Positions 1 through 64,000 of a DNA stretch of 64,000 bases are shown here, piece after piece. Made by a program: the position numbers and the translations under genes. Source of the DNA: an uncultured virus (IMG/VR IMGVR_UViG_3300009507_000015) (Duplodnaviria > Heunggongvirae > Uroviricota > Caudoviricetes); IMG/VR virus record IMGVR_UViG_3300009507_000015, one strand, 5' to 3'. Under the pieces are notes generated by a model that saw nothing but the letters and a program-made list of their open reading frames with translations, ran no database searches and was not told where the DNA came from. Each line of letters opens with the position of its first letter. Within the stretch, counting starts at the first letter, position 1.

Positions 1-1
1 A

Positions 2-2152
2 CAAGGTGCTGTAGGTAATCAAGGTGCAATAGGTGAAATAGGTAAACAAGGAGCAATAGGTAAACAAGGAGCAACCGGTGCAATAGGTAATCAAGGTGCT
101 ATAGGTGAACAAGGTGAAATTGGTAATCAAGGAGCAACTGGTGCAATAGGTAATCAAGGTGCTGTAGGTAACCAAGGAGCAATTGGAGATATTGGTAAAC
201 AGGGTGCAATAGGTAAACAAGGAGCAACCGGTGCAATAGGTAATCAAGGTGCTGTAGGTAACCAAGGAGCAGCTGGTGAACAAGGTAGAGTTGGTAATCA
301 AGGAGCTGCAGGTAATCAAGGTGCAATTGGTGAACAAGGAGCAACTGGTGCTGTAGGTAATCAAGGTGCTGCAGGTAACCAAGGAGCAATTGGAGATATT
401 GGTAAACAAGGAGCAATAGGTAAACAAGGAGCAACTGGTGCAATAGGTAATCAAGGTGCTATAGGTGAACAAGGTGAAATTGGTAATCAAGGTGCTGTAG
501 GTAATCAAGGAGCAATAGGTAATCAAGGTGCAATAGGTGAAATAGGTAAACAAGGTGCAATAGGTAAACAAGGAGCAACCGGTGCAATAGGTAATCAAGG
601 TGCTAATGGTAATCAAGGTGCTGTAGGTAACCAAGGAGCAATTGGAGATATTGGTAAACAAGGAGCACAAGGTGCTGTAGGTAATCAAGGTGCAATTGGT
701 GAACAAGGAGCAACTGGTGCTGTAGGTAATCAAGGAGCCGTTGGTAACCAAGGAGCAATTGGAGATATTGGTAAACAAGGAGCACAAGGTGCTGTAGGTA
801 ATCAAGGTGCAATTGGTGAACAAGGTGCTATAGGTGAACAAGGTGAAATTGGTAATCAAGGAGCTGCAGGTAATCAAGGAGCAATAGGTAACCAAGGTGC
901 AATAGGTGAAATAGGTAAACAAGGTGCAATAGGTAAACAAGGAGCAACTGGTGCAATAGGTAACCAAGGTGCTGCAGGTAATCAAGGAGCCGTTGGTAAC
1001 CAAGGAGCAATTGGAGATATTGGTAAACAAGGAGCACAAGGTGCTGTAGGTAATCAAGGAGCAATTGGTGAACAAGGAGCAACCGGTGCAATAGGTAATC
1101 AAGGTGCTGTAGGTAATCAAGGAGCAATTGGAGATATTGGTAAACAAGGAGCACAAGGTGCAATAGGTAAACAAGGAGCAACCGGTGCAATAGGTAATCA
1201 AGGAGCTGCAGGTAACCAAGGAGCAATTGGTCAACAAGGAGCTGCAGGTAATCAAGGAGCTGTAGGTAATCAAGGTGCAGCTGGTGAACAAGGTAGAGTT
1301 GGTGAAGATGGTGCTGTAGGTAATCAAGGAGCAACTGGTGCTGTAGGTAATCAAGGTGCTGTAGGTAACCAAGGAGCAATTGGAGATATTGGTAAACAAG
1401 GAGCACAAGGTGCTGTAGGTAATCAAGGTGCAGCTGGTGAACAAGGTAGAGTTGGTGAAGATGGTGAACAAGGAGCTGTAGGTAACCAAGGAGCAATAGG
1501 TGCTGTAGGTAAACAAGGAGCAATTGGTGAACAAGGAGCCACAGGAGCACAAGGTAAGATTGGTGCTGTAGGTAATCAAGGTGCAATCGGATTCCAAGGA
1601 GCAACAGGAGCAATAGGTAAACAAGGAGCAATTGGTAAACAAGGAGCAACAGGACAAAGAGGTGGCTTAGGAGATGAAGGATTTAGAGGATCAACAGGGG
1701 TTACTGGTAATCAAGGTGTTATTGGAGCCATAGGATCTACAGGTACAACAGGATCTACAGGTACAACGGGTAATGCCGGTGCAGTTGGTAATCAAGGTAG
1801 AGAAGGAGCAATTGGTGAACAAGGAGCTGCAGGTTTACAAGGTGCTGTAGGTAAAACTGGTGCAACGGGTAATGCCGGTGCAGTTGGTAATCAAGGTGCA
1901 CAAGGTAATATTGGTAATCAAGGTAATCAAGGTGCTGTAGGTAATCAAGGAGCAGCTGGTGCAACAGGTGGTGTTGGTAAACAAGGTGCAACAGGTAATC
2001 AAGGTGCAACTGGTACTACAAGCCAATTCCCAGTAACAATTAATAATGCTAATCAGACTACGATTTCACGTGTAAATGTTGATACTAAAGCAAACTGTGT
2101 TACATATACATTAGTTAATGGAAGTTCTTATTCTGTACAAATGTGTGGATAA
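2..2152 (+). CDS. Collagen-like (Gly-X-Y)n protein, 5'-truncated by the window; probable fibre/virion appendage
   Basis: Frame +2 reads QGAVGNQGAIGEIGKQGAI...; the Gly register at nt 5 is the same at nt 1985 and 2012 (about 224 triplets). Short non-collagen C-terminus AQFPVTINN...SVQMCG ends at TAA 2150-2152. Absent from the ORF track because the start lies outside the window. Confidence 0.93.
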   Translation, partial: QGAVGNQGAIGEIGKQGAIGKQGATGAIGNQGAIGEQGEIGNQGATGAIGNQGAVGNQGAIGDIGKQGAIGKQGATGAIGNQGAVGNQGAAGEQGRVGNQGAAGNQGAIGEQGATGAVGNQGAAGNQGAIGDIGKQGAIGKQGATGAIGNQGAIGEQGEIGNQGAVGNQGAIGNQGAIGEIGKQGAIGKQGATGAIGNQGANGNQGAVGNQGAIGDIGKQGAQGAVGNQGAIGEQGATGAVGNQGAVGNQGAIGDIGKQGAQGAVGNQGAIGEQGAIGEQGEIGNQGAAGNQGAIGNQGAIGEIGKQGAIGKQGATGAIGNQGAAGNQGAVGNQGAIGDIGKQGAQGAVGNQGAIGEQGATGAIGNQGAVGNQGAIGDIGKQGAQGAIGKQGATGAIGNQGAAGNQGAIGQQGAAGNQGAVGNQGAAGEQGRVGEDGAVGNQGATGAVGNQGAVGNQGAIGDIGKQGAQGAVGNQGAAGEQGRVGEDGEQGAVGNQGAIGAVGKQGAIGEQGATGAQGKIGAVGNQGAIGFQGATGAIGKQGAIGKQGATGQRGGLGDEGFRGSTGVTGNQGVIGAIGSTGTTGSTGTTGNAGAVGNQGREGAIGEQGAAGLQGAVGKTGATGNAGAVGNQGAQGNIGNQGNQGAVGNQGAAGATGGVGKQGATGNQGATGTTSQFPVTINNANQTTISRVNVDTKANCVTYTLVNGSSYSVQMCG
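5..2020 (+). repeat. 9-nt periodic GGN-NNN-NNN repeat with higher-order internal duplications
   Basis: Blocks such as ggtaaccaaggagcaattggagatattggtaaaca recur many times. Confidence 0.9.
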
Positions 2153-2155
2153 TAT

Positions 2156-2356
2156 ATGAAAGTAATTAGATTTATAATAGCATTAACTAAATACATTATT
2201 TGGGGAGATCAAGTAACAACTGATAAATATAACAATAGAATGGCTATATGTGAACAGTGTACTTCTAAATGCGGTAATAAATGTTGTATATGTGGTTGTT
2301 ATTTAAAGAAAAAAGCTAAATGGTCAACTGAAAGTTGTCCACAAAATAAATGGTAA
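2156..2356 (+). CDS. Small Cys-rich protein (CxxC...CCxCGC...CP..W), probable metal binding
   Basis: Cys pattern in the translation; starts 3 nt after the collagen stop. Confidence 0.7.
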   Translation: MKVIRFIIALTKYIIWGDQVTTDKYNNRMAICEQCTSKCGNKCCICGCYLKKKAKWSTESCPQNKW

Positions 2357-2359
2357 ACT

Positions 2360-2506
2360 ATGGGATGCGGTTGCGGTAAAGCTAAAGAGAAAAACACAGA
2401 GAGGCAAACAACGGTAGCTAGAATAAGAAATACTGTTAAAAAGGTTTGGGAATCAACACAACCAGATCAACCAACTCATGTTATTAAAAGAATAAATAAA
2501 AAATAA
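2360..2506 (+). CDS. 48-aa basic protein starting MGCGCG (not in ORF track)
   Basis: ATG 2360 to TAA 2504-2506 fills the gap between neighbouring genes. Confidence 0.65.
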   Translation: MGCGCGKAKEKNTERQTTVARIRNTVKKVWESTQPDQPTHVIKRINKK

Positions 2507-2512
2507 ATTAAG

Positions 2513-2698
2513 ATGGACTCATTAACATCAAAGCCTTCGTGCATAAAAGATTTAAAAGAATTAGTTAATAATTTAAATGATCGCGATGTTAATATTAAAA
2601 ATCATCTTGCGTGTATTAAGTCAGTCTTAGAAGATAAAAGAATTAAGAATGATGCAACTAAAATAAAGAAGATTAAACAAATCCTTAAAAATGGCTAA
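2513..2698 (+). CDS. Hypothetical protein
   Basis: ORF track; tight packing. Confidence 0.6.
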   Translation: MDSLTSKPSCIKDLKELVNNLNDRDVNIKNHLACIKSVLEDKRIKNDATKIKKIKQILKNG

Positions 2699-3020
2699 CG
2701 GAGAACAGAATGGTTGGAATGAATATTCTAAACTTGTAATTGCAGAATTAGAAAGGCTTAATGACGGTATAACAAATCTTAATGTTGAGATTCAAGATCT
2801 TAAAAGAGAGATAGCTGAACTTAAAGTAAAGGAAGACTTTGCTAAAGAACTTTGGAAATGGAAACAAGCAGTTGATGAGGTTGCTTCACCTAGTCAATTA
2901 AAATCTACAGTTAAAGATGTAGCTGAATTAAAAACCTTTAAAACACAGGCTATAACTATATGGGCTGTAGTTCAATTAATAACAACCGCTATCTTTGCAT
3001 ACTTTAAATTTATTAAATAA
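2691..3020 (+). CDS. Coiled-coil protein with C-terminal transmembrane helix
   Basis: Heptad-like N-part; hydrophobic AITIWAVVQLITTAIFAYF. Confidence 0.65.
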   Translation: MANGEQNGWNEYSKLVIAELERLNDGITNLNVEIQDLKREIAELKVKEDFAKELWKWKQAVDEVASPSQLKSTVKDVAELKTFKTQAITIWAVVQLITTAIFAYFKFIK

Positions 3021-3047
3021 GATATATAAAACAAATAACAAGTAATT

Positions 3048-3491
3048 ATGATAGCAACACTAAATGTTTTTGGAAAAGGCGAATGGTCAACAAAAATAAC
3101 TTCTCTATTAAGCCCAGGGGAATGGATTGATTATGATGAATCAAATTATGATTTAGCCACTGCTTCATTAGAGTGGATTATTGCCGAAGAAGACGGTGAA
3201 AAAAGATCTAAAATAGCATCTACATATTTAAGTGATGTAACATATAAAACTTTATTTAAGGGGTTAGATGATTTAGAAGGTGTAACTGTTGGTGATGGTT
3301 TAGTAGTTGGACCAGGTTCGTTAATTAGACCAAGTACAGTCATTGGAAATCAAGTTTACATTGGTGCTGGTACTATTATTGATATAAACTGTATCATTGA
3401 AGATGATGTAACTATTGGCGATAATGTAACTATTACATCAGGCTCTTTAATAGAAAAAGGATCTACTGTAAAAAGTGGTTCTATAATTTAA
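3048..3491 (+). CDS. Hexapeptide-repeat (left-handed beta-helix) acyltransferase-like protein
   Basis: Repeats VTVGDGLVVGPGSLI / VIGNQVYIGAGTII / VTIGDNVTI. Confidence 0.75.
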   Translation: MIATLNVFGKGEWSTKITSLLSPGEWIDYDESNYDLATASLEWIIAEEDGEKRSKIASTYLSDVTYKTLFKGLDDLEGVTVGDGLVVGPGSLIRPSTVIGNQVYIGAGTIIDINCIIEDDVTIGDNVTITSGSLIEKGSTVKSGSII

Positions 3492-3565
3492 TTCTACTAT
3501 ATCTTTCAATTCTTAACTTTTTTTGTTATATTTTATTTAAATAAATAAACTATAAAAACAACAAT

Positions 3566-3901
3566 ATGATAGACGATTGGTTAAACCAAAACCCGGACGA
3601 TGGCTTTGATCCTAATGATCACGGTATTGAAATGGATGAAATCGCAAAATTACACGCAATGGCAGATATGAAAGAAGATCAGGAAATATGGGCAAGGGAA
3701 CAGGCTAATAAATTTTATAATGATTTTGAAACATTAGACATTAAAGAATCTATATTAGCTGTAACTAGTTTAATTAAAACAAAGGTCTTAAATATTAATC
3801 AAGTAAATACTATGTTAGATAATATGATAGAAGTATTTTCTCAAGATGAGGAATACGAAAAATGTCATACTGTTAATGAAATAAAAAAAGGTTTAAACTA
3901 A
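3566..3901 (+). CDS. Hypothetical protein with C-terminal EEYEKC motif
   Basis: ORF track. Confidence 0.65.
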   Translation: MIDDWLNQNPDDGFDPNDHGIEMDEIAKLHAMADMKEDQEIWAREQANKFYNDFETLDIKESILAVTSLIKTKVLNINQVNTMLDNMIEVFSQDEEYEKCHTVNEIKKGLN

Positions 3902-4182
3902 TGTTATATTTTGAAGCAACAAATATCGAAGAATTAGAAATAGAAGCTCAAAAAAGAGCTCATGAAGTTTCTGTATTTACAACAACTGCAATTATTGAGG
4001 CATTAAATAAAGGTGCAGATAAAGTAGTTGTAGGTATTCTTTCTACATTAAATTTAGATTTGTCAGTAGAAAAATCTGGATATTTAGATGCATTGGAAAC
4101 TAATTTAGTTAGATGTGAAGAAGCCGAAGAATATGAATTATGTAAAGAATCTATTAAATGGATTAATAAACTAAGAGAATAA
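3901..4182 (+). CDS. Hypothetical protein with C-terminal EEYELC motif
   Basis: ORF track; TAATG overlap with upstream gene. Confidence 0.65.
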   Translation: MLYFEATNIEELEIEAQKRAHEVSVFTTTAIIEALNKGADKVVVGILSTLNLDLSVEKSGYLDALETNLVRCEEAEEYELCKESIKWINKLRE

Positions 4183-4240
4183 GACACTTAAATTTTTACC
4201 TTATAATAATATAACTGAAGAAGTTTAAACTTCTTTGATG

Positions 4241-4268
4241 AAATGCTAGCTAACACTAGCATTTTTTG
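4241..4268 (+). terminator. Intrinsic terminator-like hairpin
   Basis: aaatgctag-ctaaca-ctagcattt followed by a T-run. Confidence 0.6.
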
Positions 4269-4345
4269 TTTAATAGCAATAATAATGATATTTCAATAAA
4301 AAAACTCTTCCATTTAAAATAAATACTAAAAATAGTTCTAACTTT

Positions 4346-5602
4346 ATGAAACACCTAATTAGCATTTTAATTGGATTAGTTATGTTAATACCAACTAATC
4401 TGAGTGCTCAAAATGATTCTTTCTTTTCTAATCTATATCAAGATTTTTTAAAATATGGTACGGTATATGGAGCTGGTGATATAAGTAACTCTATTGAGGC
4501 ATCTGAGCCTACATATTTTTTGAGGACTAATCCAGACGGTAGTATATACTCTATTCCTGATGTTGTTGATAATACTCCATTTTATCCATTTGATTATAGA
4601 TACGGTTTTGGTATTAGAAAGTTAGCAAGATTTAATTATGAAAGAAAGCCAAAAAATTATTATGATGGAACTGAAGAACAATTAACATTCGGTGCACCTA
4701 CATCGGCTCTACCAGGTTTGGAGTATCAATTTCATTTTGAAAAGGAAAGATGGCGAGGTGAAGATTTTACTAACTATAGATTCTTTATAAAACATACTGG
4801 TAAATATCATATTGCAAAAGTTCAAGCTAGAGAAGTAGGTAAGATTAACTTAAATTATAATTCAGCTGAAGTTAGAGCTAGGTTACCAATAGGAGAAAAA
4901 TTCAGTATATCTGCTGGAGCTATATTAAGAGGCCACGAAAGAGCTTATGGTTACAATCCTGTAGAAATCTGGTTAAATGAAACAGCAATAGCAACAGACC
5001 AAGATGGTAATGCAATTATAGGCCCAGATGGAAATCCTTTAGAATTTCCAGTTAACCAATGGTATGAGTTAGGTTATCAATATGGTTATCAAGATATTTT
5101 TTATACACAAACAAGTACTGATCCTAATACTGGAGATGAGGTAGTAACAAACGACTGGTGTTGGGTTGATTCAGATGGTGTTGAAATAGCCCATTCAGAT
5201 TTAGATTTTAGAGAAAGAATAATGCCGGGATTAATGAATCGCTTTAATGGTGAGGCATGGGACTTACTAGATCCTTGGATGGAAATTGCCCCTATTGTAG
5301 GTGTTGATTTTTATCACTATGAAAATAGATTCTGGGTACATGCATATGCAAATTATATTTTACCACTACATAAATATGTTGCTGGTGAAGAAGAGTTCAG
5401 TTATTTAAATAGAAACAATTGGGGTAAAGGTGGATTAATATTAGACAATGATTTAGAACAATGGTCAGATTATTCATTTGGTACTTCTTTAGGATTTAAA
5501 GTTAATAGAAATCTTGGCGTATTTGTAGAAGGTGAATATGCAAAGATGTGGGATAGCAAACTATACCAAACTACGTTTGGATTAAATTATACATTTAGAT
5601 AA
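4346..5602 (+). CDS. Secreted, probable outer-membrane beta-barrel protein
   Basis: Signal peptide MKHLISILIGLVMLIPTNLSA; alternating aromatic beta-strands; C-terminal beta-signal-like TTFGLNYTFR. Confidence 0.6.
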   Translation: MKHLISILIGLVMLIPTNLSAQNDSFFSNLYQDFLKYGTVYGAGDISNSIEASEPTYFLRTNPDGSIYSIPDVVDNTPFYPFDYRYGFGIRKLARFNYERKPKNYYDGTEEQLTFGAPTSALPGLEYQFHFEKERWRGEDFTNYRFFIKHTGKYHIAKVQAREVGKINLNYNSAEVRARLPIGEKFSISAGAILRGHERAYGYNPVEIWLNETAIATDQDGNAIIGPDGNPLEFPVNQWYELGYQYGYQDIFYTQTSTDPNTGDEVVTNDWCWVDSDGVEIAHSDLDFRERIMPGLMNRFNGEAWDLLDPWMEIAPIVGVDFYHYENRFWVHAYANYILPLHKYVAGEEEFSYLNRNNWGKGGLILDNDLEQWSDYSFGTSLGFKVNRNLGVFVEGEYAKMWDSKLYQTTFGLNYTFR

Positions 5603-5603
5603 A

Positions 5604-5888
5604 ATGGCAAAGGAATTAAACGAAAATATAGACTTTAAGGTTAGCATAAAAACTCTTTTAGCATTAGGTGCAGCAATGGCAACTGTTATTAGTATGTGGT
5701 TTGTATTACAATCAGATATAGAAGAAGCTAGAAAATTACCTAAGCCTCCTATAGAGCGTATAGAGTATGACTTAAAGGATGAATTAATTAGACAAACTAT
5801 TATGGATACACAGGACGATGTAGAATCTATATTAGAAGAATTAGAAAAAATTGATAAACGTCTTTATGAATTACAAAAACAAAGGTAA
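5604..5888 (+). CDS. Single-TM membrane protein with coiled coil
   Basis: Hydrophobic LLALGAAMATVISMWFVL followed by a charged helix. Confidence 0.65.
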   Translation: MAKELNENIDFKVSIKTLLALGAAMATVISMWFVLQSDIEEARKLPKPPIERIEYDLKDELIRQTIMDTQDDVESILEELEKIDKRLYELQKQR

Positions 5889-5889
5889 T

Positions 5890-6327
5890 ATGAAAAATCT
5901 TTTGATCATAATATGTTTATTAATAAGCACAATTACATTTGCACAAGATCAACGTAACTTTTTAAAATGGGTATCAGATAAAACCTTTGAAGAAAAAGTT
6001 ACTGGTTATGGCGCATATGAAGATCATTCAGACCATGATGTTATTGTTGTAGAATTTTACGCAGATTTTAACAAAGATAATGCATTTAAGGATTGGGCAA
6101 AAATTGATAAGCTGGATGGTGTAAAATATTATAGGTGTGATATAGCTACATCCCCTAAGCTAAAGAAAGAACTTAGAATTAGAATGGCACCAACTATACT
6201 TCTTTATATTAAAGGTGATGCCTATATTAAATTTACTGCAAAGGCAGGTTTAGATTTAGTATGCCCAGTAGATTATGATAAATTAGTAAGAGCCATTAAA
6301 GTAGTACAAGAAGAATCTCAATACTAG
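5890..6327 (+). CDS. Secreted thioredoxin-fold protein lacking CxxC
   Basis: Signal peptide from ATG 5890; VIVVEFYADFN in place of the WCxxC site; IRMAPTILLY cis-Pro loop. Confidence 0.65.
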   Translation: MKNLLIIICLLISTITFAQDQRNFLKWVSDKTFEEKVTGYGAYEDHSDHDVIVVEFYADFNKDNAFKDWAKIDKLDGVKYYRCDIATSPKLKKELRIRMAPTILLYIKGDAYIKFTAKAGLDLVCPVDYDKLVRAIKVVQEESQY

Positions 6328-6331
6328 TCTG

Positions 6332-6357
6332 AAACATCTCTGATTTATTCCATATAA
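6332..6357 (+). promoter_or_regulatory. AAAC-N15-CATATAA promoter (class found at about 11 sites)
   Basis: Recurrent bipartite motif with fixed spacing upstream of ATGs. Confidence 0.6.
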
Positions 6358-6371
6358 TAATAAATCAATCT

Positions 6372-6575
6372 ATGAGTGATTCCGTAAGTAAGTACTATGA
6401 ACAACAAGAAGAGCTGCAAATTTCCAAACGTAGAGCAGCAATCCGAGCAGAACTTTCTGTAATCCGAAAAGAAGTAGGGTTAATCGGAGATCCGAGCCTT
6501 TCAAATCTGGAATGGTTCTTAAGTAACAGAGAAAAGATAGTTAACAATCAAAAGATAATAGATCTTATTGGTTAA
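6372..6575 (+). CDS. Hypothetical protein
   Basis: ORF track; follows a promoter motif. Confidence 0.6.
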   Translation: MSDSVSKYYEQQEELQISKRRAAIRAELSVIRKEVGLIGDPSLSNLEWFLSNREKIVNNQKIIDLIG

Positions 6576-6677
6576 TAGTTAAAGTTATTAACAATTTCTT
6601 AAATAATTCTTGAAATCCTGTAAATTCTCCTGAAAGTATGTAATTATATTAATATAACAATATCAATATAACATACT

Positions 6678-6866
6678 ATGAACAAAATTAAAACACCAAT
6701 TAAAGAACTTATTAAAGAATTTGAATCCGAGTTATGTCATGAGAGTACACGACAAGGATTAAAATATGCAATTGCAATTGCAAAGCGAATGCTAAAAAGA
6801 GAAAAAGAAATAATGTGCTGGTTTGCAGATGAATGGCACGAAATGAAAATAAATAAAAATTTTTAA
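6678..6866 (+). CDS. Hypothetical protein
   Basis: ORF track. Confidence 0.6.
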   Translation: MNKIKTPIKELIKEFESELCHESTRQGLKYAIAIAKRMLKREKEIMCWFADEWHEMKINKNF

Positions 6867-6892
6867 AAAAAACAAGAAAACTTGGTACGAAT

Positions 6893-7129
6893 CCCAATTA
6901 AATTGATTATATTTATAATATAATTAAAAAACTAAAAAAACCATGAATAGTACACAACTAATAATGATCGCAAAAAAACTATATCCAAATAAATCTGTAT
7001 TTGATCTTACTAAAGCTGAGAGAGAAAAGGTTATGGATATTTACTATGACTATAACTAAATTGTTAATAACTTTTTGAAAAAAACAAGAATTTATAGTAC
7101 AAAACCCAATTAAATTGATTATATTTATA
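6893..7129 (+). promoter_or_regulatory. Duplicated promoter element CCCAATTAAATTGATTATATTTATA (6893-6917 and 7105-7129), putative early promoters
   Basis: Identical 25-mers, each preceded by AAAAAACAAGAA-N6-GTAC and followed by an ATG. Confidence 0.7.
6943..7059 (+). CDS. 38-aa hypothetical protein (not in ORF track)
   Basis: MNSTQLIMIAKKLYPNKSVFDLTKAEREKVMDIYYDYN between the two duplicated promoters. Confidence 0.6.
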   Translation: MNSTQLIMIAKKLYPNKSVFDLTKAEREKVMDIYYDYN

Positions 7130-7160
7130 TATTAATAATAAAACAAAAAACGGAACCTAT

Positions 7161-7727
7161 ATGAACACACTACTTTACAAAGACATTCAGAAAAACATTA
7201 ATTCAGCTGACCCGGTACTATCCAATATGAGATTGGTCGTACACCTTGCTAAAAAATACCAAGGAATGGGATTATCACTAGAAGATCTAATCCACGAAGG
7301 TACAATCGGATTATGTAGAGCTAGAGATAAATGGAAAAAAGACGGAGGATCTAAATTCTCTTCATATGCAGCAGCATGGATTAAAGCTACAATCCGACAA
7401 GCTCTAAATAACAAGAGTAGGACAATTCGTGTACCTGCCCATAAAACTCATATCCCTGATGTAGGTCCTAAAGTATCTGAACTGGATCCAACATATCAAG
7501 GTACTTATGAATCTCATATTGAAAAATCCCACGATGAATCTCACCTTAAATACAAGATAGAAAAACTGATGGGAAAACTAAAACCTAAACAACAAGAAAT
7601 TATCAAAATGAAATTTGGTATTGATTGTATTGAAATGAAAACTTCTGAAATTGCAAAAGAACTAGGAATCACTGTTCAATCTGTAAACGGTACTATTCGT
7701 AATTCTCTAAAGATTATGAAAGGTTAA
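7161..7727 (+). CDS. Sigma70-family RNA polymerase sigma factor (regions 2 and 4)
   Basis: NMRLVVHLAKKY, DLIHEGTIGL, KFSSYAAAWIK, SRTIRVP and C-terminal HTH EIAKELGIT. Confidence 0.92.
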   Translation: MNTLLYKDIQKNINSADPVLSNMRLVVHLAKKYQGMGLSLEDLIHEGTIGLCRARDKWKKDGGSKFSSYAAAWIKATIRQALNNKSRTIRVPAHKTHIPDVGPKVSELDPTYQGTYESHIEKSHDESHLKYKIEKLMGKLKPKQQEIIKMKFGIDCIEMKTSEIAKELGITVQSVNGTIRNSLKIMKG

Positions 7728-7728
7728 T

Positions 7729-8238
7729 ATGATAGAGAAAATAAAATTATACGCAAAAACATTACAACCTCTTTTAGAATGGCTTAAAGATAATCCTAAT
7801 GATAAGGATGTTAAGTATACTGTAACAAGACTTCTAAGATTTTATAGTAATACACCTAAAGAATTAGGACTCCCTTATATGTATTCCCGAGCAGCTTTAC
7901 AAAAGGCGCAAAGACTAGAAATTCCTGATGCTGAGGAAAAACTAAAATGGGTTACATGGAGACAGCAAACAAATAAAACAGGTTTAAAAGATTCAGGTCG
8001 AATAGACGGAGTTTTTCATTTAGAACATATTGTACCTATATCTCAAATAGCAAAAAAGCTTTATGATTTAGAGGATACATCTATAAGAAAGATATATGCT
8101 ATACTTGTAAACAACTTTAAGATAGCCTGGATACTTAAAACAGAACAAAAAGTATTAGATGAAGTTAATAGAAGTGGAGAAAGAACTCCTGCTGAATTAA
8201 CTAATCTTAACATTTTTATTAAAGGATATAATTATTAA
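7729..8238 (+). CDS. Hypothetical protein, possible degenerate HNH-like nuclease
   Basis: FHLEHIVP motif only. Confidence 0.5.
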   Translation: MIEKIKLYAKTLQPLLEWLKDNPNDKDVKYTVTRLLRFYSNTPKELGLPYMYSRAALQKAQRLEIPDAEEKLKWVTWRQQTNKTGLKDSGRIDGVFHLEHIVPISQIAKKLYDLEDTSIRKIYAILVNNFKIAWILKTEQKVLDEVNRSGERTPAELTNLNIFIKGYNY

Positions 8239-8241
8239 ACT

Positions 8242-9066
8242 ATGCCAGAATTAGCAGAACTTAGATTAACAGCAGCTTATATAAATGAGTGTAGTGGGAG
8301 TAAGGCTCCGACTATTAGATATACCAACATTAAGAAAAATCCAGTACATAAAGGAAAGGATATTGAACTTCCTTTTGAAGGTGGCTTTAATATTACTGCC
8401 GAGAGCCGAGGGAAAGAATTAATTTTATGGTTATCTCAACAAGAAGAAAAAGTTCCTCTCAAAATGACTATGGGAATGAGCGGTCATTTTAAATTAACTA
8501 ATACTGGCCAAGAACCTAAACATGCTCACTTAAAATTTTATAGGCATGATGGTACTACATTATCTTTTGTTGATGTAAGGCGATTTGGTAAATGGAAGTT
8601 AGGAGAAACTTGGGGCGTTAATCGTGGACCAGATCCTACTACTGAAGCTGATGAATTTAAATATAACATATTAAATAATTTAGATAAAAGAGTATTTGAT
8701 CAACCTATTCATTTAGTATTAATGAATCAAAAATATTTTAATGGTATTGGTAATTATCTTAGAGCTGAGATCTTATATAGGCTACCTGAAGTAAATCCTT
8801 TTATGGATGCTAGAGAAGTTATAGACAATTGCCCAAAGGTATTAGAACTATGTACAACTATACCAAGAAAAGCTTATTCATTAGGTGGTGGCCAATTAAA
8901 AGACTGGGAAAATCCGTGGCAATCAGATAAAGAAAAATTTGAAAGATTCATCAAATGTTATAACAATAAAAACATGGGGCATATCATGGATAAGAATGGA
9001 AGAAGGTTTTGGTTTGATCCTAAATGGAATATTCAAATGTTAGAATATATCTCTAAACAAAAATAA
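8242..9066 (+). CDS. Fpg/Nei DNA glycosylase, NEIL1-like (no zinc finger)
   Basis: MPEL start, RGKEL, GMSG, FVDVRRFG and H2TH GIGNYLRAEILY; no C-terminal Cys4. Confidence 0.9.
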   Translation: MPELAELRLTAAYINECSGSKAPTIRYTNIKKNPVHKGKDIELPFEGGFNITAESRGKELILWLSQQEEKVPLKMTMGMSGHFKLTNTGQEPKHAHLKFYRHDGTTLSFVDVRRFGKWKLGETWGVNRGPDPTTEADEFKYNILNNLDKRVFDQPIHLVLMNQKYFNGIGNYLRAEILYRLPEVNPFMDAREVIDNCPKVLELCTTIPRKAYSLGGGQLKDWENPWQSDKEKFERFIKCYNNKNMGHIMDKNGRRFWFDPKWNIQMLEYISKQK

Positions 9067-9110
9067 AACAAACTTACATTTTAGCTATATAAAAATAAAT
9101 TAAAAAGAGT

Positions 9111-9605
9111 ATGGCAAACACTGATAATAAATGTAAGGATCTCGATGTTAGAGATTATTGGAAAGAGAAAGAATATGATGTTAAAGTTAATTCATTAGAA
9201 GAACTTTATTCTCTACAAGCTAAAACTCAAAATATGTATTTTGAAAAGCAAGGTAGAAAACCTTTCTCAGAGTTCACTATAGGTGATGTTATAGATTTTT
9301 TAATGGTTACTAATCATGCAATCATTGATGAGCTACATGAAATGGTAGATGCGGTTGGAGGAATCGAAGACGGTGTTGGTAATGCTGCATGGAAACCTTG
9401 GAAATCTAAAAATCCTGAAATCAGAAAACAAAAATTATCTGATTTAACACCAGGTGATTTAAAGGAATTAAAAATGGAATGGATTGATGTAATGCATTTT
9501 GTATTTAATGCAGGTTTAGCTATCGGCGTTTCTCCAAAAGAGTTCTATAATTATTATCTTTCTAAGAATGAAGAGAATTGGAACAGACAAGAAAACAATT
9601 ATTAA
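9111..9605 (+). CDS. Dimeric all-alpha dUTPase/dCTPase (MazG-like superfamily)
   Basis: DELHEM, WKPWK and EWIDVMHF motifs. Confidence 0.85.
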   Translation: MANTDNKCKDLDVRDYWKEKEYDVKVNSLEELYSLQAKTQNMYFEKQGRKPFSEFTIGDVIDFLMVTNHAIIDELHEMVDAVGGIEDGVGNAAWKPWKSKNPEIRKQKLSDLTPGDLKELKMEWIDVMHFVFNAGLAIGVSPKEFYNYYLSKNEENWNRQENNY

Positions 9606-9628
9606 TCATTACCTATAAAAAATAAAAT

Positions 9629-11044
9629 ATGCTATTAGACATAACTCAAGAAGATCGCCAATTATGGGTTTCTTATTTTAATCTTGACGGAAAAACTAGA
9701 TTTAAGACTTATGATCTTCAACCAGAAGATATGTTTAACTGGGAGGTTTGTGAAGGAGGTGATCCTAAAGCAGATCCTAAAATTAAAAACTGGGATGGTC
9801 GTTCTGTTAAAAAGGCAAGATCACGATATTTAAATAAGTATAGAATTATTGAATATATGGATCAACTATCTTTTTCTGATAGGGAGCTTATATTCGGTTA
9901 TCATTTTCCTAAAACATTTTTTGTGGATATTGAAGTTGAGGTAACTGATTCATTTCCTGAGCCAAGTAAAGCACCTAATCCAGTAACTGCAATTTGTATA
10001 GTTACTCCAGAAAAACAATGTATAGTTTTAGCTACAAAAGATTTAGATAAACAAACTCAATCTAAAATTCAAAAACAAATAGATGAACATTTTAAAGCAA
10101 TAGGTGAAGAATTTTCTTTTATCTTTAAATGTTTTAAAAATGAGTATGATATGCTTTATACTTTTATGGATTCTTTTGTTAAAAAATTCTCAATGATGAC
10201 AGGCTGGAATTATGTTCAGTTTGATTGGCAGTATATTGTAAATCGTTGTAAGAAATTAGGTATTGATCCTTCTATAGCATCTCCTATTGGAAGAACATTC
10301 GGTAAACATGAATTTCCATGCCATGTAGGTGTAATGGATTATTTAGATATTTATGCTAAGTGGGATAGGACTGTTGATATTAAAGAAGATTTTAAATTAG
10401 ATACAGTAGGTGAAGCAGTTGTAGGTATTCGTAAAATTAAATATGAAGGTACTATACAAGATATGTATGTAAAAGATTATCCTAAATACATTTTTTATAA
10501 TGCGGTTGATACTGCATTAGTTTATTTGATACATGAAAAAATTAAAACAATGGAAATTGCTTTAACTATTGCTCATATGACTCAGATTAGTATATTTAAA
10601 GCAGCTTCACCTGTAGCGATTACTGAAGCACTATTAGCTAGGGAATTTTTAACAAGAAATTTAGTAATGGCAAAAGATCCTAAAGCACCACCTACAAAAA
10701 GACAACAATTTGAAGGAGCATTTGTAAAAGAACCAAAAACAGGAATGCATAATGCTGTAGCTGCATTTGATTTTGCTTCACTATATCCTTCTATTATGAG
10801 ACAGTTAAATGTGTCACCAGAAAGTTTTATTAAAAAGGTAAAACCAGAATTTAAAGATAGAGAAGTAGGTGATGATAGAATTGTGTCAGTAACAGGTGCT
10901 GTGTATAGTACTGAAAGATCAATTTTAAAGGATGTATTAAGTAGATTATATAGTCAAAGAAAAGATTATAAGAAAGAATCATTTAGGCTTCAACAAAAAG
11001 CATATGATTTGGAGCAGGAGTTAAAAAAACAAGACAATGATTAA
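9629..11044 (+). CDS. gp43: Family B DNA polymerase, N-terminal subunit (3'-5' exonuclease and motif A); split gp43A-type
   Basis: DIEV (ExoI), GWN..FD (ExoII), YNAVD (ExoIII), DFASLYPSI; ends in the first fingers helix. Confidence 0.92.
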   Translation: MLLDITQEDRQLWVSYFNLDGKTRFKTYDLQPEDMFNWEVCEGGDPKADPKIKNWDGRSVKKARSRYLNKYRIIEYMDQLSFSDRELIFGYHFPKTFFVDIEVEVTDSFPEPSKAPNPVTAICIVTPEKQCIVLATKDLDKQTQSKIQKQIDEHFKAIGEEFSFIFKCFKNEYDMLYTFMDSFVKKFSMMTGWNYVQFDWQYIVNRCKKLGIDPSIASPIGRTFGKHEFPCHVGVMDYLDIYAKWDRTVDIKEDFKLDTVGEAVVGIRKIKYEGTIQDMYVKDYPKYIFYNAVDTALVYLIHEKIKTMEIALTIAHMTQISIFKAASPVAITEALLAREFLTRNLVMAKDPKAPPTKRQQFEGAFVKEPKTGMHNAVAAFDFASLYPSIMRQLNVSPESFIKKVKPEFKDREVGDDRIVSVTGAVYSTERSILKDVLSRLYSQRKDYKKESFRLQQKAYDLEQELKKQDND

Positions 11045-11143
11045 AACTCATGTCTTAAGTAGAATAAATAAAAAACAATACTAATTAACGACGTGCAACC
11101 AATTATTCTGAGTTGCATGTTTTGTCTAAAATAATAAAAAACT

Positions 11144-12139
11144 ATGAGCAAACTTTTCACTAATCGCGTCGAATACAAACCTTTCGAATATCCTGAATAT
11201 TATTTGGATGGTTGGTTACCACAAGCACAAGCATTTTGGTTACATACTGAAATATCAATGCAAGGAGATTTAAAAGATTGGAATGAAAATATTAAACCTC
11301 ATGAAAAAAACTTAGTAGGAAATATTCTTTTAGGGTTTGCCCAAACTGAATGTGCAGTATCCGATTATTGGACTGGTATGGTTACGAAGTGGTTTCCTAA
11401 ACATGAGATAAGACAAATGGCAATGATGTTTGGTTCACAAGAAACAATTCATGCAGTTGCTTATAGTTATTTAAACGAAACATTAGGTCTTGAAGATTAT
11501 ACTGCTTTTTTACATGAACCTTCAATGGCTGATAAATTTGACTTCTTAATGTCAACTAAAGCTGATTATACAGATAAAGATTTATTAGAAAGTAAAGATG
11601 CAAGAAAGGAAGTAGCAAGGAGTCTTGCAATATTTTCTGCATTTGCTGAAGGTGTATCTCTTTACAGTTCTTTCGCAGTTTTATATAGTTTTCAAATGAG
11701 AAATCTTTTAAAAGGAATTGGGCAGCAGATGAAATGGTCTGTGAGAGATGAATCTTTACATTCTAAAATGGGATGTAGATTATTTAATCATATGTGCTCT
11801 GAGGATGAAACATTAAGAGATGATGTTAAAGAATCTATTTATGAAGCTGCAAAGTTAATGGTAGAAATGGAGCATGATTATATTGATAAGATTTTTGAAA
11901 TGGGTGATATTGAAAACTTAAAGGCATATGACCTAAAGAATTTTATTTATAGAAGAACAAACGAAAAATTACAAGAATTAGGATTAGATCCAATATTTGA
12001 ATATAATGAAAAATCAGCTGACGCATTAGATTGGTTTTATCATTTAACAGGTGGTCATACTCATACTGACTTTTTTGCAATCAGGCCAACTGATTATGCT
12101 AAAGCAGGCGAAGGTGATGATTGGGATGATATTTGGTAA
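11144..12139 (+). CDS. nrdB: Ribonucleotide reductase class I beta subunit
   Basis: ETIH, EGVSLYSSF and RDESLH di-metal motifs. Confidence 0.95.
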   Translation: MSKLFTNRVEYKPFEYPEYYLDGWLPQAQAFWLHTEISMQGDLKDWNENIKPHEKNLVGNILLGFAQTECAVSDYWTGMVTKWFPKHEIRQMAMMFGSQETIHAVAYSYLNETLGLEDYTAFLHEPSMADKFDFLMSTKADYTDKDLLESKDARKEVARSLAIFSAFAEGVSLYSSFAVLYSFQMRNLLKGIGQQMKWSVRDESLHSKMGCRLFNHMCSEDETLRDDVKESIYEAAKLMVEMEHDYIDKIFEMGDIENLKAYDLKNFIYRRTNEKLQELGLDPIFEYNEKSADALDWFYHLTGGHTHTDFFAIRPTDYAKAGEGDDWDDIW

Positions 12140-12166
12140 TAATTAAAAACAAAAAAATAAAACAAA

Positions 12167-12418
12167 ATGAAAGAAAAAATAATTTATTTAGCAGGTGCAC
12201 TGCTTTTCGGGGTAGCATCATGGCTAGTAGGAACTGTTTATAGCATATCAATAGATACTGCAATAATCAAAGATAAGATTGAAAAAGTTTATGAGGAGAA
12301 CTGCCCATATTGTATACATGCTGCACATAGTTCAATCGGTGACCATCCACTATTATCTCCAACAATAAAACATGCACATCAGCATGTTGGTGATGAAACC
12401 ATCAAGGTAAACGATTAA
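12167..12418 (+). CDS. Small membrane protein with His-rich tail
   Basis: N-terminal TM; CPYC and HAHQH. Confidence 0.6.
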   Translation: MKEKIIYLAGALLFGVASWLVGTVYSISIDTAIIKDKIEKVYEENCPYCIHAAHSSIGDHPLLSPTIKHAHQHVGDETIKVND

Positions 12419-12437
12419 TCTTAATAAAAAAGAAAGA

Positions 12438-14213
12438 ATGACAGCAGATCAAATAGAAAAAGAATTAGGTTGGGAAAGAGGCGTTGATTATCCTGAATGG
12501 GGTCACACCGATGTTTATTTAAATACAATATCAAGAGGGTATTGTTTACCTGGAGAAACTCCAAAGGATGCATATTGGAGAGTAGCAACAACTGTAGCTA
12601 ATAGGCTTAGGAAACCAGAAATGGCAGATAAGTTTATGAAGTACATTTGGAAGGGATGGCTGAATCTAGCCTCACCCGTATTAAGTAACACTGGAACTGA
12701 AAGAGGTTTACCTATTAGTTGTTTTGGAATTGATGTAGCTGATTCTATTAATGATATAGGCCAAAAAAATCTAGAGTTAATGTTATTGGCTAAACATGGT
12801 GGTGGTGTTGGTATTGGACATAATCAAATTAGACCAGCCGGTACTAACATAACTGATAATGGAACAAGTGATGGTGTAGTACCTTTTATTAAAATTAATG
12901 ATTCTACAATTTTAGCAACTAACCAAGGTGCAGTAAGAAGAGGAGCTGCAAGTACTAACTTAAGTATTGATCATGGTGATTTTTGGGAATGGTTAGAAAT
13001 TAGAGAACCTAAAGGCGATATTAATAGACAATGTTTAAATACAAATCAATGTGTTATTATAGGTGATAAGTTTATGAGGAATGTTTTAGAAGGAGATGCA
13101 GAATCTAGAAAAAGATACGCAGCGGTCCAAAGAAAAAGAAGACAAACTGGTCAACCTTATATAATGTATAGAGGAAATGTTAATAAACAAAACCCGGAAG
13201 CATATAAGAGAAACGGACTAAAAGTATTTATGACCAATATCTGTTCTGAAATTGTTTTGCATACAGATGAAAATCATTCTTTTGTTTGTTGTTTAAGTTC
13301 TCTTAATCTTTCTAAATATGATGAATGGAAAAATACAAACCTTATTTATGATGCAACATGGTTTTTAGATGGTGTACTTGAAGAATTTATTCAAAAGGCT
13401 AAATATAGAAAAGGATTTGAAAACTCTGTAAGAACAGCAGAAAAAGGTAGAGCAGTAGGTTTAGGTGTATTAGGATGGCATACTTATTTACAACAAAGAG
13501 GTATTGCATTTGAAGGGTTAGAAGCTCAATATGAAACTCGTAATATATTTTCTCAAATAAAAGTAGAAAGTGAAAGGGCAAGCCGGGATCTTGCTGAGGA
13601 GTACGGAGAACCTCTATGGTGTAGAGATACTGGATTTAGGAACACTCACCTAAGAGCAGTTGCACCAACAGTATCTAATTCAAAATTAGCCGGTGGTATA
13701 TCTGCTGGTATTGAACCAGTACCTGCCAATATATGGACAGATCAATCGGCTAAAGGAACTTTTATTAGAAAGAATCAGCAATTGTTAGGTTACTTAGAAA
13801 AAATGGGGCATGATAATAAAAAAGTATGGGATAAGATTATGGCTGATGGTGGTTCTGTGCAAGGTCTTAAATTTTTAGATGATTGGTGTTTCTTAAAAGG
13901 TATGCTAATTAAGTGTAAAGATGTACCAGAATTTCAAGAAGGTGTTCCTTTTAAAGATGTGTTTAAAACATTTAAAGAAATTAATCAATTAGATTTAATA
14001 AGACAGGGTGGTATAAGACAACAATATGTTGATCAAGCAGTATCTTTAAATTTAGCATTTCCTAAAGAAGCTACACCAAAGTGGATTAATCAAGTTCATC
14101 TTGAAGCATGGAAACAAGGAATTAAAACTTTATATTACATGAGAACTGAATCTGTATTAAGAGGAGATATTGCTAAAGCAGCAATGGAAGAATGTTTAAG
14201 CTGTGATGGATAA
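12438..14213 (+). CDS. nrdA: Ribonucleotide reductase class I alpha subunit (short, no ATP cone)
   Basis: PISCF, TNICSEI, APTVS, KTLYY and C-terminal CLSC. Confidence 0.95.
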   Translation: MTADQIEKELGWERGVDYPEWGHTDVYLNTISRGYCLPGETPKDAYWRVATTVANRLRKPEMADKFMKYIWKGWLNLASPVLSNTGTERGLPISCFGIDVADSINDIGQKNLELMLLAKHGGGVGIGHNQIRPAGTNITDNGTSDGVVPFIKINDSTILATNQGAVRRGAASTNLSIDHGDFWEWLEIREPKGDINRQCLNTNQCVIIGDKFMRNVLEGDAESRKRYAAVQRKRRQTGQPYIMYRGNVNKQNPEAYKRNGLKVFMTNICSEIVLHTDENHSFVCCLSSLNLSKYDEWKNTNLIYDATWFLDGVLEEFIQKAKYRKGFENSVRTAEKGRAVGLGVLGWHTYLQQRGIAFEGLEAQYETRNIFSQIKVESERASRDLAEEYGEPLWCRDTGFRNTHLRAVAPTVSNSKLAGGISAGIEPVPANIWTDQSAKGTFIRKNQQLLGYLEKMGHDNKKVWDKIMADGGSVQGLKFLDDWCFLKGMLIKCKDVPEFQEGVPFKDVFKTFKEINQLDLIRQGGIRQQYVDQAVSLNLAFPKEATPKWINQVHLEAWKQGIKTLYYMRTESVLRGDIAKAAMEECLSCDG

Positions 14214-14959
14214 TGGAAAAATATACTTATATACTCGGTCCTTGTAGTATTGAAAATGAGGATAACTTTTTAGAAGTAGCCAAAACCTTAGATGGTTATA
14301 TGGGAGGTAAAGATTGGTACTTAAAAGGATCTTTTGATAAAGCCAATAGAACTTCTATACATTCTGATAGAGGCCCAGGTTTAGCTAAAGGGTTGGCAAT
14401 TATGTGTTTAGTTAAAGATCGCTATCCTAATATTAAAATTATAACAGATATTCATGAAGCTAATCAAGCATTAGCTCTTTCTGATGTAGTAGATGTTATT
14501 CAAATACCAGCATTTTTATGTAGGCAAACAGATCTTTTAGTTGCATGTGCAAAAAACTTTAATATAATTAATATTAAGAAAGGTCAATGGTTATCAGCAG
14601 ATGCAATGAAACATGCAGTCGCAAAGATTAAAGAAGTTGATCCTAATTGTGAAGTATGGATAACTGAAAGAGGATCTAATTTTGGTTATGATAGATTAAT
14701 TGTAGATTTTAGAGGTGTAGATGTAATGAAAGAATTTGCAGACAAAGTTATTTTAGATTGTACTCATTCAACCCAAATGGCTGGAGAAGGCATAACCGGA
14801 GGTAGTCGTAAATTAGCTAAACAATATGCTCAAGCTGCAAAGATTTTTGAATATGATGGTGTATTTATTGAAACACACCCTGATCCTGAGAATGCTATTT
14901 CTGATTCTGCTAGTCAAGTAGAATTGGATTGGTTGGTGTCTCAAATAAATAATATATGA
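14213..14959 (+). CDS. kdsA: KDO-8-phosphate synthase
   Basis: GPCSIE, SFDKANRTS, QIPAFLCRQTDL, NIKKGQ, ERG, DCTHS, ETHPDP. Confidence 0.92.
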   Translation: MEKYTYILGPCSIENEDNFLEVAKTLDGYMGGKDWYLKGSFDKANRTSIHSDRGPGLAKGLAIMCLVKDRYPNIKIITDIHEANQALALSDVVDVIQIPAFLCRQTDLLVACAKNFNIINIKKGQWLSADAMKHAVAKIKEVDPNCEVWITERGSNFGYDRLIVDFRGVDVMKEFADKVILDCTHSTQMAGEGITGGSRKLAKQYAQAAKIFEYDGVFIETHPDPENAISDSASQVELDWLVSQINNI

Positions 14960-16017
14960 AATTAAACTATTCTAAGCTACTTAATCGTAAACCTATAATA
15001 ACTGATCTTAAATTAATAAAAGATTTTATTAAAGGTAAAAGAATACTTGTAACCGGCGGTGCAGGTTCAATAGGTAGTGAAATAGTAAGACAGTTGGTTA
15101 ATTTTAATGCATCAACTGTAACTGTGTTTGATAATGCAGAAGCATCAATGTTTCATTTAGAACAAGAGATAAGTAGATCAAATCCAAATTCTCATATTAA
15201 ATATGTAATAGGTGATGTTAGAGATAAGTATAGATTAGAAGAAGTTTTTGATTCTTTTAAACCTAATATAGTTTTTCATGCAGCTGCTTATAAACATGTA
15301 CCTATGATGGAGGCAAATCCTGTTGAGGCAATTAAAACAAATGTATTAGGCACAATGAATGTCTCAAATATCTCATATATGAATGAGGTAGAAAAATTTG
15401 TAATGGTATCAACAGATAAGGCAGTTAATCCTACAAATGTAATGGGTGCTACTAAAAGGATAGCAGAATTATATACTCAGTTCTTAGAAACAAAATCAGC
15501 AACTAAATTTATTGTCACAAGATTTGGAAATGTATTAGGATCTGAAGGTTCTGTAATTCCAACTTTTGTAAAACAAATTGAAAGAGGAGGCCCTGTTAGT
15601 GTAACACATAAAGAAGTCATTAGATATTTTATGACTATACCAGAAGCATGTCAATTAGTATTACAGGCAAGTGTACTTGGTAATGGTGGAGAGGTATTTT
15701 TATTTGATATGGGAGAACCTGTAAGTATTAATGATTTAGCAAAAAATCTTATTAAACACTTTAAAAGTAATGCTGAAATAGAATACATTGGATTAAGACC
15801 TGGTGAAAAGTTATATGAAGAACTCTTGTGTGATGGTGAAAATATGATACCAACGAAAGATGAAAATATAATGAAATTAAATCATGAAGAATATGATTTT
15901 AAAACTCTTATACCTAAAATAGAAAAATTATCTAAAGTAAGGGTAAATGATTTTTATAAAATAATTGTACTTATGACTAGTATTGTTCCACAATTTAAAA
16001 GAGAAAGTAATGATTAA
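14956..16017 (+). CDS. UDP-GlcNAc 4,6-dehydratase (PglF/CapD-type, soluble catalytic domain only)
   Basis: GGAGSIGSE, HAAAYKHVP, STDKAVNP, MGATK, RFGNVLGS, RPGEKLYEEL. Confidence 0.9.
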   Translation: MKLNYSKLLNRKPIITDLKLIKDFIKGKRILVTGGAGSIGSEIVRQLVNFNASTVTVFDNAEASMFHLEQEISRSNPNSHIKYVIGDVRDKYRLEEVFDSFKPNIVFHAAAYKHVPMMEANPVEAIKTNVLGTMNVSNISYMNEVEKFVMVSTDKAVNPTNVMGATKRIAELYTQFLETKSATKFIVTRFGNVLGSEGSVIPTFVKQIERGGPVSVTHKEVIRYFMTIPEACQLVLQASVLGNGGEVFLFDMGEPVSINDLAKNLIKHFKSNAEIEYIGLRPGEKLYEELLCDGENMIPTKDENIMKLNHEEYDFKTLIPKIEKLSKVRVNDFYKIIVLMTSIVPQFKRESND

Positions 16018-16552
16018 TATTTACGGAAAAGGTGATCACGCAAAAGTTGTTTCTTCTGCTATAAGATTACAACAATTTAAATTTTATGATGACTCTGATT
16101 ATAATCCTTTAGTAGAAGGTTTATGGGTTATTGGTATAGGTAATAATAAAACTAGAAAAAGAATAGCAGAAGAAGTATTAAGAGGTAAGCGATTCATTAG
16201 TACCTTTTCTGCAAATTCTATATGCCATTCATCATCTAATATCGGTGAAGGTACTCAAGTTATGGCAGGTGCAGTTATTCAAATGGGTTGTAAGATTGGA
16301 TCTCATTCAGTAATAAATACAGCTGCTTCAGTTGATCATGATTGTGAATTAGGTAAATATTCTTTTATTGGTCCTAATGCTACTTTATGCGGAGGTGTTT
16401 CTGTAGGAGAGTGTAGTTTTATTGGTGCAGGTGCTACAGTATTACCTTATATTAAAATTGGAAAAAATTGTATGATTGGTGCAGGTTCTGTTGTAACCAA
16501 AGATATACCAGATAATGTAACGGCATACGGAAATCCAGCTAAAATTAAATAA
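16010..16552 (+). CDS. Sugar N-acetyltransferase (PglD/NeuD family)
   Basis: Likely ATG at 16010 (MINIYGKGDHAKVV); IGIGNN, VDHDC, hexapeptide repeats, GNPAK. Confidence 0.88.
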   Translation: MINIYGKGDHAKVVSSAIRLQQFKFYDDSDYNPLVEGLWVIGIGNNKTRKRIAEEVLRGKRFISTFSANSICHSSSNIGEGTQVMAGAVIQMGCKIGSHSVINTAASVDHDCELGKYSFIGPNATLCGGVSVGECSFIGAGATVLPYIKIGKNCMIGAGSVVTKDIPDNVTAYGNPAKIK

Positions 16553-16553
16553 T

Positions 16554-17669
16554 ATGAAAAAGATTTACTTATCACCACCTCATATGTCAGGTAACGAATT
16601 AGAATATATTAAAGATGTATTTAAAGATAATTGGATTGCTCCAATTGGACCACATCTTACTATGTTTGAAGACATTGTTAAAAAATATACAAATTCAAAA
16701 TATGCAGTAGCTGTTACTTCATGTACAGCAGGTATTCATTTAGCATTAAGGGCGTTAAGGGTTAAAGAAGGTGATTATGTTTTATGTTCTTCATTAACTT
16801 TTGTCGCAACAGTTAATCCTATACTTTATTGTGGAGCTGAACCTATTTTTATTGATTCAGAAGAAGGGAGTTGGAATATGGATCCTATCTTATTAGAAGA
16901 AGCAATTTTAAATTCAACCGCATTAGGCAAAAAACCAAAGGCAATTATACCAGTTCATATTTTTGGAGTACCTTGTAATATGGATGCAATTAAAAAATTA
17001 TCAGATGAATATGACATACCTATTATTGAAGATGCCGCTGAAAGTTTGGGATCTACTTTTAATGATAAGCACACAGGAACCTTTGGCTCTATTGGTGTTT
17101 ATTCTTTTAATGGAAATAAGTTACTATCTACTTCCGGTGGTGGAGTTGTTGTAACTAATAACAAAGAACATGCTGAATACATGAAACACCTTTCTACTCA
17201 AGCAAAGGAAAATAGACCATATTATTATCATACTGATATAGGATATAATTATAGAATGAGTAATGTACTTGCTGCAATAGGAGTAGCCCAAATGGAAGTT
17301 ATCGAAGAAAGAATAAAAAGAACAAGAGAAGTTAATAAAATATATCAAAAAGAGGTTGGTAAATTTTTCTATTCATTTCAAGAAGAGCGGTCAGGCGATA
17401 GATCTAATATGTGGTTAACTTGTGCATTAATGAATGGTGAGGATAAACCAGAAGATTTAATTGAACATTTATCTAAAGATAACATTGAAGCAAGAAGAAT
17501 TTGGAAGCCAATGCATGAACAACCAGTTATGCAAGGTTATAAAAAATATATAAATGGAAACAGTTCTTTAATATTCTTACAAGGTATTTGTTTACCATCA
17601 GGTTCTGATTTAACAAAAGCAGACATGAAAAGAATAATAAAGTCTATAAAAACATTTTTTAACAAATGA
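16554..17669 (+). CDS. PLP-dependent sugar aminotransferase (PglE/DegT family)
   Basis: IYLSPPHM, IIEDAAESLG, SFNGNK, GYNYRMSN, LPSGS. Confidence 0.92.
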   Translation: MKKIYLSPPHMSGNELEYIKDVFKDNWIAPIGPHLTMFEDIVKKYTNSKYAVAVTSCTAGIHLALRALRVKEGDYVLCSSLTFVATVNPILYCGAEPIFIDSEEGSWNMDPILLEEAILNSTALGKKPKAIIPVHIFGVPCNMDAIKKLSDEYDIPIIEDAAESLGSTFNDKHTGTFGSIGVYSFNGNKLLSTSGGGVVVTNNKEHAEYMKHLSTQAKENRPYYYHTDIGYNYRMSNVLAAIGVAQMEVIEERIKRTREVNKIYQKEVGKFFYSFQEERSGDRSNMWLTCALMNGEDKPEDLIEHLSKDNIEARRIWKPMHEQPVMQGYKKYINGNSSLIFLQGICLPSGSDLTKADMKRIIKSIKTFFNK

Positions 17670-18574
17670 TAAAATTTGAAGATTTTAAATTATTAGAGTC
17701 ATACATAGAAGATGAAAAGTTTCAAATCCTATTGGAAAAGAACTTAAGCTCTGATATTAATAAAGATATTAAGTTTGGTATTGTTATGGCTACTCATGAT
17801 ATGAATGCAGGTAGAGCTAATAAGGCTAGAGCAAAGCATATGACTACTCCTGGTGTTTTAGCAGATGCATTAAATTCAGTTAAAGCCCAAAAGTACAAAA
17901 ATTGGAAAATTTATTTGACTGCTGATAAATATGAAGGTGATGAAGGTGAAATAAAGAAAGTAATAGAAGACATTATTCCTAAAGACCAAATGCAGTATAA
18001 AAATAGAACTACAGCAGGAGAAAGAGATAATAAAAAATGGTCTACTAAACAAATCCGATTTACTGCAGGTTCTGCTGCCCTTAATGACTCACTAGACATG
18101 GCAAAGAAAGACGGTTGTGATTATATCGTTAGAATAGATCATGATGATAAATGGGCCCCTAATCACTTAGAGCTATTGGCTAAAGCATATACTCAATTTC
18201 CTGATTTAGGATTTTGTTTTACGAGAAGTAAAAAGAAAGTAACTGCGCATAACACAAGTAAAAAAATATTCATGCAACCTCAAAAGGATTATGACATGGA
18301 TTTAAACAATAAAGGTTATGGTGCAAATGACACTTCTCATTCTGCAACATCATGGAGACCGAGCATAACTGGAGATTTAAGGTATAGAAATCCAGATAAA
18401 CAACGAAACACTGCACCAAAATTAAAAGGTGCCCCTTCTGGAGCAGATGGTATATTACCAGTTGATTGGGATATGTTCAAAAGAATCATGATGAATGTAA
18501 AGGATAAAGGAAAGAATTATATGTACATTCCTAAAGTAACAAGTTTTTACAGAAACCGTGAAGGCAAGTTCTAG
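17666..18574 (+). CDS. GT-A (GT2-like) glycosyltransferase with N-terminal extension
   Basis: ALNSVKAQKY, RIDHDDKW (DxD), DWDMF. Confidence 0.8.
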   Translation: MIKFEDFKLLESYIEDEKFQILLEKNLSSDINKDIKFGIVMATHDMNAGRANKARAKHMTTPGVLADALNSVKAQKYKNWKIYLTADKYEGDEGEIKKVIEDIIPKDQMQYKNRTTAGERDNKKWSTKQIRFTAGSAALNDSLDMAKKDGCDYIVRIDHDDKWAPNHLELLAKAYTQFPDLGFCFTRSKKKVTAHNTSKKIFMQPQKDYDMDLNNKGYGANDTSHSATSWRPSITGDLRYRNPDKQRNTAPKLKGAPSGADGILPVDWDMFKRIMMNVKDKGKNYMYIPKVTSFYRNREGKF

Positions 18575-18612
18575 TGATGAATATATAGATTAAATAAACT
18601 AAATAAATAATT

Positions 18613-18789
18613 ATGGAAAAATTTGAAGAAATCAAAGCATTAATCGAAGCATGTACAGAAGATGTAGATAAATTTTATGTAAAAGGAAATAAAGCTGCTG
18701 CTGTTAGAATTCGTAAAACTATGCAAGATATTAAAAATCTAGCACAAGAAGTAAGAATACATGTACAAGATACTAAGAACAGTCTTTAA
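18613..18789 (+). CDS. Histone H1-like nucleoid protein (Hc1 family), 58 aa (not in ORF track)
   Basis: MEKFEEIKALIEACTEDVDKFYVKGNKAAAVRIRKTMQDIKNLAQEVR matches the Hc1 signature KF..KGNKAA..R.RK. Confidence 0.85.
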   Translation: MEKFEEIKALIEACTEDVDKFYVKGNKAAAVRIRKTMQDIKNLAQEVRIHVQDTKNSL

Positions 18790-18807
18790 TATAAATACCG
18801 TTCACCT

Positions 18808-18841
18808 AAAAAGAGGCTGCCATCTAGGCGGTCTTTTTTTG
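18808..18841 (+). terminator. Intrinsic terminator
   Basis: gaggctgcc-atcta-ggcggtctt stem with G-U pairs, then a T-run. Confidence 0.7.
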
Positions 18842-18866
18842 TCTTAAAATATCTCTAGCACTCTTA

Positions 18867-18892
18867 AAACATTTGTTTATTTTACCATATAA
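18867..18892 (+). promoter_or_regulatory. AAAC-N15-CATATAA promoter heading the DNA-modification operon
   Basis: Motif class match. Confidence 0.6.
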
Positions 18893-18910
18893 TAATAAAT
18901 TAGGATTTAT

Positions 18911-19462
18911 ATGGAAAAATGTTTAATGTTAGACTTTGATGATACTTTAGTTAAAACTATTGAGATTCATGCCGATTCATGGAGAAAGGCCTTAGAGAAA
19001 GTCTTAAACATAGAAATACCACTTTCTGCAATTATGGCAGATATTAATTATGGTATGGATGTTTTATTAGAAAAATATCAGTTAACTCCTAAAGAAAGTA
19101 AATTAGCACAAAAATATAAAAAGCAAATATTTTCAAAAAGCTTACATAAAACTAAAGTAAATGAACTACTTTTGTACATGTGTAAGAGTAAAGTATTTAA
19201 AAATTTAGTAATAGCATCTAATTCATCTAGAGAAAATGTAGATAGAATTATGAGTTATCATCAAATAGATCCAACATTATTTGATTACATATATACTAGA
19301 GAAGATGTATCAAATAAAAAACCAGCCCCAGATATGGGACATTTAATATTTGAAAAATTTCCACAATATAATTTTGAAGACTTCCTAATGGTTGGGGATT
19401 CTGATGTGGATTTAACTTTTGCACGTAAACTCGGAATAAAATGCATAATAGTAAAATTTTAG
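18911..19462 (+). CDS. HAD-superfamily phosphatase
   Basis: DFDDTL, ASNS, KPAP, VGDSDVD. Confidence 0.9.
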   Translation: MEKCLMLDFDDTLVKTIEIHADSWRKALEKVLNIEIPLSAIMADINYGMDVLLEKYQLTPKESKLAQKYKKQIFSKSLHKTKVNELLLYMCKSKVFKNLVIASNSSRENVDRIMSYHQIDPTLFDYIYTREDVSNKKPAPDMGHLIFEKFPQYNFEDFLMVGDSDVDLTFARKLGIKCIIVKF

Positions 19463-20187
19463 TAGGGAATAGCGGAGATAAGGTATTTCTCCAAGGTAAC
19501 AAAGTAATTAAAGAGGCAGGCCATTATCCAGAAAAATTCAAACAACAAATGGATTTTCTTATGTGCTGTGATCATCCTAATTTTATTGAGGTTAAACCTC
19601 TATCAGAAACAAGTTATGAAATGAAAAGATTCCCAACTTGGTATGATAAAATATTAGCACAACCTTTAAATACTTCATTAGGCCAATTAGAAAATCTTAT
19701 TTCAATTATAGGAAAGTTTGATAACATAGGATCTAATGTAAAGACTCAAGATTATTTTGAGAAACTTCAATTAAGAACAGGTTATACTTATGAAGGTAAA
19801 TTTGATGCAGTTTCTTGTTGGGGTTTTGTACATGGTGATTTAACAGTAAGTAATATTTTACATGATAAAGATTTTCTGTTTATAGACCCAAGAGGTACAG
19901 AAGAACAAGATTATTATGATTATGGAAAACTGATGCAATCGTTTGTTATGGAATATGAGTCCCATATATACAATAACCACAATAAAACATATAGTAAATT
20001 TTGCAAAGAAGCTGAAAAGGTAATGTATGAATGGTGTGATGAATATCAACTTAAATTCTTTTTAGCAGTTCATTTATTAGGAGCAGTGCCTTTCTTTGAA
20101 TTAAATGAAAGATATGAATTAGCTGGAAGTTTCCTTAAAAAAGGACATGAATTATTTGATGAATTAGAAATAAAGTATAGTAAATGA
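19441..20187 (+). CDS. APH/choline-kinase-fold phosphotransferase
   Basis: HGDLTVSNIL, FIDPRG, DYGKL. Confidence 0.82.
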   Translation: MHNSKILVGNSGDKVFLQGNKVIKEAGHYPEKFKQQMDFLMCCDHPNFIEVKPLSETSYEMKRFPTWYDKILAQPLNTSLGQLENLISIIGKFDNIGSNVKTQDYFEKLQLRTGYTYEGKFDAVSCWGFVHGDLTVSNILHDKDFLFIDPRGTEEQDYYDYGKLMQSFVMEYESHIYNNHNKTYSKFCKEAEKVMYEWCDEYQLKFFLAVHLLGAVPFFELNERYELAGSFLKKGHELFDELEIKYSK

Positions 20188-20888
20188 AAAGAGTAAGTAA
20201 AGCAATTATATTAGCTGCCGGCCGTTCTACTAGGTATGGTAAAAATAAATTAGTAGATCCTATCTTAGGAAAGTCAACAGTTGAATACTGTGTAGAATTT
20301 TGTATGGAGAATGGTATAGAGGATTGTTATATTACGATTAGTAAAGCAGATTTCTTTTTTAAAGATAATGTAAAACTTTCTCATCCTATTATTGAAAAGT
20401 TAAGTAAGTATAAAAAAGACATTAACATATTTTATGAATTCCAAAAGGATGATGAATATGGTCCAGGTGCAGCCATAAAGGTATGGGCAGATAAATTTGA
20501 TGAAGCTTTCTTATGTTTATTTGGAGATAATTATTACCAAGGAAATATAGGATTAGAATATCATGATCCTAGCAGTACAGTTGTAACTTATAAAGATTAT
20601 GATACAAGAGCAAGAAATTTACAACTTGCATCTATATTAGAAAATGTTGTTATTGAGAAACCACACGGAATTGTTTCAGGCAGATACTTTTGTGGATATA
20701 TGATATTTTCTAAAGAAGCATTCAATAATCTTGACAGTATTAAAATGTCAAATAGAAATGAATATGAAATTACTCATTTGATTAATTCAATGAATAATTT
20801 AAAGTTTGAAGAACTAAACATATGTTGGTATGATCTAACATATGAAAATGATAAAGAAGTAATAGAAGAATTAATAAAAACGTGTTAA
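20184..20888 (+). CDS. Sugar-1-phosphate nucleotidyltransferase (RmlA-like)
   Basis: AIILAAGRSTR, FGDN, EKP, SNRNEYEIT, WYD. Confidence 0.85.
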   Translation: MKRVSKAIILAAGRSTRYGKNKLVDPILGKSTVEYCVEFCMENGIEDCYITISKADFFFKDNVKLSHPIIEKLSKYKKDINIFYEFQKDDEYGPGAAIKVWADKFDEAFLCLFGDNYYQGNIGLEYHDPSSTVVTYKDYDTRARNLQLASILENVVIEKPHGIVSGRYFCGYMIFSKEAFNNLDSIKMSNRNEYEITHLINSMNNLKFEELNICWYDLTYENDKEVIEELIKTC

Positions 20889-22151
20889 ATGGAAAATGTT
20901 AAAAAAGTAGGTTTTTTTAAACTTGGTAAAGCGATTAAGTTTAATGAAAACAGTTGGGGTGCAATAGGTGGAGATTGCGAACCTAAGCAATTAATTAATT
21001 CAATTGCAAAAAGAAATCCTAATATTGATTATTGGTTATTAAGTCCAAATGATTTAGGAAGAGTTAGAGCAAAAGAAAAGCCAGCAGTTCAATCATTATT
21101 CGGACCTCCTGCTGAAACAGAATCAGCTGCACCATCAAATGTAAAAGAATTCCACTCTACAATGACTGATAGGAAATCATCTGATGAGGCTGCACAAATT
21201 ATAAAAGATTTAGATTTAGATTTTATTTTCTTTTACACCGGGCCGTCAAGTACTGTTAATATACCTGATTTTATTAATAAAGTAGATGGAACTGGTAGAG
21301 TTAAATCTTTAGACTTTTTTAAATATTATGCTGCTCCTATTATTAAAGCAATGAATGAATTGGAAAAGAAGGTTCCTATTGTTGGTTTACTTGTAGATAA
21401 TCGATACATTTTAGCCTGTAAAGATTGGAACAATAACAATAGACCAACTTATTACTTAGCTCAAAATACTTTTACAAAAACAGAAGAGTTCTTTTGTAAT
21501 CCTCCTTTAAGAGATGTTGATACTATTGAATCTACTTATGAATACTCTGGTATTGAAACTGTATTCCTTTTAGATAAAAAGAGATATAATACCGATGAAT
21601 TGTTTGAAATGAAAAAGACTAATTCATTTATGATGTTACAAAACCAAGGAAAGGGTTCAGGTGGAATGGACCGTTGGGATCCTGTTAGAGATTATATTGT
21701 AAAGAATGATATTGAGACCGATATTTATGGAAAATGGGATGATAATTTAAAGGAAGAATATCCTAAATGGTTTAAAGGTGAAAAGAGAATTGAATCAATG
21801 ACTGATGAATTACTTTCTACTAAGTATACATTCTGCGTACCTATTAAAGAAGGTATGGTAACCTCTAAGTACGCTGAAATGTTACACTATGGTATTATAC
21901 CATTCTTACACCCATCTTACGATACTGACTTTAATGTCTTCCCTGATGGTCATTTTATTAGATGTAAATCTCCAGAAGATTTAAAAAAGAAAGTACAATT
22001 TTTAAATGATAATCCTGATCATTATAAAAAATTATTTTACAACTTACAGGAAAAATATTTAAAAGATTCTTATTACACTGGAGAACATGTAGATAATAAG
22101 ATCTGGGAAGCTTACAATAAAATAACAACTAAAACTGAAATCAATGTATAA
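20889..22151 (+). CDS. GT-B glycosyltransferase resembling T4 DNA beta-glucosyltransferase
   Basis: Colinear segments like BGT: LLVDNR, YEYSGIE, DR..., DIYG, FKG, VTSKYAEML, YDT, and a C-terminal L.KKV..L helix. Confidence 0.7.
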   Translation: MENVKKVGFFKLGKAIKFNENSWGAIGGDCEPKQLINSIAKRNPNIDYWLLSPNDLGRVRAKEKPAVQSLFGPPAETESAAPSNVKEFHSTMTDRKSSDEAAQIIKDLDLDFIFFYTGPSSTVNIPDFINKVDGTGRVKSLDFFKYYAAPIIKAMNELEKKVPIVGLLVDNRYILACKDWNNNNRPTYYLAQNTFTKTEEFFCNPPLRDVDTIESTYEYSGIETVFLLDKKRYNTDELFEMKKTNSFMMLQNQGKGSGGMDRWDPVRDYIVKNDIETDIYGKWDDNLKEEYPKWFKGEKRIESMTDELLSTKYTFCVPIKEGMVTSKYAEMLHYGIIPFLHPSYDTDFNVFPDGHFIRCKSPEDLKKKVQFLNDNPDHYKKLFYNLQEKYLKDSYYTGEHVDNKIWEAYNKITTKTEINV

Positions 22152-23163
22152 TTCAAACACTAAAATCCTAGTTACTGGTGGCGCTGGGTTCGTCGGTACA
22201 AATTTTATCAACGACTTATTAAACAGAGGCCATAATCCTAAATGTATTGCCGTAATTGATAATATGGAACATGGTACTTATATACCTAAAGTTCATGATC
22301 AAATAGAAAACTTTCATAGAGTTGATATTAGAAATCAATTCGTAGAAACTATTATAGAAAAATTTAATCCTGATTATGTTTATCATTTTGCAGGTTTAGT
22401 TTCAATCTATGATTGCCATGAAGATGTATATGAAGCAGTAGATAATAATATTTTAGGAAGTATTAATGTAATGAATGGCTGTCTTAAAGCAGATGTTAAA
22501 AGAATTATATTTAGTGAAACTTCAGCTGTATATGAAAATTGCGAAATGCCTAAAGCTGGCTTTAACGAAACACAATCAGATCCTACTACAATTTATTCAA
22601 CAACTAAAGCATGTCTTGCTCTATTGGCAGAATCATACTGTAGAACTAAAGGATTAAATTATACTGCACTTAGATACTTTAATGTAGCAGGACCTTTACA
22701 AGATTATGAAAGAACTATACCACCTGTATTTGCTGGATTTATTTTAAGAATTAAAGGTGGTCGTAATCCTATTGTGTTTGGAGACTATATGAAAGCAAGA
22801 GATTATATTGATGTATCAGATGTTAATGCATTTCATATTCTTTGTATGGAAAATGAAGATACTGCAAACCAAACATTTAATTTAGGAACTGGTAAAATGA
22901 CTAACTTAATGGATCTTAAAAATCTGATTGCAGATATTATGGATGTTAAAGTTGAATTTGATCATTATGATGCAATTGCAGGTGAAGCATTAAATTCATA
23001 CGGAGATATCTCTAAAGCTAAATCTATGGGATGGGAACCTAAGAAAGATATAACTGATACAATTAAAGAAACTATTGTATACTTAGAAAATGAAATAGAA
23101 GAAGGTAACATTGATCCTTTTACATTCATGGAAGATTTAGAAATTGAAAAAGTAAAAATATGA
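22144..23163 (+). CDS. NAD-dependent NDP-sugar epimerase/dehydratase (GalE-like)
   Basis: TGGAGFVG, YSTTK, LRYFNV, RDYIDV. Confidence 0.9.
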   Translation: MYNSNTKILVTGGAGFVGTNFINDLLNRGHNPKCIAVIDNMEHGTYIPKVHDQIENFHRVDIRNQFVETIIEKFNPDYVYHFAGLVSIYDCHEDVYEAVDNNILGSINVMNGCLKADVKRIIFSETSAVYENCEMPKAGFNETQSDPTTIYSTTKACLALLAESYCRTKGLNYTALRYFNVAGPLQDYERTIPPVFAGFILRIKGGRNPIVFGDYMKARDYIDVSDVNAFHILCMENEDTANQTFNLGTGKMTNLMDLKNLIADIMDVKVEFDHYDAIAGEALNSYGDISKAKSMGWEPKKDITDTIKETIVYLENEIEEGNIDPFTFMEDLEIEKVKI

Positions 23164-24428
23164 GCAAAGAAAAAGAATTAAAATGGGGTACTATGATTCC
23201 GTTAATCGGAGGTAGTGCAATAGGATGTAATAAAGCAACAGGTAATTTACCGGCATTTCATTTAAGTTATGATGCATTTGCTGCAAACGAAAGTCATATA
23301 GAAGATTATTGGCCAGACGTACCTATGTATAGAATAGATCACGAAGAATTGGATATTCCTAATCAAACATTTGAACAAGTAGATTTTGTAAATTCTGTTT
23401 GTCCTTGTGCAGGTTTATCCCAATTAAATTCTGCGAGCGGTACAGCTGCATCAAGAGGTTCTGGTGCTACACAAAACAAGTGGATGTATGATTCAGCAGA
23501 ATATGTTTTAGAACACGTTAAGCCTAAAGTATTATGGGGAGAAAACGCACCAGGACTATTTACTAAAATGGGAGAAGGTGTTGTAGATAATCTTAAAGAG
23601 ATTGGTAAAAAGTATGGTTATAGTTTTTCTTTAATTAAAACTAATACTGAATTACATGGAATTCCACAAAGAAGAATAAGAACATTTTATTTCTTTTGGA
23701 ATACACCAACAGTTCCTATGTTAGGTTGGCAGTTCAGAGAAAAGAAACATCTTATTGATTATCTTAAAGAAATACCAAAGGATGCAACCTTACAAGATAT
23801 GTTTATGGTTGCTGGAAAAGTAACAGATCATTATAAGCCTTATGAATTTGTATTAGAAAAAGAAGGTTTAACTCATGCTGAATTCGCTAAGAAATTTGGT
23901 AAAGGTACGATAGCTCAGTATTTAGAAAAGCATGATTTAATTGATGAGTGTATCCAATGGCTAGATAAAAATTATCATAAACAAGGATTCTCTAATAAAA
24001 AATCTACAAAATCATTTGGTGATATGTTAGAACATCAAAAATATAAAACAAGCCAAGGTTTAGGTTATTGGGATGCATCGCCACATTTCTTTAATGAAAG
24101 CTTTTCAGCTCTTATTGGTAGAAATATGTTTAACGGTGTACACCCAACAGAAAACAGATATTTAAACATTAGAGAAATGTTACACTTAATGGGATTACCA
24201 TTAGACTTTGGAATTAAAGATGCTAGGCAAGTTAATCACATTGCTCAAAATGTACCAGCAACAACTGCAATGGACATGGCAATTGAAGTAAAGAAATTTT
24301 GTGAAGGTAATGCTAAGATGACAAATTATACCTTTATGAAACAGGATAATACTAAACAAAAAGTTTTAGTAACTGAAGAGTTAGGAGCAGAGCCAAAAAA
24401 GAAGTATAAAGTTAATAGTACTTTTTAA
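23160..24428 (+). CDS. C5-cytosine DNA methyltransferase-fold enzyme with atypical cofactor-binding motifs
   Basis: Motif IV PCAGLS, VI ENAP, VIII PQRRIR, IX RYLNIRE; motif I reads IPLIGG and motif X reads AQNVP. Confidence 0.85.
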   Translation: MSKEKELKWGTMIPLIGGSAIGCNKATGNLPAFHLSYDAFAANESHIEDYWPDVPMYRIDHEELDIPNQTFEQVDFVNSVCPCAGLSQLNSASGTAASRGSGATQNKWMYDSAEYVLEHVKPKVLWGENAPGLFTKMGEGVVDNLKEIGKKYGYSFSLIKTNTELHGIPQRRIRTFYFFWNTPTVPMLGWQFREKKHLIDYLKEIPKDATLQDMFMVAGKVTDHYKPYEFVLEKEGLTHAEFAKKFGKGTIAQYLEKHDLIDECIQWLDKNYHKQGFSNKKSTKSFGDMLEHQKYKTSQGLGYWDASPHFFNESFSALIGRNMFNGVHPTENRYLNIREMLHLMGLPLDFGIKDARQVNHIAQNVPATTAMDMAIEVKKFCEGNAKMTNYTFMKQDNTKQKVLVTEELGAEPKKKYKVNSTF

Positions 24429-24475
24429 AACTATATTAAATTAATGCATATAACAATAAACAAATAATAAATTCA

Positions 24476-25225
24476 ATGGAAGCAACTATTAAAAAAATTG
24501 ACGGTTACGAATTAAGTACATTCGTCAAAAAACTTTTACCGATTGATAAATTCATTTTTATGAAAATTGGACAAGAAGGAACCGTTTCATCTGTTTACTT
24601 CCCTGAGAGGGATGCAGTGAAACTAGTATCAACACCAACATCTGATATCTTTGACACTGACATTACTAATCCAGTAAAAGTTAGTTTTTATAATGGTACC
24701 AAAGTAATCGATGCGCTATCTCATTTTAATGGAGATGTACAAGGCAAAATTAAATACTCTGAGATTGATGGAGAATTAATGGCAAGTGATTTTACTTTAG
24801 AGAATGATGATCTTCAAATTAATTTAGCATGTGCTGATCCATCATTATCATTTATGGAAATGAGTAAAGAAGAAACTGATCGTGCATTTGGAACTGATGG
24901 AAATTTATTTCAATTTGATCTTCTTACAACTCATGTAGATAAAATGAAATCTTTATTTAATTTAGAAAGAGAAGAAGATACATTTACATTAGCAGTAACT
25001 GATAAGGGTATTGCTGTACAAGGTCTTTCTTATGATGCTACTTTAGCTCATTCTTATGAAGGCGAAAATGCAGTAGGACAAAAGGTTGTAATTTACAAAA
25101 AATATATTAACCTTTTAGATAAAGAAAACTATAAAGTGGTAGTTTGTAATAATAAAGTTGTATTTAGATCTTTAGATACCAACACTCACTTAACAGTTGC
25201 AGTAGCAATTACTGACGAGGATTAA
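24476..25225 (+). CDS. gp45: DNA polymerase sliding clamp (gp45-like)
   Basis: Size; CADPS linker resembles T4 AADPS; position among replication genes. Confidence 0.7.
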   Translation: MEATIKKIDGYELSTFVKKLLPIDKFIFMKIGQEGTVSSVYFPERDAVKLVSTPTSDIFDTDITNPVKVSFYNGTKVIDALSHFNGDVQGKIKYSEIDGELMASDFTLENDDLQINLACADPSLSFMEMSKEETDRAFGTDGNLFQFDLLTTHVDKMKSLFNLEREEDTFTLAVTDKGIAVQGLSYDATLAHSYEGENAVGQKVVIYKKYINLLDKENYKVVVCNNKVVFRSLDTNTHLTVAVAITDED

Positions 25226-25243
25226 TACTTACATATTCTATTT

Positions 25244-25274
25244 AAAAAGGCATCTCAATATGGGATGCCTTTTT
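25244..25274 (+). terminator. Intrinsic terminator
   Basis: aaaaaggcatc...gatgccttttt. Confidence 0.75.
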
Positions 25275-25323
25275 CTTAAACTTTTTATAGATTTTACTAT
25301 ATAAATAATATAAAGAAACTATT

Positions 25324-25563
25324 ATGGCATATCGAAGCAAAACAGGATTAAGAGTAAGCATTTCAAAAAAGAATGGCCAGGACGCTATAGAATTTATTGA
25401 ATTTGATTGTAAATATCAAGATACGTATATTCAATATATCACACAATATTATAATCCTTTAACTGGAATATATGATAATACTAAAACTCAGATATATTTT
25501 GAAGGTAATGATACTCTTTTAATAAATCAAGGATATGGCGTTACATCATCTGAATTAACATAA
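25324..25563 (+). CDS. Hypothetical protein
   Basis: ORF track; follows the AAAC-class promoter at 25278. Confidence 0.55.
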   Translation: MAYRSKTGLRVSISKKNGQDAIEFIEFDCKYQDTYIQYITQYYNPLTGIYDNTKTQIYFEGNDTLLINQGYGVTSSELT

Positions 25564-25564
25564 T

Positions 25565-26689
25565 ATGACAGAGCTTACCGAATTACAACAAATTAATAAA
25601 GAAGCAAGTAAGTTTTATAACTATGAGCAAGCCGTTAAGTTAATGCTTAACTCTATTTATGGCGCATTTGGTAATCCTTATTTTTATTTCTTTAATGTTG
25701 ATATAGCAGAGACTATAACATTACAAGGTAAAGATGCAATTTTATATACTGAAGAATTACTTAATATGTACTTCAGTAAATATTGGCATAAAGATATTGC
25801 TGCTCATAAAGAAATGGGAATTACTGTAACAGGCAGAATAGAAAACCCAGTAGGAATTTATATTGACACTGATTCTGTTTATGTAAAGTTTGATGAAGTA
25901 ATAGAAAAATCTGAAGGTTGGAAAGGTGATGAAAAGGAGTTTATTTTAAAACTCTATAAAGTTAGAGTAAACGGTTACTTAGAAAAAATACTTCAGAAAT
26001 ATGCAGATGATAATAATGCAGAAAACTTTTTATCTTTTGAATTAGAAAGTATTGCAAAAAATGCAATATGGTTAGCTAAGAAAAAATACATGCAAAATAT
26101 TGTATGGAAAGATCCAGATATTCATTATGAAGACTTATCTAAAATCAGCTCAAAAGGTTTTGAAATTATTCAGTCATCAACACCAATATTTGCTAGAGAA
26201 AAATTAAAAGATCTCCTAACATACATATTCTCTGTTGATAAATTAGATATGAAACAATTTGCTGCTTTACTTAAAGATATTAAAAGGCAATTTAAATTAG
26301 CTAATGTAGATCAAATTAGTTTTTCACGAAAAGTAAATAATTATCAAAAGTATATAGTAAATGATTATGAAGCTTTTGAATTTGCATCAAGGTGCCCAAT
26401 AGGTGTAAGATCCGCAGGTTATCATAATTATCTGTTAAATAATTCTTCATCTAAAGGTAAATATCAACCTTTAGGAAATGGTGAAAAATGTAAAATGTAT
26501 TTCTCTAAAGATAAATCATGTGATGTATTTGCATTTTCTCCTGGAGATTTTCCTTATGAATTTGCACCAGAGATTGATCATGATAGACAATTTGAAAAAA
26601 CAATATTAGATCCTATTAATAGAGTAGTAACTGCAATGGGATTTAAGGCATTTAATAGAAACTTGATTTATACAACTAGTTTATTTTAA
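25565..26689 (+). CDS. gp43: Family B DNA polymerase, C-terminal subunit (motifs B and C, thumb); split gp43B-type
   Basis: KLMLNSIYG, YIDTDS, KKKY, KGFE...SSTP. Confidence 0.92.
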   Translation: MTELTELQQINKEASKFYNYEQAVKLMLNSIYGAFGNPYFYFFNVDIAETITLQGKDAILYTEELLNMYFSKYWHKDIAAHKEMGITVTGRIENPVGIYIDTDSVYVKFDEVIEKSEGWKGDEKEFILKLYKVRVNGYLEKILQKYADDNNAENFLSFELESIAKNAIWLAKKKYMQNIVWKDPDIHYEDLSKISSKGFEIIQSSTPIFAREKLKDLLTYIFSVDKLDMKQFAALLKDIKRQFKLANVDQISFSRKVNNYQKYIVNDYEAFEFASRCPIGVRSAGYHNYLLNNSSSKGKYQPLGNGEKCKMYFSKDKSCDVFAFSPGDFPYEFAPEIDHDRQFEKTILDPINRVVTAMGFKAFNRNLIYTTSLF

Positions 26690-26719
26690 AGCCTAAATAA
26701 ATAATAAAATAATATAATT

Positions 26720-27907
26720 ATGCGTAATAGAAAATTTAGAATTCACTTGCTAGGATTACCTCACACTAAAACTACATTAGATTTTACTGCATGTGCTTAT
26801 ACAATGAAGGCATGGAAATTTTGTAAAATGATGAAAGGTAGAGGTCATCACTTAATGCATTATGGTCATGAAGAATCTAACCCATGTGCTGACGAAAACA
26901 TTCCTGTAATTACAGCAGAGAAATGGGATAAGGTTTACGGTGAGCATGATTTTCATAGTAAATTTTTTAAATTTGATGTAAATGATGATGCATATCAAGA
27001 ATTCTACAAAAATGCAATTGCTGAAATAGAAAAAAGAAAACAACCCGGTGATATAATTTTACCATTTTGGGGTGGTGGTGTTAGACCAATATGTGATGCT
27101 CATCCAGATCTTACTGTAATTGAACCCGGTATAGGATATGCACATGGTCATTGGGCTAACTTTAAAATATTTGAATCTTATTCAATATATCATGCATTTT
27201 GTGGTTTAGATAATGTAGGTACATGTAATCAACATTGGTATGATATTGTTATTCCTAATTATTTTGATTTAGATGAATTTGAATATTCTGACAAAAAAGA
27301 AGATTACTTTTTATTTGTAGGTAGGGTATATGATGGTAAAGGTCTTAATATTGCAATTCAAGCAACACAAGCAATAGGAGCAAAATTAAAAGTAGCAGGT
27401 CAATTATCAGGCCACTATGCAGAACCAGATTTTGTATGGCCAGATAATGTAGAGTTTATGGGTTATGTTGGAATGGAAGATCGTAAAAATTTAATGAAAG
27501 GTGCTATAGCATCATTCTTACCATCTATGTATGTTGAACCTTTTGGGGGAGTTCAAATTGAAAACTTACTTTGTGGTACGCCAACTATTACTACTGATTG
27601 GGGTGCATTTACAGAAAATAATATTCCAGGTGTTACTGGTTATAGATGTAGAACTTTTGATGAATTTGTACAAGCCGCAACTAATTGCAAAAATGGTGTA
27701 ATAAAATCTAGTGACTGTAGAGCTCATGGTGAAAAATTCTCTTTAGAAAATATTGCACCTAGGTATGAAACATTTTTTAACGATGTATTAGATATATCTG
27801 GATATGAAGGATGGTATGCAATACAAGATCCATCTATTTATGATCCTAAATACTTAGCAACTCGAGGATATGCACCTGACGGATCTAAACTAGAAAAAAA
27901 AAGCTAA
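26720..27907 (+). CDS. GT-B (GT4-like) glycosyltransferase
   Basis: FLFVGR...KG, EPFGGVQIE..LCGTP. Confidence 0.88.
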   Translation: MRNRKFRIHLLGLPHTKTTLDFTACAYTMKAWKFCKMMKGRGHHLMHYGHEESNPCADENIPVITAEKWDKVYGEHDFHSKFFKFDVNDDAYQEFYKNAIAEIEKRKQPGDIILPFWGGGVRPICDAHPDLTVIEPGIGYAHGHWANFKIFESYSIYHAFCGLDNVGTCNQHWYDIVIPNYFDLDEFEYSDKKEDYFLFVGRVYDGKGLNIAIQATQAIGAKLKVAGQLSGHYAEPDFVWPDNVEFMGYVGMEDRKNLMKGAIASFLPSMYVEPFGGVQIENLLCGTPTITTDWGAFTENNIPGVTGYRCRTFDEFVQAATNCKNGVIKSSDCRAHGEKFSLENIAPRYETFFNDVLDISGYEGWYAIQDPSIYDPKYLATRGYAPDGSKLEKKS

Positions 27908-28815
27908 AGCCTAAATTAGCAATATGGACTGAAGGCGGCTGGTCTTTAGGGAAGGTTTACAAAGGTTTAAAAGATTCCTTAGATTTTAAATACGATATAG
28001 ATTTTTATGACTGGAGTAATAATGACGGTAATAAAAGACTATGGACTGATGGGGCATGGAAAGATTACGATGCTATCCTAGGTAACACTGCATTAACATT
28101 TTGGCCAGAAGAATTAGGCTATTTAGAAAAATTACCCCAAGAAGCATTAGATAAAATGATTATAGGAATCTGGGCTAATTTAAATTTAAATAATGCTCAT
28201 TTTATGGAAAGGATTAAATATACCGAAGGTCCTATGTTCCACTGCGTAAACGAAGAAATACAAAAAAGTGCAAAAGAAAAATATAATGTTACTGCTACTT
28301 TAGTTAAAGCAGGTAAACCTACCGCTGACTTTACTCAATTTAAAACTATTAAAAAAATATCAACATTAGGACTAAACGGTAATCCTCAAATTGGAGAAGC
28401 ATGGTGCCAAGTAAAAAGACCAGATATGTTTAAAGAAATTGCAGAAAAATCAGGATGCAAATATTCTTTCATATTTAATTCCCCAGAAAAAGATAATAAA
28501 ATTTATAAAGACATAGACATGTATGTATGCACGAGTACATACGAATCTGGGCCGGCTGGTATTATGGAATGTGCTTTAAGTAAAATGCCAGTTATATCAA
28601 CTAACACTGGTCATGGTAAAAATATAAAATCTATAAAAACATTTGAAACTGTTGATGAAGCAGTATCAATTATTAATGAATTAAATTCATCACCTGAATT
28701 ACTTCATAATTATATTGAGGAGGTATATAATGAAGTTATCGAAGAATATGATTGGTCTACGGTTACTCCTAAATATTGGATTCCTTTAATAGACAAACTC
28801 TTAAACAAATCATAA
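27889..28815 (+). CDS. Second GT-B-like domain; frame open from 27889 with no start codon before 28156, probably fused to the upstream GT by slippage
   Basis: Upstream in-frame KLAIWTEGGWSLGKVY; C-terminal ESGPAGIMECALSKMPVIST. Confidence 0.7.
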   Translation, partial: TRKKKLKPKLAIWTEGGWSLGKVYKGLKDSLDFKYDIDFYDWSNNDGNKRLWTDGAWKDYDAILGNTALTFWPEELGYLEKLPQEALDKMIIGIWANLNLNNAHFMERIKYTEGPMFHCVNEEIQKSAKEKYNVTATLVKAGKPTADFTQFKTIKKISTLGLNGNPQIGEAWCQVKRPDMFKEIAEKSGCKYSFIFNSPEKDNKIYKDIDMYVCTSTYESGPAGIMECALSKMPVISTNTGHGKNIKSIKTFETVDEAVSIINELNSSPELLHNYIEEVYNEVIEEYDWSTVTPKYWIPLIDKLLNKS

Positions 28816-28845
28816 ATTTTACATATAAAAATAAACAAAAATAAT

Positions 28846-30051
28846 ATGGCAAAGGAATTCTCATTCGCAGATTTAAACAAAGAAATGTCAAAGATATCCG
28901 AGTACGGAAATACTTTAGACAAATCAACAATTTCAGAAATTGATCATTATATACCTACTGGTAATTATCATTTAAATGCATGCTTAACAGGTTCTTTATT
29001 TGGAGGTTATCCTAATAATAGAGCAGTGGCATTAGCAGGACCGTCAGGTACAGGAAAAACTTATCTTATTTTAAATGCAATTAAACAAGCACAAAGACAA
29101 GGATATAGTATTATATTTTATGATTCAGAAAATGCAGTAGATAAATCATTAGTTGAAAAATTTGGTATTGATGCTTCAAAATTTAGATATGAACCTTGTA
29201 ATACCGTTCAAGAATTTAGAAGTTCAGTTACTGCTATTACTGATGTTTTAATTGAACAAAAGAAAAAAGGAATTGCATTACCTAAAATAATGGTAGTCTT
29301 AGATTCTGCTGGTAACCTTGCAACACAAAAAGAAATTGATGATGCAAAAACTGGAAGTAGTAAAGCTGATATGACAAGAGCCAAATTGTTAAAATCTACC
29401 TTTAGGATTATTATGACACAGTTTGGTATTTGTAAAATTCCTTTCTTATTTACAAATCATACATACCAAACACAAGATTTATTCTCTAGACAAGTTGGAG
29501 GAGGTGGTACAGGACCAGAATATGCCGCATCTATTATTTTATTTTTAGGTAAAGCAAAACTTAAAGAAGGTGTAGAGCAAACAGGAATTATTGTAACTGC
29601 AAAACCAAATAAAAATAGATTTGCAAAACCAACAAATATTAAATTTCATATTTCTTTTAATAAAGGTATGAATGCTTATGTAGGTTTAGAAGAATATATC
29701 AGCTGGGATACTTGCGGTATTGAAAGAGGGAGATTTATTACTGAAGGTCAATTTAATAAATTAACAGATATAGGTAAAGCTGAATGTAGAAAACATTCTT
29801 TTAAGAAAGATAAAAAAGATGTTACTGTTTATTTTCAACCTGCAGCAACTGCTCGTAAAATTTGTGTAAAACATTTAAATGATTCTGTAGATTTAAATAA
29901 ATTATATACACCAGAAGTTTTAACTGAAGATGTTCTAAAATTAATTGAACCTGTTGTAAATGAAAAATTTACATACGGGGATGAATTAGATCAAGAAGAA
30001 TTAGGAAATATAATTACTGAAACAGTTGATGATGTTGCCGAAAACTCTTAA
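28846..30051 (+). CDS. uvsX: UvsX/RecA-like recombinase
   Basis: GPSGTGKT, YDSE, VLDS, DMTRAK, GGG. Confidence 0.92.
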   Translation: MAKEFSFADLNKEMSKISEYGNTLDKSTISEIDHYIPTGNYHLNACLTGSLFGGYPNNRAVALAGPSGTGKTYLILNAIKQAQRQGYSIIFYDSENAVDKSLVEKFGIDASKFRYEPCNTVQEFRSSVTAITDVLIEQKKKGIALPKIMVVLDSAGNLATQKEIDDAKTGSSKADMTRAKLLKSTFRIIMTQFGICKIPFLFTNHTYQTQDLFSRQVGGGGTGPEYAASIILFLGKAKLKEGVEQTGIIVTAKPNKNRFAKPTNIKFHISFNKGMNAYVGLEEYISWDTCGIERGRFITEGQFNKLTDIGKAECRKHSFKKDKKDVTVYFQPAATARKICVKHLNDSVDLNKLYTPEVLTEDVLKLIEPVVNEKFTYGDELDQEELGNIITETVDDVAENS

Positions 30052-30331
30052 TACAGCTAAACTTAAAGTAAAGTATGTATTAGGAAACCACACAACATTA
30101 CCACAATACCCTGATGCTGAAGATGTACTTTTTGAATTAATACGAGATTATTGTGGAAAGGTTGCTAAAGAGATAAAATTTACAAACGTCTCAATGGCAA
30201 AGCGATGGAACCTATCTAAAGAACAGTGTGATGTTATTTTAAAACAATTATTAAAACATAATTTTTTAGAAATATCTTTACAAAATTCTGCATATACTAC
30301 TTATGAGGTAATCTATAATCCTTATCAATAA
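30029..30331 (+). CDS. Hypothetical protein, possible winged helix
   Basis: ORF track; HTH-like C-terminal pattern. Confidence 0.55.
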   Translation: MMLPKTLNTAKLKVKYVLGNHTTLPQYPDAEDVLFELIRDYCGKVAKEIKFTNVSMAKRWNLSKEQCDVILKQLLKHNFLEISLQNSAYTTYEVIYNPYQ

Positions 30332-30369
30332 AACTAATTATGTTTTTTAGCATATAAAAATAAAACTAC

Positions 30370-31656
30370 ATGAAATCAAGCATAGATCACGAAAAGATTT
30401 TCTTTAACTATTTTTTAACAAAGCCGCATTACCTTAAAGGAACAGGTAAAGGCTTTTTTGCAAATAGTGATTTAGATCAAATTGCAAAATTATCAAAAGA
30501 CTTTTATTTAAAATTTGGTGAAAGCCCATCTAAGCAACAGATGTCTGCTTTGGTTAAAGATGATCCTAATGAAATATCTCAAGATATTGTAAAATCTGTT
30601 TTTGATATTAACATTAATGAATATGACCAAGATTGGTTAAAAAGAACTGGTGAAGCGTGGGTTAAATGGAAACATTTTGATAAACAGTTAGTAAGAACAA
30701 TTGAATATGTAAAAACTCAAGATGTATCTCCTGAAAATGTAGAAGATGTAGTTCAGCGCGCAATAGGAATGATTTCTACTGATGGTTCAATTAATTTTGA
30801 TACAGATACAGGTTTAGATTTTTTTAATCCTGAATCACATGTACAAAGAACATCAAAGAAAATAGAGACAGGTTGGAGTTTTGTTGATAGAGTATCTGGT
30901 GGAGGTTATGATACAAAGTCATTAATTGTTTATGCAGGAGAACAAAATATTGGTAAATCTATATGGTTAGCTAATGATGCAGCTAACTTTGTTAAGATGG
31001 GCCATAATGTAGTTTTTATTACAGCAGAGATGTCGGCTCAAAAAGTATTAAAAAGAATAGGTGCTAATCTTTTACATGTACCTATGAGTGATTACGATAA
31101 AAATGCAAGTAACAGAGATTATATGAAAAGAAAATTGGAGAAAGTATCTCGAGGTTTATTACCTCCAGGTAAATTATTTGTTAAAGAATATCCAACTTCT
31201 CAAGGGACTATACCAGATATTGAAGCTTACTTAAAAGACTTAGAAGAAAACACCGATCATAAAGTAAATGTATTAGTTGTAGATTATATTAATATTCTTG
31301 CAAATTATAGAAATCCTAATACTGAAAATACTTATATGAAGATTAAGCAAATAGCCGAAGATCTTAGAGCATTAGCAGTTAAACGAGATATGTTAGTTAT
31401 ATCTGCAACTCAAATTAATCGTGGTGCATGGGATGCAACTGAAGTAAGAATGGAAAATATAGCAGAATCAGCAGGTCTTGCTCATACTGCTGATGTAATG
31501 TATGCACTGATACAAGATTCTGTAATGCATGCCGAGCGCGAATATTGGTTAAAGGTTTTAAAAATTAGAGATGGTCAAGGAAAAGGATCAAGATGTAGGT
31601 TTAATATTGACTATGAACACATGAGATTAACGGAAACGGATGATATCTCAGGATAA
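30370..31656 (+). CDS. gp41: Replicative DnaB-type helicase (gp41-like)
   Basis: GEQNIGKS, TAEM, VDYIN, ATQINR, AESAG. Confidence 0.92.
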   Translation: MKSSIDHEKIFFNYFLTKPHYLKGTGKGFFANSDLDQIAKLSKDFYLKFGESPSKQQMSALVKDDPNEISQDIVKSVFDININEYDQDWLKRTGEAWVKWKHFDKQLVRTIEYVKTQDVSPENVEDVVQRAIGMISTDGSINFDTDTGLDFFNPESHVQRTSKKIETGWSFVDRVSGGGYDTKSLIVYAGEQNIGKSIWLANDAANFVKMGHNVVFITAEMSAQKVLKRIGANLLHVPMSDYDKNASNRDYMKRKLEKVSRGLLPPGKLFVKEYPTSQGTIPDIEAYLKDLEENTDHKVNVLVVDYINILANYRNPNTENTYMKIKQIAEDLRALAVKRDMLVISATQINRGAWDATEVRMENIAESAGLAHTADVMYALIQDSVMHAEREYWLKVLKIRDGQGKGSRCRFNIDYEHMRLTETDDISG

Positions 31657-31675
31657 TAATAAAATATAAAATAAT

Positions 31676-32170
31676 ATGTGGGGAAAAAAGAAAAAAGCTC
31701 TTACCAAAGGAGAAGATGATAAACAATCAAAGTTTGTAGAAAAAGATAAGATCTTTAATAATACATACGGAGAACAAGACTTAGGAGGCCAAAAGATAAA
31801 CTTTACAGTTTCATCTTCATGGTTAGACAGTATGGATCCAGATGATAAACAACATTATGATTCATTATTTGAAGTAATTGATAACTTGATTAAAGGGAGT
31901 GAATTTGAGCATCTTAATGAAGCAACACCAGACGGTGTAATAAAAAAATTAAATAAGGTGCAAATTAATAAAGTATTTTTCTACATTATAGAAAATACTG
32001 GAAGCTCTTATACAAGAATAGATTTATTTAGTGTTCTTTCAGATTATTTTGATGTATTCCCTAATAAATTCTATAATTCATTATCTAATAAATTTAAAGA
32101 TGAACTTATTAAAGAATTAGATGCAAAATACAATATTTTAGAAAAAAGAAAAATCAGAAAATTATTTTAA
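31676..32170 (+). CDS. Hypothetical protein
   Basis: ORF track. Confidence 0.65.
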   Translation: MWGKKKKALTKGEDDKQSKFVEKDKIFNNTYGEQDLGGQKINFTVSSSWLDSMDPDDKQHYDSLFEVIDNLIKGSEFEHLNEATPDGVIKKLNKVQINKVFFYIIENTGSSYTRIDLFSVLSDYFDVFPNKFYNSLSNKFKDELIKELDAKYNILEKRKIRKLF

Positions 32171-32171
32171 T

Positions 32172-33260
32172 ATGGCAAAGAGAATATGGATGGTATCTGA
32201 TTCCCATTTAGGCTGTAGATCAAATTCTGTTTTGTGGCTTAAAATAATTGAAGATTACTTTTTTGAATTTTTTATACCTTTAGTTAAAAAAGAATATAAA
32301 AAAGGTGATGTTCTTTATCATTTAGGTGATGTGTTTGACAATAGACAGAGCGTTAATTTAGCAGCCCAAGATTTAGCTATTAGAGTATTTGAAGAATTAG
32401 GAAAAATATTTCCAGATATTCATATCATTGTAGGTAATCATGATATAATGAGAAAGAATTCAAATGAAATTTCATCGGTTGATTGTTTAAAGTATTTACC
32501 TAATGTTACAGTATTAAAAGAACCTAGAATTTTAAAGTATGATAATGCCACTTGTTTATTAATGCCGTGGAGAAGAAATCATGAACATGAAAAAGAAACA
32601 TTAGATTCAATAAAAGAAAATATTGATTATATGTTTTGTCACACTGAAACTCAAGGTGTTCAAACCAGCCCAAGCACAAAACATTTACATAATGGTGGTA
32701 ATGCAGTAGGTGTATTTAAAAGATTTAAAAGAGTTTATTCTGGACATATTCATTACAGACAAGATAAAGAAAACTTTGTACTTGTAGGAAATCCTTACCA
32801 AATGACTAGATCCGATAGAGACAACCAAAAAGGTATTTACTTATTAGACTTAGAATCAGGTAATCATAAATTCTATGAAAACAAATTAAGCCCTACTTTC
32901 CTTAGGTATTACATTAATGAAATATTAGAAATGAGAATGGAAGATATTGAGGCTGCTATAAAAAATAATTTTGTAGATATCTTTATTCCTTCAAATGTAT
33001 TAGGTAAGTATAATATTAATATGTTTATGGATTATCTTGATGGTATAGCTAGAAAATTAGAACCAAGAATTTATGATGAGGATAATCCTTACGATACAGA
33101 AGATGGTGAATTATCAGATTTTAATGGAGAAATGAATTTAATGAATATTGCAGCAGAGCATATAAATTCTTTAGATTATGATGAGGATTTAAAGGAAAGA
33201 TTAAAAGTATCAGTACAAGAATTATATAAAAGAACATTATCTCCAAGCTATGAAGATTAA
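32172..33260 (+). CDS. gp47: Recombination endonuclease subunit (Mre11/SbcD-like)
   Basis: DSHLG, GDVFD, GNHD, GHIH. Confidence 0.92.
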   Translation: MAKRIWMVSDSHLGCRSNSVLWLKIIEDYFFEFFIPLVKKEYKKGDVLYHLGDVFDNRQSVNLAAQDLAIRVFEELGKIFPDIHIIVGNHDIMRKNSNEISSVDCLKYLPNVTVLKEPRILKYDNATCLLMPWRRNHEHEKETLDSIKENIDYMFCHTETQGVQTSPSTKHLHNGGNAVGVFKRFKRVYSGHIHYRQDKENFVLVGNPYQMTRSDRDNQKGIYLLDLESGNHKFYENKLSPTFLRYYINEILEMRMEDIEAAIKNNFVDIFIPSNVLGKYNINMFMDYLDGIARKLEPRIYDEDNPYDTEDGELSDFNGEMNLMNIAAEHINSLDYDEDLKERLKVSVQELYKRTLSPSYED

Positions 33261-34920
33261 AAAAGTAGAGTTTAAGAATTTTGCAAGTTATGGAAATAGA
33301 TTGCAAGTTATAGATTTTGAAGAAGGCAAAAGCAACTTATATTTAGTACTCGGTGGAAATGGTGCAGGCAAGAGTACATTAGCAAAGGTAATAACATATA
33401 TGTGTTATGGTAAAGTTGAAGGCTCAACCTTAAAGGATTTACCTAATAGAGTTAACAGCGAACTATACGGAAGAATATGGTTAGAATCAAAAGGTAATAA
33501 AATTGAAATTGAGCGAGGTATTAACCCAGGCATTTTTAATGTTAAGATTAATGGAGCTGAATATGATGTAGCTGGTAAAGTAAATTTACAAGAATTTTTA
33601 GAAACAGAAATTTATGAAATACCTTATCATGTTTTTAAGAATGTAATTATATTATCAGTTAATGATTTTAAATCTTTCATCACAATGTCTCCTTATGATA
33701 AGAAAAGAATCATAGATAAGATATTCGGCTTCTCTGTTATAAATGAAATGGCTGAAGCAGTTAAAGAACAGCGCCGAGGTATCATTGATGAAATAAGAAC
33801 CTATGAAGATGAAATAAGAACTCTTAATGAATCTATAGGATCTGTTTATGATAAAATTGAACAGATTGAATTACTAACTGAAGAAAAGGATAAATCTAAA
33901 GTTAAGAAATTAAAAACAGATTTAATTGCTCTAAATGAAAATAGAAAAAAATTAAACCAAGTTACTAAAAATACAAAAATAAAATTAGAAGAATTAGATT
34001 TAGATTCTAGAAATAAGTCAACTGAACATTCTACAGTTAAGCATAAAATTTCTAATATTAAAAAAGATTTAAAATTATTTGAAAATTCAACATGCCCTAC
34101 ATGTACTGCACCATTAACTTCTGATTTTCATTTAGATATTAAAAAAGAAAAAGAAGAATCTTTAATATCTTTAGAAGAACATTTTAAAACTACTGAAAAA
34201 GAATATGAAGATTCTGTTACAAAATTAGATGACCTAAGAATAAAAGGAAGGCAAATACATGTAAGAGCTGGCCAATTAGAAACTCAAATGGAAAATTTAA
34301 AATCCAAATTAATAGAATTAGCCGAAAAGGATGAATCTGATTCTTCAACTAATTTAAAACAATTGGTAAAAGATTTTAAAATTCGTAAAGATGATAAGAC
34401 CTCTGGTAAATTAAAAAGTGAAAGTGAAGATTATTATTTAACTATTCTTGAAAATTTAATGGGTGAAGGTGGAATTAAAAATTTAGCAGTAAGATCTATA
34501 CTCCCTTCTTTTAATAATCATATACTTCTAATGGGTAGAGAAATGGGAATTCCATTCGGTATAAGATTTGATGACAAATTTAATTGTACACTTCATCACT
34601 TAGGAGCTGAAATAAGTCCAAAGACTTTAAGCACAGGTGAAAAGAAAAAAGTAGACTTTGTAATTATTATGGCATTGATGAAAATGATTAAAGTTAGATT
34701 CCCATCTCTAAATATTTTATTCTTAGATGAAATATTTTCTTCTATTGATTCAGATGGTGTATATCATATAATTAATATACTGCATGATACTATACAAGAT
34801 ATAGGATTAAATACCTTTGTGATTAATCATACAGTATTACCTAGTGAATATTTTGATAAAAAGTTAGAAATTACAAAAGATGCAGGCTTTAGTGAATTTA
34901 CAATTGAATCTATTGGATAA
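33250..34920 (+). CDS. gp46: Recombination ATPase subunit (Rad50/SbcC-like)
   Basis: GGNGAGKS, CPTC hook, LSTGE, FLDE. Confidence 0.93.
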   Translation: MKIKKVEFKNFASYGNRLQVIDFEEGKSNLYLVLGGNGAGKSTLAKVITYMCYGKVEGSTLKDLPNRVNSELYGRIWLESKGNKIEIERGINPGIFNVKINGAEYDVAGKVNLQEFLETEIYEIPYHVFKNVIILSVNDFKSFITMSPYDKKRIIDKIFGFSVINEMAEAVKEQRRGIIDEIRTYEDEIRTLNESIGSVYDKIEQIELLTEEKDKSKVKKLKTDLIALNENRKKLNQVTKNTKIKLEELDLDSRNKSTEHSTVKHKISNIKKDLKLFENSTCPTCTAPLTSDFHLDIKKEKEESLISLEEHFKTTEKEYEDSVTKLDDLRIKGRQIHVRAGQLETQMENLKSKLIELAEKDESDSSTNLKQLVKDFKIRKDDKTSGKLKSESEDYYLTILENLMGEGGIKNLAVRSILPSFNNHILLMGREMGIPFGIRFDDKFNCTLHHLGAEISPKTLSTGEKKKVDFVIIMALMKMIKVRFPSLNILFLDEIFSSIDSDGVYHIINILHDTIQDIGLNTFVINHTVLPSEYFDKKLEITKDAGFSEFTIESIG

Positions 34921-34951
34921 ATATAATACAAGAAAAAATTAAACATGACTA

Positions 34952-35953
34952 ATGTCAGCATATAATCAAGAGTTTAATAAGGACAATACTATACTGCGTT
35001 ATATTATAGTAGCTCTTTTAGCAGAACTAAAAGATAAAGTTTATTATTATAATCAAATAGATGAAGATACTTTAAAGAAAATACCAGTTCCTTTCTTTTA
35101 TTCAATTACAGGAGATGGTAGATTTTTAATGGATAACTTTCTGTTTGATGCAGAAGCAGCAGGTAAAGCTATAGGTGACTACGAAAGAGTACCAAGAGGT
35201 ATAATACAATTAACTGGCATATCCATAGATTCAGGTAACCAAACAAATAAGTTCGCTAGAGGTGAGTTTGTACAAGAATGGGAAGGTATTTTAAAAACAT
35301 TCTCAATGGAAACTAATTTTCTTCCACTTAATATATCTTTTGATTGTACAGTTGTATGTTCATCTAATCTAGAAATGTTAAAGGTTACAGAATCTTTAAT
35401 GAGTAAAATTTATAAAAATACCCTTTTCCAAGTTGATTTAGGTATGATGAGAGTACAGGCTAGTTTTGCTGTTCCTGAAGATTATTCTCAAAATAGATTA
35501 TTTGAATTTCAGTTAAATGACAAAAAAGAATGGAGTGTAACATTTCCTATTGAAGTAGCTTCATTTATGCCAGTATTTGAAAGTGGTATTTTAATTCCTG
35601 AAATAAGCCTTATGACTAAGGAAGCTATTAAAGCTAATCCGACTGCGCAGGGTGTAGGAATGTTAAGATCAGGTTCTGATAATGAATTAGGTATTTACTT
35701 TGGTGGAATATTCCAGAAATTTGAATACACTAGTGAAAGCATATTAAAAGTTCAACCTAGTGGATTACTTAGTAATAAAGGATATATTAATCCTGATTCA
35801 ATACAAACTGGGGGACCTTATATAGATGCAAATATAACATCTGCTCCTATAGTACCTGAATCAGCTGAAAGCCGTACTTATAGGAATGCTAATGCTAAAC
35901 CTGATGTAGAAGAATCAGGATTAGGTAGTGTTGATTCTGGATTTGATGGATAA
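34952..35953 (+). CDS. Tail completion/sheath stabiliser (gp15-like)
   Basis: IPVPFFY, VPRG and PLNISF pattern similar to T4 gp15; late-type promoter upstream. Confidence 0.6.
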   Translation: MSAYNQEFNKDNTILRYIIVALLAELKDKVYYYNQIDEDTLKKIPVPFFYSITGDGRFLMDNFLFDAEAAGKAIGDYERVPRGIIQLTGISIDSGNQTNKFARGEFVQEWEGILKTFSMETNFLPLNISFDCTVVCSSNLEMLKVTESLMSKIYKNTLFQVDLGMMRVQASFAVPEDYSQNRLFEFQLNDKKEWSVTFPIEVASFMPVFESGILIPEISLMTKEAIKANPTAQGVGMLRSGSDNELGIYFGGIFQKFEYTSESILKVQPSGLLSNKGYINPDSIQTGGPYIDANITSAPIVPESAESRTYRNANAKPDVEESGLGSVDSGFDG

Positions 35954-36004
35954 ACAATTAATCAAAGAGACTTATAATATATAAAACAAATCAAATAGTG
36001 TAAT

Positions 36005-37903
36005 ATGGAAAACACAATGAACGAAGGACAAACACAAGTTTATGCAGATGGGGCAATTGATGCTCAACCTGGTGTAAATACTGGAGCCCTTTACCTTAAT
36101 AACCCTAAGCAACAATTAATGGATATAATCCATGTATTGTTTAGCCAAAGTGGTAAAATGTCAGATATGGCTCCAACAGGAGATAATATTGATGGAAAGA
36201 TAACTCACGGTGGTGCTATGACAGATCAACAAGTTATGGCAATCTTAGTAGGAATGGGTATTCCACAGCAAATGGCAATGAGCGGTATTGCAAAGTATCG
36301 TGAAAGCATGCCAGATCAATCCGATATATACACTGAAAATAATAATCAAAAAAATCATAACAAAATGAAATTTACATTAACAGACCTGTACGAAAACGTT
36401 ATGGATAGCATTAATGGATTGAAGGCAATGGATAATGACAATTCCAGAGTTTCGTATTCTGTTAAAGAATCTCTAACTATTTTGGAAGAAGCATTAACTG
36501 CATTTCCAATGAAACTTAAAAATGCTGACTTATCTGCAATTAGTGAAGAACTAGAAAATTCAGTTAGTCCGGACCTTAAGTTTAAAATTGCAAGAAACTT
36601 ATACTCTAGGTTAGCTCAATCAACTTGGTTAAATCCAATTTCTGAATTAAGAGAGTATATAATGGAATCATATAATAATGCTAAATGGGAATTTAGAATT
36701 AGTGAATCTATTGAAAGAACTGAAAATCAAAAAGGAAAATTAATGGAATCATTTAATTCTGATTTAGTTTCTTTATTAAATGAATCAGATGTAAAATCTA
36801 AATTTGCTGCTGTTGCTGCAAAACACCCATGGTCAATGGATGCTAAGCAAATAGTAAATGAAATGAATGCTGAAGATCAAAAAGTTGCATCTACTGCAAA
36901 TGGTAAAGTTGTATCTGTTCTTTCTCCAGTATTAGAATCTGAAGAAGGATTAACATTCCACTTACATGGAAAGAATTATACTTATAATGGAACTGACATT
37001 ACTGAAGCTAATGTAACTGATCCAAGATTCTTCGATGTATGTGAAGGTTTAAATATGTTCTCAAGAAATGCAAACATTCTTTCATTACATGGTGAAAATG
37101 GTAAATCATTAGAATACAATATTACTGAAGGTACTTTAACAATGGGTAAAGTTGATATGACTAATTATAGTATCATTGAATTAAAAGAAGCTTTATTAGC
37201 AACTAATTTCTCAGGGTATAGAAATCAATGGCAAAATGATAAAATCTGTAAATTCTTTGAATCTGTTGATTTAATCGCTGAAATGGATAATTTCACAACA
37301 GTACAAAATCAAGAATTCTTAGATGTATTTTTAACAATGATTGGAGTAAGTGAAGGTATTTACATTAATAAAGTAAATCCTGGAATGAACTTAAATGAAA
37401 TGTCAAAAATTGATACTGCTACTGAAACTGTTGAAATAGTAAAAGAATTTATTAACTTTGATGTTTCTCCAATTCTTTCAGAAAGATTAATTGCTGAAGA
37501 TAATGACAAAGCAATAGAAGAAAATAAAAGAAAAGATCTTACTGATTCAATTTCTTTCCTAGAAGAAAAGAAATCTGAAGTTGAAGCTGCTATTAAAAAG
37601 TTAGGTGAAACTGAAGAATTAACTGAAGCTTTAAATTTATTAGCCGAAGAGTTAAAAGGAAAAGAAAAAGAATTAGCTGATTCATATATTTCTGAAAAAA
37701 AAACTAAAGACGACTATTTAAATGATGGCTTCGTAGAAGCATCAGTTAAAAAAGCTGGCCAAGGTTTAAAAAAGAGACAAGAAGTATTAGTTAATGCTGA
37801 AGAGTATGCTTCTCTAGGTGATGATGATTTACTAAGTATTATAATTCCTAAAACAGGAAAGAGTATTGTACTTCCTAAAGAAGATTTAGAGGTTAAGATT
37901 TAA
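36005..37903 (+). CDS. Acidic hypothetical protein, probably virion-associated
   Basis: Late-type promoter; several [LI]xE-S sites; C-terminal coiled coil. Confidence 0.6.
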   Translation: MENTMNEGQTQVYADGAIDAQPGVNTGALYLNNPKQQLMDIIHVLFSQSGKMSDMAPTGDNIDGKITHGGAMTDQQVMAILVGMGIPQQMAMSGIAKYRESMPDQSDIYTENNNQKNHNKMKFTLTDLYENVMDSINGLKAMDNDNSRVSYSVKESLTILEEALTAFPMKLKNADLSAISEELENSVSPDLKFKIARNLYSRLAQSTWLNPISELREYIMESYNNAKWEFRISESIERTENQKGKLMESFNSDLVSLLNESDVKSKFAAVAAKHPWSMDAKQIVNEMNAEDQKVASTANGKVVSVLSPVLESEEGLTFHLHGKNYTYNGTDITEANVTDPRFFDVCEGLNMFSRNANILSLHGENGKSLEYNITEGTLTMGKVDMTNYSIIELKEALLATNFSGYRNQWQNDKICKFFESVDLIAEMDNFTTVQNQEFLDVFLTMIGVSEGIYINKVNPGMNLNEMSKIDTATETVEIVKEFINFDVSPILSERLIAEDNDKAIEENKRKDLTDSISFLEEKKSEVEAAIKKLGETEELTEALNLLAEELKGKEKELADSYISEKKTKDDYLNDGFVEASVKKAGQGLKKRQEVLVNAEEYASLGDDDLLSIIIPKTGKSIVLPKEDLEVKI

Positions 37904-37935
37904 TCTGTAAATACATTCTAGTTTAATATAATTAG

Positions 37936-37970
37936 AGGACCGATTGAAATTAAACAATCGGTCCTTTCTT
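37936..37970 (+). terminator. 11-bp perfect hairpin overlapping the promoter of the gp55-like gene
   Basis: aggaccgattg (37936-37946) / caatcggtcct (37955-37965), then ttctt. Confidence 0.65.
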
Positions 37971-37997
37971 GTATATAATAATAAATAAACAAATCTA

Positions 37998-38363
37998 ATG
38001 GCAAGAAAAAGAAATTATTTAAATAATAGAGATCTCCTCGAACAGATTATTCAATCTAAAGAAGAAGGAGAATTAACACCTAAGGCTTTAGAATTCTTAA
38101 TGCTATTAGCTGATAAATGTTCAAGAAAATTAACATATAGAAATCCAGAAGATAGGCAAGATTGTATTGCTTATGCTTATATGGATCTTTATAGATATTG
38201 GAGAAATTTTAATCCAGAAAAAAGTACTAATGCATTTGCTTACTTTACTGAAATAGCAAAAAGAGGATTTGCAAAAGGTTGGAATAAATTACATCCAAAG
38301 AAATATCACGGTACTGTATCAATTAATGGTAGCGCTGATAGCGAAGGAATTTATACAATATAG
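37998..38363 (+). CDS. gp55: Late-transcription sigma factor (gp55-like)
   Basis: YLNNRDLL and NFNPEKSTNAFAYFT. Confidence 0.85.
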   Translation: MARKRNYLNNRDLLEQIIQSKEEGELTPKALEFLMLLADKCSRKLTYRNPEDRQDCIAYAYMDLYRYWRNFNPEKSTNAFAYFTEIAKRGFAKGWNKLHPKKYHGTVSINGSADSEGIYTI

Positions 38364-38373
38364 TTAATTGCCT

Positions 38374-38850
38374 ATGAGCATTAAAAAGGTAAAACCTACT
38401 TCAAAGTCTGGATTTAAACAAGGTTATTATAAACCTAAATACCCTCAGAAGTATCGAGGAGAAGGTCCAATTATATATAGAAGTAGTTGGGAAAGAAAAT
38501 TTTGTTATTGGTGTGATCATAATATGGATGTGATTTACTGGATATCAGAACCTTTCTCTATACCTTATTTTAATTTGTTAGACAATAAGTTTCATAAGTA
38601 TTATCCTGATTTTTTCTTTAAGATGAAAAAGGGAGATGAAACTCAGGAATATGTAGTAGAAATAAAACCTAAGGCACAATTACAAAAACCTAAGGAACCA
38701 AAAAGAAAAACGGCAAAGGCATTAAAGAATTTTAAATATGCTTACGAATCATATGTAAGAAATTTGTGTAAAACAAATGCACTTAATAAGATGGCAAAAG
38801 AAAGAAATTGTAAAGTAATGTTACTAACCGAAGATTCAAAGTTATTCTAA
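38374..38850 (+). CDS. gp4: Head completion nuclease (gp4, TnsA-like)
   Basis: YRSSWE, WISEP, YYPDF, VEIKP. Confidence 0.85.
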   Translation: MSIKKVKPTSKSGFKQGYYKPKYPQKYRGEGPIIYRSSWERKFCYWCDHNMDVIYWISEPFSIPYFNLLDNKFHKYYPDFFFKMKKGDETQEYVVEIKPKAQLQKPKEPKRKTAKALKNFKYAYESYVRNLCKTNALNKMAKERNCKVMLLTEDSKLF

Positions 38851-39428
38851 TGGCATTAGTAGGAGTATTCACAGAAGATTTAGATATTTACCTTACTGAT
38901 AGTAAAGGAAGGAATCGTGCATCTAAACAATCACAAATAGATATACCTCGTATAGGGGCTAAAAGTGATGGAGTTTTAAATCCTGGTCAAATGTATAGTT
39001 TTTATTATTATACTAAAGATGAAGCTTTTTATGACACCCACCCATTAGTATTAGGTTTAGGAGAATCCGAAAATGGACACCAATTAGGTATTAATTTACA
39101 TTATATGCCTTATGAAGCAAGAATACCTTTTCTAACTGAACTTACTGTATCATTACAATCCCAAATAGCTAATTTAACAAAAGGCCAAGCTTTAGGTAAT
39201 CCTGATGCGCAAAAACCAATAACAGCATTTAAATGGGAATTTGTAAAAGCAGCTTATGGTAAAAAATATAATTTAACTTACTGTACAAGACAGTATATAA
39301 TTAAGAAAATGAAAAATCCGTATGTACTAGGTTATGAAGATTGGTATGTAGGGGCTGTAAATAATGAAAGTGATTTTTATGGTGGTAACATAAACCAAGC
39401 ACAATCATTATACTACAAGAATATATAA
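38850..39428 (+). CDS. gp2: DNA end protector (gp2-like)
   Basis: PGQMYSFYY, YDTHPL, GINLHYMP..R. Confidence 0.75.
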   Translation: MALVGVFTEDLDIYLTDSKGRNRASKQSQIDIPRIGAKSDGVLNPGQMYSFYYYTKDEAFYDTHPLVLGLGESENGHQLGINLHYMPYEARIPFLTELTVSLQSQIANLTKGQALGNPDAQKPITAFKWEFVKAAYGKKYNLTYCTRQYIIKKMKNPYVLGYEDWYVGAVNNESDFYGGNINQAQSLYYKNI

Positions 39429-39447
39429 AATAATAAAAAATAAGAAT

Positions 39448-41094
39448 ATGGCAGGTTTTACAGATAGAAGAGGTCCTTTAAGTACAGGAAATCCAGTAAG
39501 AAGGCTTCTGAAAGATCTTTCTAATTTAGGAATGGCTTATGATGATATGATCATTCGCAATTCACGAGCAGTAGGTTTTACCGAAAATCAAATGGGTTAT
39601 TCATTTAATCCAATGGGTTCAGATGGTGATGATATGTATGGTGCGTTTGCTGCGCTATCATTAACTGATACAAACTTAAAAAAGAATATTGCATTCTTTG
39701 ATCAAGATTATGTTAGAAAAAGAGATCAACTTAGAACTTTTGCAGTACAAGATGAAATAGAAGATATCTTAGATGTATTAACTGATGAAGCAATTGTATT
39801 TGATGAATCAAATTACATGGCTTATGCAGAATTTAATGGGCATATTGGAGAATCAATAGAAGAAGAAATTAATGATGTATATAATAATATCTATAATTAC
39901 TTCGGATTTAATGATATGGTTGCTCCGTGGAACTATTTTAGGAAATGGTTAATTGACGGATTTCTTGCGTTTGAAATAGTTTATAATGATAAGCAAACAG
40001 AAATTATTGGTTTTAAAGAATTAGATCCAATATCATTAATGCCAGGTATTGATACTGATGACGGTAAAAAAGTTTGGATTCAATATAAAGGCGAAGGCGC
40101 AAAGGAAAGAACATTGTGGGATTCTCAAATAATATACATTTCATATTCTTCCGTGAATTCTCCAATGAGAATATCTTATGTTGAAAGATTAATAAGATCT
40201 TTTAACCTTTTAAGAATAATGGAACACAGTAGAATTATCTGGGCTGTATCTAATGCTTCATTTAAAACACAATTTACAATACCTGTTGGTGGTAAATCTA
40301 AAACAAGAGCAAAGCAATCTCTAGCAACATTAATGAATTCATATCGTGAGGTTGTAGACTTTAACTTTGAGAGTGGTGAAATTCAAACCAACGGTAAACC
40401 AATGATGCCATTCAACAAAGAATATTGGCTACCTTCTAAAGATGGTGAAGCACCAGAAATTCAAACGATAGGTGGTGACGGTCCTGATCTTGGTGATACT
40501 GAATCATTAAAATACTTCTCTGATAAATTACAATTAGCTTCTAAGATACCATTCTCTAGGTTTGATAGAGAAGGTGGTAATACTTATGATATGGAAGCAA
40601 GTGGTATGTTAAGAGATGAAATTAAATTTGGTAGATTTATATCAAGGTTAAGATCTATATTTCAAGAAATATTAGTTAAACCTGTATATCTTCAAATGTG
40701 TCTTAATCACCCAGAATTAAAAAATGATATTGCATTTAAAGCAGGTTTAGGATTAAACTTTATGAAGGATAATGTATTTGAAGAAATGAAAGAAATGGAA
40801 CTTCAGACTAAGCGTGTTGATTTTATAGGTAATATGAAAACACAATTAAGTACAATGACTGCTGATATGGAAGAAATACCATATTTTGATTTAGGATTCT
40901 TAATTAAGAGATATGGTGGATTTACACGTGATGATATTAAAGCCAATGCTCGAGCTAAGGAGCGTACTGAGTTAGAGGCAGACGGATATAAAGAAGAAGA
41001 TATTGAAAAGATCTTATTAGGTGCTAATCCTAAAGATTTTAAGCCTGAGAAGAAATCTGATGGTATGGATGAAGACCCATTAGCTGGAATCTAA
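39448..41094 (+). CDS. gp20: Portal protein
   Basis: FRKWLIDG, ELDP, EYWLP, ASKIPFSR, RDEIKF. Confidence 0.9.
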   Translation: MAGFTDRRGPLSTGNPVRRLLKDLSNLGMAYDDMIIRNSRAVGFTENQMGYSFNPMGSDGDDMYGAFAALSLTDTNLKKNIAFFDQDYVRKRDQLRTFAVQDEIEDILDVLTDEAIVFDESNYMAYAEFNGHIGESIEEEINDVYNNIYNYFGFNDMVAPWNYFRKWLIDGFLAFEIVYNDKQTEIIGFKELDPISLMPGIDTDDGKKVWIQYKGEGAKERTLWDSQIIYISYSSVNSPMRISYVERLIRSFNLLRIMEHSRIIWAVSNASFKTQFTIPVGGKSKTRAKQSLATLMNSYREVVDFNFESGEIQTNGKPMMPFNKEYWLPSKDGEAPEIQTIGGDGPDLGDTESLKYFSDKLQLASKIPFSRFDREGGNTYDMEASGMLRDEIKFGRFISRLRSIFQEILVKPVYLQMCLNHPELKNDIAFKAGLGLNFMKDNVFEEMKEMELQTKRVDFIGNMKTQLSTMTADMEEIPYFDLGFLIKRYGGFTRDDIKANARAKERTELEADGYKEEDIEKILLGANPKDFKPEKKSDGMDEDPLAGI

Positions 41095-41138
41095 AAACTA
41101 TCAAGAGTTATAATATATAAATCAAATAAACTAGAAAG

Positions 41139-42851
41139 ATGTCAAATAAGAAACTTTTAATTCTAGAAAGATCTAAGTCTAATTTAAGTATGACAAAGGA
41201 TGCCGATGGCTCTGTTGTCCTTGAAGGTGTATTTACTGAGATTGGAGTAAAGAATAAAAATAATAGAATTTATGAAGAAGCTGAAGTACTTCCTCATATC
41301 AATGAATTAAAGGAAAAAGTTAAAACTAACAAATTGTTAGGTGAACTTGACCACCCAAAAGATTTTGATATTAGCCTATCAAATGTATCTCATGTAATCG
41401 AAGATTTAGATTATGATAAAGATAAAAAACAGGTTCTAGGAAGAATAAGATTATTAAATACTTCAAAAGGTAAAGAAGCTCAAGCATTAATAGAAGATGG
41501 TATTCCATTACATATTTCAAGCAGAGCAGCTGGAACAGTTGATGAAGCCGGTAAAGTTAAAATTAAAAAATTCTTCACTTATGATTTAGTTGCAGATCCT
41601 GGATTTGAAAATGCTGAATTATCAAAAGTAAATGAATCTTATGGTTTTGGAGATACTGAAGGTTTATACATTTATGAAATGTCAGAAACTGAAGATGAAA
41701 TAAATAAAACAAATAAAACAGATCTAACAATGGAAAATACATCAGACAAATTTGTAACTGTTGACGATTTTAATAAGTACACTGAATATGTAAAGAATAC
41801 ATTAGACAGTGTTAAGGAATCTGCAAATTCTAATAACGATGAGTTAATTGAAAAGCTAGTTAAATATACTGAGCATATTGCAGAGAAAGTAAATCAGGTT
41901 ACTGATTATACTGAATACTTATCCGAAAATCTTGACAAGAGCATATCTCACTCTGACTACTTAGCAGAGAACATCGACAAAATTAAAAATTATGCTTCTT
42001 ACTTAGGAGAAGAACTAGACAGTTCTATTCAATATACTGAGCATGTTGCTGAACAAGCAGATAAAGGAATTGCATATTCTAATTATTTAGGTGAAAGCTT
42101 AGATAAAGGAATTAAGTATTCTGAATATGTTGCTGAAAAGGTTGATCAAAATATTGCTTATTCTGAATACCTTGGAGAAAATGTAGATAAGAGTATTAAA
42201 TATTCTGAATACATTGCAGAAAATGTAGCAGCTGTAGCTACTGAATCAATTAATGAAGAATCATCTGATCCAGTAATTGAAGAAGCTATTAATGAATCAG
42301 TTGAAATTAAAGAAGAAAAGAAATCTTATAAAGATACTATTAGTGAAAAATTAGAAAGTTTAATTTCTAAGGCTGAAGCTAAAAATGTTTCTGAAATGCA
42401 CTTTATGAATTTCTTATCAGAATCTAAAAAGAATGAATTTGATTCTTTATCTGAAGATAAGCAAGGATTAATAGTTGAATCAATGAATAAAGATTCTATT
42501 ATGTCAACTGTACAAGCTGAAAATGTTTGGGAATCATGTTTTATAGTAGAAAGAAAGGCAATTAACTTTATTGATGATATGCCATCAAAGTATTCTGATA
42601 AATGGAATTCTCTTTCCGAAAATAGAAAAGAACAAATTATTGCTGAATCTAAATTCCACTCTTTAAGTACTCCTTATGCTATTAATAACTTTTGGCAAAC
42701 AAGAGATCTTAGAGATACTCAAATGAATTTAGAAACACTAAACGAAAGTAAAACTGCTGCTGAAGCTGCTCAAACAAAATCTGAGCCATTATTAAATGAA
42801 AGCTATTCAGCAGATTTAATCGAAAAAATGAAATTCAGATTAAATAGATAA
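41139..42851 (+). CDS. gp21: Prohead protease fused to a scaffold/core-like region
   Basis: NKNNRIY, GELDHP, SSRAAG, DLVADPG; C-terminal 14-aa repeats Y[ST]E[YH][LVI]AE. Confidence 0.85.
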   Translation: MSNKKLLILERSKSNLSMTKDADGSVVLEGVFTEIGVKNKNNRIYEEAEVLPHINELKEKVKTNKLLGELDHPKDFDISLSNVSHVIEDLDYDKDKKQVLGRIRLLNTSKGKEAQALIEDGIPLHISSRAAGTVDEAGKVKIKKFFTYDLVADPGFENAELSKVNESYGFGDTEGLYIYEMSETEDEINKTNKTDLTMENTSDKFVTVDDFNKYTEYVKNTLDSVKESANSNNDELIEKLVKYTEHIAEKVNQVTDYTEYLSENLDKSISHSDYLAENIDKIKNYASYLGEELDSSIQYTEHVAEQADKGIAYSNYLGESLDKGIKYSEYVAEKVDQNIAYSEYLGENVDKSIKYSEYIAENVAAVATESINEESSDPVIEEAINESVEIKEEKKSYKDTISEKLESLISKAEAKNVSEMHFMNFLSESKKNEFDSLSEDKQGLIVESMNKDSIMSTVQAENVWESCFIVERKAINFIDDMPSKYSDKWNSLSENRKEQIIAESKFHSLSTPYAINNFWQTRDLRDTQMNLETLNESKTAAEAAQTKSEPLLNESYSADLIEKMKFRLNR

Positions 42852-42959
42852 TCATTTAATCTAAACAATATAATCGAATAGTCAAGAAGAAAAGGACTCA
42901 GGCGATTAGAAACGGAATATTAATAGTATTCCACAAAATGCGAAAAATAATTTTTTAAA

Positions 42960-44771
42960 ATGTACGCAAATCAATTAATTAACGAGGCTGAGGTTCAAAA
43001 GACTTGGGGACCTGTTATTGAGGAAAGTACTGGTATAACTGAAAAGTCTAAATTGGCTTGGATGTCTAAATATTGCCACTACCACAACCTTAATGAGAGT
43101 GTTTACAATACTGTACACCTTAACCCGAACATGAATGTTCAAAGTATGGGGAACGTAACATTGCCAGGAAACCCTGGATCAATGAATGCTTTCCCAGCAC
43201 AAGCTGCTGGATCTGGTGACAGACCTTTTTCTTTGCTACCACTTGCAATGCAAGTAGCTGCTCAGACTGTAGGTTTAGACTTAGTACCTGTAGTACCAAT
43301 GCAAGGCCCAATGGGAGTTTTAACTTACCTAGACTTTGTATACGGTGGAGGTAGAGGATCAGGAGCTCCTATTAACGGCGCCCTAGATACTGTAGCTTCT
43401 CCATTAATGATCAAAGTAGGATGTACTCCTGGCGCTGGTTTTGCTTTTACAGTAAACGATCTAATTTATGTAGATACTGCTGCTAATATTGCAACTGGTA
43501 CTTCTGGTGGATCTTACGAATTAACTTTCGTTGGAACTTCAAGAATTGACGGTTTAAATATCTTCAGAGTAAGAGCTAACACAACTGTACTTGATGCAAA
43601 TGGTGTAAACAGTGGATTTAACTTCGCACAAGGTGCTGAGACTGCTGCTGCAACTATTTATAATTCAATTGTAGCTGGTGGTAACTATCACGGTTTAGTT
43701 GCTGGTACTGCACTTGGTGTTGTATTAGCTGCTGGTAACGTTGCTGGTACTTTCACTAACCCTACTAGCTTAGGATTAGTTAAAGCATTAGAGGATCATA
43801 TTTCTGGTTTCTCTGGTAACGCTTTCCAACCATCTAATGACCCTGCAACTGGTGGACCTGCTTTTGCAACTGAGAATATTAACGGTTTAGATCCTTACCA
43901 AAGAGGTGTAGGTGAATCAACTGTTGATAACATCATGGGACTTAGCTTATTCAACAAGTCTATAGCTGCTGAAACTTTCCAAGTTGCTGCTGCTGTAACT
44001 AGAGAGCAAGTACAAGACCTTAAGCAATTCGGTATCGATGCAGTAGCTCAAGTAGAAGCTGTATTAGTAAACGAATTGACTCAGTCAATCAACAAGTACA
44101 TCTTGGACAGAATCTTTAGAAACGGTGTAACTAACAACGCACAAGTTGCGGCTGTAAACGGTACACAGTTATCTCAACAATTTGACCAAGCAGGTGCTGT
44201 TGCTACTGCAATTGCATTAGGACCTAACAACACTACAAACGTTAACCAAAATGCTGCAGGACTTCCTGCAAACCAGACTAACGTTCTTGGTGGTGGTAAT
44301 GTACAAGGTACTTTACAGAGAAGAATCTATACTAAGATTCTTGCTGCAAGTAACTTAATTGCTACAAGAGGTAGAAGAGGACCAGCTACTTTCGCTGTAA
44401 CAGGTGGAGAAATGGCTACTGCTCTTCAATCAGTTGCTGGATTCGTTGCATATCCGTTATCAAATACAGTTAATCAAGCTGGTGGATCTTTATATCCAAT
44501 CGGTGCGATCGCTGGGGTAACTATTTATGTTGATCCAAACAGAGCCTTCAATGACTATACAATTGCTGTTGGTCGTAAAGGTGATGGTAACTCACCTGGT
44601 TTAGTATTCATGCCTTACTTAATGGCTGAATCAGTAGAAACAATCGCAGAAGGAACTATGGCTCCTAAAATCGCGGTTAAATCTAGATTCGCTTTAGTAG
44701 ACGCTGGATTCAATCCTGAATTAATGTATTACACAATGAACTTTACGTTCACTGGTTGTTCTATTATCTAA
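42960..44771 (+). CDS. gp23: Major capsid protein
   Basis: VVPMQGP, EQVQDLK..GID, INKYI, FMPY, PKIAVKSRF; codon usage biased as for a highly expressed gene. Confidence 0.93.
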   Translation: MYANQLINEAEVQKTWGPVIEESTGITEKSKLAWMSKYCHYHNLNESVYNTVHLNPNMNVQSMGNVTLPGNPGSMNAFPAQAAGSGDRPFSLLPLAMQVAAQTVGLDLVPVVPMQGPMGVLTYLDFVYGGGRGSGAPINGALDTVASPLMIKVGCTPGAGFAFTVNDLIYVDTAANIATGTSGGSYELTFVGTSRIDGLNIFRVRANTTVLDANGVNSGFNFAQGAETAAATIYNSIVAGGNYHGLVAGTALGVVLAAGNVAGTFTNPTSLGLVKALEDHISGFSGNAFQPSNDPATGGPAFATENINGLDPYQRGVGESTVDNIMGLSLFNKSIAAETFQVAAAVTREQVQDLKQFGIDAVAQVEAVLVNELTQSINKYILDRIFRNGVTNNAQVAAVNGTQLSQQFDQAGAVATAIALGPNNTTNVNQNAAGLPANQTNVLGGGNVQGTLQRRIYTKILAASNLIATRGRRGPATFAVTGGEMATALQSVAGFVAYPLSNTVNQAGGSLYPIGAIAGVTIYVDPNRAFNDYTIAVGRKGDGNSPGLVFMPYLMAESVETIAEGTMAPKIAVKSRFALVDAGFNPELMYYTMNFTFTGCSII

Positions 44772-44795
44772 TAATAGTTTAATACTTTATATTAG

Positions 44796-44823
44796 AAAGC
44801 CACTCTTCGGAGTGGCTTTTTTG
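44796..44823 (+). terminator. Strong intrinsic terminator with C(UUCG)G loop
   Basis: aaagccactc-ttcg-gagtggcttt followed by a T-run. Confidence 0.92.
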
Positions 44824-44863
44824 TTCTTACATCTCTAATATATAAAAAAAATCAAATAATATA

Positions 44864-45961
44864 ATGGCAAAGTTAAAAACATATAATGAATTTGTTAATG
44901 AAGCTATAGCGGATGTAATTAAAACTCCAGTTAAGTACGTTAAGATTAAAAACAATTTAAAGAAGTTTCAAAAAGCTAAAGTAGCACAAGCACTTAATGA
45001 TGTAGACTTTGCTAAAAGAAAAGCTAAAGGTGCAGGTGATTTATCTGCAAAACAAAAAGAAGTATTAGTTCAAGCTAACAAAGCTAAGAATGCAGCTCTT
45101 GCTGATACTACAGCTGCTGTATCTCAAAGAATGAAAGATTTAGCTACAACTCCAATATTAAAAAAGGTTGTAACAATAGGTACTACAAAATCTAGAATGG
45201 CTGCTAATAAAATTGCATTAAAGTCTGCTACTGGTGAAGAAGCTAAACAATTAAAAATAAAAGCTACTGAATTATCTAAAAAAGCTAGCAAAGCAACAGG
45301 TGAATTAAAAGATTATGAATCTACTGCTGCTAAGAAAGCTGAGAAACCAGCTGTACAGGAAATGCCAGAAGATAAAGCAAAAGAACAAATATCCGCATTA
45401 AGAGATCAAAGAAAACCTCTGATTGATTCAGCATCGTCTGAAAAGGATCCAGCAAAGAACGCTGCTATACGAGTTAAGATAGAAGAAATTAACGTTAAAA
45501 TAGCTGATCTTGAAGGTGAAGGCCAGGCAGAAGCAAAAGAGGATCTTGCTGCTGCTAAAGAAAAATTAACTAAAGCAACTGGGGGTGGTAAAAAACTATC
45601 AGCTGCTGAAGAAAAGAAAGCCGAACAAAAACAAAAGCTAGGTGATCAAATCGGCAAAGCAATGCAAGCTATCGAAAAAGCTAAAGCTGAAGGTAAATCT
45701 GAAGAAGCTGAAAAGGCAAAGGCAGTAGAAAAATTAAATTCTGTTAAAGGTACTGAAGAAGAAGGTGCTGCATCTAAAGCAGTAGCTGCATTTGCAACTG
45801 CTAAAAAATCTAGGGAAGATGCTATTAAAAAATTACAAGACAATATAAAAGATTTACAGAAACAACAAAAAGAATTAAATGAATCAGTAGAACCAGAATC
45901 TTTTGAATATGTAGCAGAATCTGTATCCGAGAAATTTGCAAGATTAAGACCAAACCTGTAA
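44864..45961 (+). CDS. Lys/Ala/Glu-rich coiled-coil protein, probable internal head protein
   Basis: N-terminal KLKTYNEFVNE; LNES near the C-terminus; late-type promoter. Confidence 0.7.
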   Translation: MAKLKTYNEFVNEAIADVIKTPVKYVKIKNNLKKFQKAKVAQALNDVDFAKRKAKGAGDLSAKQKEVLVQANKAKNAALADTTAAVSQRMKDLATTPILKKVVTIGTTKSRMAANKIALKSATGEEAKQLKIKATELSKKASKATGELKDYESTAAKKAEKPAVQEMPEDKAKEQISALRDQRKPLIDSASSEKDPAKNAAIRVKIEEINVKIADLEGEGQAEAKEDLAAAKEKLTKATGGGKKLSAAEEKKAEQKQKLGDQIGKAMQAIEKAKAEGKSEEAEKAKAVEKLNSVKGTEEEGAASKAVAAFATAKKSREDAIKKLQDNIKDLQKQQKELNESVEPESFEYVAESVSEKFARLRPNL

Positions 45962-45975
45962 AAATAATTATTAAT

Positions 45976-46041
45976 ATGAAATGTGATTGTAAAGTATGTA
46001 ACTGTGGTTCATCATGTGATTGTACGTGTTGCAACTGTTAA
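45976..46041 (+). CDS. 21-aa metallothionein-like peptide MKCDCKVCNCGSSCDCTCCNC (not in ORF track)
   Basis: 9 Cys in CxC/CC arrangement; A-rich leader; fills the intergenic gap. Confidence 0.7.
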   Translation: MKCDCKVCNCGSSCDCTCCNC

Positions 46042-46052
46042 ATTAAAACCTT

Positions 46053-46544
46053 ATGTATAAAGTTCGTAAAATAAACTTTGGATGGTATAAAAGGCGGTAT
46101 GGTATTCTTCTAGAAAACCTGCCGCCTTTGAAGCAAAAATTGCTTTTAAATAACCGTCATATGAAATGGCTTAATTCTGATACTCAAGCTTTTGAGGTTA
46201 TATTTAAAGTAGAGGATATGAATGGCCATGAAAAGAATGTTAATAAAGCTATTTGGAATCCTTTTAGAGAAACCTTCACTACTCTTAAAGAATTAGAAAA
46301 AGATGCAGATCTTATTGACTGGAATTGTGGAATATGTAAAGTTCCTATTAAATCTAGAATGGATTCTAAAAAGGTAGAGAATTTTGTTTGTAGTAAATGT
46401 TCTAAAGCCCATAACTCACGGAACAGAAGTGTAGATGGTAGAATTATAGATACATCAATCAAATTTACTAAACACTGTAAACACCTCCTTAAAAAAGAAC
46501 AAAGAGAGTTTATGACTTATGCTAAGAGATCATCTAAAGCTTAA
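46053..46544 (+). CDS. Hypothetical protein with CxxC...CxxC zinc ribbon
   Basis: CGIC and CSKC. Confidence 0.65.
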   Translation: MYKVRKINFGWYKRRYGILLENLPPLKQKLLLNNRHMKWLNSDTQAFEVIFKVEDMNGHEKNVNKAIWNPFRETFTTLKELEKDADLIDWNCGICKVPIKSRMDSKKVENFVCSKCSKAHNSRNRSVDGRIIDTSIKFTKHCKHLLKKEQREFMTYAKRSSKA

Positions 46545-47330
46545 TGCATGTTCTATTGTAATCTTAGGAAATACATTTAATCTACTATAGGATGTCGCGT
46601 TAAACACATGCACACCTTTAGCTCTTATTTCTGAATTAAGTTGGTCAAAGCCTGGCAAAAACTTTTCTTTATAAATATGATCACCTGCACCCTTTGTAGG
46701 ATAACCATCATGAAAGTGAGTAATTTTTCCATCGTTAGCCATATCAAAACCTAATAAGATAATTCGTGATGCACCTAAATGATATGCAAGATTTATAGCA
46801 GCATAACCACTATTAAAACCATGAGATAATGATTGAGGATCTTCTTCTAGGCCATAAGGTTTTCCTTTCTTTAATACTTGAATATCATGAGTATATTGAG
46901 ATCCTGGTTTTAATGCAAACTTTAAACCTTTGTAACTATCCACTTCATTTTTAAACCATGTATAAAATCTACCATCAGTCCAATAAAGAACATCTGCTGT
47001 ATTATGATAAATGATAGCTTTATTAATTGCAATTGTTCTGCAACCTTGTAATTGTTGAAAATTAAAGTTTTTTAATGAAGGACCTCCTCCAATGATATAA
47101 ATAGTTTCACCTGTAAATAATTTAGGAACAGTTGAGTATTTAACAACAAGATCATTCACACCTAAAGCAGAATTTCTTAATTGCATATTTTTAGAAACAT
47201 TTGCAGCTATAGCCTGATTATTTGTAGTTCTTACTGGAGCATTATTTTCATTTCTTCGCTGTATGTTAGTTCTATGTATAATTGCCTGTGGTTCTTGAAA
47301 AATCTTCCTAACAGTACGTCGCCTTTGCAT
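46530..47330 (-). CDS. Maf/DUF115-like (sialyltransferase-related fold) protein
   Basis: IIGGGPSL, IAINKA, NSGYAAINLAYHLGA..IILLGFD. Confidence 0.7.
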   Translation of the reverse strand: MQRRRTVRKIFQEPQAIIHRTNIQRRNENNAPVRTTNNQAIAANVSKNMQLRNSALGVNDLVVKYSTVPKLFTGETIYIIGGGPSLKNFNFQQLQGCRTIAINKAIIYHNTADVLYWTDGRFYTWFKNEVDSYKGLKFALKPGSQYTHDIQVLKKGKPYGLEEDPQSLSHGFNSGYAAINLAYHLGASRIILLGFDMANDGKITHFHDGYPTKGAGDHIYKEKFLPGFDQLNSEIRAKGVHVFNATSYSRLNVFPKITIEHALSFR

Positions 47331-47404
47331 TATCTTATTCTCTTTTAATATTTATTCATAATGTAAACAATCTTATTTTTTTACATATAAAAATAAACAA
47401 ATTC

Positions 47405-48367
47405 ATGCGGAACATACAAAACATTTTACTTACTGAAAAATATCGCCCGAAGGTATTAGAGGATTTAATAACACCTAAAAGAGTAGGTGAGAAGCTAAGT
47501 AAAGGGGTTTATCAACATTTATTGCTACACGGTAGTCCAGGCACCGGGAAAACATCAGCAGCTAAAGTATTAGTTAAACATTTTAAACACCCTTATCTTT
47601 ACATTAATGCGTCCACTGATACTTCAGTTGACATTGTGAGAAATAGAATAACAGATTTCTGTGCTAACCGCTCAATTATGGATGAGCCAGGAAAAATGAA
47701 AGTAATTATACTTGATGAGATTGATGGTGTATCGGATCAATTTTTTAAAGCGCTAAGAGCTACGATGGACCAGTTTGCAACTAATGCAAGGTTTGTAGCA
47801 ACATGTAATTATATTAATAAAGTACCAGATCCAATTCAATCAAGGTTTGAAATGATTGATTTTGATTTTTCTAAAGAAGAAGAAACTGAAATAATGAAAA
47901 GTTACATTATGAGGATTCTTAAAATTTGTAAAGATGAAGGGATTAGTATTGATAAACATGCAGCTGTAGAATTAGTGAAAAGAAAATTTCCAGATTTAAG
48001 AAATATGTTAAATCAATTACAAGGTTTTCAATCACAAGGTAAAGATAAAATTACAGTAGAAGATATTAAACAATTTAGTTCTGTATATAGAGATATTTAT
48101 GATTTGGTTATAGATGGAGAAGATCCTGTAAAGAATTATCAATATATGTTATCTAATTATGCAAATAGGTCTGATGATGTTCTATCTTCTTTAGGAGCAG
48201 AATTTATAGATTTTATTCAACAAGAAAGAGAATCATATATTCAATTCATACCACAAGTAATTATAACAGTTGCTAAATATCAATCTCAAAGACAACAGGT
48301 AATTGATCCTGCAGTATCAATGCTTGCTTGTATTTATGAACTGCAATCAATATTAAATGGAGTATGA
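47405..48367 (+). CDS. gp44: Clamp loader AAA+ subunit
   Basis: EKYRP, GSPGTGKT, LDEID, TCN, IQSRF, PDLR. Confidence 0.92.
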   Translation: MRNIQNILLTEKYRPKVLEDLITPKRVGEKLSKGVYQHLLLHGSPGTGKTSAAKVLVKHFKHPYLYINASTDTSVDIVRNRITDFCANRSIMDEPGKMKVIILDEIDGVSDQFFKALRATMDQFATNARFVATCNYINKVPDPIQSRFEMIDFDFSKEEETEIMKSYIMRILKICKDEGISIDKHAAVELVKRKFPDLRNMLNQLQGFQSQGKDKITVEDIKQFSSVYRDIYDLVIDGEDPVKNYQYMLSNYANRSDDVLSSLGAEFIDFIQQERESYIQFIPQVIITVAKYQSQRQQVIDPAVSMLACIYELQSILNGV

Positions 48368-48519
48368 GAGCACAATTCTTAGAAGCACTAATAAAACGAT
48401 TTCCTAATTATATGGAATTAGGAGCAGCAGTTAGAAGATATTACGATTTAAGACAATCTAAATTACCTAAAGAGGAATGTGAAGAAATTGTTTTAAAATC
48501 TTCTTTCAGTAATAACTAA
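48364..48519 (+). CDS. 51-aa hypothetical protein (not in ORF track)
   Basis: MRAQFLEALIKRFPNYMELGAAVRR...; ATGA overlap with gp44. Confidence 0.6.
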   Translation: MRAQFLEALIKRFPNYMELGAAVRRYYDLRQSKLPKEECEEIVLKSSFSNN

Positions 48520-48550
48520 AATTTGTTATATTTATATTAAATACAATAAT

Positions 48551-49786
48551 ATGAGAAAAACAGGAAGGCATACGTTCGTAATAGACGGTAATTATTTTCT
48601 TTTTAGAACATTATATGTTTTACCTAGAAAATCAAAAAAGACAGAAATGCTTGGCACTGATGAAGATGCAACTGTCTTTATGAGAAAGCTTGCAACAGAT
48701 TTTGCTTATCAAATTAGATTATTCGAAGGTCTGATTGATAAAGTTGTATGGACTATTGATTCAAGATCATGGAGAAAGGATTTTTATCCAGAAGCAGAAT
48801 ATAAAGGTAATCGTAAACAAGACAGTTCAATTAACTGGGCAAACTTTTCAAAGGTTACAGAAGAATTTACACAATTACTTATTAAGCAAGGAGTTATTTA
48901 TTCCAAAGTAAATGGTGCAGAAGGCGATGATCTAATGTATGCATGGAATACAGAATCATTAGCAAATGATAAATCTGTTATTATGTTTACTGGTGATAAA
49001 GACTTAGTTCAATTAGTAAATAAAAGTAAAAATAATAATACCCATACAATATTATTTTCACCAGCTCATAAAAAATTATATACTTATCAAGGTTTTTCTG
49101 AATGGTTAACTACCGAGGAAAAAGAAACAACAACAGATTTATTTGATGTACTGAAAGAATCATCAACACCAGAATCACAATCTAAAAAACTACTTTCATC
49201 TATTATATCCAAAAAGAAAGTTTCAGTTGTAGAAGTAGACCCTGAGGATTTCCGTTTCCGAAAGGTTCTGACTGGTGATTCTGGTGATAATGTACCACCT
49301 GCATATTGGCATATATCAGCACCTAAAAATGGTAAACCTAGAAGGTATGGTATTAGTGAAGCAAAAGCATCTGCTATCATTCAAGAATTTAAGGATAAGC
49401 ATGGTTCATTATCTCATATGTATTTATATGATGAAGGTTATATTACTGATTTAGCTAATATTCTTATTAGGCATATGAAAGCTAAACATATGAGCAGAGA
49501 GCAAATTATATCAAACTTAAAATCCAATGTTAATCTAATGGTTTTGAGTTCTCATACAATACCAGAAGGTATTTTAGATGAAATGTTTCAATCCGTTGAG
49601 TCTCAAATAAATATTAATGAATTAGTACTACCTAATGTATCTACTATGAAAAAAATAGTTGAAGGAACTAAATATGATGGAGATGATAATTCTGCATTTA
49701 AAGCTAGTTTCTTTAAAGGAGATAATGATGATTCTGATGATATGTCATTTATAACTAATAAAACAACAAAAGGAAAGATATTCTAA
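48551..49786 (+). CDS. rnh: 5'-3' exonuclease / T4 RNase H-like (FEN family)
   Basis: IDGN, SWRK...YKGNR, EGDD, GDKDLVQL, GDSGDNVP. Confidence 0.88.
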   Translation: MRKTGRHTFVIDGNYFLFRTLYVLPRKSKKTEMLGTDEDATVFMRKLATDFAYQIRLFEGLIDKVVWTIDSRSWRKDFYPEAEYKGNRKQDSSINWANFSKVTEEFTQLLIKQGVIYSKVNGAEGDDLMYAWNTESLANDKSVIMFTGDKDLVQLVNKSKNNNTHTILFSPAHKKLYTYQGFSEWLTTEEKETTTDLFDVLKESSTPESQSKKLLSSIISKKKVSVVEVDPEDFRFRKVLTGDSGDNVPPAYWHISAPKNGKPRRYGISEAKASAIIQEFKDKHGSLSHMYLYDEGYITDLANILIRHMKAKHMSREQIISNLKSNVNLMVLSSHTIPEGILDEMFQSVESQININELVLPNVSTMKKIVEGTKYDGDDNSAFKASFFKGDNDDSDDMSFITNKTTKGKIF

Positions 49787-49787
49787 T

Positions 49788-50684
49788 ATGATAATAAAAT
49801 ATAAAATACTTTTATGTTTACTTACTCACCACAGGATTGATAAGTTAAAAAGATTAGTAAAATCTGTTGAAAGTCTTTACCCCGATCCGTCAATTGAAAT
49901 AGAACCAGTAATTGTAGTAAATACTTTAAATGACGAACATTGGGAAGCGGTACTAAAAGAAAAGTTTCCCTTTAAAGTTGTTAGAACTGAAAGCAACGGA
50001 AAGCCTGGTAAGGGTAAAAATTCATGCAGAGATTTATTTTTAAACAGTGATGCAGATTTTGTTTCTCAATTAGACGGTGATGATTGGTTATATCCTACAT
50101 TTGCTAAATCAATAGCTCAACATATTTTACACTATCCTAATTTAGATGTATTAGGGTTGCACCCATTAGATGTAGTTGATCATTTACAAAGAGGAGGTCA
50201 CCATTTCCAAGTAGGAGATAAAAATCAATACTGGGGATGTGTATGGGGTTTATCATTATGTAAAAGGCCTGATTATGGTCCAGGTGAAGCTCATTGGGTA
50301 AATCATGAACATCCTGTAAATTTTGATAGAGTATTATTACAAAGTAAAACATCAGCAGTTGAAAGAATGGATGAAGATATACCAAATGGGGAAGATCATT
50401 TATATTCTATTCAGTTACTTAAGTTGCACCAAGAAAGAAAGATTAGATATTTTATAACAATGTCAAGTGACTTATATATAAGTGATGGAACTTTGGATGA
50501 TAATATACAAAAACAACATCCATTTGCTCCACACGTACAAACTATGAAAGATGCAATGCTTAAATTAGTTAAACCATATAGATCCAGCCAAGAAGAGCTA
50601 CCTGTAATCTTTAATGATCTTTTAATCACTCATGAAGAAAAGGCTGTTTATATTGCAGAAAGTTTTGTTTGGGATAAACTTTAA
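49788..50684 (+). CDS. GT-A (GT2-like) glycosyltransferase
   Basis: SNGKPGKGKN, QLDGDDW, GED. Confidence 0.75.
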   Translation: MIIKYKILLCLLTHHRIDKLKRLVKSVESLYPDPSIEIEPVIVVNTLNDEHWEAVLKEKFPFKVVRTESNGKPGKGKNSCRDLFLNSDADFVSQLDGDDWLYPTFAKSIAQHILHYPNLDVLGLHPLDVVDHLQRGGHHFQVGDKNQYWGCVWGLSLCKRPDYGPGEAHWVNHEHPVNFDRVLLQSKTSAVERMDEDIPNGEDHLYSIQLLKLHQERKIRYFITMSSDLYISDGTLDDNIQKQHPFAPHVQTMKDAMLKLVKPYRSSQEELPVIFNDLLITHEEKAVYIAESFVWDKL

Positions 50685-50722
50685 ACAAACACAATAACAC
50701 ATCATATAAATAATAAAAGGTA

Positions 50723-51133
50723 ATGAAATTATTTGATTACATAAAGGTCTTGTTTGGTCGAGATCAGCAATGGGATAAATTAAAAGGATATGATAAATCT
50801 AAAAATTCATTTATGACAAATAGATTTATGAGTATTAAATTTCCTATACAAGCAAATATGTTTAATGCACTGAAGATTGATCCAGTAGGACAAGCAGAAG
50901 CATGGAGAATGGTTGCATCAAAATTTAATAGAGTACCTGGATTTATTTATACTAAAACCAAAGCCTCTAAGAAAATAAAAAAATGGGATCCTAATCCTGC
51001 TGCTTTAGAAATGTATCTAAAGATTAATGAAATAGGTGAACGTGATTTTAAAGAAGCAATGAAACACATGCCATCTGAAATTAAAAATGCAATAAACGTA
51101 TTAGAAAAACAGATGAGTAATGATGTTAGTTGA
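50723..51133 (+). CDS. gp62: Clamp loader small subunit (gp62-like)
   Basis: LFDYI...FMTNRFMS...AN pattern; size. Confidence 0.6.
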   Translation: MKLFDYIKVLFGRDQQWDKLKGYDKSKNSFMTNRFMSIKFPIQANMFNALKIDPVGQAEAWRMVASKFNRVPGFIYTKTKASKKIKKWDPNPAALEMYLKINEIGERDFKEAMKHMPSEIKNAINVLEKQMSNDVS

Positions 51134-51788
51134 TAATAGATTTGAATTAGAAATACCAACCCATATTGCATTTACTTTATATAAGAATGATTATGTTGAT
51201 AACTTAATTATTTCTAAAGTAAAAAAGGAGTGCAAAAACAAATCTAAAAAAGATAATGAATTTATAGTATCTTTAGATGGTTTTAGAAATGCAATTACAA
51301 AATCCACATTCTTAAGAGCAGAGTTAAAGAAAACTTTAGACCAGGACATGTTGCCTAATCCTAACTTTAAACCTAACTCTATTTTCTTTTTGCAATCCAT
51401 AATTAATAGATTACCTAATTTAGATACTATAACATTTAAGATATCAGATGAAAAAGTATTTTCAAGATTAGTAAAGGTTGATGGTGGTAGAGAAATAGTA
51501 AGTTTTCATTTTAATATAATTGAAGGAACTTTTGATCTTACTCAGATTTTAGATAGAGAACAGTTAGATACTTTTAATAAAAGATTTATGGATGTAGGTA
51601 TTATGAAAAATAAATACTTAGAAAGAATTCCATATTTTTATATTAAAGCCCAAACTTTATTTGATATACTTTCAGAAATGGATGAAGCTCAAGTTTTAGA
51701 TGCCTTTGAAATTATAACTTCAGTAGATCCAAAGATAGAGGAGGATGATCCGGTGCTTTTGGTTAAGACTGACTATACACCGTATTAG
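51120..51788 (+). CDS. Hypothetical protein
   Basis: ORF track. Confidence 0.65.
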   Translation: MMLVDNRFELEIPTHIAFTLYKNDYVDNLIISKVKKECKNKSKKDNEFIVSLDGFRNAITKSTFLRAELKKTLDQDMLPNPNFKPNSIFFLQSIINRLPNLDTITFKISDEKVFSRLVKVDGGREIVSFHFNIIEGTFDLTQILDREQLDTFNKRFMDVGIMKNKYLERIPYFYIKAQTLFDILSEMDEAQVLDAFEIITSVDPKIEEDDPVLLVKTDYTPY

Positions 51789-51820
51789 AACATGAATATA
51801 TAAACAAAATATGTTTGTAT

Positions 51821-52081
51821 ATGAAAAAGATAATTAATTGGGTAAGCGGCCTTTTACGAGATGAAAAAGGTACACCGTCTTCAAAAAGATTTATTGGTAT
51901 TACAGCAGGTTTATCCTTATGCGGAGCATTATTTATTAATCTTTACACCGAACACCCCGTTGAACCTACTCTTGTTAATGCAGTAGCGGCAATATGTATC
52001 GGTGGTTTAGGCTTAGCTTCTGCTGATAAGATTTTTGGTAAGAAAAAACCTATTGGAGAAGACCAACAAATAAATTCATAA
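51821..52081 (+). CDS. Two-TM membrane protein, holin-like
   Basis: SSKRF followed by two hydrophobic helices and a basic tail; late-type promoter. Confidence 0.55.
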   Translation: MKKIINWVSGLLRDEKGTPSSKRFIGITAGLSLCGALFINLYTEHPVEPTLVNAVAAICIGGLGLASADKIFGKKKPIGEDQQINS

Positions 52082-52082
52082 A

Positions 52083-54068
52083 ATGGCAGTAACTGGATCA
52101 AGTACAAATGCTAATGGCGATCAGTTATTAGTTAGTCTTAAAACACCTTATGAAAATGTAGTAGAAGTTCTTGGCTTTACAGATTCTATTACAGGTGAAA
52201 CTACCGCTTGTTATTATAACAAAGATTTTAGGTGGGGTATTGATGGTGTACAGTATTCAGATTGGGTTACACTTAGTGATTCTAATTTAGAAGCATTGGT
52301 GTTAAATCCTGCAAATAAATTTTGGATTCAATATAGATATACACAAGTTGGTGATTGTACATTAACTTTTAATTCAATCGCATTAGAGATTGTATATGAT
52401 GGTGGAGTAATATGCAAAATACCACAAATAGATTGCGGAGGTGTTGATGGATGCTCAGGTGCATTAAATTTAGCATTTGATTGTTGCGGTGATACATGGA
52501 ATCCTTATGATATATCTAGAGCTGGCCAAATGTACACCCAATTATCTGCAATGGCAAGTAACTTATTTGGATTTTGTGTTGACTATTATAAAACAAAAGC
52601 AGACCAAAGAAGTAGAGATGTTATCCTAAAAGAATATTCTCTATTTGATGTTATTAAGGAAGGTGAAGTTAAAATCATGATTCCTGATAATGAATTACCT
52701 ACTAGAGATATAAACTTTAATCCATTAATGATGGATTTTCCAGTTCAATTTGAAATTCATATTGTAAAATCTGCGTTTGAAGCAGTCTTTGGTATTGGTT
52801 CTAAACCTCAAATGAGGGACTATTTATATTTTAAACAATTTATGAATAGAATGTATGAGGTTGATGCAATTGCAGAGGCTGATGATTTTATGTATACTGG
52901 ATCTTATTGGAGAGTAAGCCTAGTTACATATCAGCAAAGAACTAATGTTGGTTTTGAGGATACTGCATTAGGTGATGCTGCTGAAGTTTCAACTAAGGCA
53001 TTAGTTTCAAATGTAGAAGATAAATTTAGAGTTGAAAGAGAAAATGAATTCAAGGATGTTAGAAAACCTAATGAATATAATACTATAGGTAGCCAATCAA
53101 ATGATTATGTAAGAAGATCTCTAAATAAAAAGATGACTATTACAGAGGAGAATGTTTACAATCAATGGACAATCATTTCTAAATATCATTATGCGCTAGG
53201 AACATTAGCTAAAGATACAATAGGAGTAAAATATAGATATACGGGTGGATGGACTGATACTGATAATAGAGCATTTACATTTTGGTTTAGACCTCAATAT
53301 AAAAAGCCTATAGGTAAAAATGTTTTAATAACACAGATAAGCAATAATGCAGGATTTCCTATGATTACTACACCAGGATTACCAATAGGTGGTACTGAAG
53401 GAATTGTAGCAGGTGATTGGATAGCTATTAGAGGAACTACTTCATATAATGGAATTCAATTAGTTAAATCTGTAGATGTGGCAACTAAAACTTTGACATT
53501 AGATACGCCATATATTGATAGTACTATTACTAACACTGCCAAATTAAATAAAGAAGTAAGTAATACATTTATTCAATATGATGATTATGAAAGAAGAACT
53601 CCTGTAACATCTCATGTTCAATTTACATATACTACAAATTGGTTTATAATTAAATTAAATGATGTTTATTATAAATATGATTTGTCTAAATCTACTGTTA
53701 GTTTTTTAAAGGGTGAATGGTATGCTGCTGTTATTAACTTAAATCAATTAGCTAAACAATTATCATTATTTTTATATAATACACCAGAATTAACTGGTGC
53801 TATTAATCCAGATAAAACAGCTGATTTAAATAACATTTATATAAACACACAAACAGTTCCAGCAATAACAGTTCCTGAAGGCTATGCATGGAAATTATTA
53901 GGGTGTGAAAGTGATTTAACCAATATCAGAATATGGAGTGAACCAATAGAGGTAGAATTACAAGAATTAATTTTAAGTCAATATGTAGTAAAAGATTCTC
54001 ACTTAGCTTTATTATTAGATAATGCTTCTCCAGAATTATTATTACCAACAGCTACTAACCCAAGATAA
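52083..54068 (+). CDS. Virion protein with central gp14 (neck)-like domain and extra N- and C-terminal beta domains
   Basis: GFCVDYY...DVILKE...PQMRDYLYF..MNRMYEV resembles T4 gp14. Confidence 0.6.
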   Translation: MAVTGSSTNANGDQLLVSLKTPYENVVEVLGFTDSITGETTACYYNKDFRWGIDGVQYSDWVTLSDSNLEALVLNPANKFWIQYRYTQVGDCTLTFNSIALEIVYDGGVICKIPQIDCGGVDGCSGALNLAFDCCGDTWNPYDISRAGQMYTQLSAMASNLFGFCVDYYKTKADQRSRDVILKEYSLFDVIKEGEVKIMIPDNELPTRDINFNPLMMDFPVQFEIHIVKSAFEAVFGIGSKPQMRDYLYFKQFMNRMYEVDAIAEADDFMYTGSYWRVSLVTYQQRTNVGFEDTALGDAAEVSTKALVSNVEDKFRVERENEFKDVRKPNEYNTIGSQSNDYVRRSLNKKMTITEENVYNQWTIISKYHYALGTLAKDTIGVKYRYTGGWTDTDNRAFTFWFRPQYKKPIGKNVLITQISNNAGFPMITTPGLPIGGTEGIVAGDWIAIRGTTSYNGIQLVKSVDVATKTLTLDTPYIDSTITNTAKLNKEVSNTFIQYDDYERRTPVTSHVQFTYTTNWFIIKLNDVYYKYDLSKSTVSFLKGEWYAAVINLNQLAKQLSLFLYNTPELTGAINPDKTADLNNIYINTQTVPAITVPEGYAWKLLGCESDLTNIRIWSEPIEVELQELILSQYVVKDSHLALLLDNASPELLLPTATNPR

Positions 54069-54099
54069 CTTGGAATATATATTATAAATTTAAGGTATA

Positions 54100-54708
54100 A
54101 TGAAAGAATCATCGAAAGGTAAATTTCGTGATAGTTTAGGAGATTTATTAAATGATCTACCAGATGAGGTAGAAGGTTTAGAAAATAATTCCGAAGAACT
54201 ACAGCCAGTAAAAATAGATAGCGGACAAGGTGCTGCTTTAGTTAAGGCTAAGACAAAGGCTGAAAAGGTAATGAATAGTTTATTAACTTTTTATTTAAGT
54301 GAAGAAATTATTGCAGAGCATGAATACATTAGAGCAAAGGCTCAATTAGATGAATCTGCATTATCTATGTTAATAAGACAAATGCAAAATAGTGAAACTG
54401 CTATTACCTTATTAATGGAAACAATACATGAAGGTGATGTATCACCAAGAATGTTTGAAGTACTTAGTGATTTACAAAGAACTCTTTTGGATATTATTAA
54501 AAGCCAAACCATGTATATGGTAGCTATCGAAGAGAATGCTAAAAAGATATCTCGTGATGTAGATGTTTATCATAGCACAGAAAGTTCAACATCCAATAAA
54601 CAAAGTGGTATTAAATCTAGAGGAACAAAAGATTTAATGAGAGCTTTACAAGATACAATTAAAGAAGAAGATATAGAAGACGTCGATGGAAATGAAAATG
54701 AAGAATGA
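54100..54708 (+). CDS. gp16: Terminase small subunit (gp16-like)
   Basis: SPRMFEVL and GTKDLM resemble gp16 PR..EV and GS..EL; lies upstream of TerL. Confidence 0.65.
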   Translation: MKESSKGKFRDSLGDLLNDLPDEVEGLENNSEELQPVKIDSGQGAALVKAKTKAEKVMNSLLTFYLSEEIIAEHEYIRAKAQLDESALSMLIRQMQNSETAITLLMETIHEGDVSPRMFEVLSDLQRTLLDIIKSQTMYMVAIEENAKKISRDVDVYHSTESSTSNKQSGIKSRGTKDLMRALQDTIKEEDIEDVDGNENEE

Positions 54709-54949
54709 TTATCTGTTAATTCAGGAAATCGAACAACAAGAAACTAAAACAGATTCAGGAATTATAATACCTGTTGAGAAACATAATCGCCAAGCAAAGA
54801 TTATTAATGCTGGTGATGCAGAGTATTTAAAGGCTGGAGATGTTATATTAAAAAATATGGGCAAAGGTACAATGTTAACTTTAAATAATACAGAATTTGA
54901 AGTAATACATATTAACCAAATAATTGCCGTAGTAGAAGATAATGGCTAA
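54692..54949 (+). CDS. groES: GroES-like co-chaperonin
   Basis: ETKTDSGIIIP mobile loop, LKAGDV, IIAVVE. Confidence 0.8.
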   Translation: MKMKNDYLLIQEIEQQETKTDSGIIIPVEKHNRQAKIINAGDAEYLKAGDVILKNMGKGTMLTLNNTEFEVIHINQIIAVVEDNG

Positions 54950-56756
54950 ACCACAAGCAGAATCAGCAGGATTTGAATTTAAGATATCGAAAGGTGCTGA
55001 GTCTTTTGCGTGGACTAGTCATAAAGTTGAGCAATTAATGCTGGCTATTGATGAAGGTTATAAACCAAAGTCTACACCTTTCTATGAAGGTAATCCTAAT
55101 TTAAGAAAAGGTAATATTGTATTTAATTATACTGATGAAGAGATAAGAGAAATTAAAAGGTGTGCAAAAGATATTGTTTATTTTGCTAATACTTATTGCA
55201 CTGTAATGACGGATGAAGGTTTACAGACAATTGAACTAAGGCCTTACCAAGAAAATATGTTAAGGCAATTTCAAGCTGAAAGATTTAATATATGTTTAGC
55301 AAGTAGGCAGGTTGGTAAAACAATATGTTCATCTATTTTTATTGCATGGTATTCGGTATTTAATTTTGATAAAAATTCGCTAATACTTTCAAATAAGGGT
55401 GCTACAACAAGAGAGATTATTGATAAAGGTAAAACTATATTAGAACATTTACCTTTCTTTATCAAGCCCGGTACACTTAAATGGGATGTGTTTAATTCCA
55501 AGTTTGATAATGGTTGTAGAATCATAGGTCAGACAACAACTAAGAAAGCAGCAATTGGTTTTACTATTCATTTATTATTTATGGATGAGTTTGCTCATAT
55601 ACCTGCAAACTTTGTAAATACCTTTTATGAAAATGTTTATCCAACGGTGTCTGCATCTACAAACTCTAAAGTAATAATAACTAGTACACCTAATGGTTTT
55701 AATAAGTTCTATGACATCTATACAGCTGCTGATAAAGGATTAAGTGAATATACGCCATTCCGAGTTGATTGGTGGGATGTACCTGGAAGAGATGACGCAT
55801 GGATGAGACAAGAGGTTGCCAACTTAGGAAGTGATGAAGCATTTAATAGACAGTATGGAAATCAGTTTATAGCAAGCTCTTCATTATTATTAAGTGCAGC
55901 TAGTTTAAAAAAGTTAACACAAGGCCAAATAGAATTTGAACATAAAGAGATACCAGAATTTGATGATGCCGAAATTGATTACTCCGGTTTACTATGGCAA
56001 CCTAATTTTAATTTAGATGAAATAGAAGAAGATTATAATTATTGGGTATTCTCGGTTGATATAGCAGAAGGTACAGGTGGAGACTTTTCAGTTATTAATA
56101 TTTTTCAGATTAAGATGCTAGATGAAAAGGATTGGAAAGGTGTAACCACGCCTGGAAGTTTTGTTGACTTTTTTGGTATTAGTCAAATAGGAAGATTTAG
56201 AAGTAATTCTCATACCATAGAAGAATTTGCAAAAACACTATACATTTTAGCATTTGATTTATTTTACTCAGAAAATGTAAAATTAATTATAGAATGGAAT
56301 ATGTTTGGTGGAGAATTAATAAAAAGAATGGAAACTGTATTTCCACAGAGAAATGAATTTGATGAAGAAAGTGTTGTTAAATTTAAACATAGAGTTGATG
56401 CCAAAACAAAACAATTTGGCCTTAAAGTAAAAAAAGATAATAAACCTATTTTCTGTCAAAACTTTAAAAAATATATTTCTCAAAATAAAATTAGCATTTA
56501 TGATAAAGATACTGTAAAAGAATCATCAACCTTTGGTAAACTCCCAAATGGATCATATGCAGGCCAATTAGGTAATGATGATTTAATTATGACTTGTATA
56601 AATAGTTCTGAGTTCTTTACTACATTAGATTTTTCAGATTTTGTCGAAGAGATTTATGATGAGATAGATCCTTCTATTCAAAATAAGATAGAAGAAATTC
56701 TAGAAAAAGATTCAAAGGGTGGGAATCTAAATTTTGATATCTATGACTTAGTATAA
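54942..56756 (+). CDS. gp17: Terminase large subunit
   Basis: LRPYQ, SRQVGKT, MDEFAH, TSTPNG, VDIAEG, DDL. Confidence 0.95.
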   Translation: MAKPQAESAGFEFKISKGAESFAWTSHKVEQLMLAIDEGYKPKSTPFYEGNPNLRKGNIVFNYTDEEIREIKRCAKDIVYFANTYCTVMTDEGLQTIELRPYQENMLRQFQAERFNICLASRQVGKTICSSIFIAWYSVFNFDKNSLILSNKGATTREIIDKGKTILEHLPFFIKPGTLKWDVFNSKFDNGCRIIGQTTTKKAAIGFTIHLLFMDEFAHIPANFVNTFYENVYPTVSASTNSKVIITSTPNGFNKFYDIYTAADKGLSEYTPFRVDWWDVPGRDDAWMRQEVANLGSDEAFNRQYGNQFIASSSLLLSAASLKKLTQGQIEFEHKEIPEFDDAEIDYSGLLWQPNFNLDEIEEDYNYWVFSVDIAEGTGGDFSVINIFQIKMLDEKDWKGVTTPGSFVDFFGISQIGRFRSNSHTIEEFAKTLYILAFDLFYSENVKLIIEWNMFGGELIKRMETVFPQRNEFDEESVVKFKHRVDAKTKQFGLKVKKDNKPIFCQNFKKYISQNKISIYDKDTVKESSTFGKLPNGSYAGQLGNDDLIMTCINSSEFFTTLDFSDFVEEIYDEIDPSIQNKIEEILEKDSKGGNLNFDIYDLV

Positions 56757-56815
56757 AAAGTAGTTACTTGGTAGATATATAAAAAAACAAATAAACAAAA
56801 AAAATATATTATAAG

Positions 56816-59800
56816 ATGGCACTAGATCCAAAAATAGCTTCTCTTAAAGCTGCAGGAACATATAGGTTTGAATTTGATAAAAGTCAAGTCGTAAGTATAC
56901 CTGCAAATCAAACTCGATTGGTAGTCGGTTTTTCTAAGACAGGCCCGTTCAATACACCCGTCTTTGTTCCCGATACTTCTTTCTTTAAACAAGTATACGG
57001 TGATATAGATAGAAATTTAGAAAGAAAAGATTCTTTTTTCCACAGAAGCTGTTTATCAGCTCTTGAAAGAGGTCCTATTCTTGCTCTTAATTTATTAAGC
57101 TTAGATGCTACTGATAAAGTTAATGCTGTTCGTTTTGCAACATCTGCAACACCAGAGGCACAAGCTAATATAGGAGCAGACTATGAATACGCAAAATTTT
57201 ATAACAGAGATAAATTTTGGTTTCCATCAACATCAGATTTTTTAACTAATGTTGGGGCAAATCAAGATGTATTAAGTTCATTAACAGTAAATGATTTATT
57301 AGATGTTACTAACTTAGGACAAAATCCTATATCTGTAATCGCTAAAAAATCTGCTGCAACAAACGTTTTACCTTATCAAGTAACTGTTGAGGAATGGTAT
57401 GGTGCTGCAAATGTACCAGGTTTCTTAGATAAAGATAGTTTAATATCTGACTTCTTTGTAGATATCTTTGTATTAAAAGGTAACTTCGGTGGAGACTTTA
57501 GTACTACTACTCCTTATTCAAGGTTTAATTCAGATCCATTATTTCAAAAGTATTTTGATCCAACACAAGGATTAAAAAGAAAAAAGTTTGCAACTGATTC
57601 TACAGATACATTATTACAAGAATTCTTTAATGAAACTGAAGTAACACTACAAGCAACTTATACTGCATGTTTAATTCCGGATTTTGTAGATTTATTAGGT
57701 AATAACCTTTTCGTTGAAAAAGTTGTTAATGCTGATACTGCAAGTACTGGATTATTTGTTACTGTAAATGAAGATTTATTTAGTGGAGATATTTTAATAG
57801 ATGGTGTACCTGGAGGAATTGATATGATAGGACACAATATTGAATATACTCAGGCTACTTCAATCCAAGATGATGTTAATTTCTTATCATACGGTGGATC
57901 AATTGTTTCTGACTTATCTTATGCAAGAACACAAACCTTATCTACAACTGTAGTTAATTCAGCAAGTACAATAACTACTTCTGTTCCTACTGCTGGAGGT
58001 ATACAAATACAACTAGTAAATACTGATGCTACTAAAGATGCTATCTGGGATGCATTCTCAGGAATGAGAGCAAATACGTCTTCATTAGTAGGATCATTTA
58101 TATATGATACTGTAACTACTGAATGGGTACCAGTAACATCTGTACAAACTGTAGGTAATACTGTAACTGTATTATTATCAGATGTAGGTTCAACGCAATT
58201 AGCAGATTTTCCAACAGGTGCTGCTGCAAGTTATACTTATATTAATGAAGCTGACTTTGGATTTGTAAGAAATACAAATGTAAGTGGTGGAGCTGCTGGA
58301 ATTATTGGTTCTTATGGATCAACATTACAAAAGCAATTTGCTAACGGTACTTTAACTGATGGTGATGAAGCAGTTTACAAAGATGCATTAGGAACTTATA
58401 CTTCTTATTTAGCAATGAATTCTATAGACTTTGGATGGATTATTGATGGAGCTGGGGCAACTGCTGCAGGAACTAAGAAAGCAATATCTGATCCAGCATA
58501 TTATTTACCAGCTGTAAGCATTACTCCTTATGAACAAGATTCATTTACTACATTAACGCCACAATCTCAATTTACAATTGATAGCACAGGGCAATTTATT
58601 AAGTCTGATGGTACGGCATTATGGCCAGTAAATACTTTAGGTGTACAAACACTAAAAGGTGCTCTTAACCTTACTGTAGATATTATAGGTGATTCATTAA
58701 ACGAACCAACATTAAAGCCAAATGAAATTCTTATTGCAACAACTTCACCAGAACTTGCTGATATTGTTGTAGGAAATTATATGGTACATTTTGAAGGTTC
58801 TGCTACAATACCACATTCTAGGTTAACAAGAATAAACATTGTAGAAGGTGGATTAACTCCTTCGGAATATGCAATTATTCCTGCAGGAACAACTGCCATT
58901 AAAGTAACATGTCAATCTGAGGTTAGTGTAACTGCACAAGGTGCTTTAAAAACAGTAGAGGTTTATTATCCAATTGATTCTTGGGTAGATTACCTTAATG
59001 TATTTGAATTACCTGGGTTTGCATTAGATTCAACTAAACATGTACCTGATGGAACAAATTCTAGACAGAATAAATGTTTAAGTCCAATATTAGGTGGAAC
59101 TAATTTATATAAAGCTTTAATCGACAGAGAAACAATTAACTTCCGTTATGTAGTAGATACTTATGGAAATGGAATTGAAGCAAACTGTAAAGCTATTTAT
59201 ACAAATTTATGTATGAGTAGAAAAAATGCATTTGCTATTGTAAATTCTCCATCAGCTAAAGACTTTAAGAAAAATACAGATCCAAGTTTCTCTGATGCAA
59301 CTGGAGGGTTATCCTCTAAGTTTATATCTGAAGGTGGAAACCTTGCACTGAATCCAACAATTAGATTCTCGTTACCTGCTGCAACAAGCGGTGGTTCATG
59401 GGGAGGGTATTATTATCCATTCTTAACTGTTAGAGATTTAGGTAAGAACATAAGTGTACCACCTGCAGCATATGTATCAAATAACTTTATTCTTAAATAT
59501 GAAAACGCATTACCTTGGTCAATCGTAGCAGGTGTAAGACGTGGAGTAATAGGTGGAAATGGAGTTGTAGGATTAGAGATTAATCTTGACCAAGAAGACA
59601 GATTCTTCCTAGAGCCATTCGGAATCAATCCAATTGTATTCCAAAGTGGAACAGGACCAACTATCTTTGCAAATAAAACTGCTCAGCAAGTTCCAAAATC
59701 TGCTTTAAGTTCAATTAATGTTAGAGAGGTTGTAATTTACATCCAAGATGGTATTGAAGCAATTCTTAAAAACTACTTATTTGAATTTAATACAGCTCAA

Positions 59801-60034
59801 ACAAGATTAGAGATTAAAACATTAGCTGATAACTTCTTAGCAACTGTTCAAAATGATGATGGTGTTTATGATTATAGAAATATAATGGATGAAACCAATA
59901 ACACACCAGAGGTCATTGATCAAAATGTAGGTATCCTAGATACATATATTGAACCAACGAGAGGAATGGAAATTCTTGTACAAAGAACAACTATTTTAAG
60001 AACTGGTGCAATTAGTACAGGAAACTTTCAATAA
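56816..60034 (+). CDS. gp18: Contractile tail sheath protein (enlarged, 1072 aa)
   Basis: GFSKTGPFN, PWSIVAGVRRG, INPI, SSINVRE, LFEFN. Confidence 0.92.
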   Translation: MALDPKIASLKAAGTYRFEFDKSQVVSIPANQTRLVVGFSKTGPFNTPVFVPDTSFFKQVYGDIDRNLERKDSFFHRSCLSALERGPILALNLLSLDATDKVNAVRFATSATPEAQANIGADYEYAKFYNRDKFWFPSTSDFLTNVGANQDVLSSLTVNDLLDVTNLGQNPISVIAKKSAATNVLPYQVTVEEWYGAANVPGFLDKDSLISDFFVDIFVLKGNFGGDFSTTTPYSRFNSDPLFQKYFDPTQGLKRKKFATDSTDTLLQEFFNETEVTLQATYTACLIPDFVDLLGNNLFVEKVVNADTASTGLFVTVNEDLFSGDILIDGVPGGIDMIGHNIEYTQATSIQDDVNFLSYGGSIVSDLSYARTQTLSTTVVNSASTITTSVPTAGGIQIQLVNTDATKDAIWDAFSGMRANTSSLVGSFIYDTVTTEWVPVTSVQTVGNTVTVLLSDVGSTQLADFPTGAAASYTYINEADFGFVRNTNVSGGAAGIIGSYGSTLQKQFANGTLTDGDEAVYKDALGTYTSYLAMNSIDFGWIIDGAGATAAGTKKAISDPAYYLPAVSITPYEQDSFTTLTPQSQFTIDSTGQFIKSDGTALWPVNTLGVQTLKGALNLTVDIIGDSLNEPTLKPNEILIATTSPELADIVVGNYMVHFEGSATIPHSRLTRINIVEGGLTPSEYAIIPAGTTAIKVTCQSEVSVTAQGALKTVEVYYPIDSWVDYLNVFELPGFALDSTKHVPDGTNSRQNKCLSPILGGTNLYKALIDRETINFRYVVDTYGNGIEANCKAIYTNLCMSRKNAFAIVNSPSAKDFKKNTDPSFSDATGGLSSKFISEGGNLALNPTIRFSLPAATSGGSWGGYYYPFLTVRDLGKNISVPPAAYVSNNFILKYENALPWSIVAGVRRGVIGGNGVVGLEINLDQEDRFFLEPFGINPIVFQSGTGPTIFANKTAQQVPKSALSSINVREVVIYIQDGIEAILKNYLFEFNTAQTRLEIKTLADNFLATVQNDDGVYDYRNIMDETNNTPEVIDQNVGILDTYIEPTRGMEILVQRTTILRTGAISTGNFQ

Positions 60035-60074
60035 GAAGTAACTAAAGACGAATATATAAAAAAACAAATAAAAT

Positions 60075-60629
60075 ATGCCACTACCACATTATACCCAATC
60101 AAGGGCCAGTAGCCAAAGGTACGAACCTATTCAGCCTAACCTATTTGAGGTGACTGTATTTTCACCACTAGGGGATGATACGGGTTTAATCTTAGAGCAA
60201 GTAAAATCAATCGGAGGATTAAATAACTTAAATCCATCTATTGATGCTATAAATCAAAAATATAAGTTTGCTGATAGATCTTATGCAGGTATGCCAGCTC
60301 AGACGTTTGTTGATTTAACCATGAACTTTACTCTTAATTTGAATGAAGCTAATGAAAACTACATTTATAATACTTTCCGTAATTGGAATAACTTAATCTA
60401 TGATCCATTAACTGGTGAAATGGGATTAAAGAAAGATTATATAGGAAGTATGATTGTAGTTCAATATAACAGAGCAGGTGATATTTTCAGAAAGATTACA
60501 TTTAAAGATGTATTCCCAACTGGACAACCTGATTTTGTGGATGAATTGAATTATGAAACTCAAGATGCAGCTGAATTAACAATGACTTATCGTTGTGATC
60601 ACTGGGTTGAAGAGAACGTAGGAGCATAA
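60075..60629 (+). CDS. gp19: Tail tube protein
   Basis: NLFEV, W..LIYDP.TG..G.KKDY, FP, D.W; follows the sheath gene. Confidence 0.88.
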   Translation: MPLPHYTQSRASSQRYEPIQPNLFEVTVFSPLGDDTGLILEQVKSIGGLNNLNPSIDAINQKYKFADRSYAGMPAQTFVDLTMNFTLNLNEANENYIYNTFRNWNNLIYDPLTGEMGLKKDYIGSMIVVQYNRAGDIFRKITFKDVFPTGQPDFVDELNYETQDAAELTMTYRCDHWVEENVGA

Positions 60630-60641
60630 ATTTTAAATATT

Positions 60642-60675
60642 AAACTGGGAATATTAAAGTATTCCCAGTTTTTTT
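60642..60675 (+). terminator. Intrinsic terminator
   Basis: aaactgggaata...tattcccagttt followed by a T-run. Confidence 0.85.
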
Positions 60676-60716
60676 GCTTACTCCCTAATATATAATATAA
60701 AATATATAATATAGAA

Positions 60717-61187
60717 ATGATAATCTATAAATTACAACAGCAAAAAACAAACAAGGTTTATGTAGGGTATTCTATAAACGATAACCCAAATAACCTTGGA
60801 TCAGGCAAATACATCAAAAGAGCAGTTAGAGATTTTGGAACTAAAGCTTTTAATAGAGAAGTTCTAGAAATTTTTGAAGGCAATGAACCTTTAAGTGATG
60901 TTTTAAAAAGAGTGGAATATTGGATTGGTAAATTTAAATCTGATAATCCTAAATATGGTTTCAATGAAACTGTACAAGAACTTATTCCTCAAAAGAAAAG
61001 GCTTACTAAAAAATTACAAGTTTTATTAACACCTGAAGATGAGGATAGTCTAAATACAATAATTATACAAAAATCAATGGAAACTGGTATAAAACCTGTA
61101 GCAATTTCTAGATATGTAAGACAGTTAATAGTAGAGCATATTGTTGATGAAAATAAAATTGAAAAACAATTAATAAAAAATAATTAA
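60717..61187 (+). CDS. GIY-YIG (Seg-like) domain with C-terminal ribbon-helix-helix-like domain
   Basis: IIYK...VYVG, GSG, E and GFN; C-terminal LQVLLTPEDEDSL...ISRYVRQLI. Confidence 0.7.
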   Translation: MIIYKLQQQKTNKVYVGYSINDNPNNLGSGKYIKRAVRDFGTKAFNREVLEIFEGNEPLSDVLKRVEYWIGKFKSDNPKYGFNETVQELIPQKKRLTKKLQVLLTPEDEDSLNTIIIQKSMETGIKPVAISRYVRQLIVEHIVDENKIEKQLIKNN

Positions 61188-61189
61188 AA

Positions 61190-62188
61190 ATGTCAAAAGA
61201 GCACGAAGAAAATATTAAGAAAGAATTTGCTGCTGCTGAAGGTATTGCAGTAGAAGCTACAGAAACTCCTAAAGAAACAGTTAAGGAATTAGGTAAAGTT
61301 GATGTTAACAGACAAATGGATAAAATTACGTCTGATGATGTAGAAATAAAAAGATTAAATGCATTAGTAGGATATACTAAATTAGATCTTACTACATTCC
61401 CATCAAGAGGTAAATTTTATAGAGATGATTTTGAAATTCATATCAGGCCTGCAAGAGTTGCTGAAATTAGAGCGTTTTCTACAATAGACGAAAACAATTT
61501 AAAAGAAGTAGATGATGGATTAAATAATATTGTACTATCATGTAGTAAAGTACAATATGGAAATCAAAGAGGATCTTATAAAGATGTTCTTGAAGAAGAC
61601 AGGATTTATTTAATTTTGTCAATTAGAGAATTAACATTTAAAACAGGAGAACAAACATTAATGATGCCTGTTGGAAAAAAATCATGTAAAACTAATAATT
61701 GTAAAGCACAAGAATCTGTTGAATTGAGAACAAACAATTTACAATTTAATACTATCGTTGATTCAATTGAAAAATATTATGATGATGCTGATAGGTGTTA
61801 TTCTATAACTACAAAAAATTATGGCATGATTAAATTGGCACCACCTACAATCGGTGTTATGAGAGCTATAACTGATTATATCAGAACTAGGGAAGAAAAA
61901 AATCAAAGCTGGGATAAATCTACACTAGCTATCTTGCCTTACTTACAGAGAGAATGGCGAGGATGGCAAGAAAAAGATATATTTTCTTTAATTACCTCCT
62001 TTCAAGGATGGGATGCTACAAAATATACAATTGTGTATAGGTTAGCTGAAGATTTAAAAATCGGTGTAAAGCCGGAGATGGGATTCCCATGTCAAAGCTG
62101 CGGTGAGGAGGTCACCGTTCCGCTCACGTTTCCCGGCGGTATCAAGGCTATGTTCATTATTCCAGATATCTCTGCTGAACTTCTTTAA
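61190..62188 (+). CDS. Baseplate hub / tail assembly chaperone (gp26-like)
   Basis: LPS-like FPSRG, RP, D..YLILSIR, two Cys pairs; sits between tube and tape measure. Confidence 0.65.
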   Translation: MSKEHEENIKKEFAAAEGIAVEATETPKETVKELGKVDVNRQMDKITSDDVEIKRLNALVGYTKLDLTTFPSRGKFYRDDFEIHIRPARVAEIRAFSTIDENNLKEVDDGLNNIVLSCSKVQYGNQRGSYKDVLEEDRIYLILSIRELTFKTGEQTLMMPVGKKSCKTNNCKAQESVELRTNNLQFNTIVDSIEKYYDDADRCYSITTKNYGMIKLAPPTIGVMRAITDYIRTREEKNQSWDKSTLAILPYLQREWRGWQEKDIFSLITSFQGWDATKYTIVYRLAEDLKIGVKPEMGFPCQSCGEEVTVPLTFPGGIKAMFIIPDISAELL

Positions 62189-62438
62189 AGTCAGAGTATT
62201 ACTTTTAGAAAAGTTGCATCTCCAGCCTTCAGAGCTGGATTTGCTTCCTTTCTATGAATATGAGTATACATTAGAAATTTATAATGATTTACTAAAAGAG
62301 CGTAATAAGCAAGAGCAACAAAATACTAAAGACACTCAGGATAAATACAATATGGATGGCTTAAAAAGCCAGGCTTCTAGTCAAATGAAAGGTATGAAAG
62401 CACCAAAGATGCCTTCATTAAAAATGCCTAAATTGTAA
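62103..62438 (+). CDS. Overlapping ORF in the +1 frame, probable frameshift extension of the upstream chaperone
   Basis: SLLNFFK...PSELDLLPFYEYE motif; no ATG until near the end. Confidence 0.6.
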   Translation: MRRSPFRSRFPAVSRLCSLFQISLLNFFKVRVLLLEKLHLQPSELDLLPFYEYEYTLEIYNDLLKERNKQEQQNTKDTQDKYNMDGLKSQASSQMKGMKAPKMPSLKMPKL

Positions 62439-62452
62439 AAAATAAACCTTAA

Positions 62453-64000
62453 ATGGCTGCCGTAACTTTAAAAGATTTAATGGACCCTCTAAAGAAAATA
62501 GAGGCTGCCGCCAATGAAACCAATGAAAAGTTAGATGCTCTTATTGCAGTCTCTACTGGTGGTAATGATGGTGGTGGATCAATGGCCATTATAAGTGAAT
62601 TACAAACTCAAACTCTATTGCTTCAACAAATAGCGGCAAGTTCCGCTGATGAGGCGGAGTATTCCAGTAGAAATTTAAGCAATTTTATTTTTACTCGTTT
62701 GCACAGAAAGAAACTATTATCAGCACTAAAAGAAAAAAATGAAGAAGATGCTGCAGGTGGCGGTGCTCCTGCAGGTGGTGGAGGTGGTAAACTAGCTGAT
62801 TTAAAAGCATTAGGTATAGGATCTATTAAAACTGCAATGGGAATGATTCTTTGGGCAGTTGTACCTAAGAAAGGTGTAGAGAAATTTGCCAATTTTATTG
62901 AAACCACATTTACTAAATTAGCAGAACAAGATTCCAAAAAAGTTAAAGAAGGTATTGAGTCATTAGATATGATGGGTGGTGCAATATTTAAATTTGCAAA
63001 AAGTTTAGCATTAGCCACACCACTTTTATTAATCGGTGCATTAGGAATTCCTATTTTATACTTAACTACTATATTGGTTACTCCATTATTTCTTTTACTA
63101 GGAATGGCGGAAAAACAAATTAAAGGTGGTGGAGAAGCTATGGCTGATATGGGTATGGGATTGGTCAAATTTGCAGCCGGTTTAGCGCTCTTTGCTTTAG
63201 TATCTTATTTTGTTATGCAAGGCGGACTGCCTCTAATGATGACTATGGCTGGATCTATAATATTAATAGGTGGTGCCGTAGCTCTTTTAGGTTTAGTTGA
63301 TAAACAAGTTAAGAAAGGTTCTGTTGCTTTAGCTATGATGGGTATTGGTTTAGCAGTATTTGGTTTAGGATATGCAGCCTATGCAGGATTAATTGCATTA
63401 ACAGCTCCAACATTAGGTGATATAGCATTACAAGCAGGAATATTAGTAGGGCTAGGAATAGCAACTGCTTTATTAGGATTTGCATTTTCTTTTATAATAC
63501 AAGGTGCACTTTCAATGGTTGCCATGGGTGTTGGTTTATTAGTCTTTGGTTTAGGATATATTCCATTTGCTCATGCTACTAAAGATACTACAATGGAAGA
63601 TGTTGGGGTACAGGGTGCATTATTATTAATGTTAGGTTTAGAATTTGCAGCAGCAGGATTAGGCGCATTATTTATTATACCAGGAGCTCTAGCGTTTGCA
63701 GCAATCGGTGGTGCACTGTTATTATTAGCACCGGGATTAGCAGCTATTCAAAAAGTTAACTTTACAGAAAAAGATGCTGTTAAACTAACAACAACATTAG
63801 CTGGTGTAAAAACGGCATTTATAGGGCCTCCTAAAGGTGGAGGAATAAAAGGAATATTTGCAAGCATAGGTGGCGCAATAAGCGGTGGAGCAGATGCTGT
63901 TGCTATGGTATCAGCTGCCGCAGGTTTTGCAGCAGCAGGTAAAGCATTAAGTTTATTATCAGTAGGATTAAAAGATTATCAAAAACTAGATTGGACTGAT
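62453..64000 (+). CDS. Tape-measure-like protein, 3'-truncated by the window (not in ORF track)
   Basis: ATG 62453 MAAVTLKDLMDPL...; long Ala/Gly/Leu-rich hydrophobic helices; position after tube and chaperone. Confidence 0.8.
   Translation, partial: MAAVTLKDLMDPLKKIEAAANETNEKLDALIAVSTGGNDGGGSMAIISELQTQTLLLQQIAASSADEAEYSSRNLSNFIFTRLHRKKLLSALKEKNEEDAAGGGAPAGGGGGKLADLKALGIGSIKTAMGMILWAVVPKKGVEKFANFIETTFTKLAEQDSKKVKEGIESLDMMGGAIFKFAKSLALATPLLLIGALGIPILYLTTILVTPLFLLLGMAEKQIKGGGEAMADMGMGLVKFAAGLALFALVSYFVMQGGLPLMMTMAGSIILIGGAVALLGLVDKQVKKGSVALAMMGIGLAVFGLGYAAYAGLIALTAPTLGDIALQAGILVGLGIATALLGFAFSFIIQGALSMVAMGVGLLVFGLGYIPFAHATKDTTMEDVGVQGALLLMLGLEFAAAGLGALFIIPGALAFAAIGGALLLLAPGLAAIQKVNFTEKDAVKLTTTLAGVKTAFIGPPKGGGIKGIFASIGGAISGGADAVAMVSAAAGFAAAGKALSLLSVGLKDYQKLDWTD

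Follow-up and report, generated by a model that had tools for sequence, protein, structure and literature searches.

In vitro, DNA cytosine C5-methyltransferases (C5-MTases) can carry out atypical reactions on 5-hydroxymethylcytosine (5hmC) itself. M.HhaI supplied with 13 mM formaldehyde produces about 90% 5hmC at GCGC in vitro (excerpts of PMC7176277), and the natural enzyme CmoX has an arginine (Arg350) in place of HhaI Asn304, a substitution that decides its use of carboxy-SAM (excerpts of PMC12783734). Both observations had been invoked in the original prediction for the locus described here, and both are as that prediction stated them. Phage C5-MTs of clades III-VI, as portrayed in the excerpted text of Burke et al. 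(2021; PMC8256090) and Pyle et al. (2023; bioRxiv 10.1101/2023.12.21.572611), have disrupted motifs VIII-X and activity that was undetectable in E. coli. For the TIM5-like phages, the excerpted text gives, in a figure legend, no entries other than "DNA meth," "DNA alpha-GT," and "2OG-Fe(II) oxyg," and the main texts of the MetaGPA paper and of Lee et al. (2026) make no mention of a methyltransferase.

A C5-MTase-Fold Protein with a Rebuilt Cofactor Side

The locus lies within a 64-kb stretch of viral DNA, which we refer to as the window. The gene of interest is as follows:

23160..24428, + strand: C5-cytosine DNA methyltransferase-fold enzyme of the PLIGG/QNVP clade, 422 aa (ORF, Pfam, PHROG, AF2/Foldseek)

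The ATG start of this gene shares 4 nt with the stop codon of the preceding epimerase gene. Its product matches phrog_116 (E 2.4e-20) and, with a score of 69.4 bits (E 4.8e-19), exceeds the PF00145 gathering threshold of 22. The Pfam match is limited to residues 55-357 (profile positions 44-300 of 324), so that the end carrying motifs I and II and the end carrying motif X are both left uncovered. Similarly, in a plain sequence search against solved structures the alignment to HhaI was restricted to residues 75-205, and the score against the NCBIfam dcm model TIGR00675 (43.9 bits) was below the curated cut-off of 100.65, E. coli Dcm itself scoring 350.8 bits as the control. The AF2 model (mean pLDDT 88.3, pTM 0.86) has the two-domain C5-MTase fold, with DIM2, MET1, M.HaeIII, and M.HhaI as its best Foldseek matches (E about 1e-12 to 1e-11) and the CmoX structure (8yf3) also among the matches. 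The gene is confirmed to encode a C5-cytosine DNA methyltransferase-fold protein in which the catalytic motifs are intact and the cofactor-side motifs are replaced. These motifs are located as follows:

23196..23213, + strand: motif I variant IPLIGG, residues 13-18 (canonical FxGxGG), by hhalign against canonical MTases and conservation
23262..23279, + strand: motif II region LSYDAF, residues 35-40, with Ser36 at the position of the ribose-binding Glu, by hhalign and conservation
23403..23408, + strand: motif IV Pro-Cys, residues 82-83, Cys83 being the predicted catalytic nucleophile, by alignment to the PC of HhaI/HaeIII
23541..23549, + strand: motif VI ENA, residues 128-130 (canonical ENV), by alignment to HhaI/HaeIII
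23667..23681, + strand: motif VIII QRRIR, residues 170-174, by alignment to the QxRxR of HhaI/HaeIII
24243..24257, + strand: motif X variant AQNVP, residues 362-366 (canonical GN[AS]VP), with Gln363 for Asn, by profile alignment to M.HaeIII

Profile-profile alignment (hhalign) of the clade with five canonical C5-MTases (probability 96.3%, E 1.6e-9) paired the FAGIGG of Dcm with I13-P14-L15-I16-G17-G18, in which the last two glycines alone are kept, and placed the motif II glutamate that is invariant in the five canonical enzymes on Ser36. The five-enzyme alignment was required for this, as against Dcm alone the probability was 2.4% and the N-terminus was unaligned. In the profile alignment to M.HaeIII, IGNAVPV lies over IAQNVPx, with A362-Q363 opposite the HaeIII Gly-Asn, which identifies Gln363 as the counterpart of the motif X Asn. 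None of the three cofactor-side hallmarks (F-x-G-x-G-G of motif I, the acidic residue of motif II, and Gly-Asn of motif X) is present. P82-C83, E128-N129, and Q170/R172/R174 line up with their HhaI and HaeIII equivalents, and the predicted fold and every residue expected to serve in flipping the pyrimidine and in the attack of Cys83 on C6 are present. Three further features can be set beside these: HhaI Leu100 pairs with a conserved tryptophan (Trp108) and the motif I Phe is replaced by Ile13; the clade keeps the GG loop as well as Asp60 of motif III (77% Asp); and residues beside the target base are smaller than in canonical enzymes (ENV to ENA, PCQ to PCA), a reduction that may be tied to the size of the substrate.

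The clade to which the protein belongs comprises 2622 homologs. Among 83 proteins of the clade, drawn from 81 loci, PL[IV]GG was found in 81, QNVP in 83, and PCAG in 82. Conservation was assessed in a set of 133 representatives at 50% identity, and was high for the motif I variant (P14 92%, L15 92%, G17 94%, G18 93%), the motif II region (S36 83%, N43 89%, D/E44 92%, with position 38 variable), and the motif X variant (Q363 96%, N364 93%), as it was for the catalytic residues (C83 96%, E128 98%, N129 97%, Q170 97%, R172 and R174 98%). Since the cofactor-side changes define a large and conserved clade, we consider the pocket to have been rebuilt rather than to be decaying, and since the variant is conserved like the catalytic residues, a defined ligand should still be bound. 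The alignments and the conservation together bear out the proposal in the original prediction that the cofactor side is remodeled around intact cytosine-activating residues. Its description of ENA as canonical does not hold, as all five canonical enzymes have ENV and Ala130 is a trait of the clade (98%).

The most variable part of the protein is the target-recognition region (residues 183-320, mean conservation 0.30), and at three loci there are two tandem paralogs, both of which keep the motifs. By analogy, a variable target region and tandem paralogs would be as in sequence-specific methylases. Judged by its sequences, PLIGG/QNVP is a distinct, widespread, and uncharacterized clade of putative C5-MTase-fold enzymes. 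Our literature search turned up no report in which the clade is named or assayed; it might feature in the alignments that supplement Burke et al. (2021) and Pyle et al. (2023). Members are carried by the cultured phages Cyanophage S-TIM5, Bacillus phage G, and Pseudoalteromonas phage XG4, and the reaction of the clade is therefore directly testable.

The Methylase-Like Gene Is Part of a DNA-Modification Module

The following neighboring genes in the window are relevant to the role of the methylase-like protein:

9111..9605, + strand: NTP pyrophosphohydrolase, candidate dCTPase (phrog_173, E 5e-18; phrog_18650, dUTPase, E 1.2e-9)
18911..19462, + strand: HAD phosphatase (PF13419, E 1.3e-23)
19441..20187, + strand: kinase-like protein, candidate sugar kinase (phrog_21938 and phrog_4098, both of unknown function; weak Bud32-type kinase match)
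20184..20888, + strand: sugar-1-phosphate nucleotidyltransferase (PF12804, PF00483; NCBIfam sugar-1-P nucleotidyltransferase models below cut-offs)
20889..22151, + strand: BGT-like GT-B glycosyltransferase (AF2 fold, T4 beta-glucosyltransferase being the first four Foldseek matches)
22144..23163, + strand: NAD-dependent sugar-nucleotide epimerase/dehydratase (PF01370, E 1.4e-44; closest to GalE-type models, below cut-offs)
24476..25225, + strand: probable sliding clamp, immediately downstream of the methylase-like gene (language-model look-alike)
26720..27907, + strand: GT1-family glycosyltransferase (PF00534, E 2e-16; phrog_3408, E 4e-160)
28156..28815, + strand: second, shorter GT1-type glycosyltransferase (PF00534, E 6.4e-6)

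The methylase-like gene is part of a post-replicative DNA-modification module in which genes for sugar-nucleotide supply, the BGT-like transferase, and the methylase-like enzyme are followed by clamp and polymerase genes. The original prediction had called the product of 20889..22151 BGT-like, and its fold agrees with this, the model having a moderate mean pLDDT of 74.3 and a best Foldseek E-value to T4 beta-glucosyltransferase of 2.8e-9. Its Pfam match is weak, the protein has no sequence match to solved structures, and a sequence profile of the BGT-like family searched against solved structures gave no notable glycosyltransferase; the fold search alone revealed one. A complex prediction for the methylase-like and BGT-like proteins, run without controls, scored 0.00, which neither supports nor opposes binding. 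The product of 24476..25225 had no match in Pfam or PHROG, and its look-alike, a cluster named "sliding clamp family" (rank 26, score 0.95), is a lead only; a clamp-type gene comes after the methylase-like gene in 58 loci. The NTP pyrophosphohydrolase (9111..9605) is a plausible dCTPase of a T4-type hmC nucleotide pathway.

Two side observations concern gene content: an NTP-transferase+APH fusion occupies the position of 19441..20187 in other lineages, and the glycosyltransferase at 26720..27907 is missing from the collinear relative L006.

The methylase-like gene of the window has the BGT-like gene two genes upstream, and co-occurrence with BGT-like genes was a check proposed in the original prediction. 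A glycosyltransferase is found within 6 kb of the clade gene in 12 of 17 lineages, and three further lineages have instead a homolog of 5-hydroxymethylpyrimidine DNA kinase (HMUDK-like) at this distance, making 15/17 with one or the other. An HMUDK-like kinase and a methylase-like domain are also joined in one fusion protein (a single sequence).

Source of the Hydroxymethyl Group

The original prediction had proposed that the methylase-like enzyme directly supplies the hydroxylated acceptor for the BGT-like enzyme. The thymidylate synthase (TS) homologs lead us to conclude that it is probably not the source of the hydroxymethyl group. All nine phage records that carry a clade member (9/9) encode a TS homolog with Asp at the position of ThyA Asn177, and Asp at this position marks dCMP specificity. 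When two of these homologs were compared with solved structures, CMP/dCMP hydroxymethylases matched better than thymidylate synthases. Within the 64-kb window there is no TS homolog; the window matches in gene order a collinear contig of 87-88% identity, by comparison with which the homolog would fall ~8 kb beyond the window end. The dCMP-type TS homologs, combined with the NTP pyrophosphohydrolase and the fold resembling T4 BGT, make a T4-type nucleotide pathway the most likely origin of the hydroxymethyl acceptor.

Two other possibilities for the TS homologs were considered and dropped. S-TIM54 seemed to be an exception, as its sole TS homolog resembles an ordinary thymidylate synthase over the whole sequence, but it too has Asp at the Asn177 position. 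A supply of 5-hydroxy-dCMP (RB69-type) was set aside because the TS homologs retain Asp169, which is a published diagnostic and indicates that they are not 5-hydroxy-dCMP synthases.

Possible Activities of the Enzyme

The reading that we favor, tentatively, is that the protein is a competent C5-MTase-fold enzyme that likely uses SAM in a re-wired pocket for one-carbon transfer, with hmC made at the nucleotide level. The dCTPase-like enzyme and the dCMP-hydroxymethylase-type TS homolog would replace cytosine by 5-hydroxymethylcytosine in the nucleotide pool, and this base would then be glycosylated; with hmC made at that stage, the methylase-like enzyme would not be the main supplier of the acceptor. 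An adenosyl cofactor (SAM) would most likely still be bound, with Ile13 and Trp108 replacing the Phe/Leu pair around the adenine (possibly a swap that preserves the adenine sandwich), Ser36 and the conserved Asn43-Asp/Glu44 taking over from the ribose-binding Glu, and Gln363 standing in for the motif X Asn. The one-carbon group may be placed on C5 of cytosines left unmodified in newly made DNA. Against this reading, three SAM contacts of canonical enzymes have changed together and invariantly, namely those of motif I (Phe and first Gly), motif II (Glu), and motif X (Asn), and the protein scores below the cut-off of the curated dcm model. It also does not explain the constant pairing with enzymes that decorate hydroxymethylcytosine. 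The adjacency of glycosyltransferase or kinase genes counts against a plain methylase and leaves open a chemistry on hydroxymethylcytosine. Were a 5-substituted base to take the place of all cytosine, the phage DNA would hold no C5-MTase substrate, and the tie of the clade to C5-occupying pathways is thus a point against C5 methyl transfer.

Support for methyl transfer comes from certain homologs. The TET domain requires 5mC, and the clade member P0224, which has Pro14, the GG, Ser36, Asn-Glu, and the motif X Gln, carries a fused region that matches the catalytic domain of human TET2 (E 6.8e-12), covering just the first part of that domain. The 90% cluster of P0224 has 47 members, and the full-length 838 aa form is found in 8 of the 15 members listed, from several sources. 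This recurrent TET2-like fusion argues that methyl transfer may have survived in the rebuilt pocket. Zinc fingers of eukaryote type are present in homologs at 55% identity, one of which has a CXXC domain, and a copepod transcriptome is the labeled source of six isoforms among these eukaryote-type proteins; the eukaryote labels could be from contamination. The occurrence of eukaryote-type homologs implies that the cofactor should be a common metabolite. Against methyl transfer, a TET/JBP domain (PF12851), which would use 5mC, had no match among the 64 ORFs of the window and was found in none of five related records (E <= 1).

Another reading is that the enzyme acts on 5-hydroxymethylcytosine, or a phosphorylated or glycosylated form of it, in DNA: Cys83 would add to C6, the 5-CH2-O group would be expelled to leave an exocyclic methylene, and a new nucleophile would be captured, as in thymidylate-synthase-type chemistry, with the old SAM pocket holding the leaving group or the nucleophile. 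The lineages with a glycosyltransferase (12 of 17) or HMUDK-like kinase (3 of 17) near the gene, which in most comes directly after it, are in favor of this, as are the kinase fusion, the strict pairing with a dCMP-type TS homolog in 9/9 records, and the smaller residues by the target base (ENA, PCA), if these do reflect substrate size; atypical C5-MTase chemistry at cytosine C5 is moreover established in vitro by the formaldehyde reaction (excerpts of PMC7176277). We nevertheless consider it unlikely, as the same pocket occurs in eukaryote-type and TET2-like-fused proteins, where glycosyl- or phospho-hmC is unexpected, glycosides leave poorly, the kinase fusion is a single sequence, and our literature search turned up no natural precedent. 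The adjacency, the fusion, and the hmC-pathway co-occurrence would be explained by direct hydroxymethylation of cytosines by formaldehyde or methylene-tetrahydrofolate instead of SAM, whereby the enzyme mops up escapees for the adjacent transferase or kinase. The remodeled SAM contacts and the formation of 5hmC from formaldehyde by M.HhaI in vitro are in keeping with this. It is made quite improbable, however, by the TS homolog as the main acceptor supply, by the conserved pocket with its nucleotide-type GG loop and Asp60, which suggest a nucleotide-like cofactor over free formaldehyde, and by the 13 mM formaldehyde that M.HhaI required (excerpts of PMC7176277); in addition, no folate-binding feature was identified, and the TET fusion suits 5mC better.

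The donor in CmoX is determined at the position of the motif X Asn, and the change there is invariant in this clade; together with CmoX (8yf3) being among the fold matches, this raises the prospect that the group transferred is not methyl and comes from a SAM derivative, for example carboxy-SAM. This we judge very unlikely, as the CmoX signatures are missing (VCPC and not SPPC, Gln363 and not Arg), a general Pfam scan of the 64 window ORFs gave the protein's own PF00145 as the sole methyltransferase-family match with no CmoA-type synthase standing out, and the eukaryote-type homologs favor a universal cofactor. Carboxy-SAM as the leading explanation was accordingly dropped for want of SPPC, the Arg, and a CmoA-type gene. 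A role for the protein as a helper that binds DNA or flips bases for the glycosyltransferase, with no catalysis of its own, would fit the persistent proximity of the gene to DNA glycosyltransferases, and is scarcely credible given that conservation in the 133 representatives is 96-98% for the catalytic Cys, the Glu, and both Arg. A broader proposition is that in these phages the PLIGG/QNVP clade is not a methyltransferase but a covalent Cys-C6 catalyst, either making 5hmC on stray cytosines free of SAM or swapping phosphate or sugar on 5-CH2-O-X, with the pocket holding the partner. We regard this as doubtful but worth stating, as it would represent a natural equivalent, on DNA, of the chemistry of thymidylate synthases, and DNA hypermodification would gain a new class of enzymes.

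Comparison with Known Systems

Within the C5-cytosine methyltransferases, which are among the best-understood of DNA enzymes, a clade of thousands has swapped three hallmark SAM contacts and kept every catalytic residue, and it accompanies the decorators of hydroxymethylcytosine where C5 should be occupied, which speaks for either plastic SAM binding or a new reaction. This bears on how phages build and proof-read hypermodified DNA, on the acquisition of related enzymes by eukaryotes (one of them fused to a TET-like oxidase), and on enzymes usable for sequence-specific DNA labeling.

The protein shares with M.HhaI, M.HaeIII, and E. coli Dcm the fold, a target-recognition region that varies, and catalytic motifs IV, VI, VIII, and IX. 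It differs from them in having Ile-Pro-Leu in place of the Phe and first Gly of motif I, Ser for the Glu of motif II, Gln for the Asn of motif X, and ENA for ENV. Unlike bacterial type II C5-MTases, the clade is tied to hmC-decorating genes and not to restriction enzymes. The likeness to the T-even pathway (T4 dCTPase gp56, dCMP hydroxymethylase gp42, and beta-glucosyltransferase) lies in the BGT-like fold, the NTP pyrophosphohydrolase, and the TS homolog of the relatives, whereas the window phage differs from T4 in encoding its own sugar-nucleotide supply (HAD phosphatase, kinase-like protein, nucleotidyltransferase, and epimerase). It also carries the methylase-like enzyme, of which T4 is not known to have a counterpart.

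The phage clusters of a C5-MT, a TET (5mYOX), and a glycosyltransferase or kinase, as outlined in the excerpts of PMC8256090 and 10.1101/2023.12.21.572611, are similar in that a C5-MT-type gene lies by a DNA glycosyltransferase or P-loop kinase gene. They differ in that a TET/JBP gene was found neither in the window nor in the five related records, a dCMP-type TS homolog being present instead in the nine phage records with a clade member. With respect to the clade III-VI proteins of the same reports, motif VIII is intact here, in comparison with their published description. Lastly, CmoX of Synechococcus phage S-B43, a DNA cytosine C5-carboxymethyltransferase, is likewise a phage C5-MTase homolog changed at the position of HhaI Asn304; as described in the excerpted text (PMC12783734), it has SPPC, Arg350, and an accompanying CmoA, whereas the methylase-like protein has VCPC and Gln363.

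Genomic Setting of the Methylase-Like Gene

Nearly all genes in the window, which has a G+C content of ~30%, lie on the + strand and include a T4-type set (portal, capsid, sheath, terminase, UvsX, clamp-loader, and helicase proteins), whose capsid protein has its closest relative in the phage collection, at 55% identity, in an uncultured 462 kb phage. The methylase-like gene follows a tight array of sugar- and DNA-modification genes.

Features surrounding the methylase-like gene
9111-9605: NTP pyrophosphohydrolase
Upstream array, + strand: GT2 glycosyltransferase, HAD phosphatase, kinase-like protein, sugar-1-phosphate nucleotidyltransferase, 420-aa protein (20889-22151), and epimerase
23160-24428, + strand: methylase-like ORF (422 aa), its ATG overlapping the stop of the epimerase gene
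Downstream: putative sliding clamp, C-terminal part of a split family-B polymerase, two GT1 genes, and UvsX

The 420-aa protein gave no useful sequence match in Pfam, PHROG, or solved structures; the top four Foldseek matches to its model (pLDDT 74.3) were all T4 beta-glucosyltransferase (BGT). The original prediction of a BGT-like neighbor is thus borne out at the level of fold.

The family-B DNA polymerase is encoded in two pieces, an N-terminal (exonuclease) gene at 9629-11044 and a C-terminal gene at 25565-26689, and the ~14.5 kb between them carries ribonucleotide reductase, sugar-biosynthesis, and DNA-modification genes. An extra polymerase piece in the related locus L044 bears an intein-splicing domain. 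A second sugar pathway (14213-17669; DAHP/KDO8P-synthase-type enzyme, PseB-like dehydratase, PglD-like acetyltransferase, and DegT aminotransferase) and a sialyltransferase-like gene (46530-47330, - strand) suggest a nonulosonic- or bacillosamine-type sugar. The region 26735-28801, containing both GT1 glycosyltransferase genes, has no counterpart in L006, a relative otherwise collinear at 87-88% identity. The window also encodes an Fpg/Nei-type DNA glycosylase (8242-9066), in a phage with probably hypermodified DNA, and a collagen triple-helix repeat protein (2-2152; PF01391, E 1e-99) in a stretch of 45% G+C, as against ~30% elsewhere.

The C-termini of methylase-like proteins (...KVNSTF, ...KSII, ...SLF) resemble the polymerase tail ...TTSLF (window 23160-24428, 20889-22151, and 25565-26689, and related loci), as do those of several transferases of other lineages, which end in ...TSLF or ...KLF. 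Within PolB lineages the tails of methylase-like proteins and several transferases are polymerase-like (...SLF or ...STF). The gene after the methylase-like ORF is probably a sliding clamp, which we regard as a lead only, and the shared tails would fit docking of these enzymes on the clamp.

A C5-Methyltransferase Fold with Rebuilt Cofactor Motifs

The methylase-like protein has the fold of the C5-MTase superfamily and also its catalytic core. A match to PF00145 (E 4.8e-19) extends over profile positions 44-300 of 324 only, the protein also matches phrog_116, and its AlphaFold model (19 homologues in the alignment; mean pLDDT 88.3) has DIM2, MET1, M.HaeIII, and M.HhaI as its best structural matches, along with CmoX. 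Identity as CmoX was rejected, as the protein does not have the SPPC and Arg signature given for CmoX (PMC12783734). It departs from the family in its cofactor motifs and also scores below one curated threshold, that of the NCBIfam dcm model (43.9 bits vs. a cut-off of 100.65; 350.8 for the E. coli Dcm control).

Re-reading of coordinates on the ORF confirmed the motif positions originally assigned. Five canonical enzymes served as reference for motif mapping (E. coli Dcm plus four from phages, including one annotated as an m5C methylase). In an hhalign comparison of the clade profile with these enzymes (probability 96.3%), I13-P14-L15-I16-G17-G18 takes the place of FAGIGG, and Ser36 that of the invariant motif II Glu. 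The motif X Asn is represented by Gln363, because IGNAVPV of M.HaeIII lies opposite IAQNVPx in the profile alignment. In addition, Trp108 aligns with HhaI Leu100, and the protein reads ENA where canonical enzymes read ENV.

These features are widely shared. A word-index search returned 2622 homologues at E <= 0.001 out of 6632 candidates, and an exhaustive search gave 941 representative clusters, of which 319 reach E <= 1e-30. In a set of 83 clade proteins drawn from 81 loci, PL[IV]GG is present in 81/83, QNVP in 83/83, and PCAG in 82/83; N43 is conserved in 89% and D/E44 in 92% of 133 representatives (those of >= 340 aa among 150 listed, shorter ones having been left out beforehand). Given this clade-wide motif conservation, the pocket has been rebuilt and maintained rather than left to decay, and the odd cofactor motifs are a clade trait under selection. 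The literature searched yielded no paper on this PLIGG/QNVP clade.

Genes That Travel with the Clade

A relative is encoded by 564 of 600 IMG/VR pattern matches, of which we retained the best 80; the 83 clade proteins group at 70% identity into 17 lineages. A glycosyltransferase from a preset list lies within 6 kb of the methylase-like gene in 11 of these, and L074 represents a twelfth, counted separately because its RgpF-type and GT2 genes fell outside the list. The accompanying transferases include the BGT-like family, AGT-type DNA alpha-glucosyltransferases (PF11440, phrog_2888), and others. In Bacillus phage G, genes close to the clade copy include those for a sugar nucleotidyltransferase, a HAD phosphatase, and an annotated alpha-glucosyltransferase, and AGT-type genes are present in both phage G and Cyanophage S-TIM54. 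Three loci (L068, L070, and L072) have tandem methylase-like paralogues, with PLIGG, PCAG, and QNVP in both copies, located after AGT-type and second glycosyltransferase genes.

Three more lineages have a homologue of the 5-hmdU DNA kinase (HMUDK; PF18723) directly upstream of the methylase-like gene. Loci with this arrangement are L056, L058, L060, L061, L064, L077, and L079. Only two of the 17 lineages have neither glycosyltransferase nor kinase; one of these sits just before a contig end. In the other (L078, 5898-10544) the methylase-like gene lies between two DUF6734 proteins, followed by a PhyH-type 2OG-Fe(II) oxygenase. In all, a glycosyltransferase, the BGT-like family included, accompanies 12 of 17 lineages, three more have the kinase, and two have neither.

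A dCMP-type thymidylate synthase (TS) homologue is found within 6 kb in 9/17 lineages, two of the three kinase lineages among them; dUTPase, thymidine kinase, and dCMP deaminase frequently accompany it. The kinase also occurs fused to the clade domain in P0304 (889 aa), a single sequence in which an HMUDK-like kinase (residues 225-360, E 6e-11) is joined to a methylase-like domain (548-840). Taken together, these arrangements hint at phosphorylation-based hypermodification of cytosine, not thymine.

P0304 is among 17 longer clade forms. In a different clade member, P0224 (838 aa), a zinc finger at the N-terminus is combined with a clade-type methylase domain (YPNAGG, Ser, Asn-Glu, CQGVP) and a C-terminal region (residues 636-820) that matches the human TET2 catalytic domain (E 6.8e-12), covering only its first part; the P0224 cluster has 47 members, and 8 of the 15 listed are full-length at 838 aa, from several sources. 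Other long forms carry zinc fingers (one CXXC) and share 55-60% identity with the phage enzyme; six isoforms are labelled copepod transcriptome. The eukaryote-type relatives (P0224 and its cluster, P0042, P0067, and P0121) show 34-60% identity, several being 750-1465 aa long, and could reflect transfer between phage or virus and eukaryote, or contamination.

Source of the Hydroxymethyl Group

No match to TS or TET/JBP was found among the 64 window ORFs scanned, and tblastn of the window with three TS-family proteins found nothing (best E 0.53). We searched nine records behind the related loci (seven IMG/VR contigs, S-TIM54, and phage G), and 9/9 yielded a TS homologue. Specificity for dUMP vs. 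dCMP is set at ThyA Asn177, and Asp169Asn is diagnostic of 5-hydroxy-dCMP synthases (Lee et al. 2026, PMC13326640). Each of the nine records has one homologue with Asp at the Asn177 position and Asp at Asp169; Asn177 is retained in the four canonical ThyA copies that these records also contain. For the two homologues compared with solved structures, CMP/dCMP hydroxymethylases (E 1e-25 to 1e-18) outscored thymidylate synthases. The S-TIM54 copy has thymidylate synthases as its best overall match, yet carries Asp at the Asn177 position. On the contig collinear at 87-88% nucleotide identity, the methylase-like gene is followed ~47 kb downstream by the TS homologue; by collinearity, that of the window phage would be expected ~8 kb beyond the window end.

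TET/JBP was found in 0/5 related records. Together with the dCMP-type TS homologues, this makes 5-hydroxymethylcytosine (hmC) produced at the nucleotide level the most likely acceptor of the BGT-like enzyme, a reading extended to this phage from its relatives. The original prediction was that the methylase-like enzyme may supply the acceptor directly; with a dCMP-type TS homologue in 9/9 related records, that proposal is not supported.

Possible Reactions of the Methylase-Like Enzyme

From its conserved Cys, Glu, and Arg, the protein would be expected to flip out a pyrimidine and then attack C6. For what follows, we tentatively favor SAM-dependent one-carbon transfer to cytosines left unmodified: pocket conservation centers on a loop of nucleotide type, Asp60 is kept, as is a possible Ile13/Trp108 substitute for the adenine sandwich, 5mC is needed by a TET fusion, and the existence of eukaryote-type relatives implies that the cofactor is universal. 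SAM is likewise used by DNMT3 enzymes, in which the motif X Asn is also missing. Against SAM-dependent transfer, it is unusual for three SAM contacts to be lost jointly, and a plain methylase does not explain the strict link to hmC-type pathways and 5-hydroxymethyl-derivatising enzymes. Chemistry on hmC or hmC derivatives is an unlikely but serious candidate here. Direct hydroxymethylation of stray cytosines by this enzyme appears distinctly improbable, and use of another SAM-derived donor would be quite surprising.

Comparison with Known Systems

Although TET is absent here, the layout is like that of the C5-MT/TET/GT-or-kinase clusters described by Burke et al. (PMC8256090) and Pyle et al. 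(10.1101/2023.12.21.572611).
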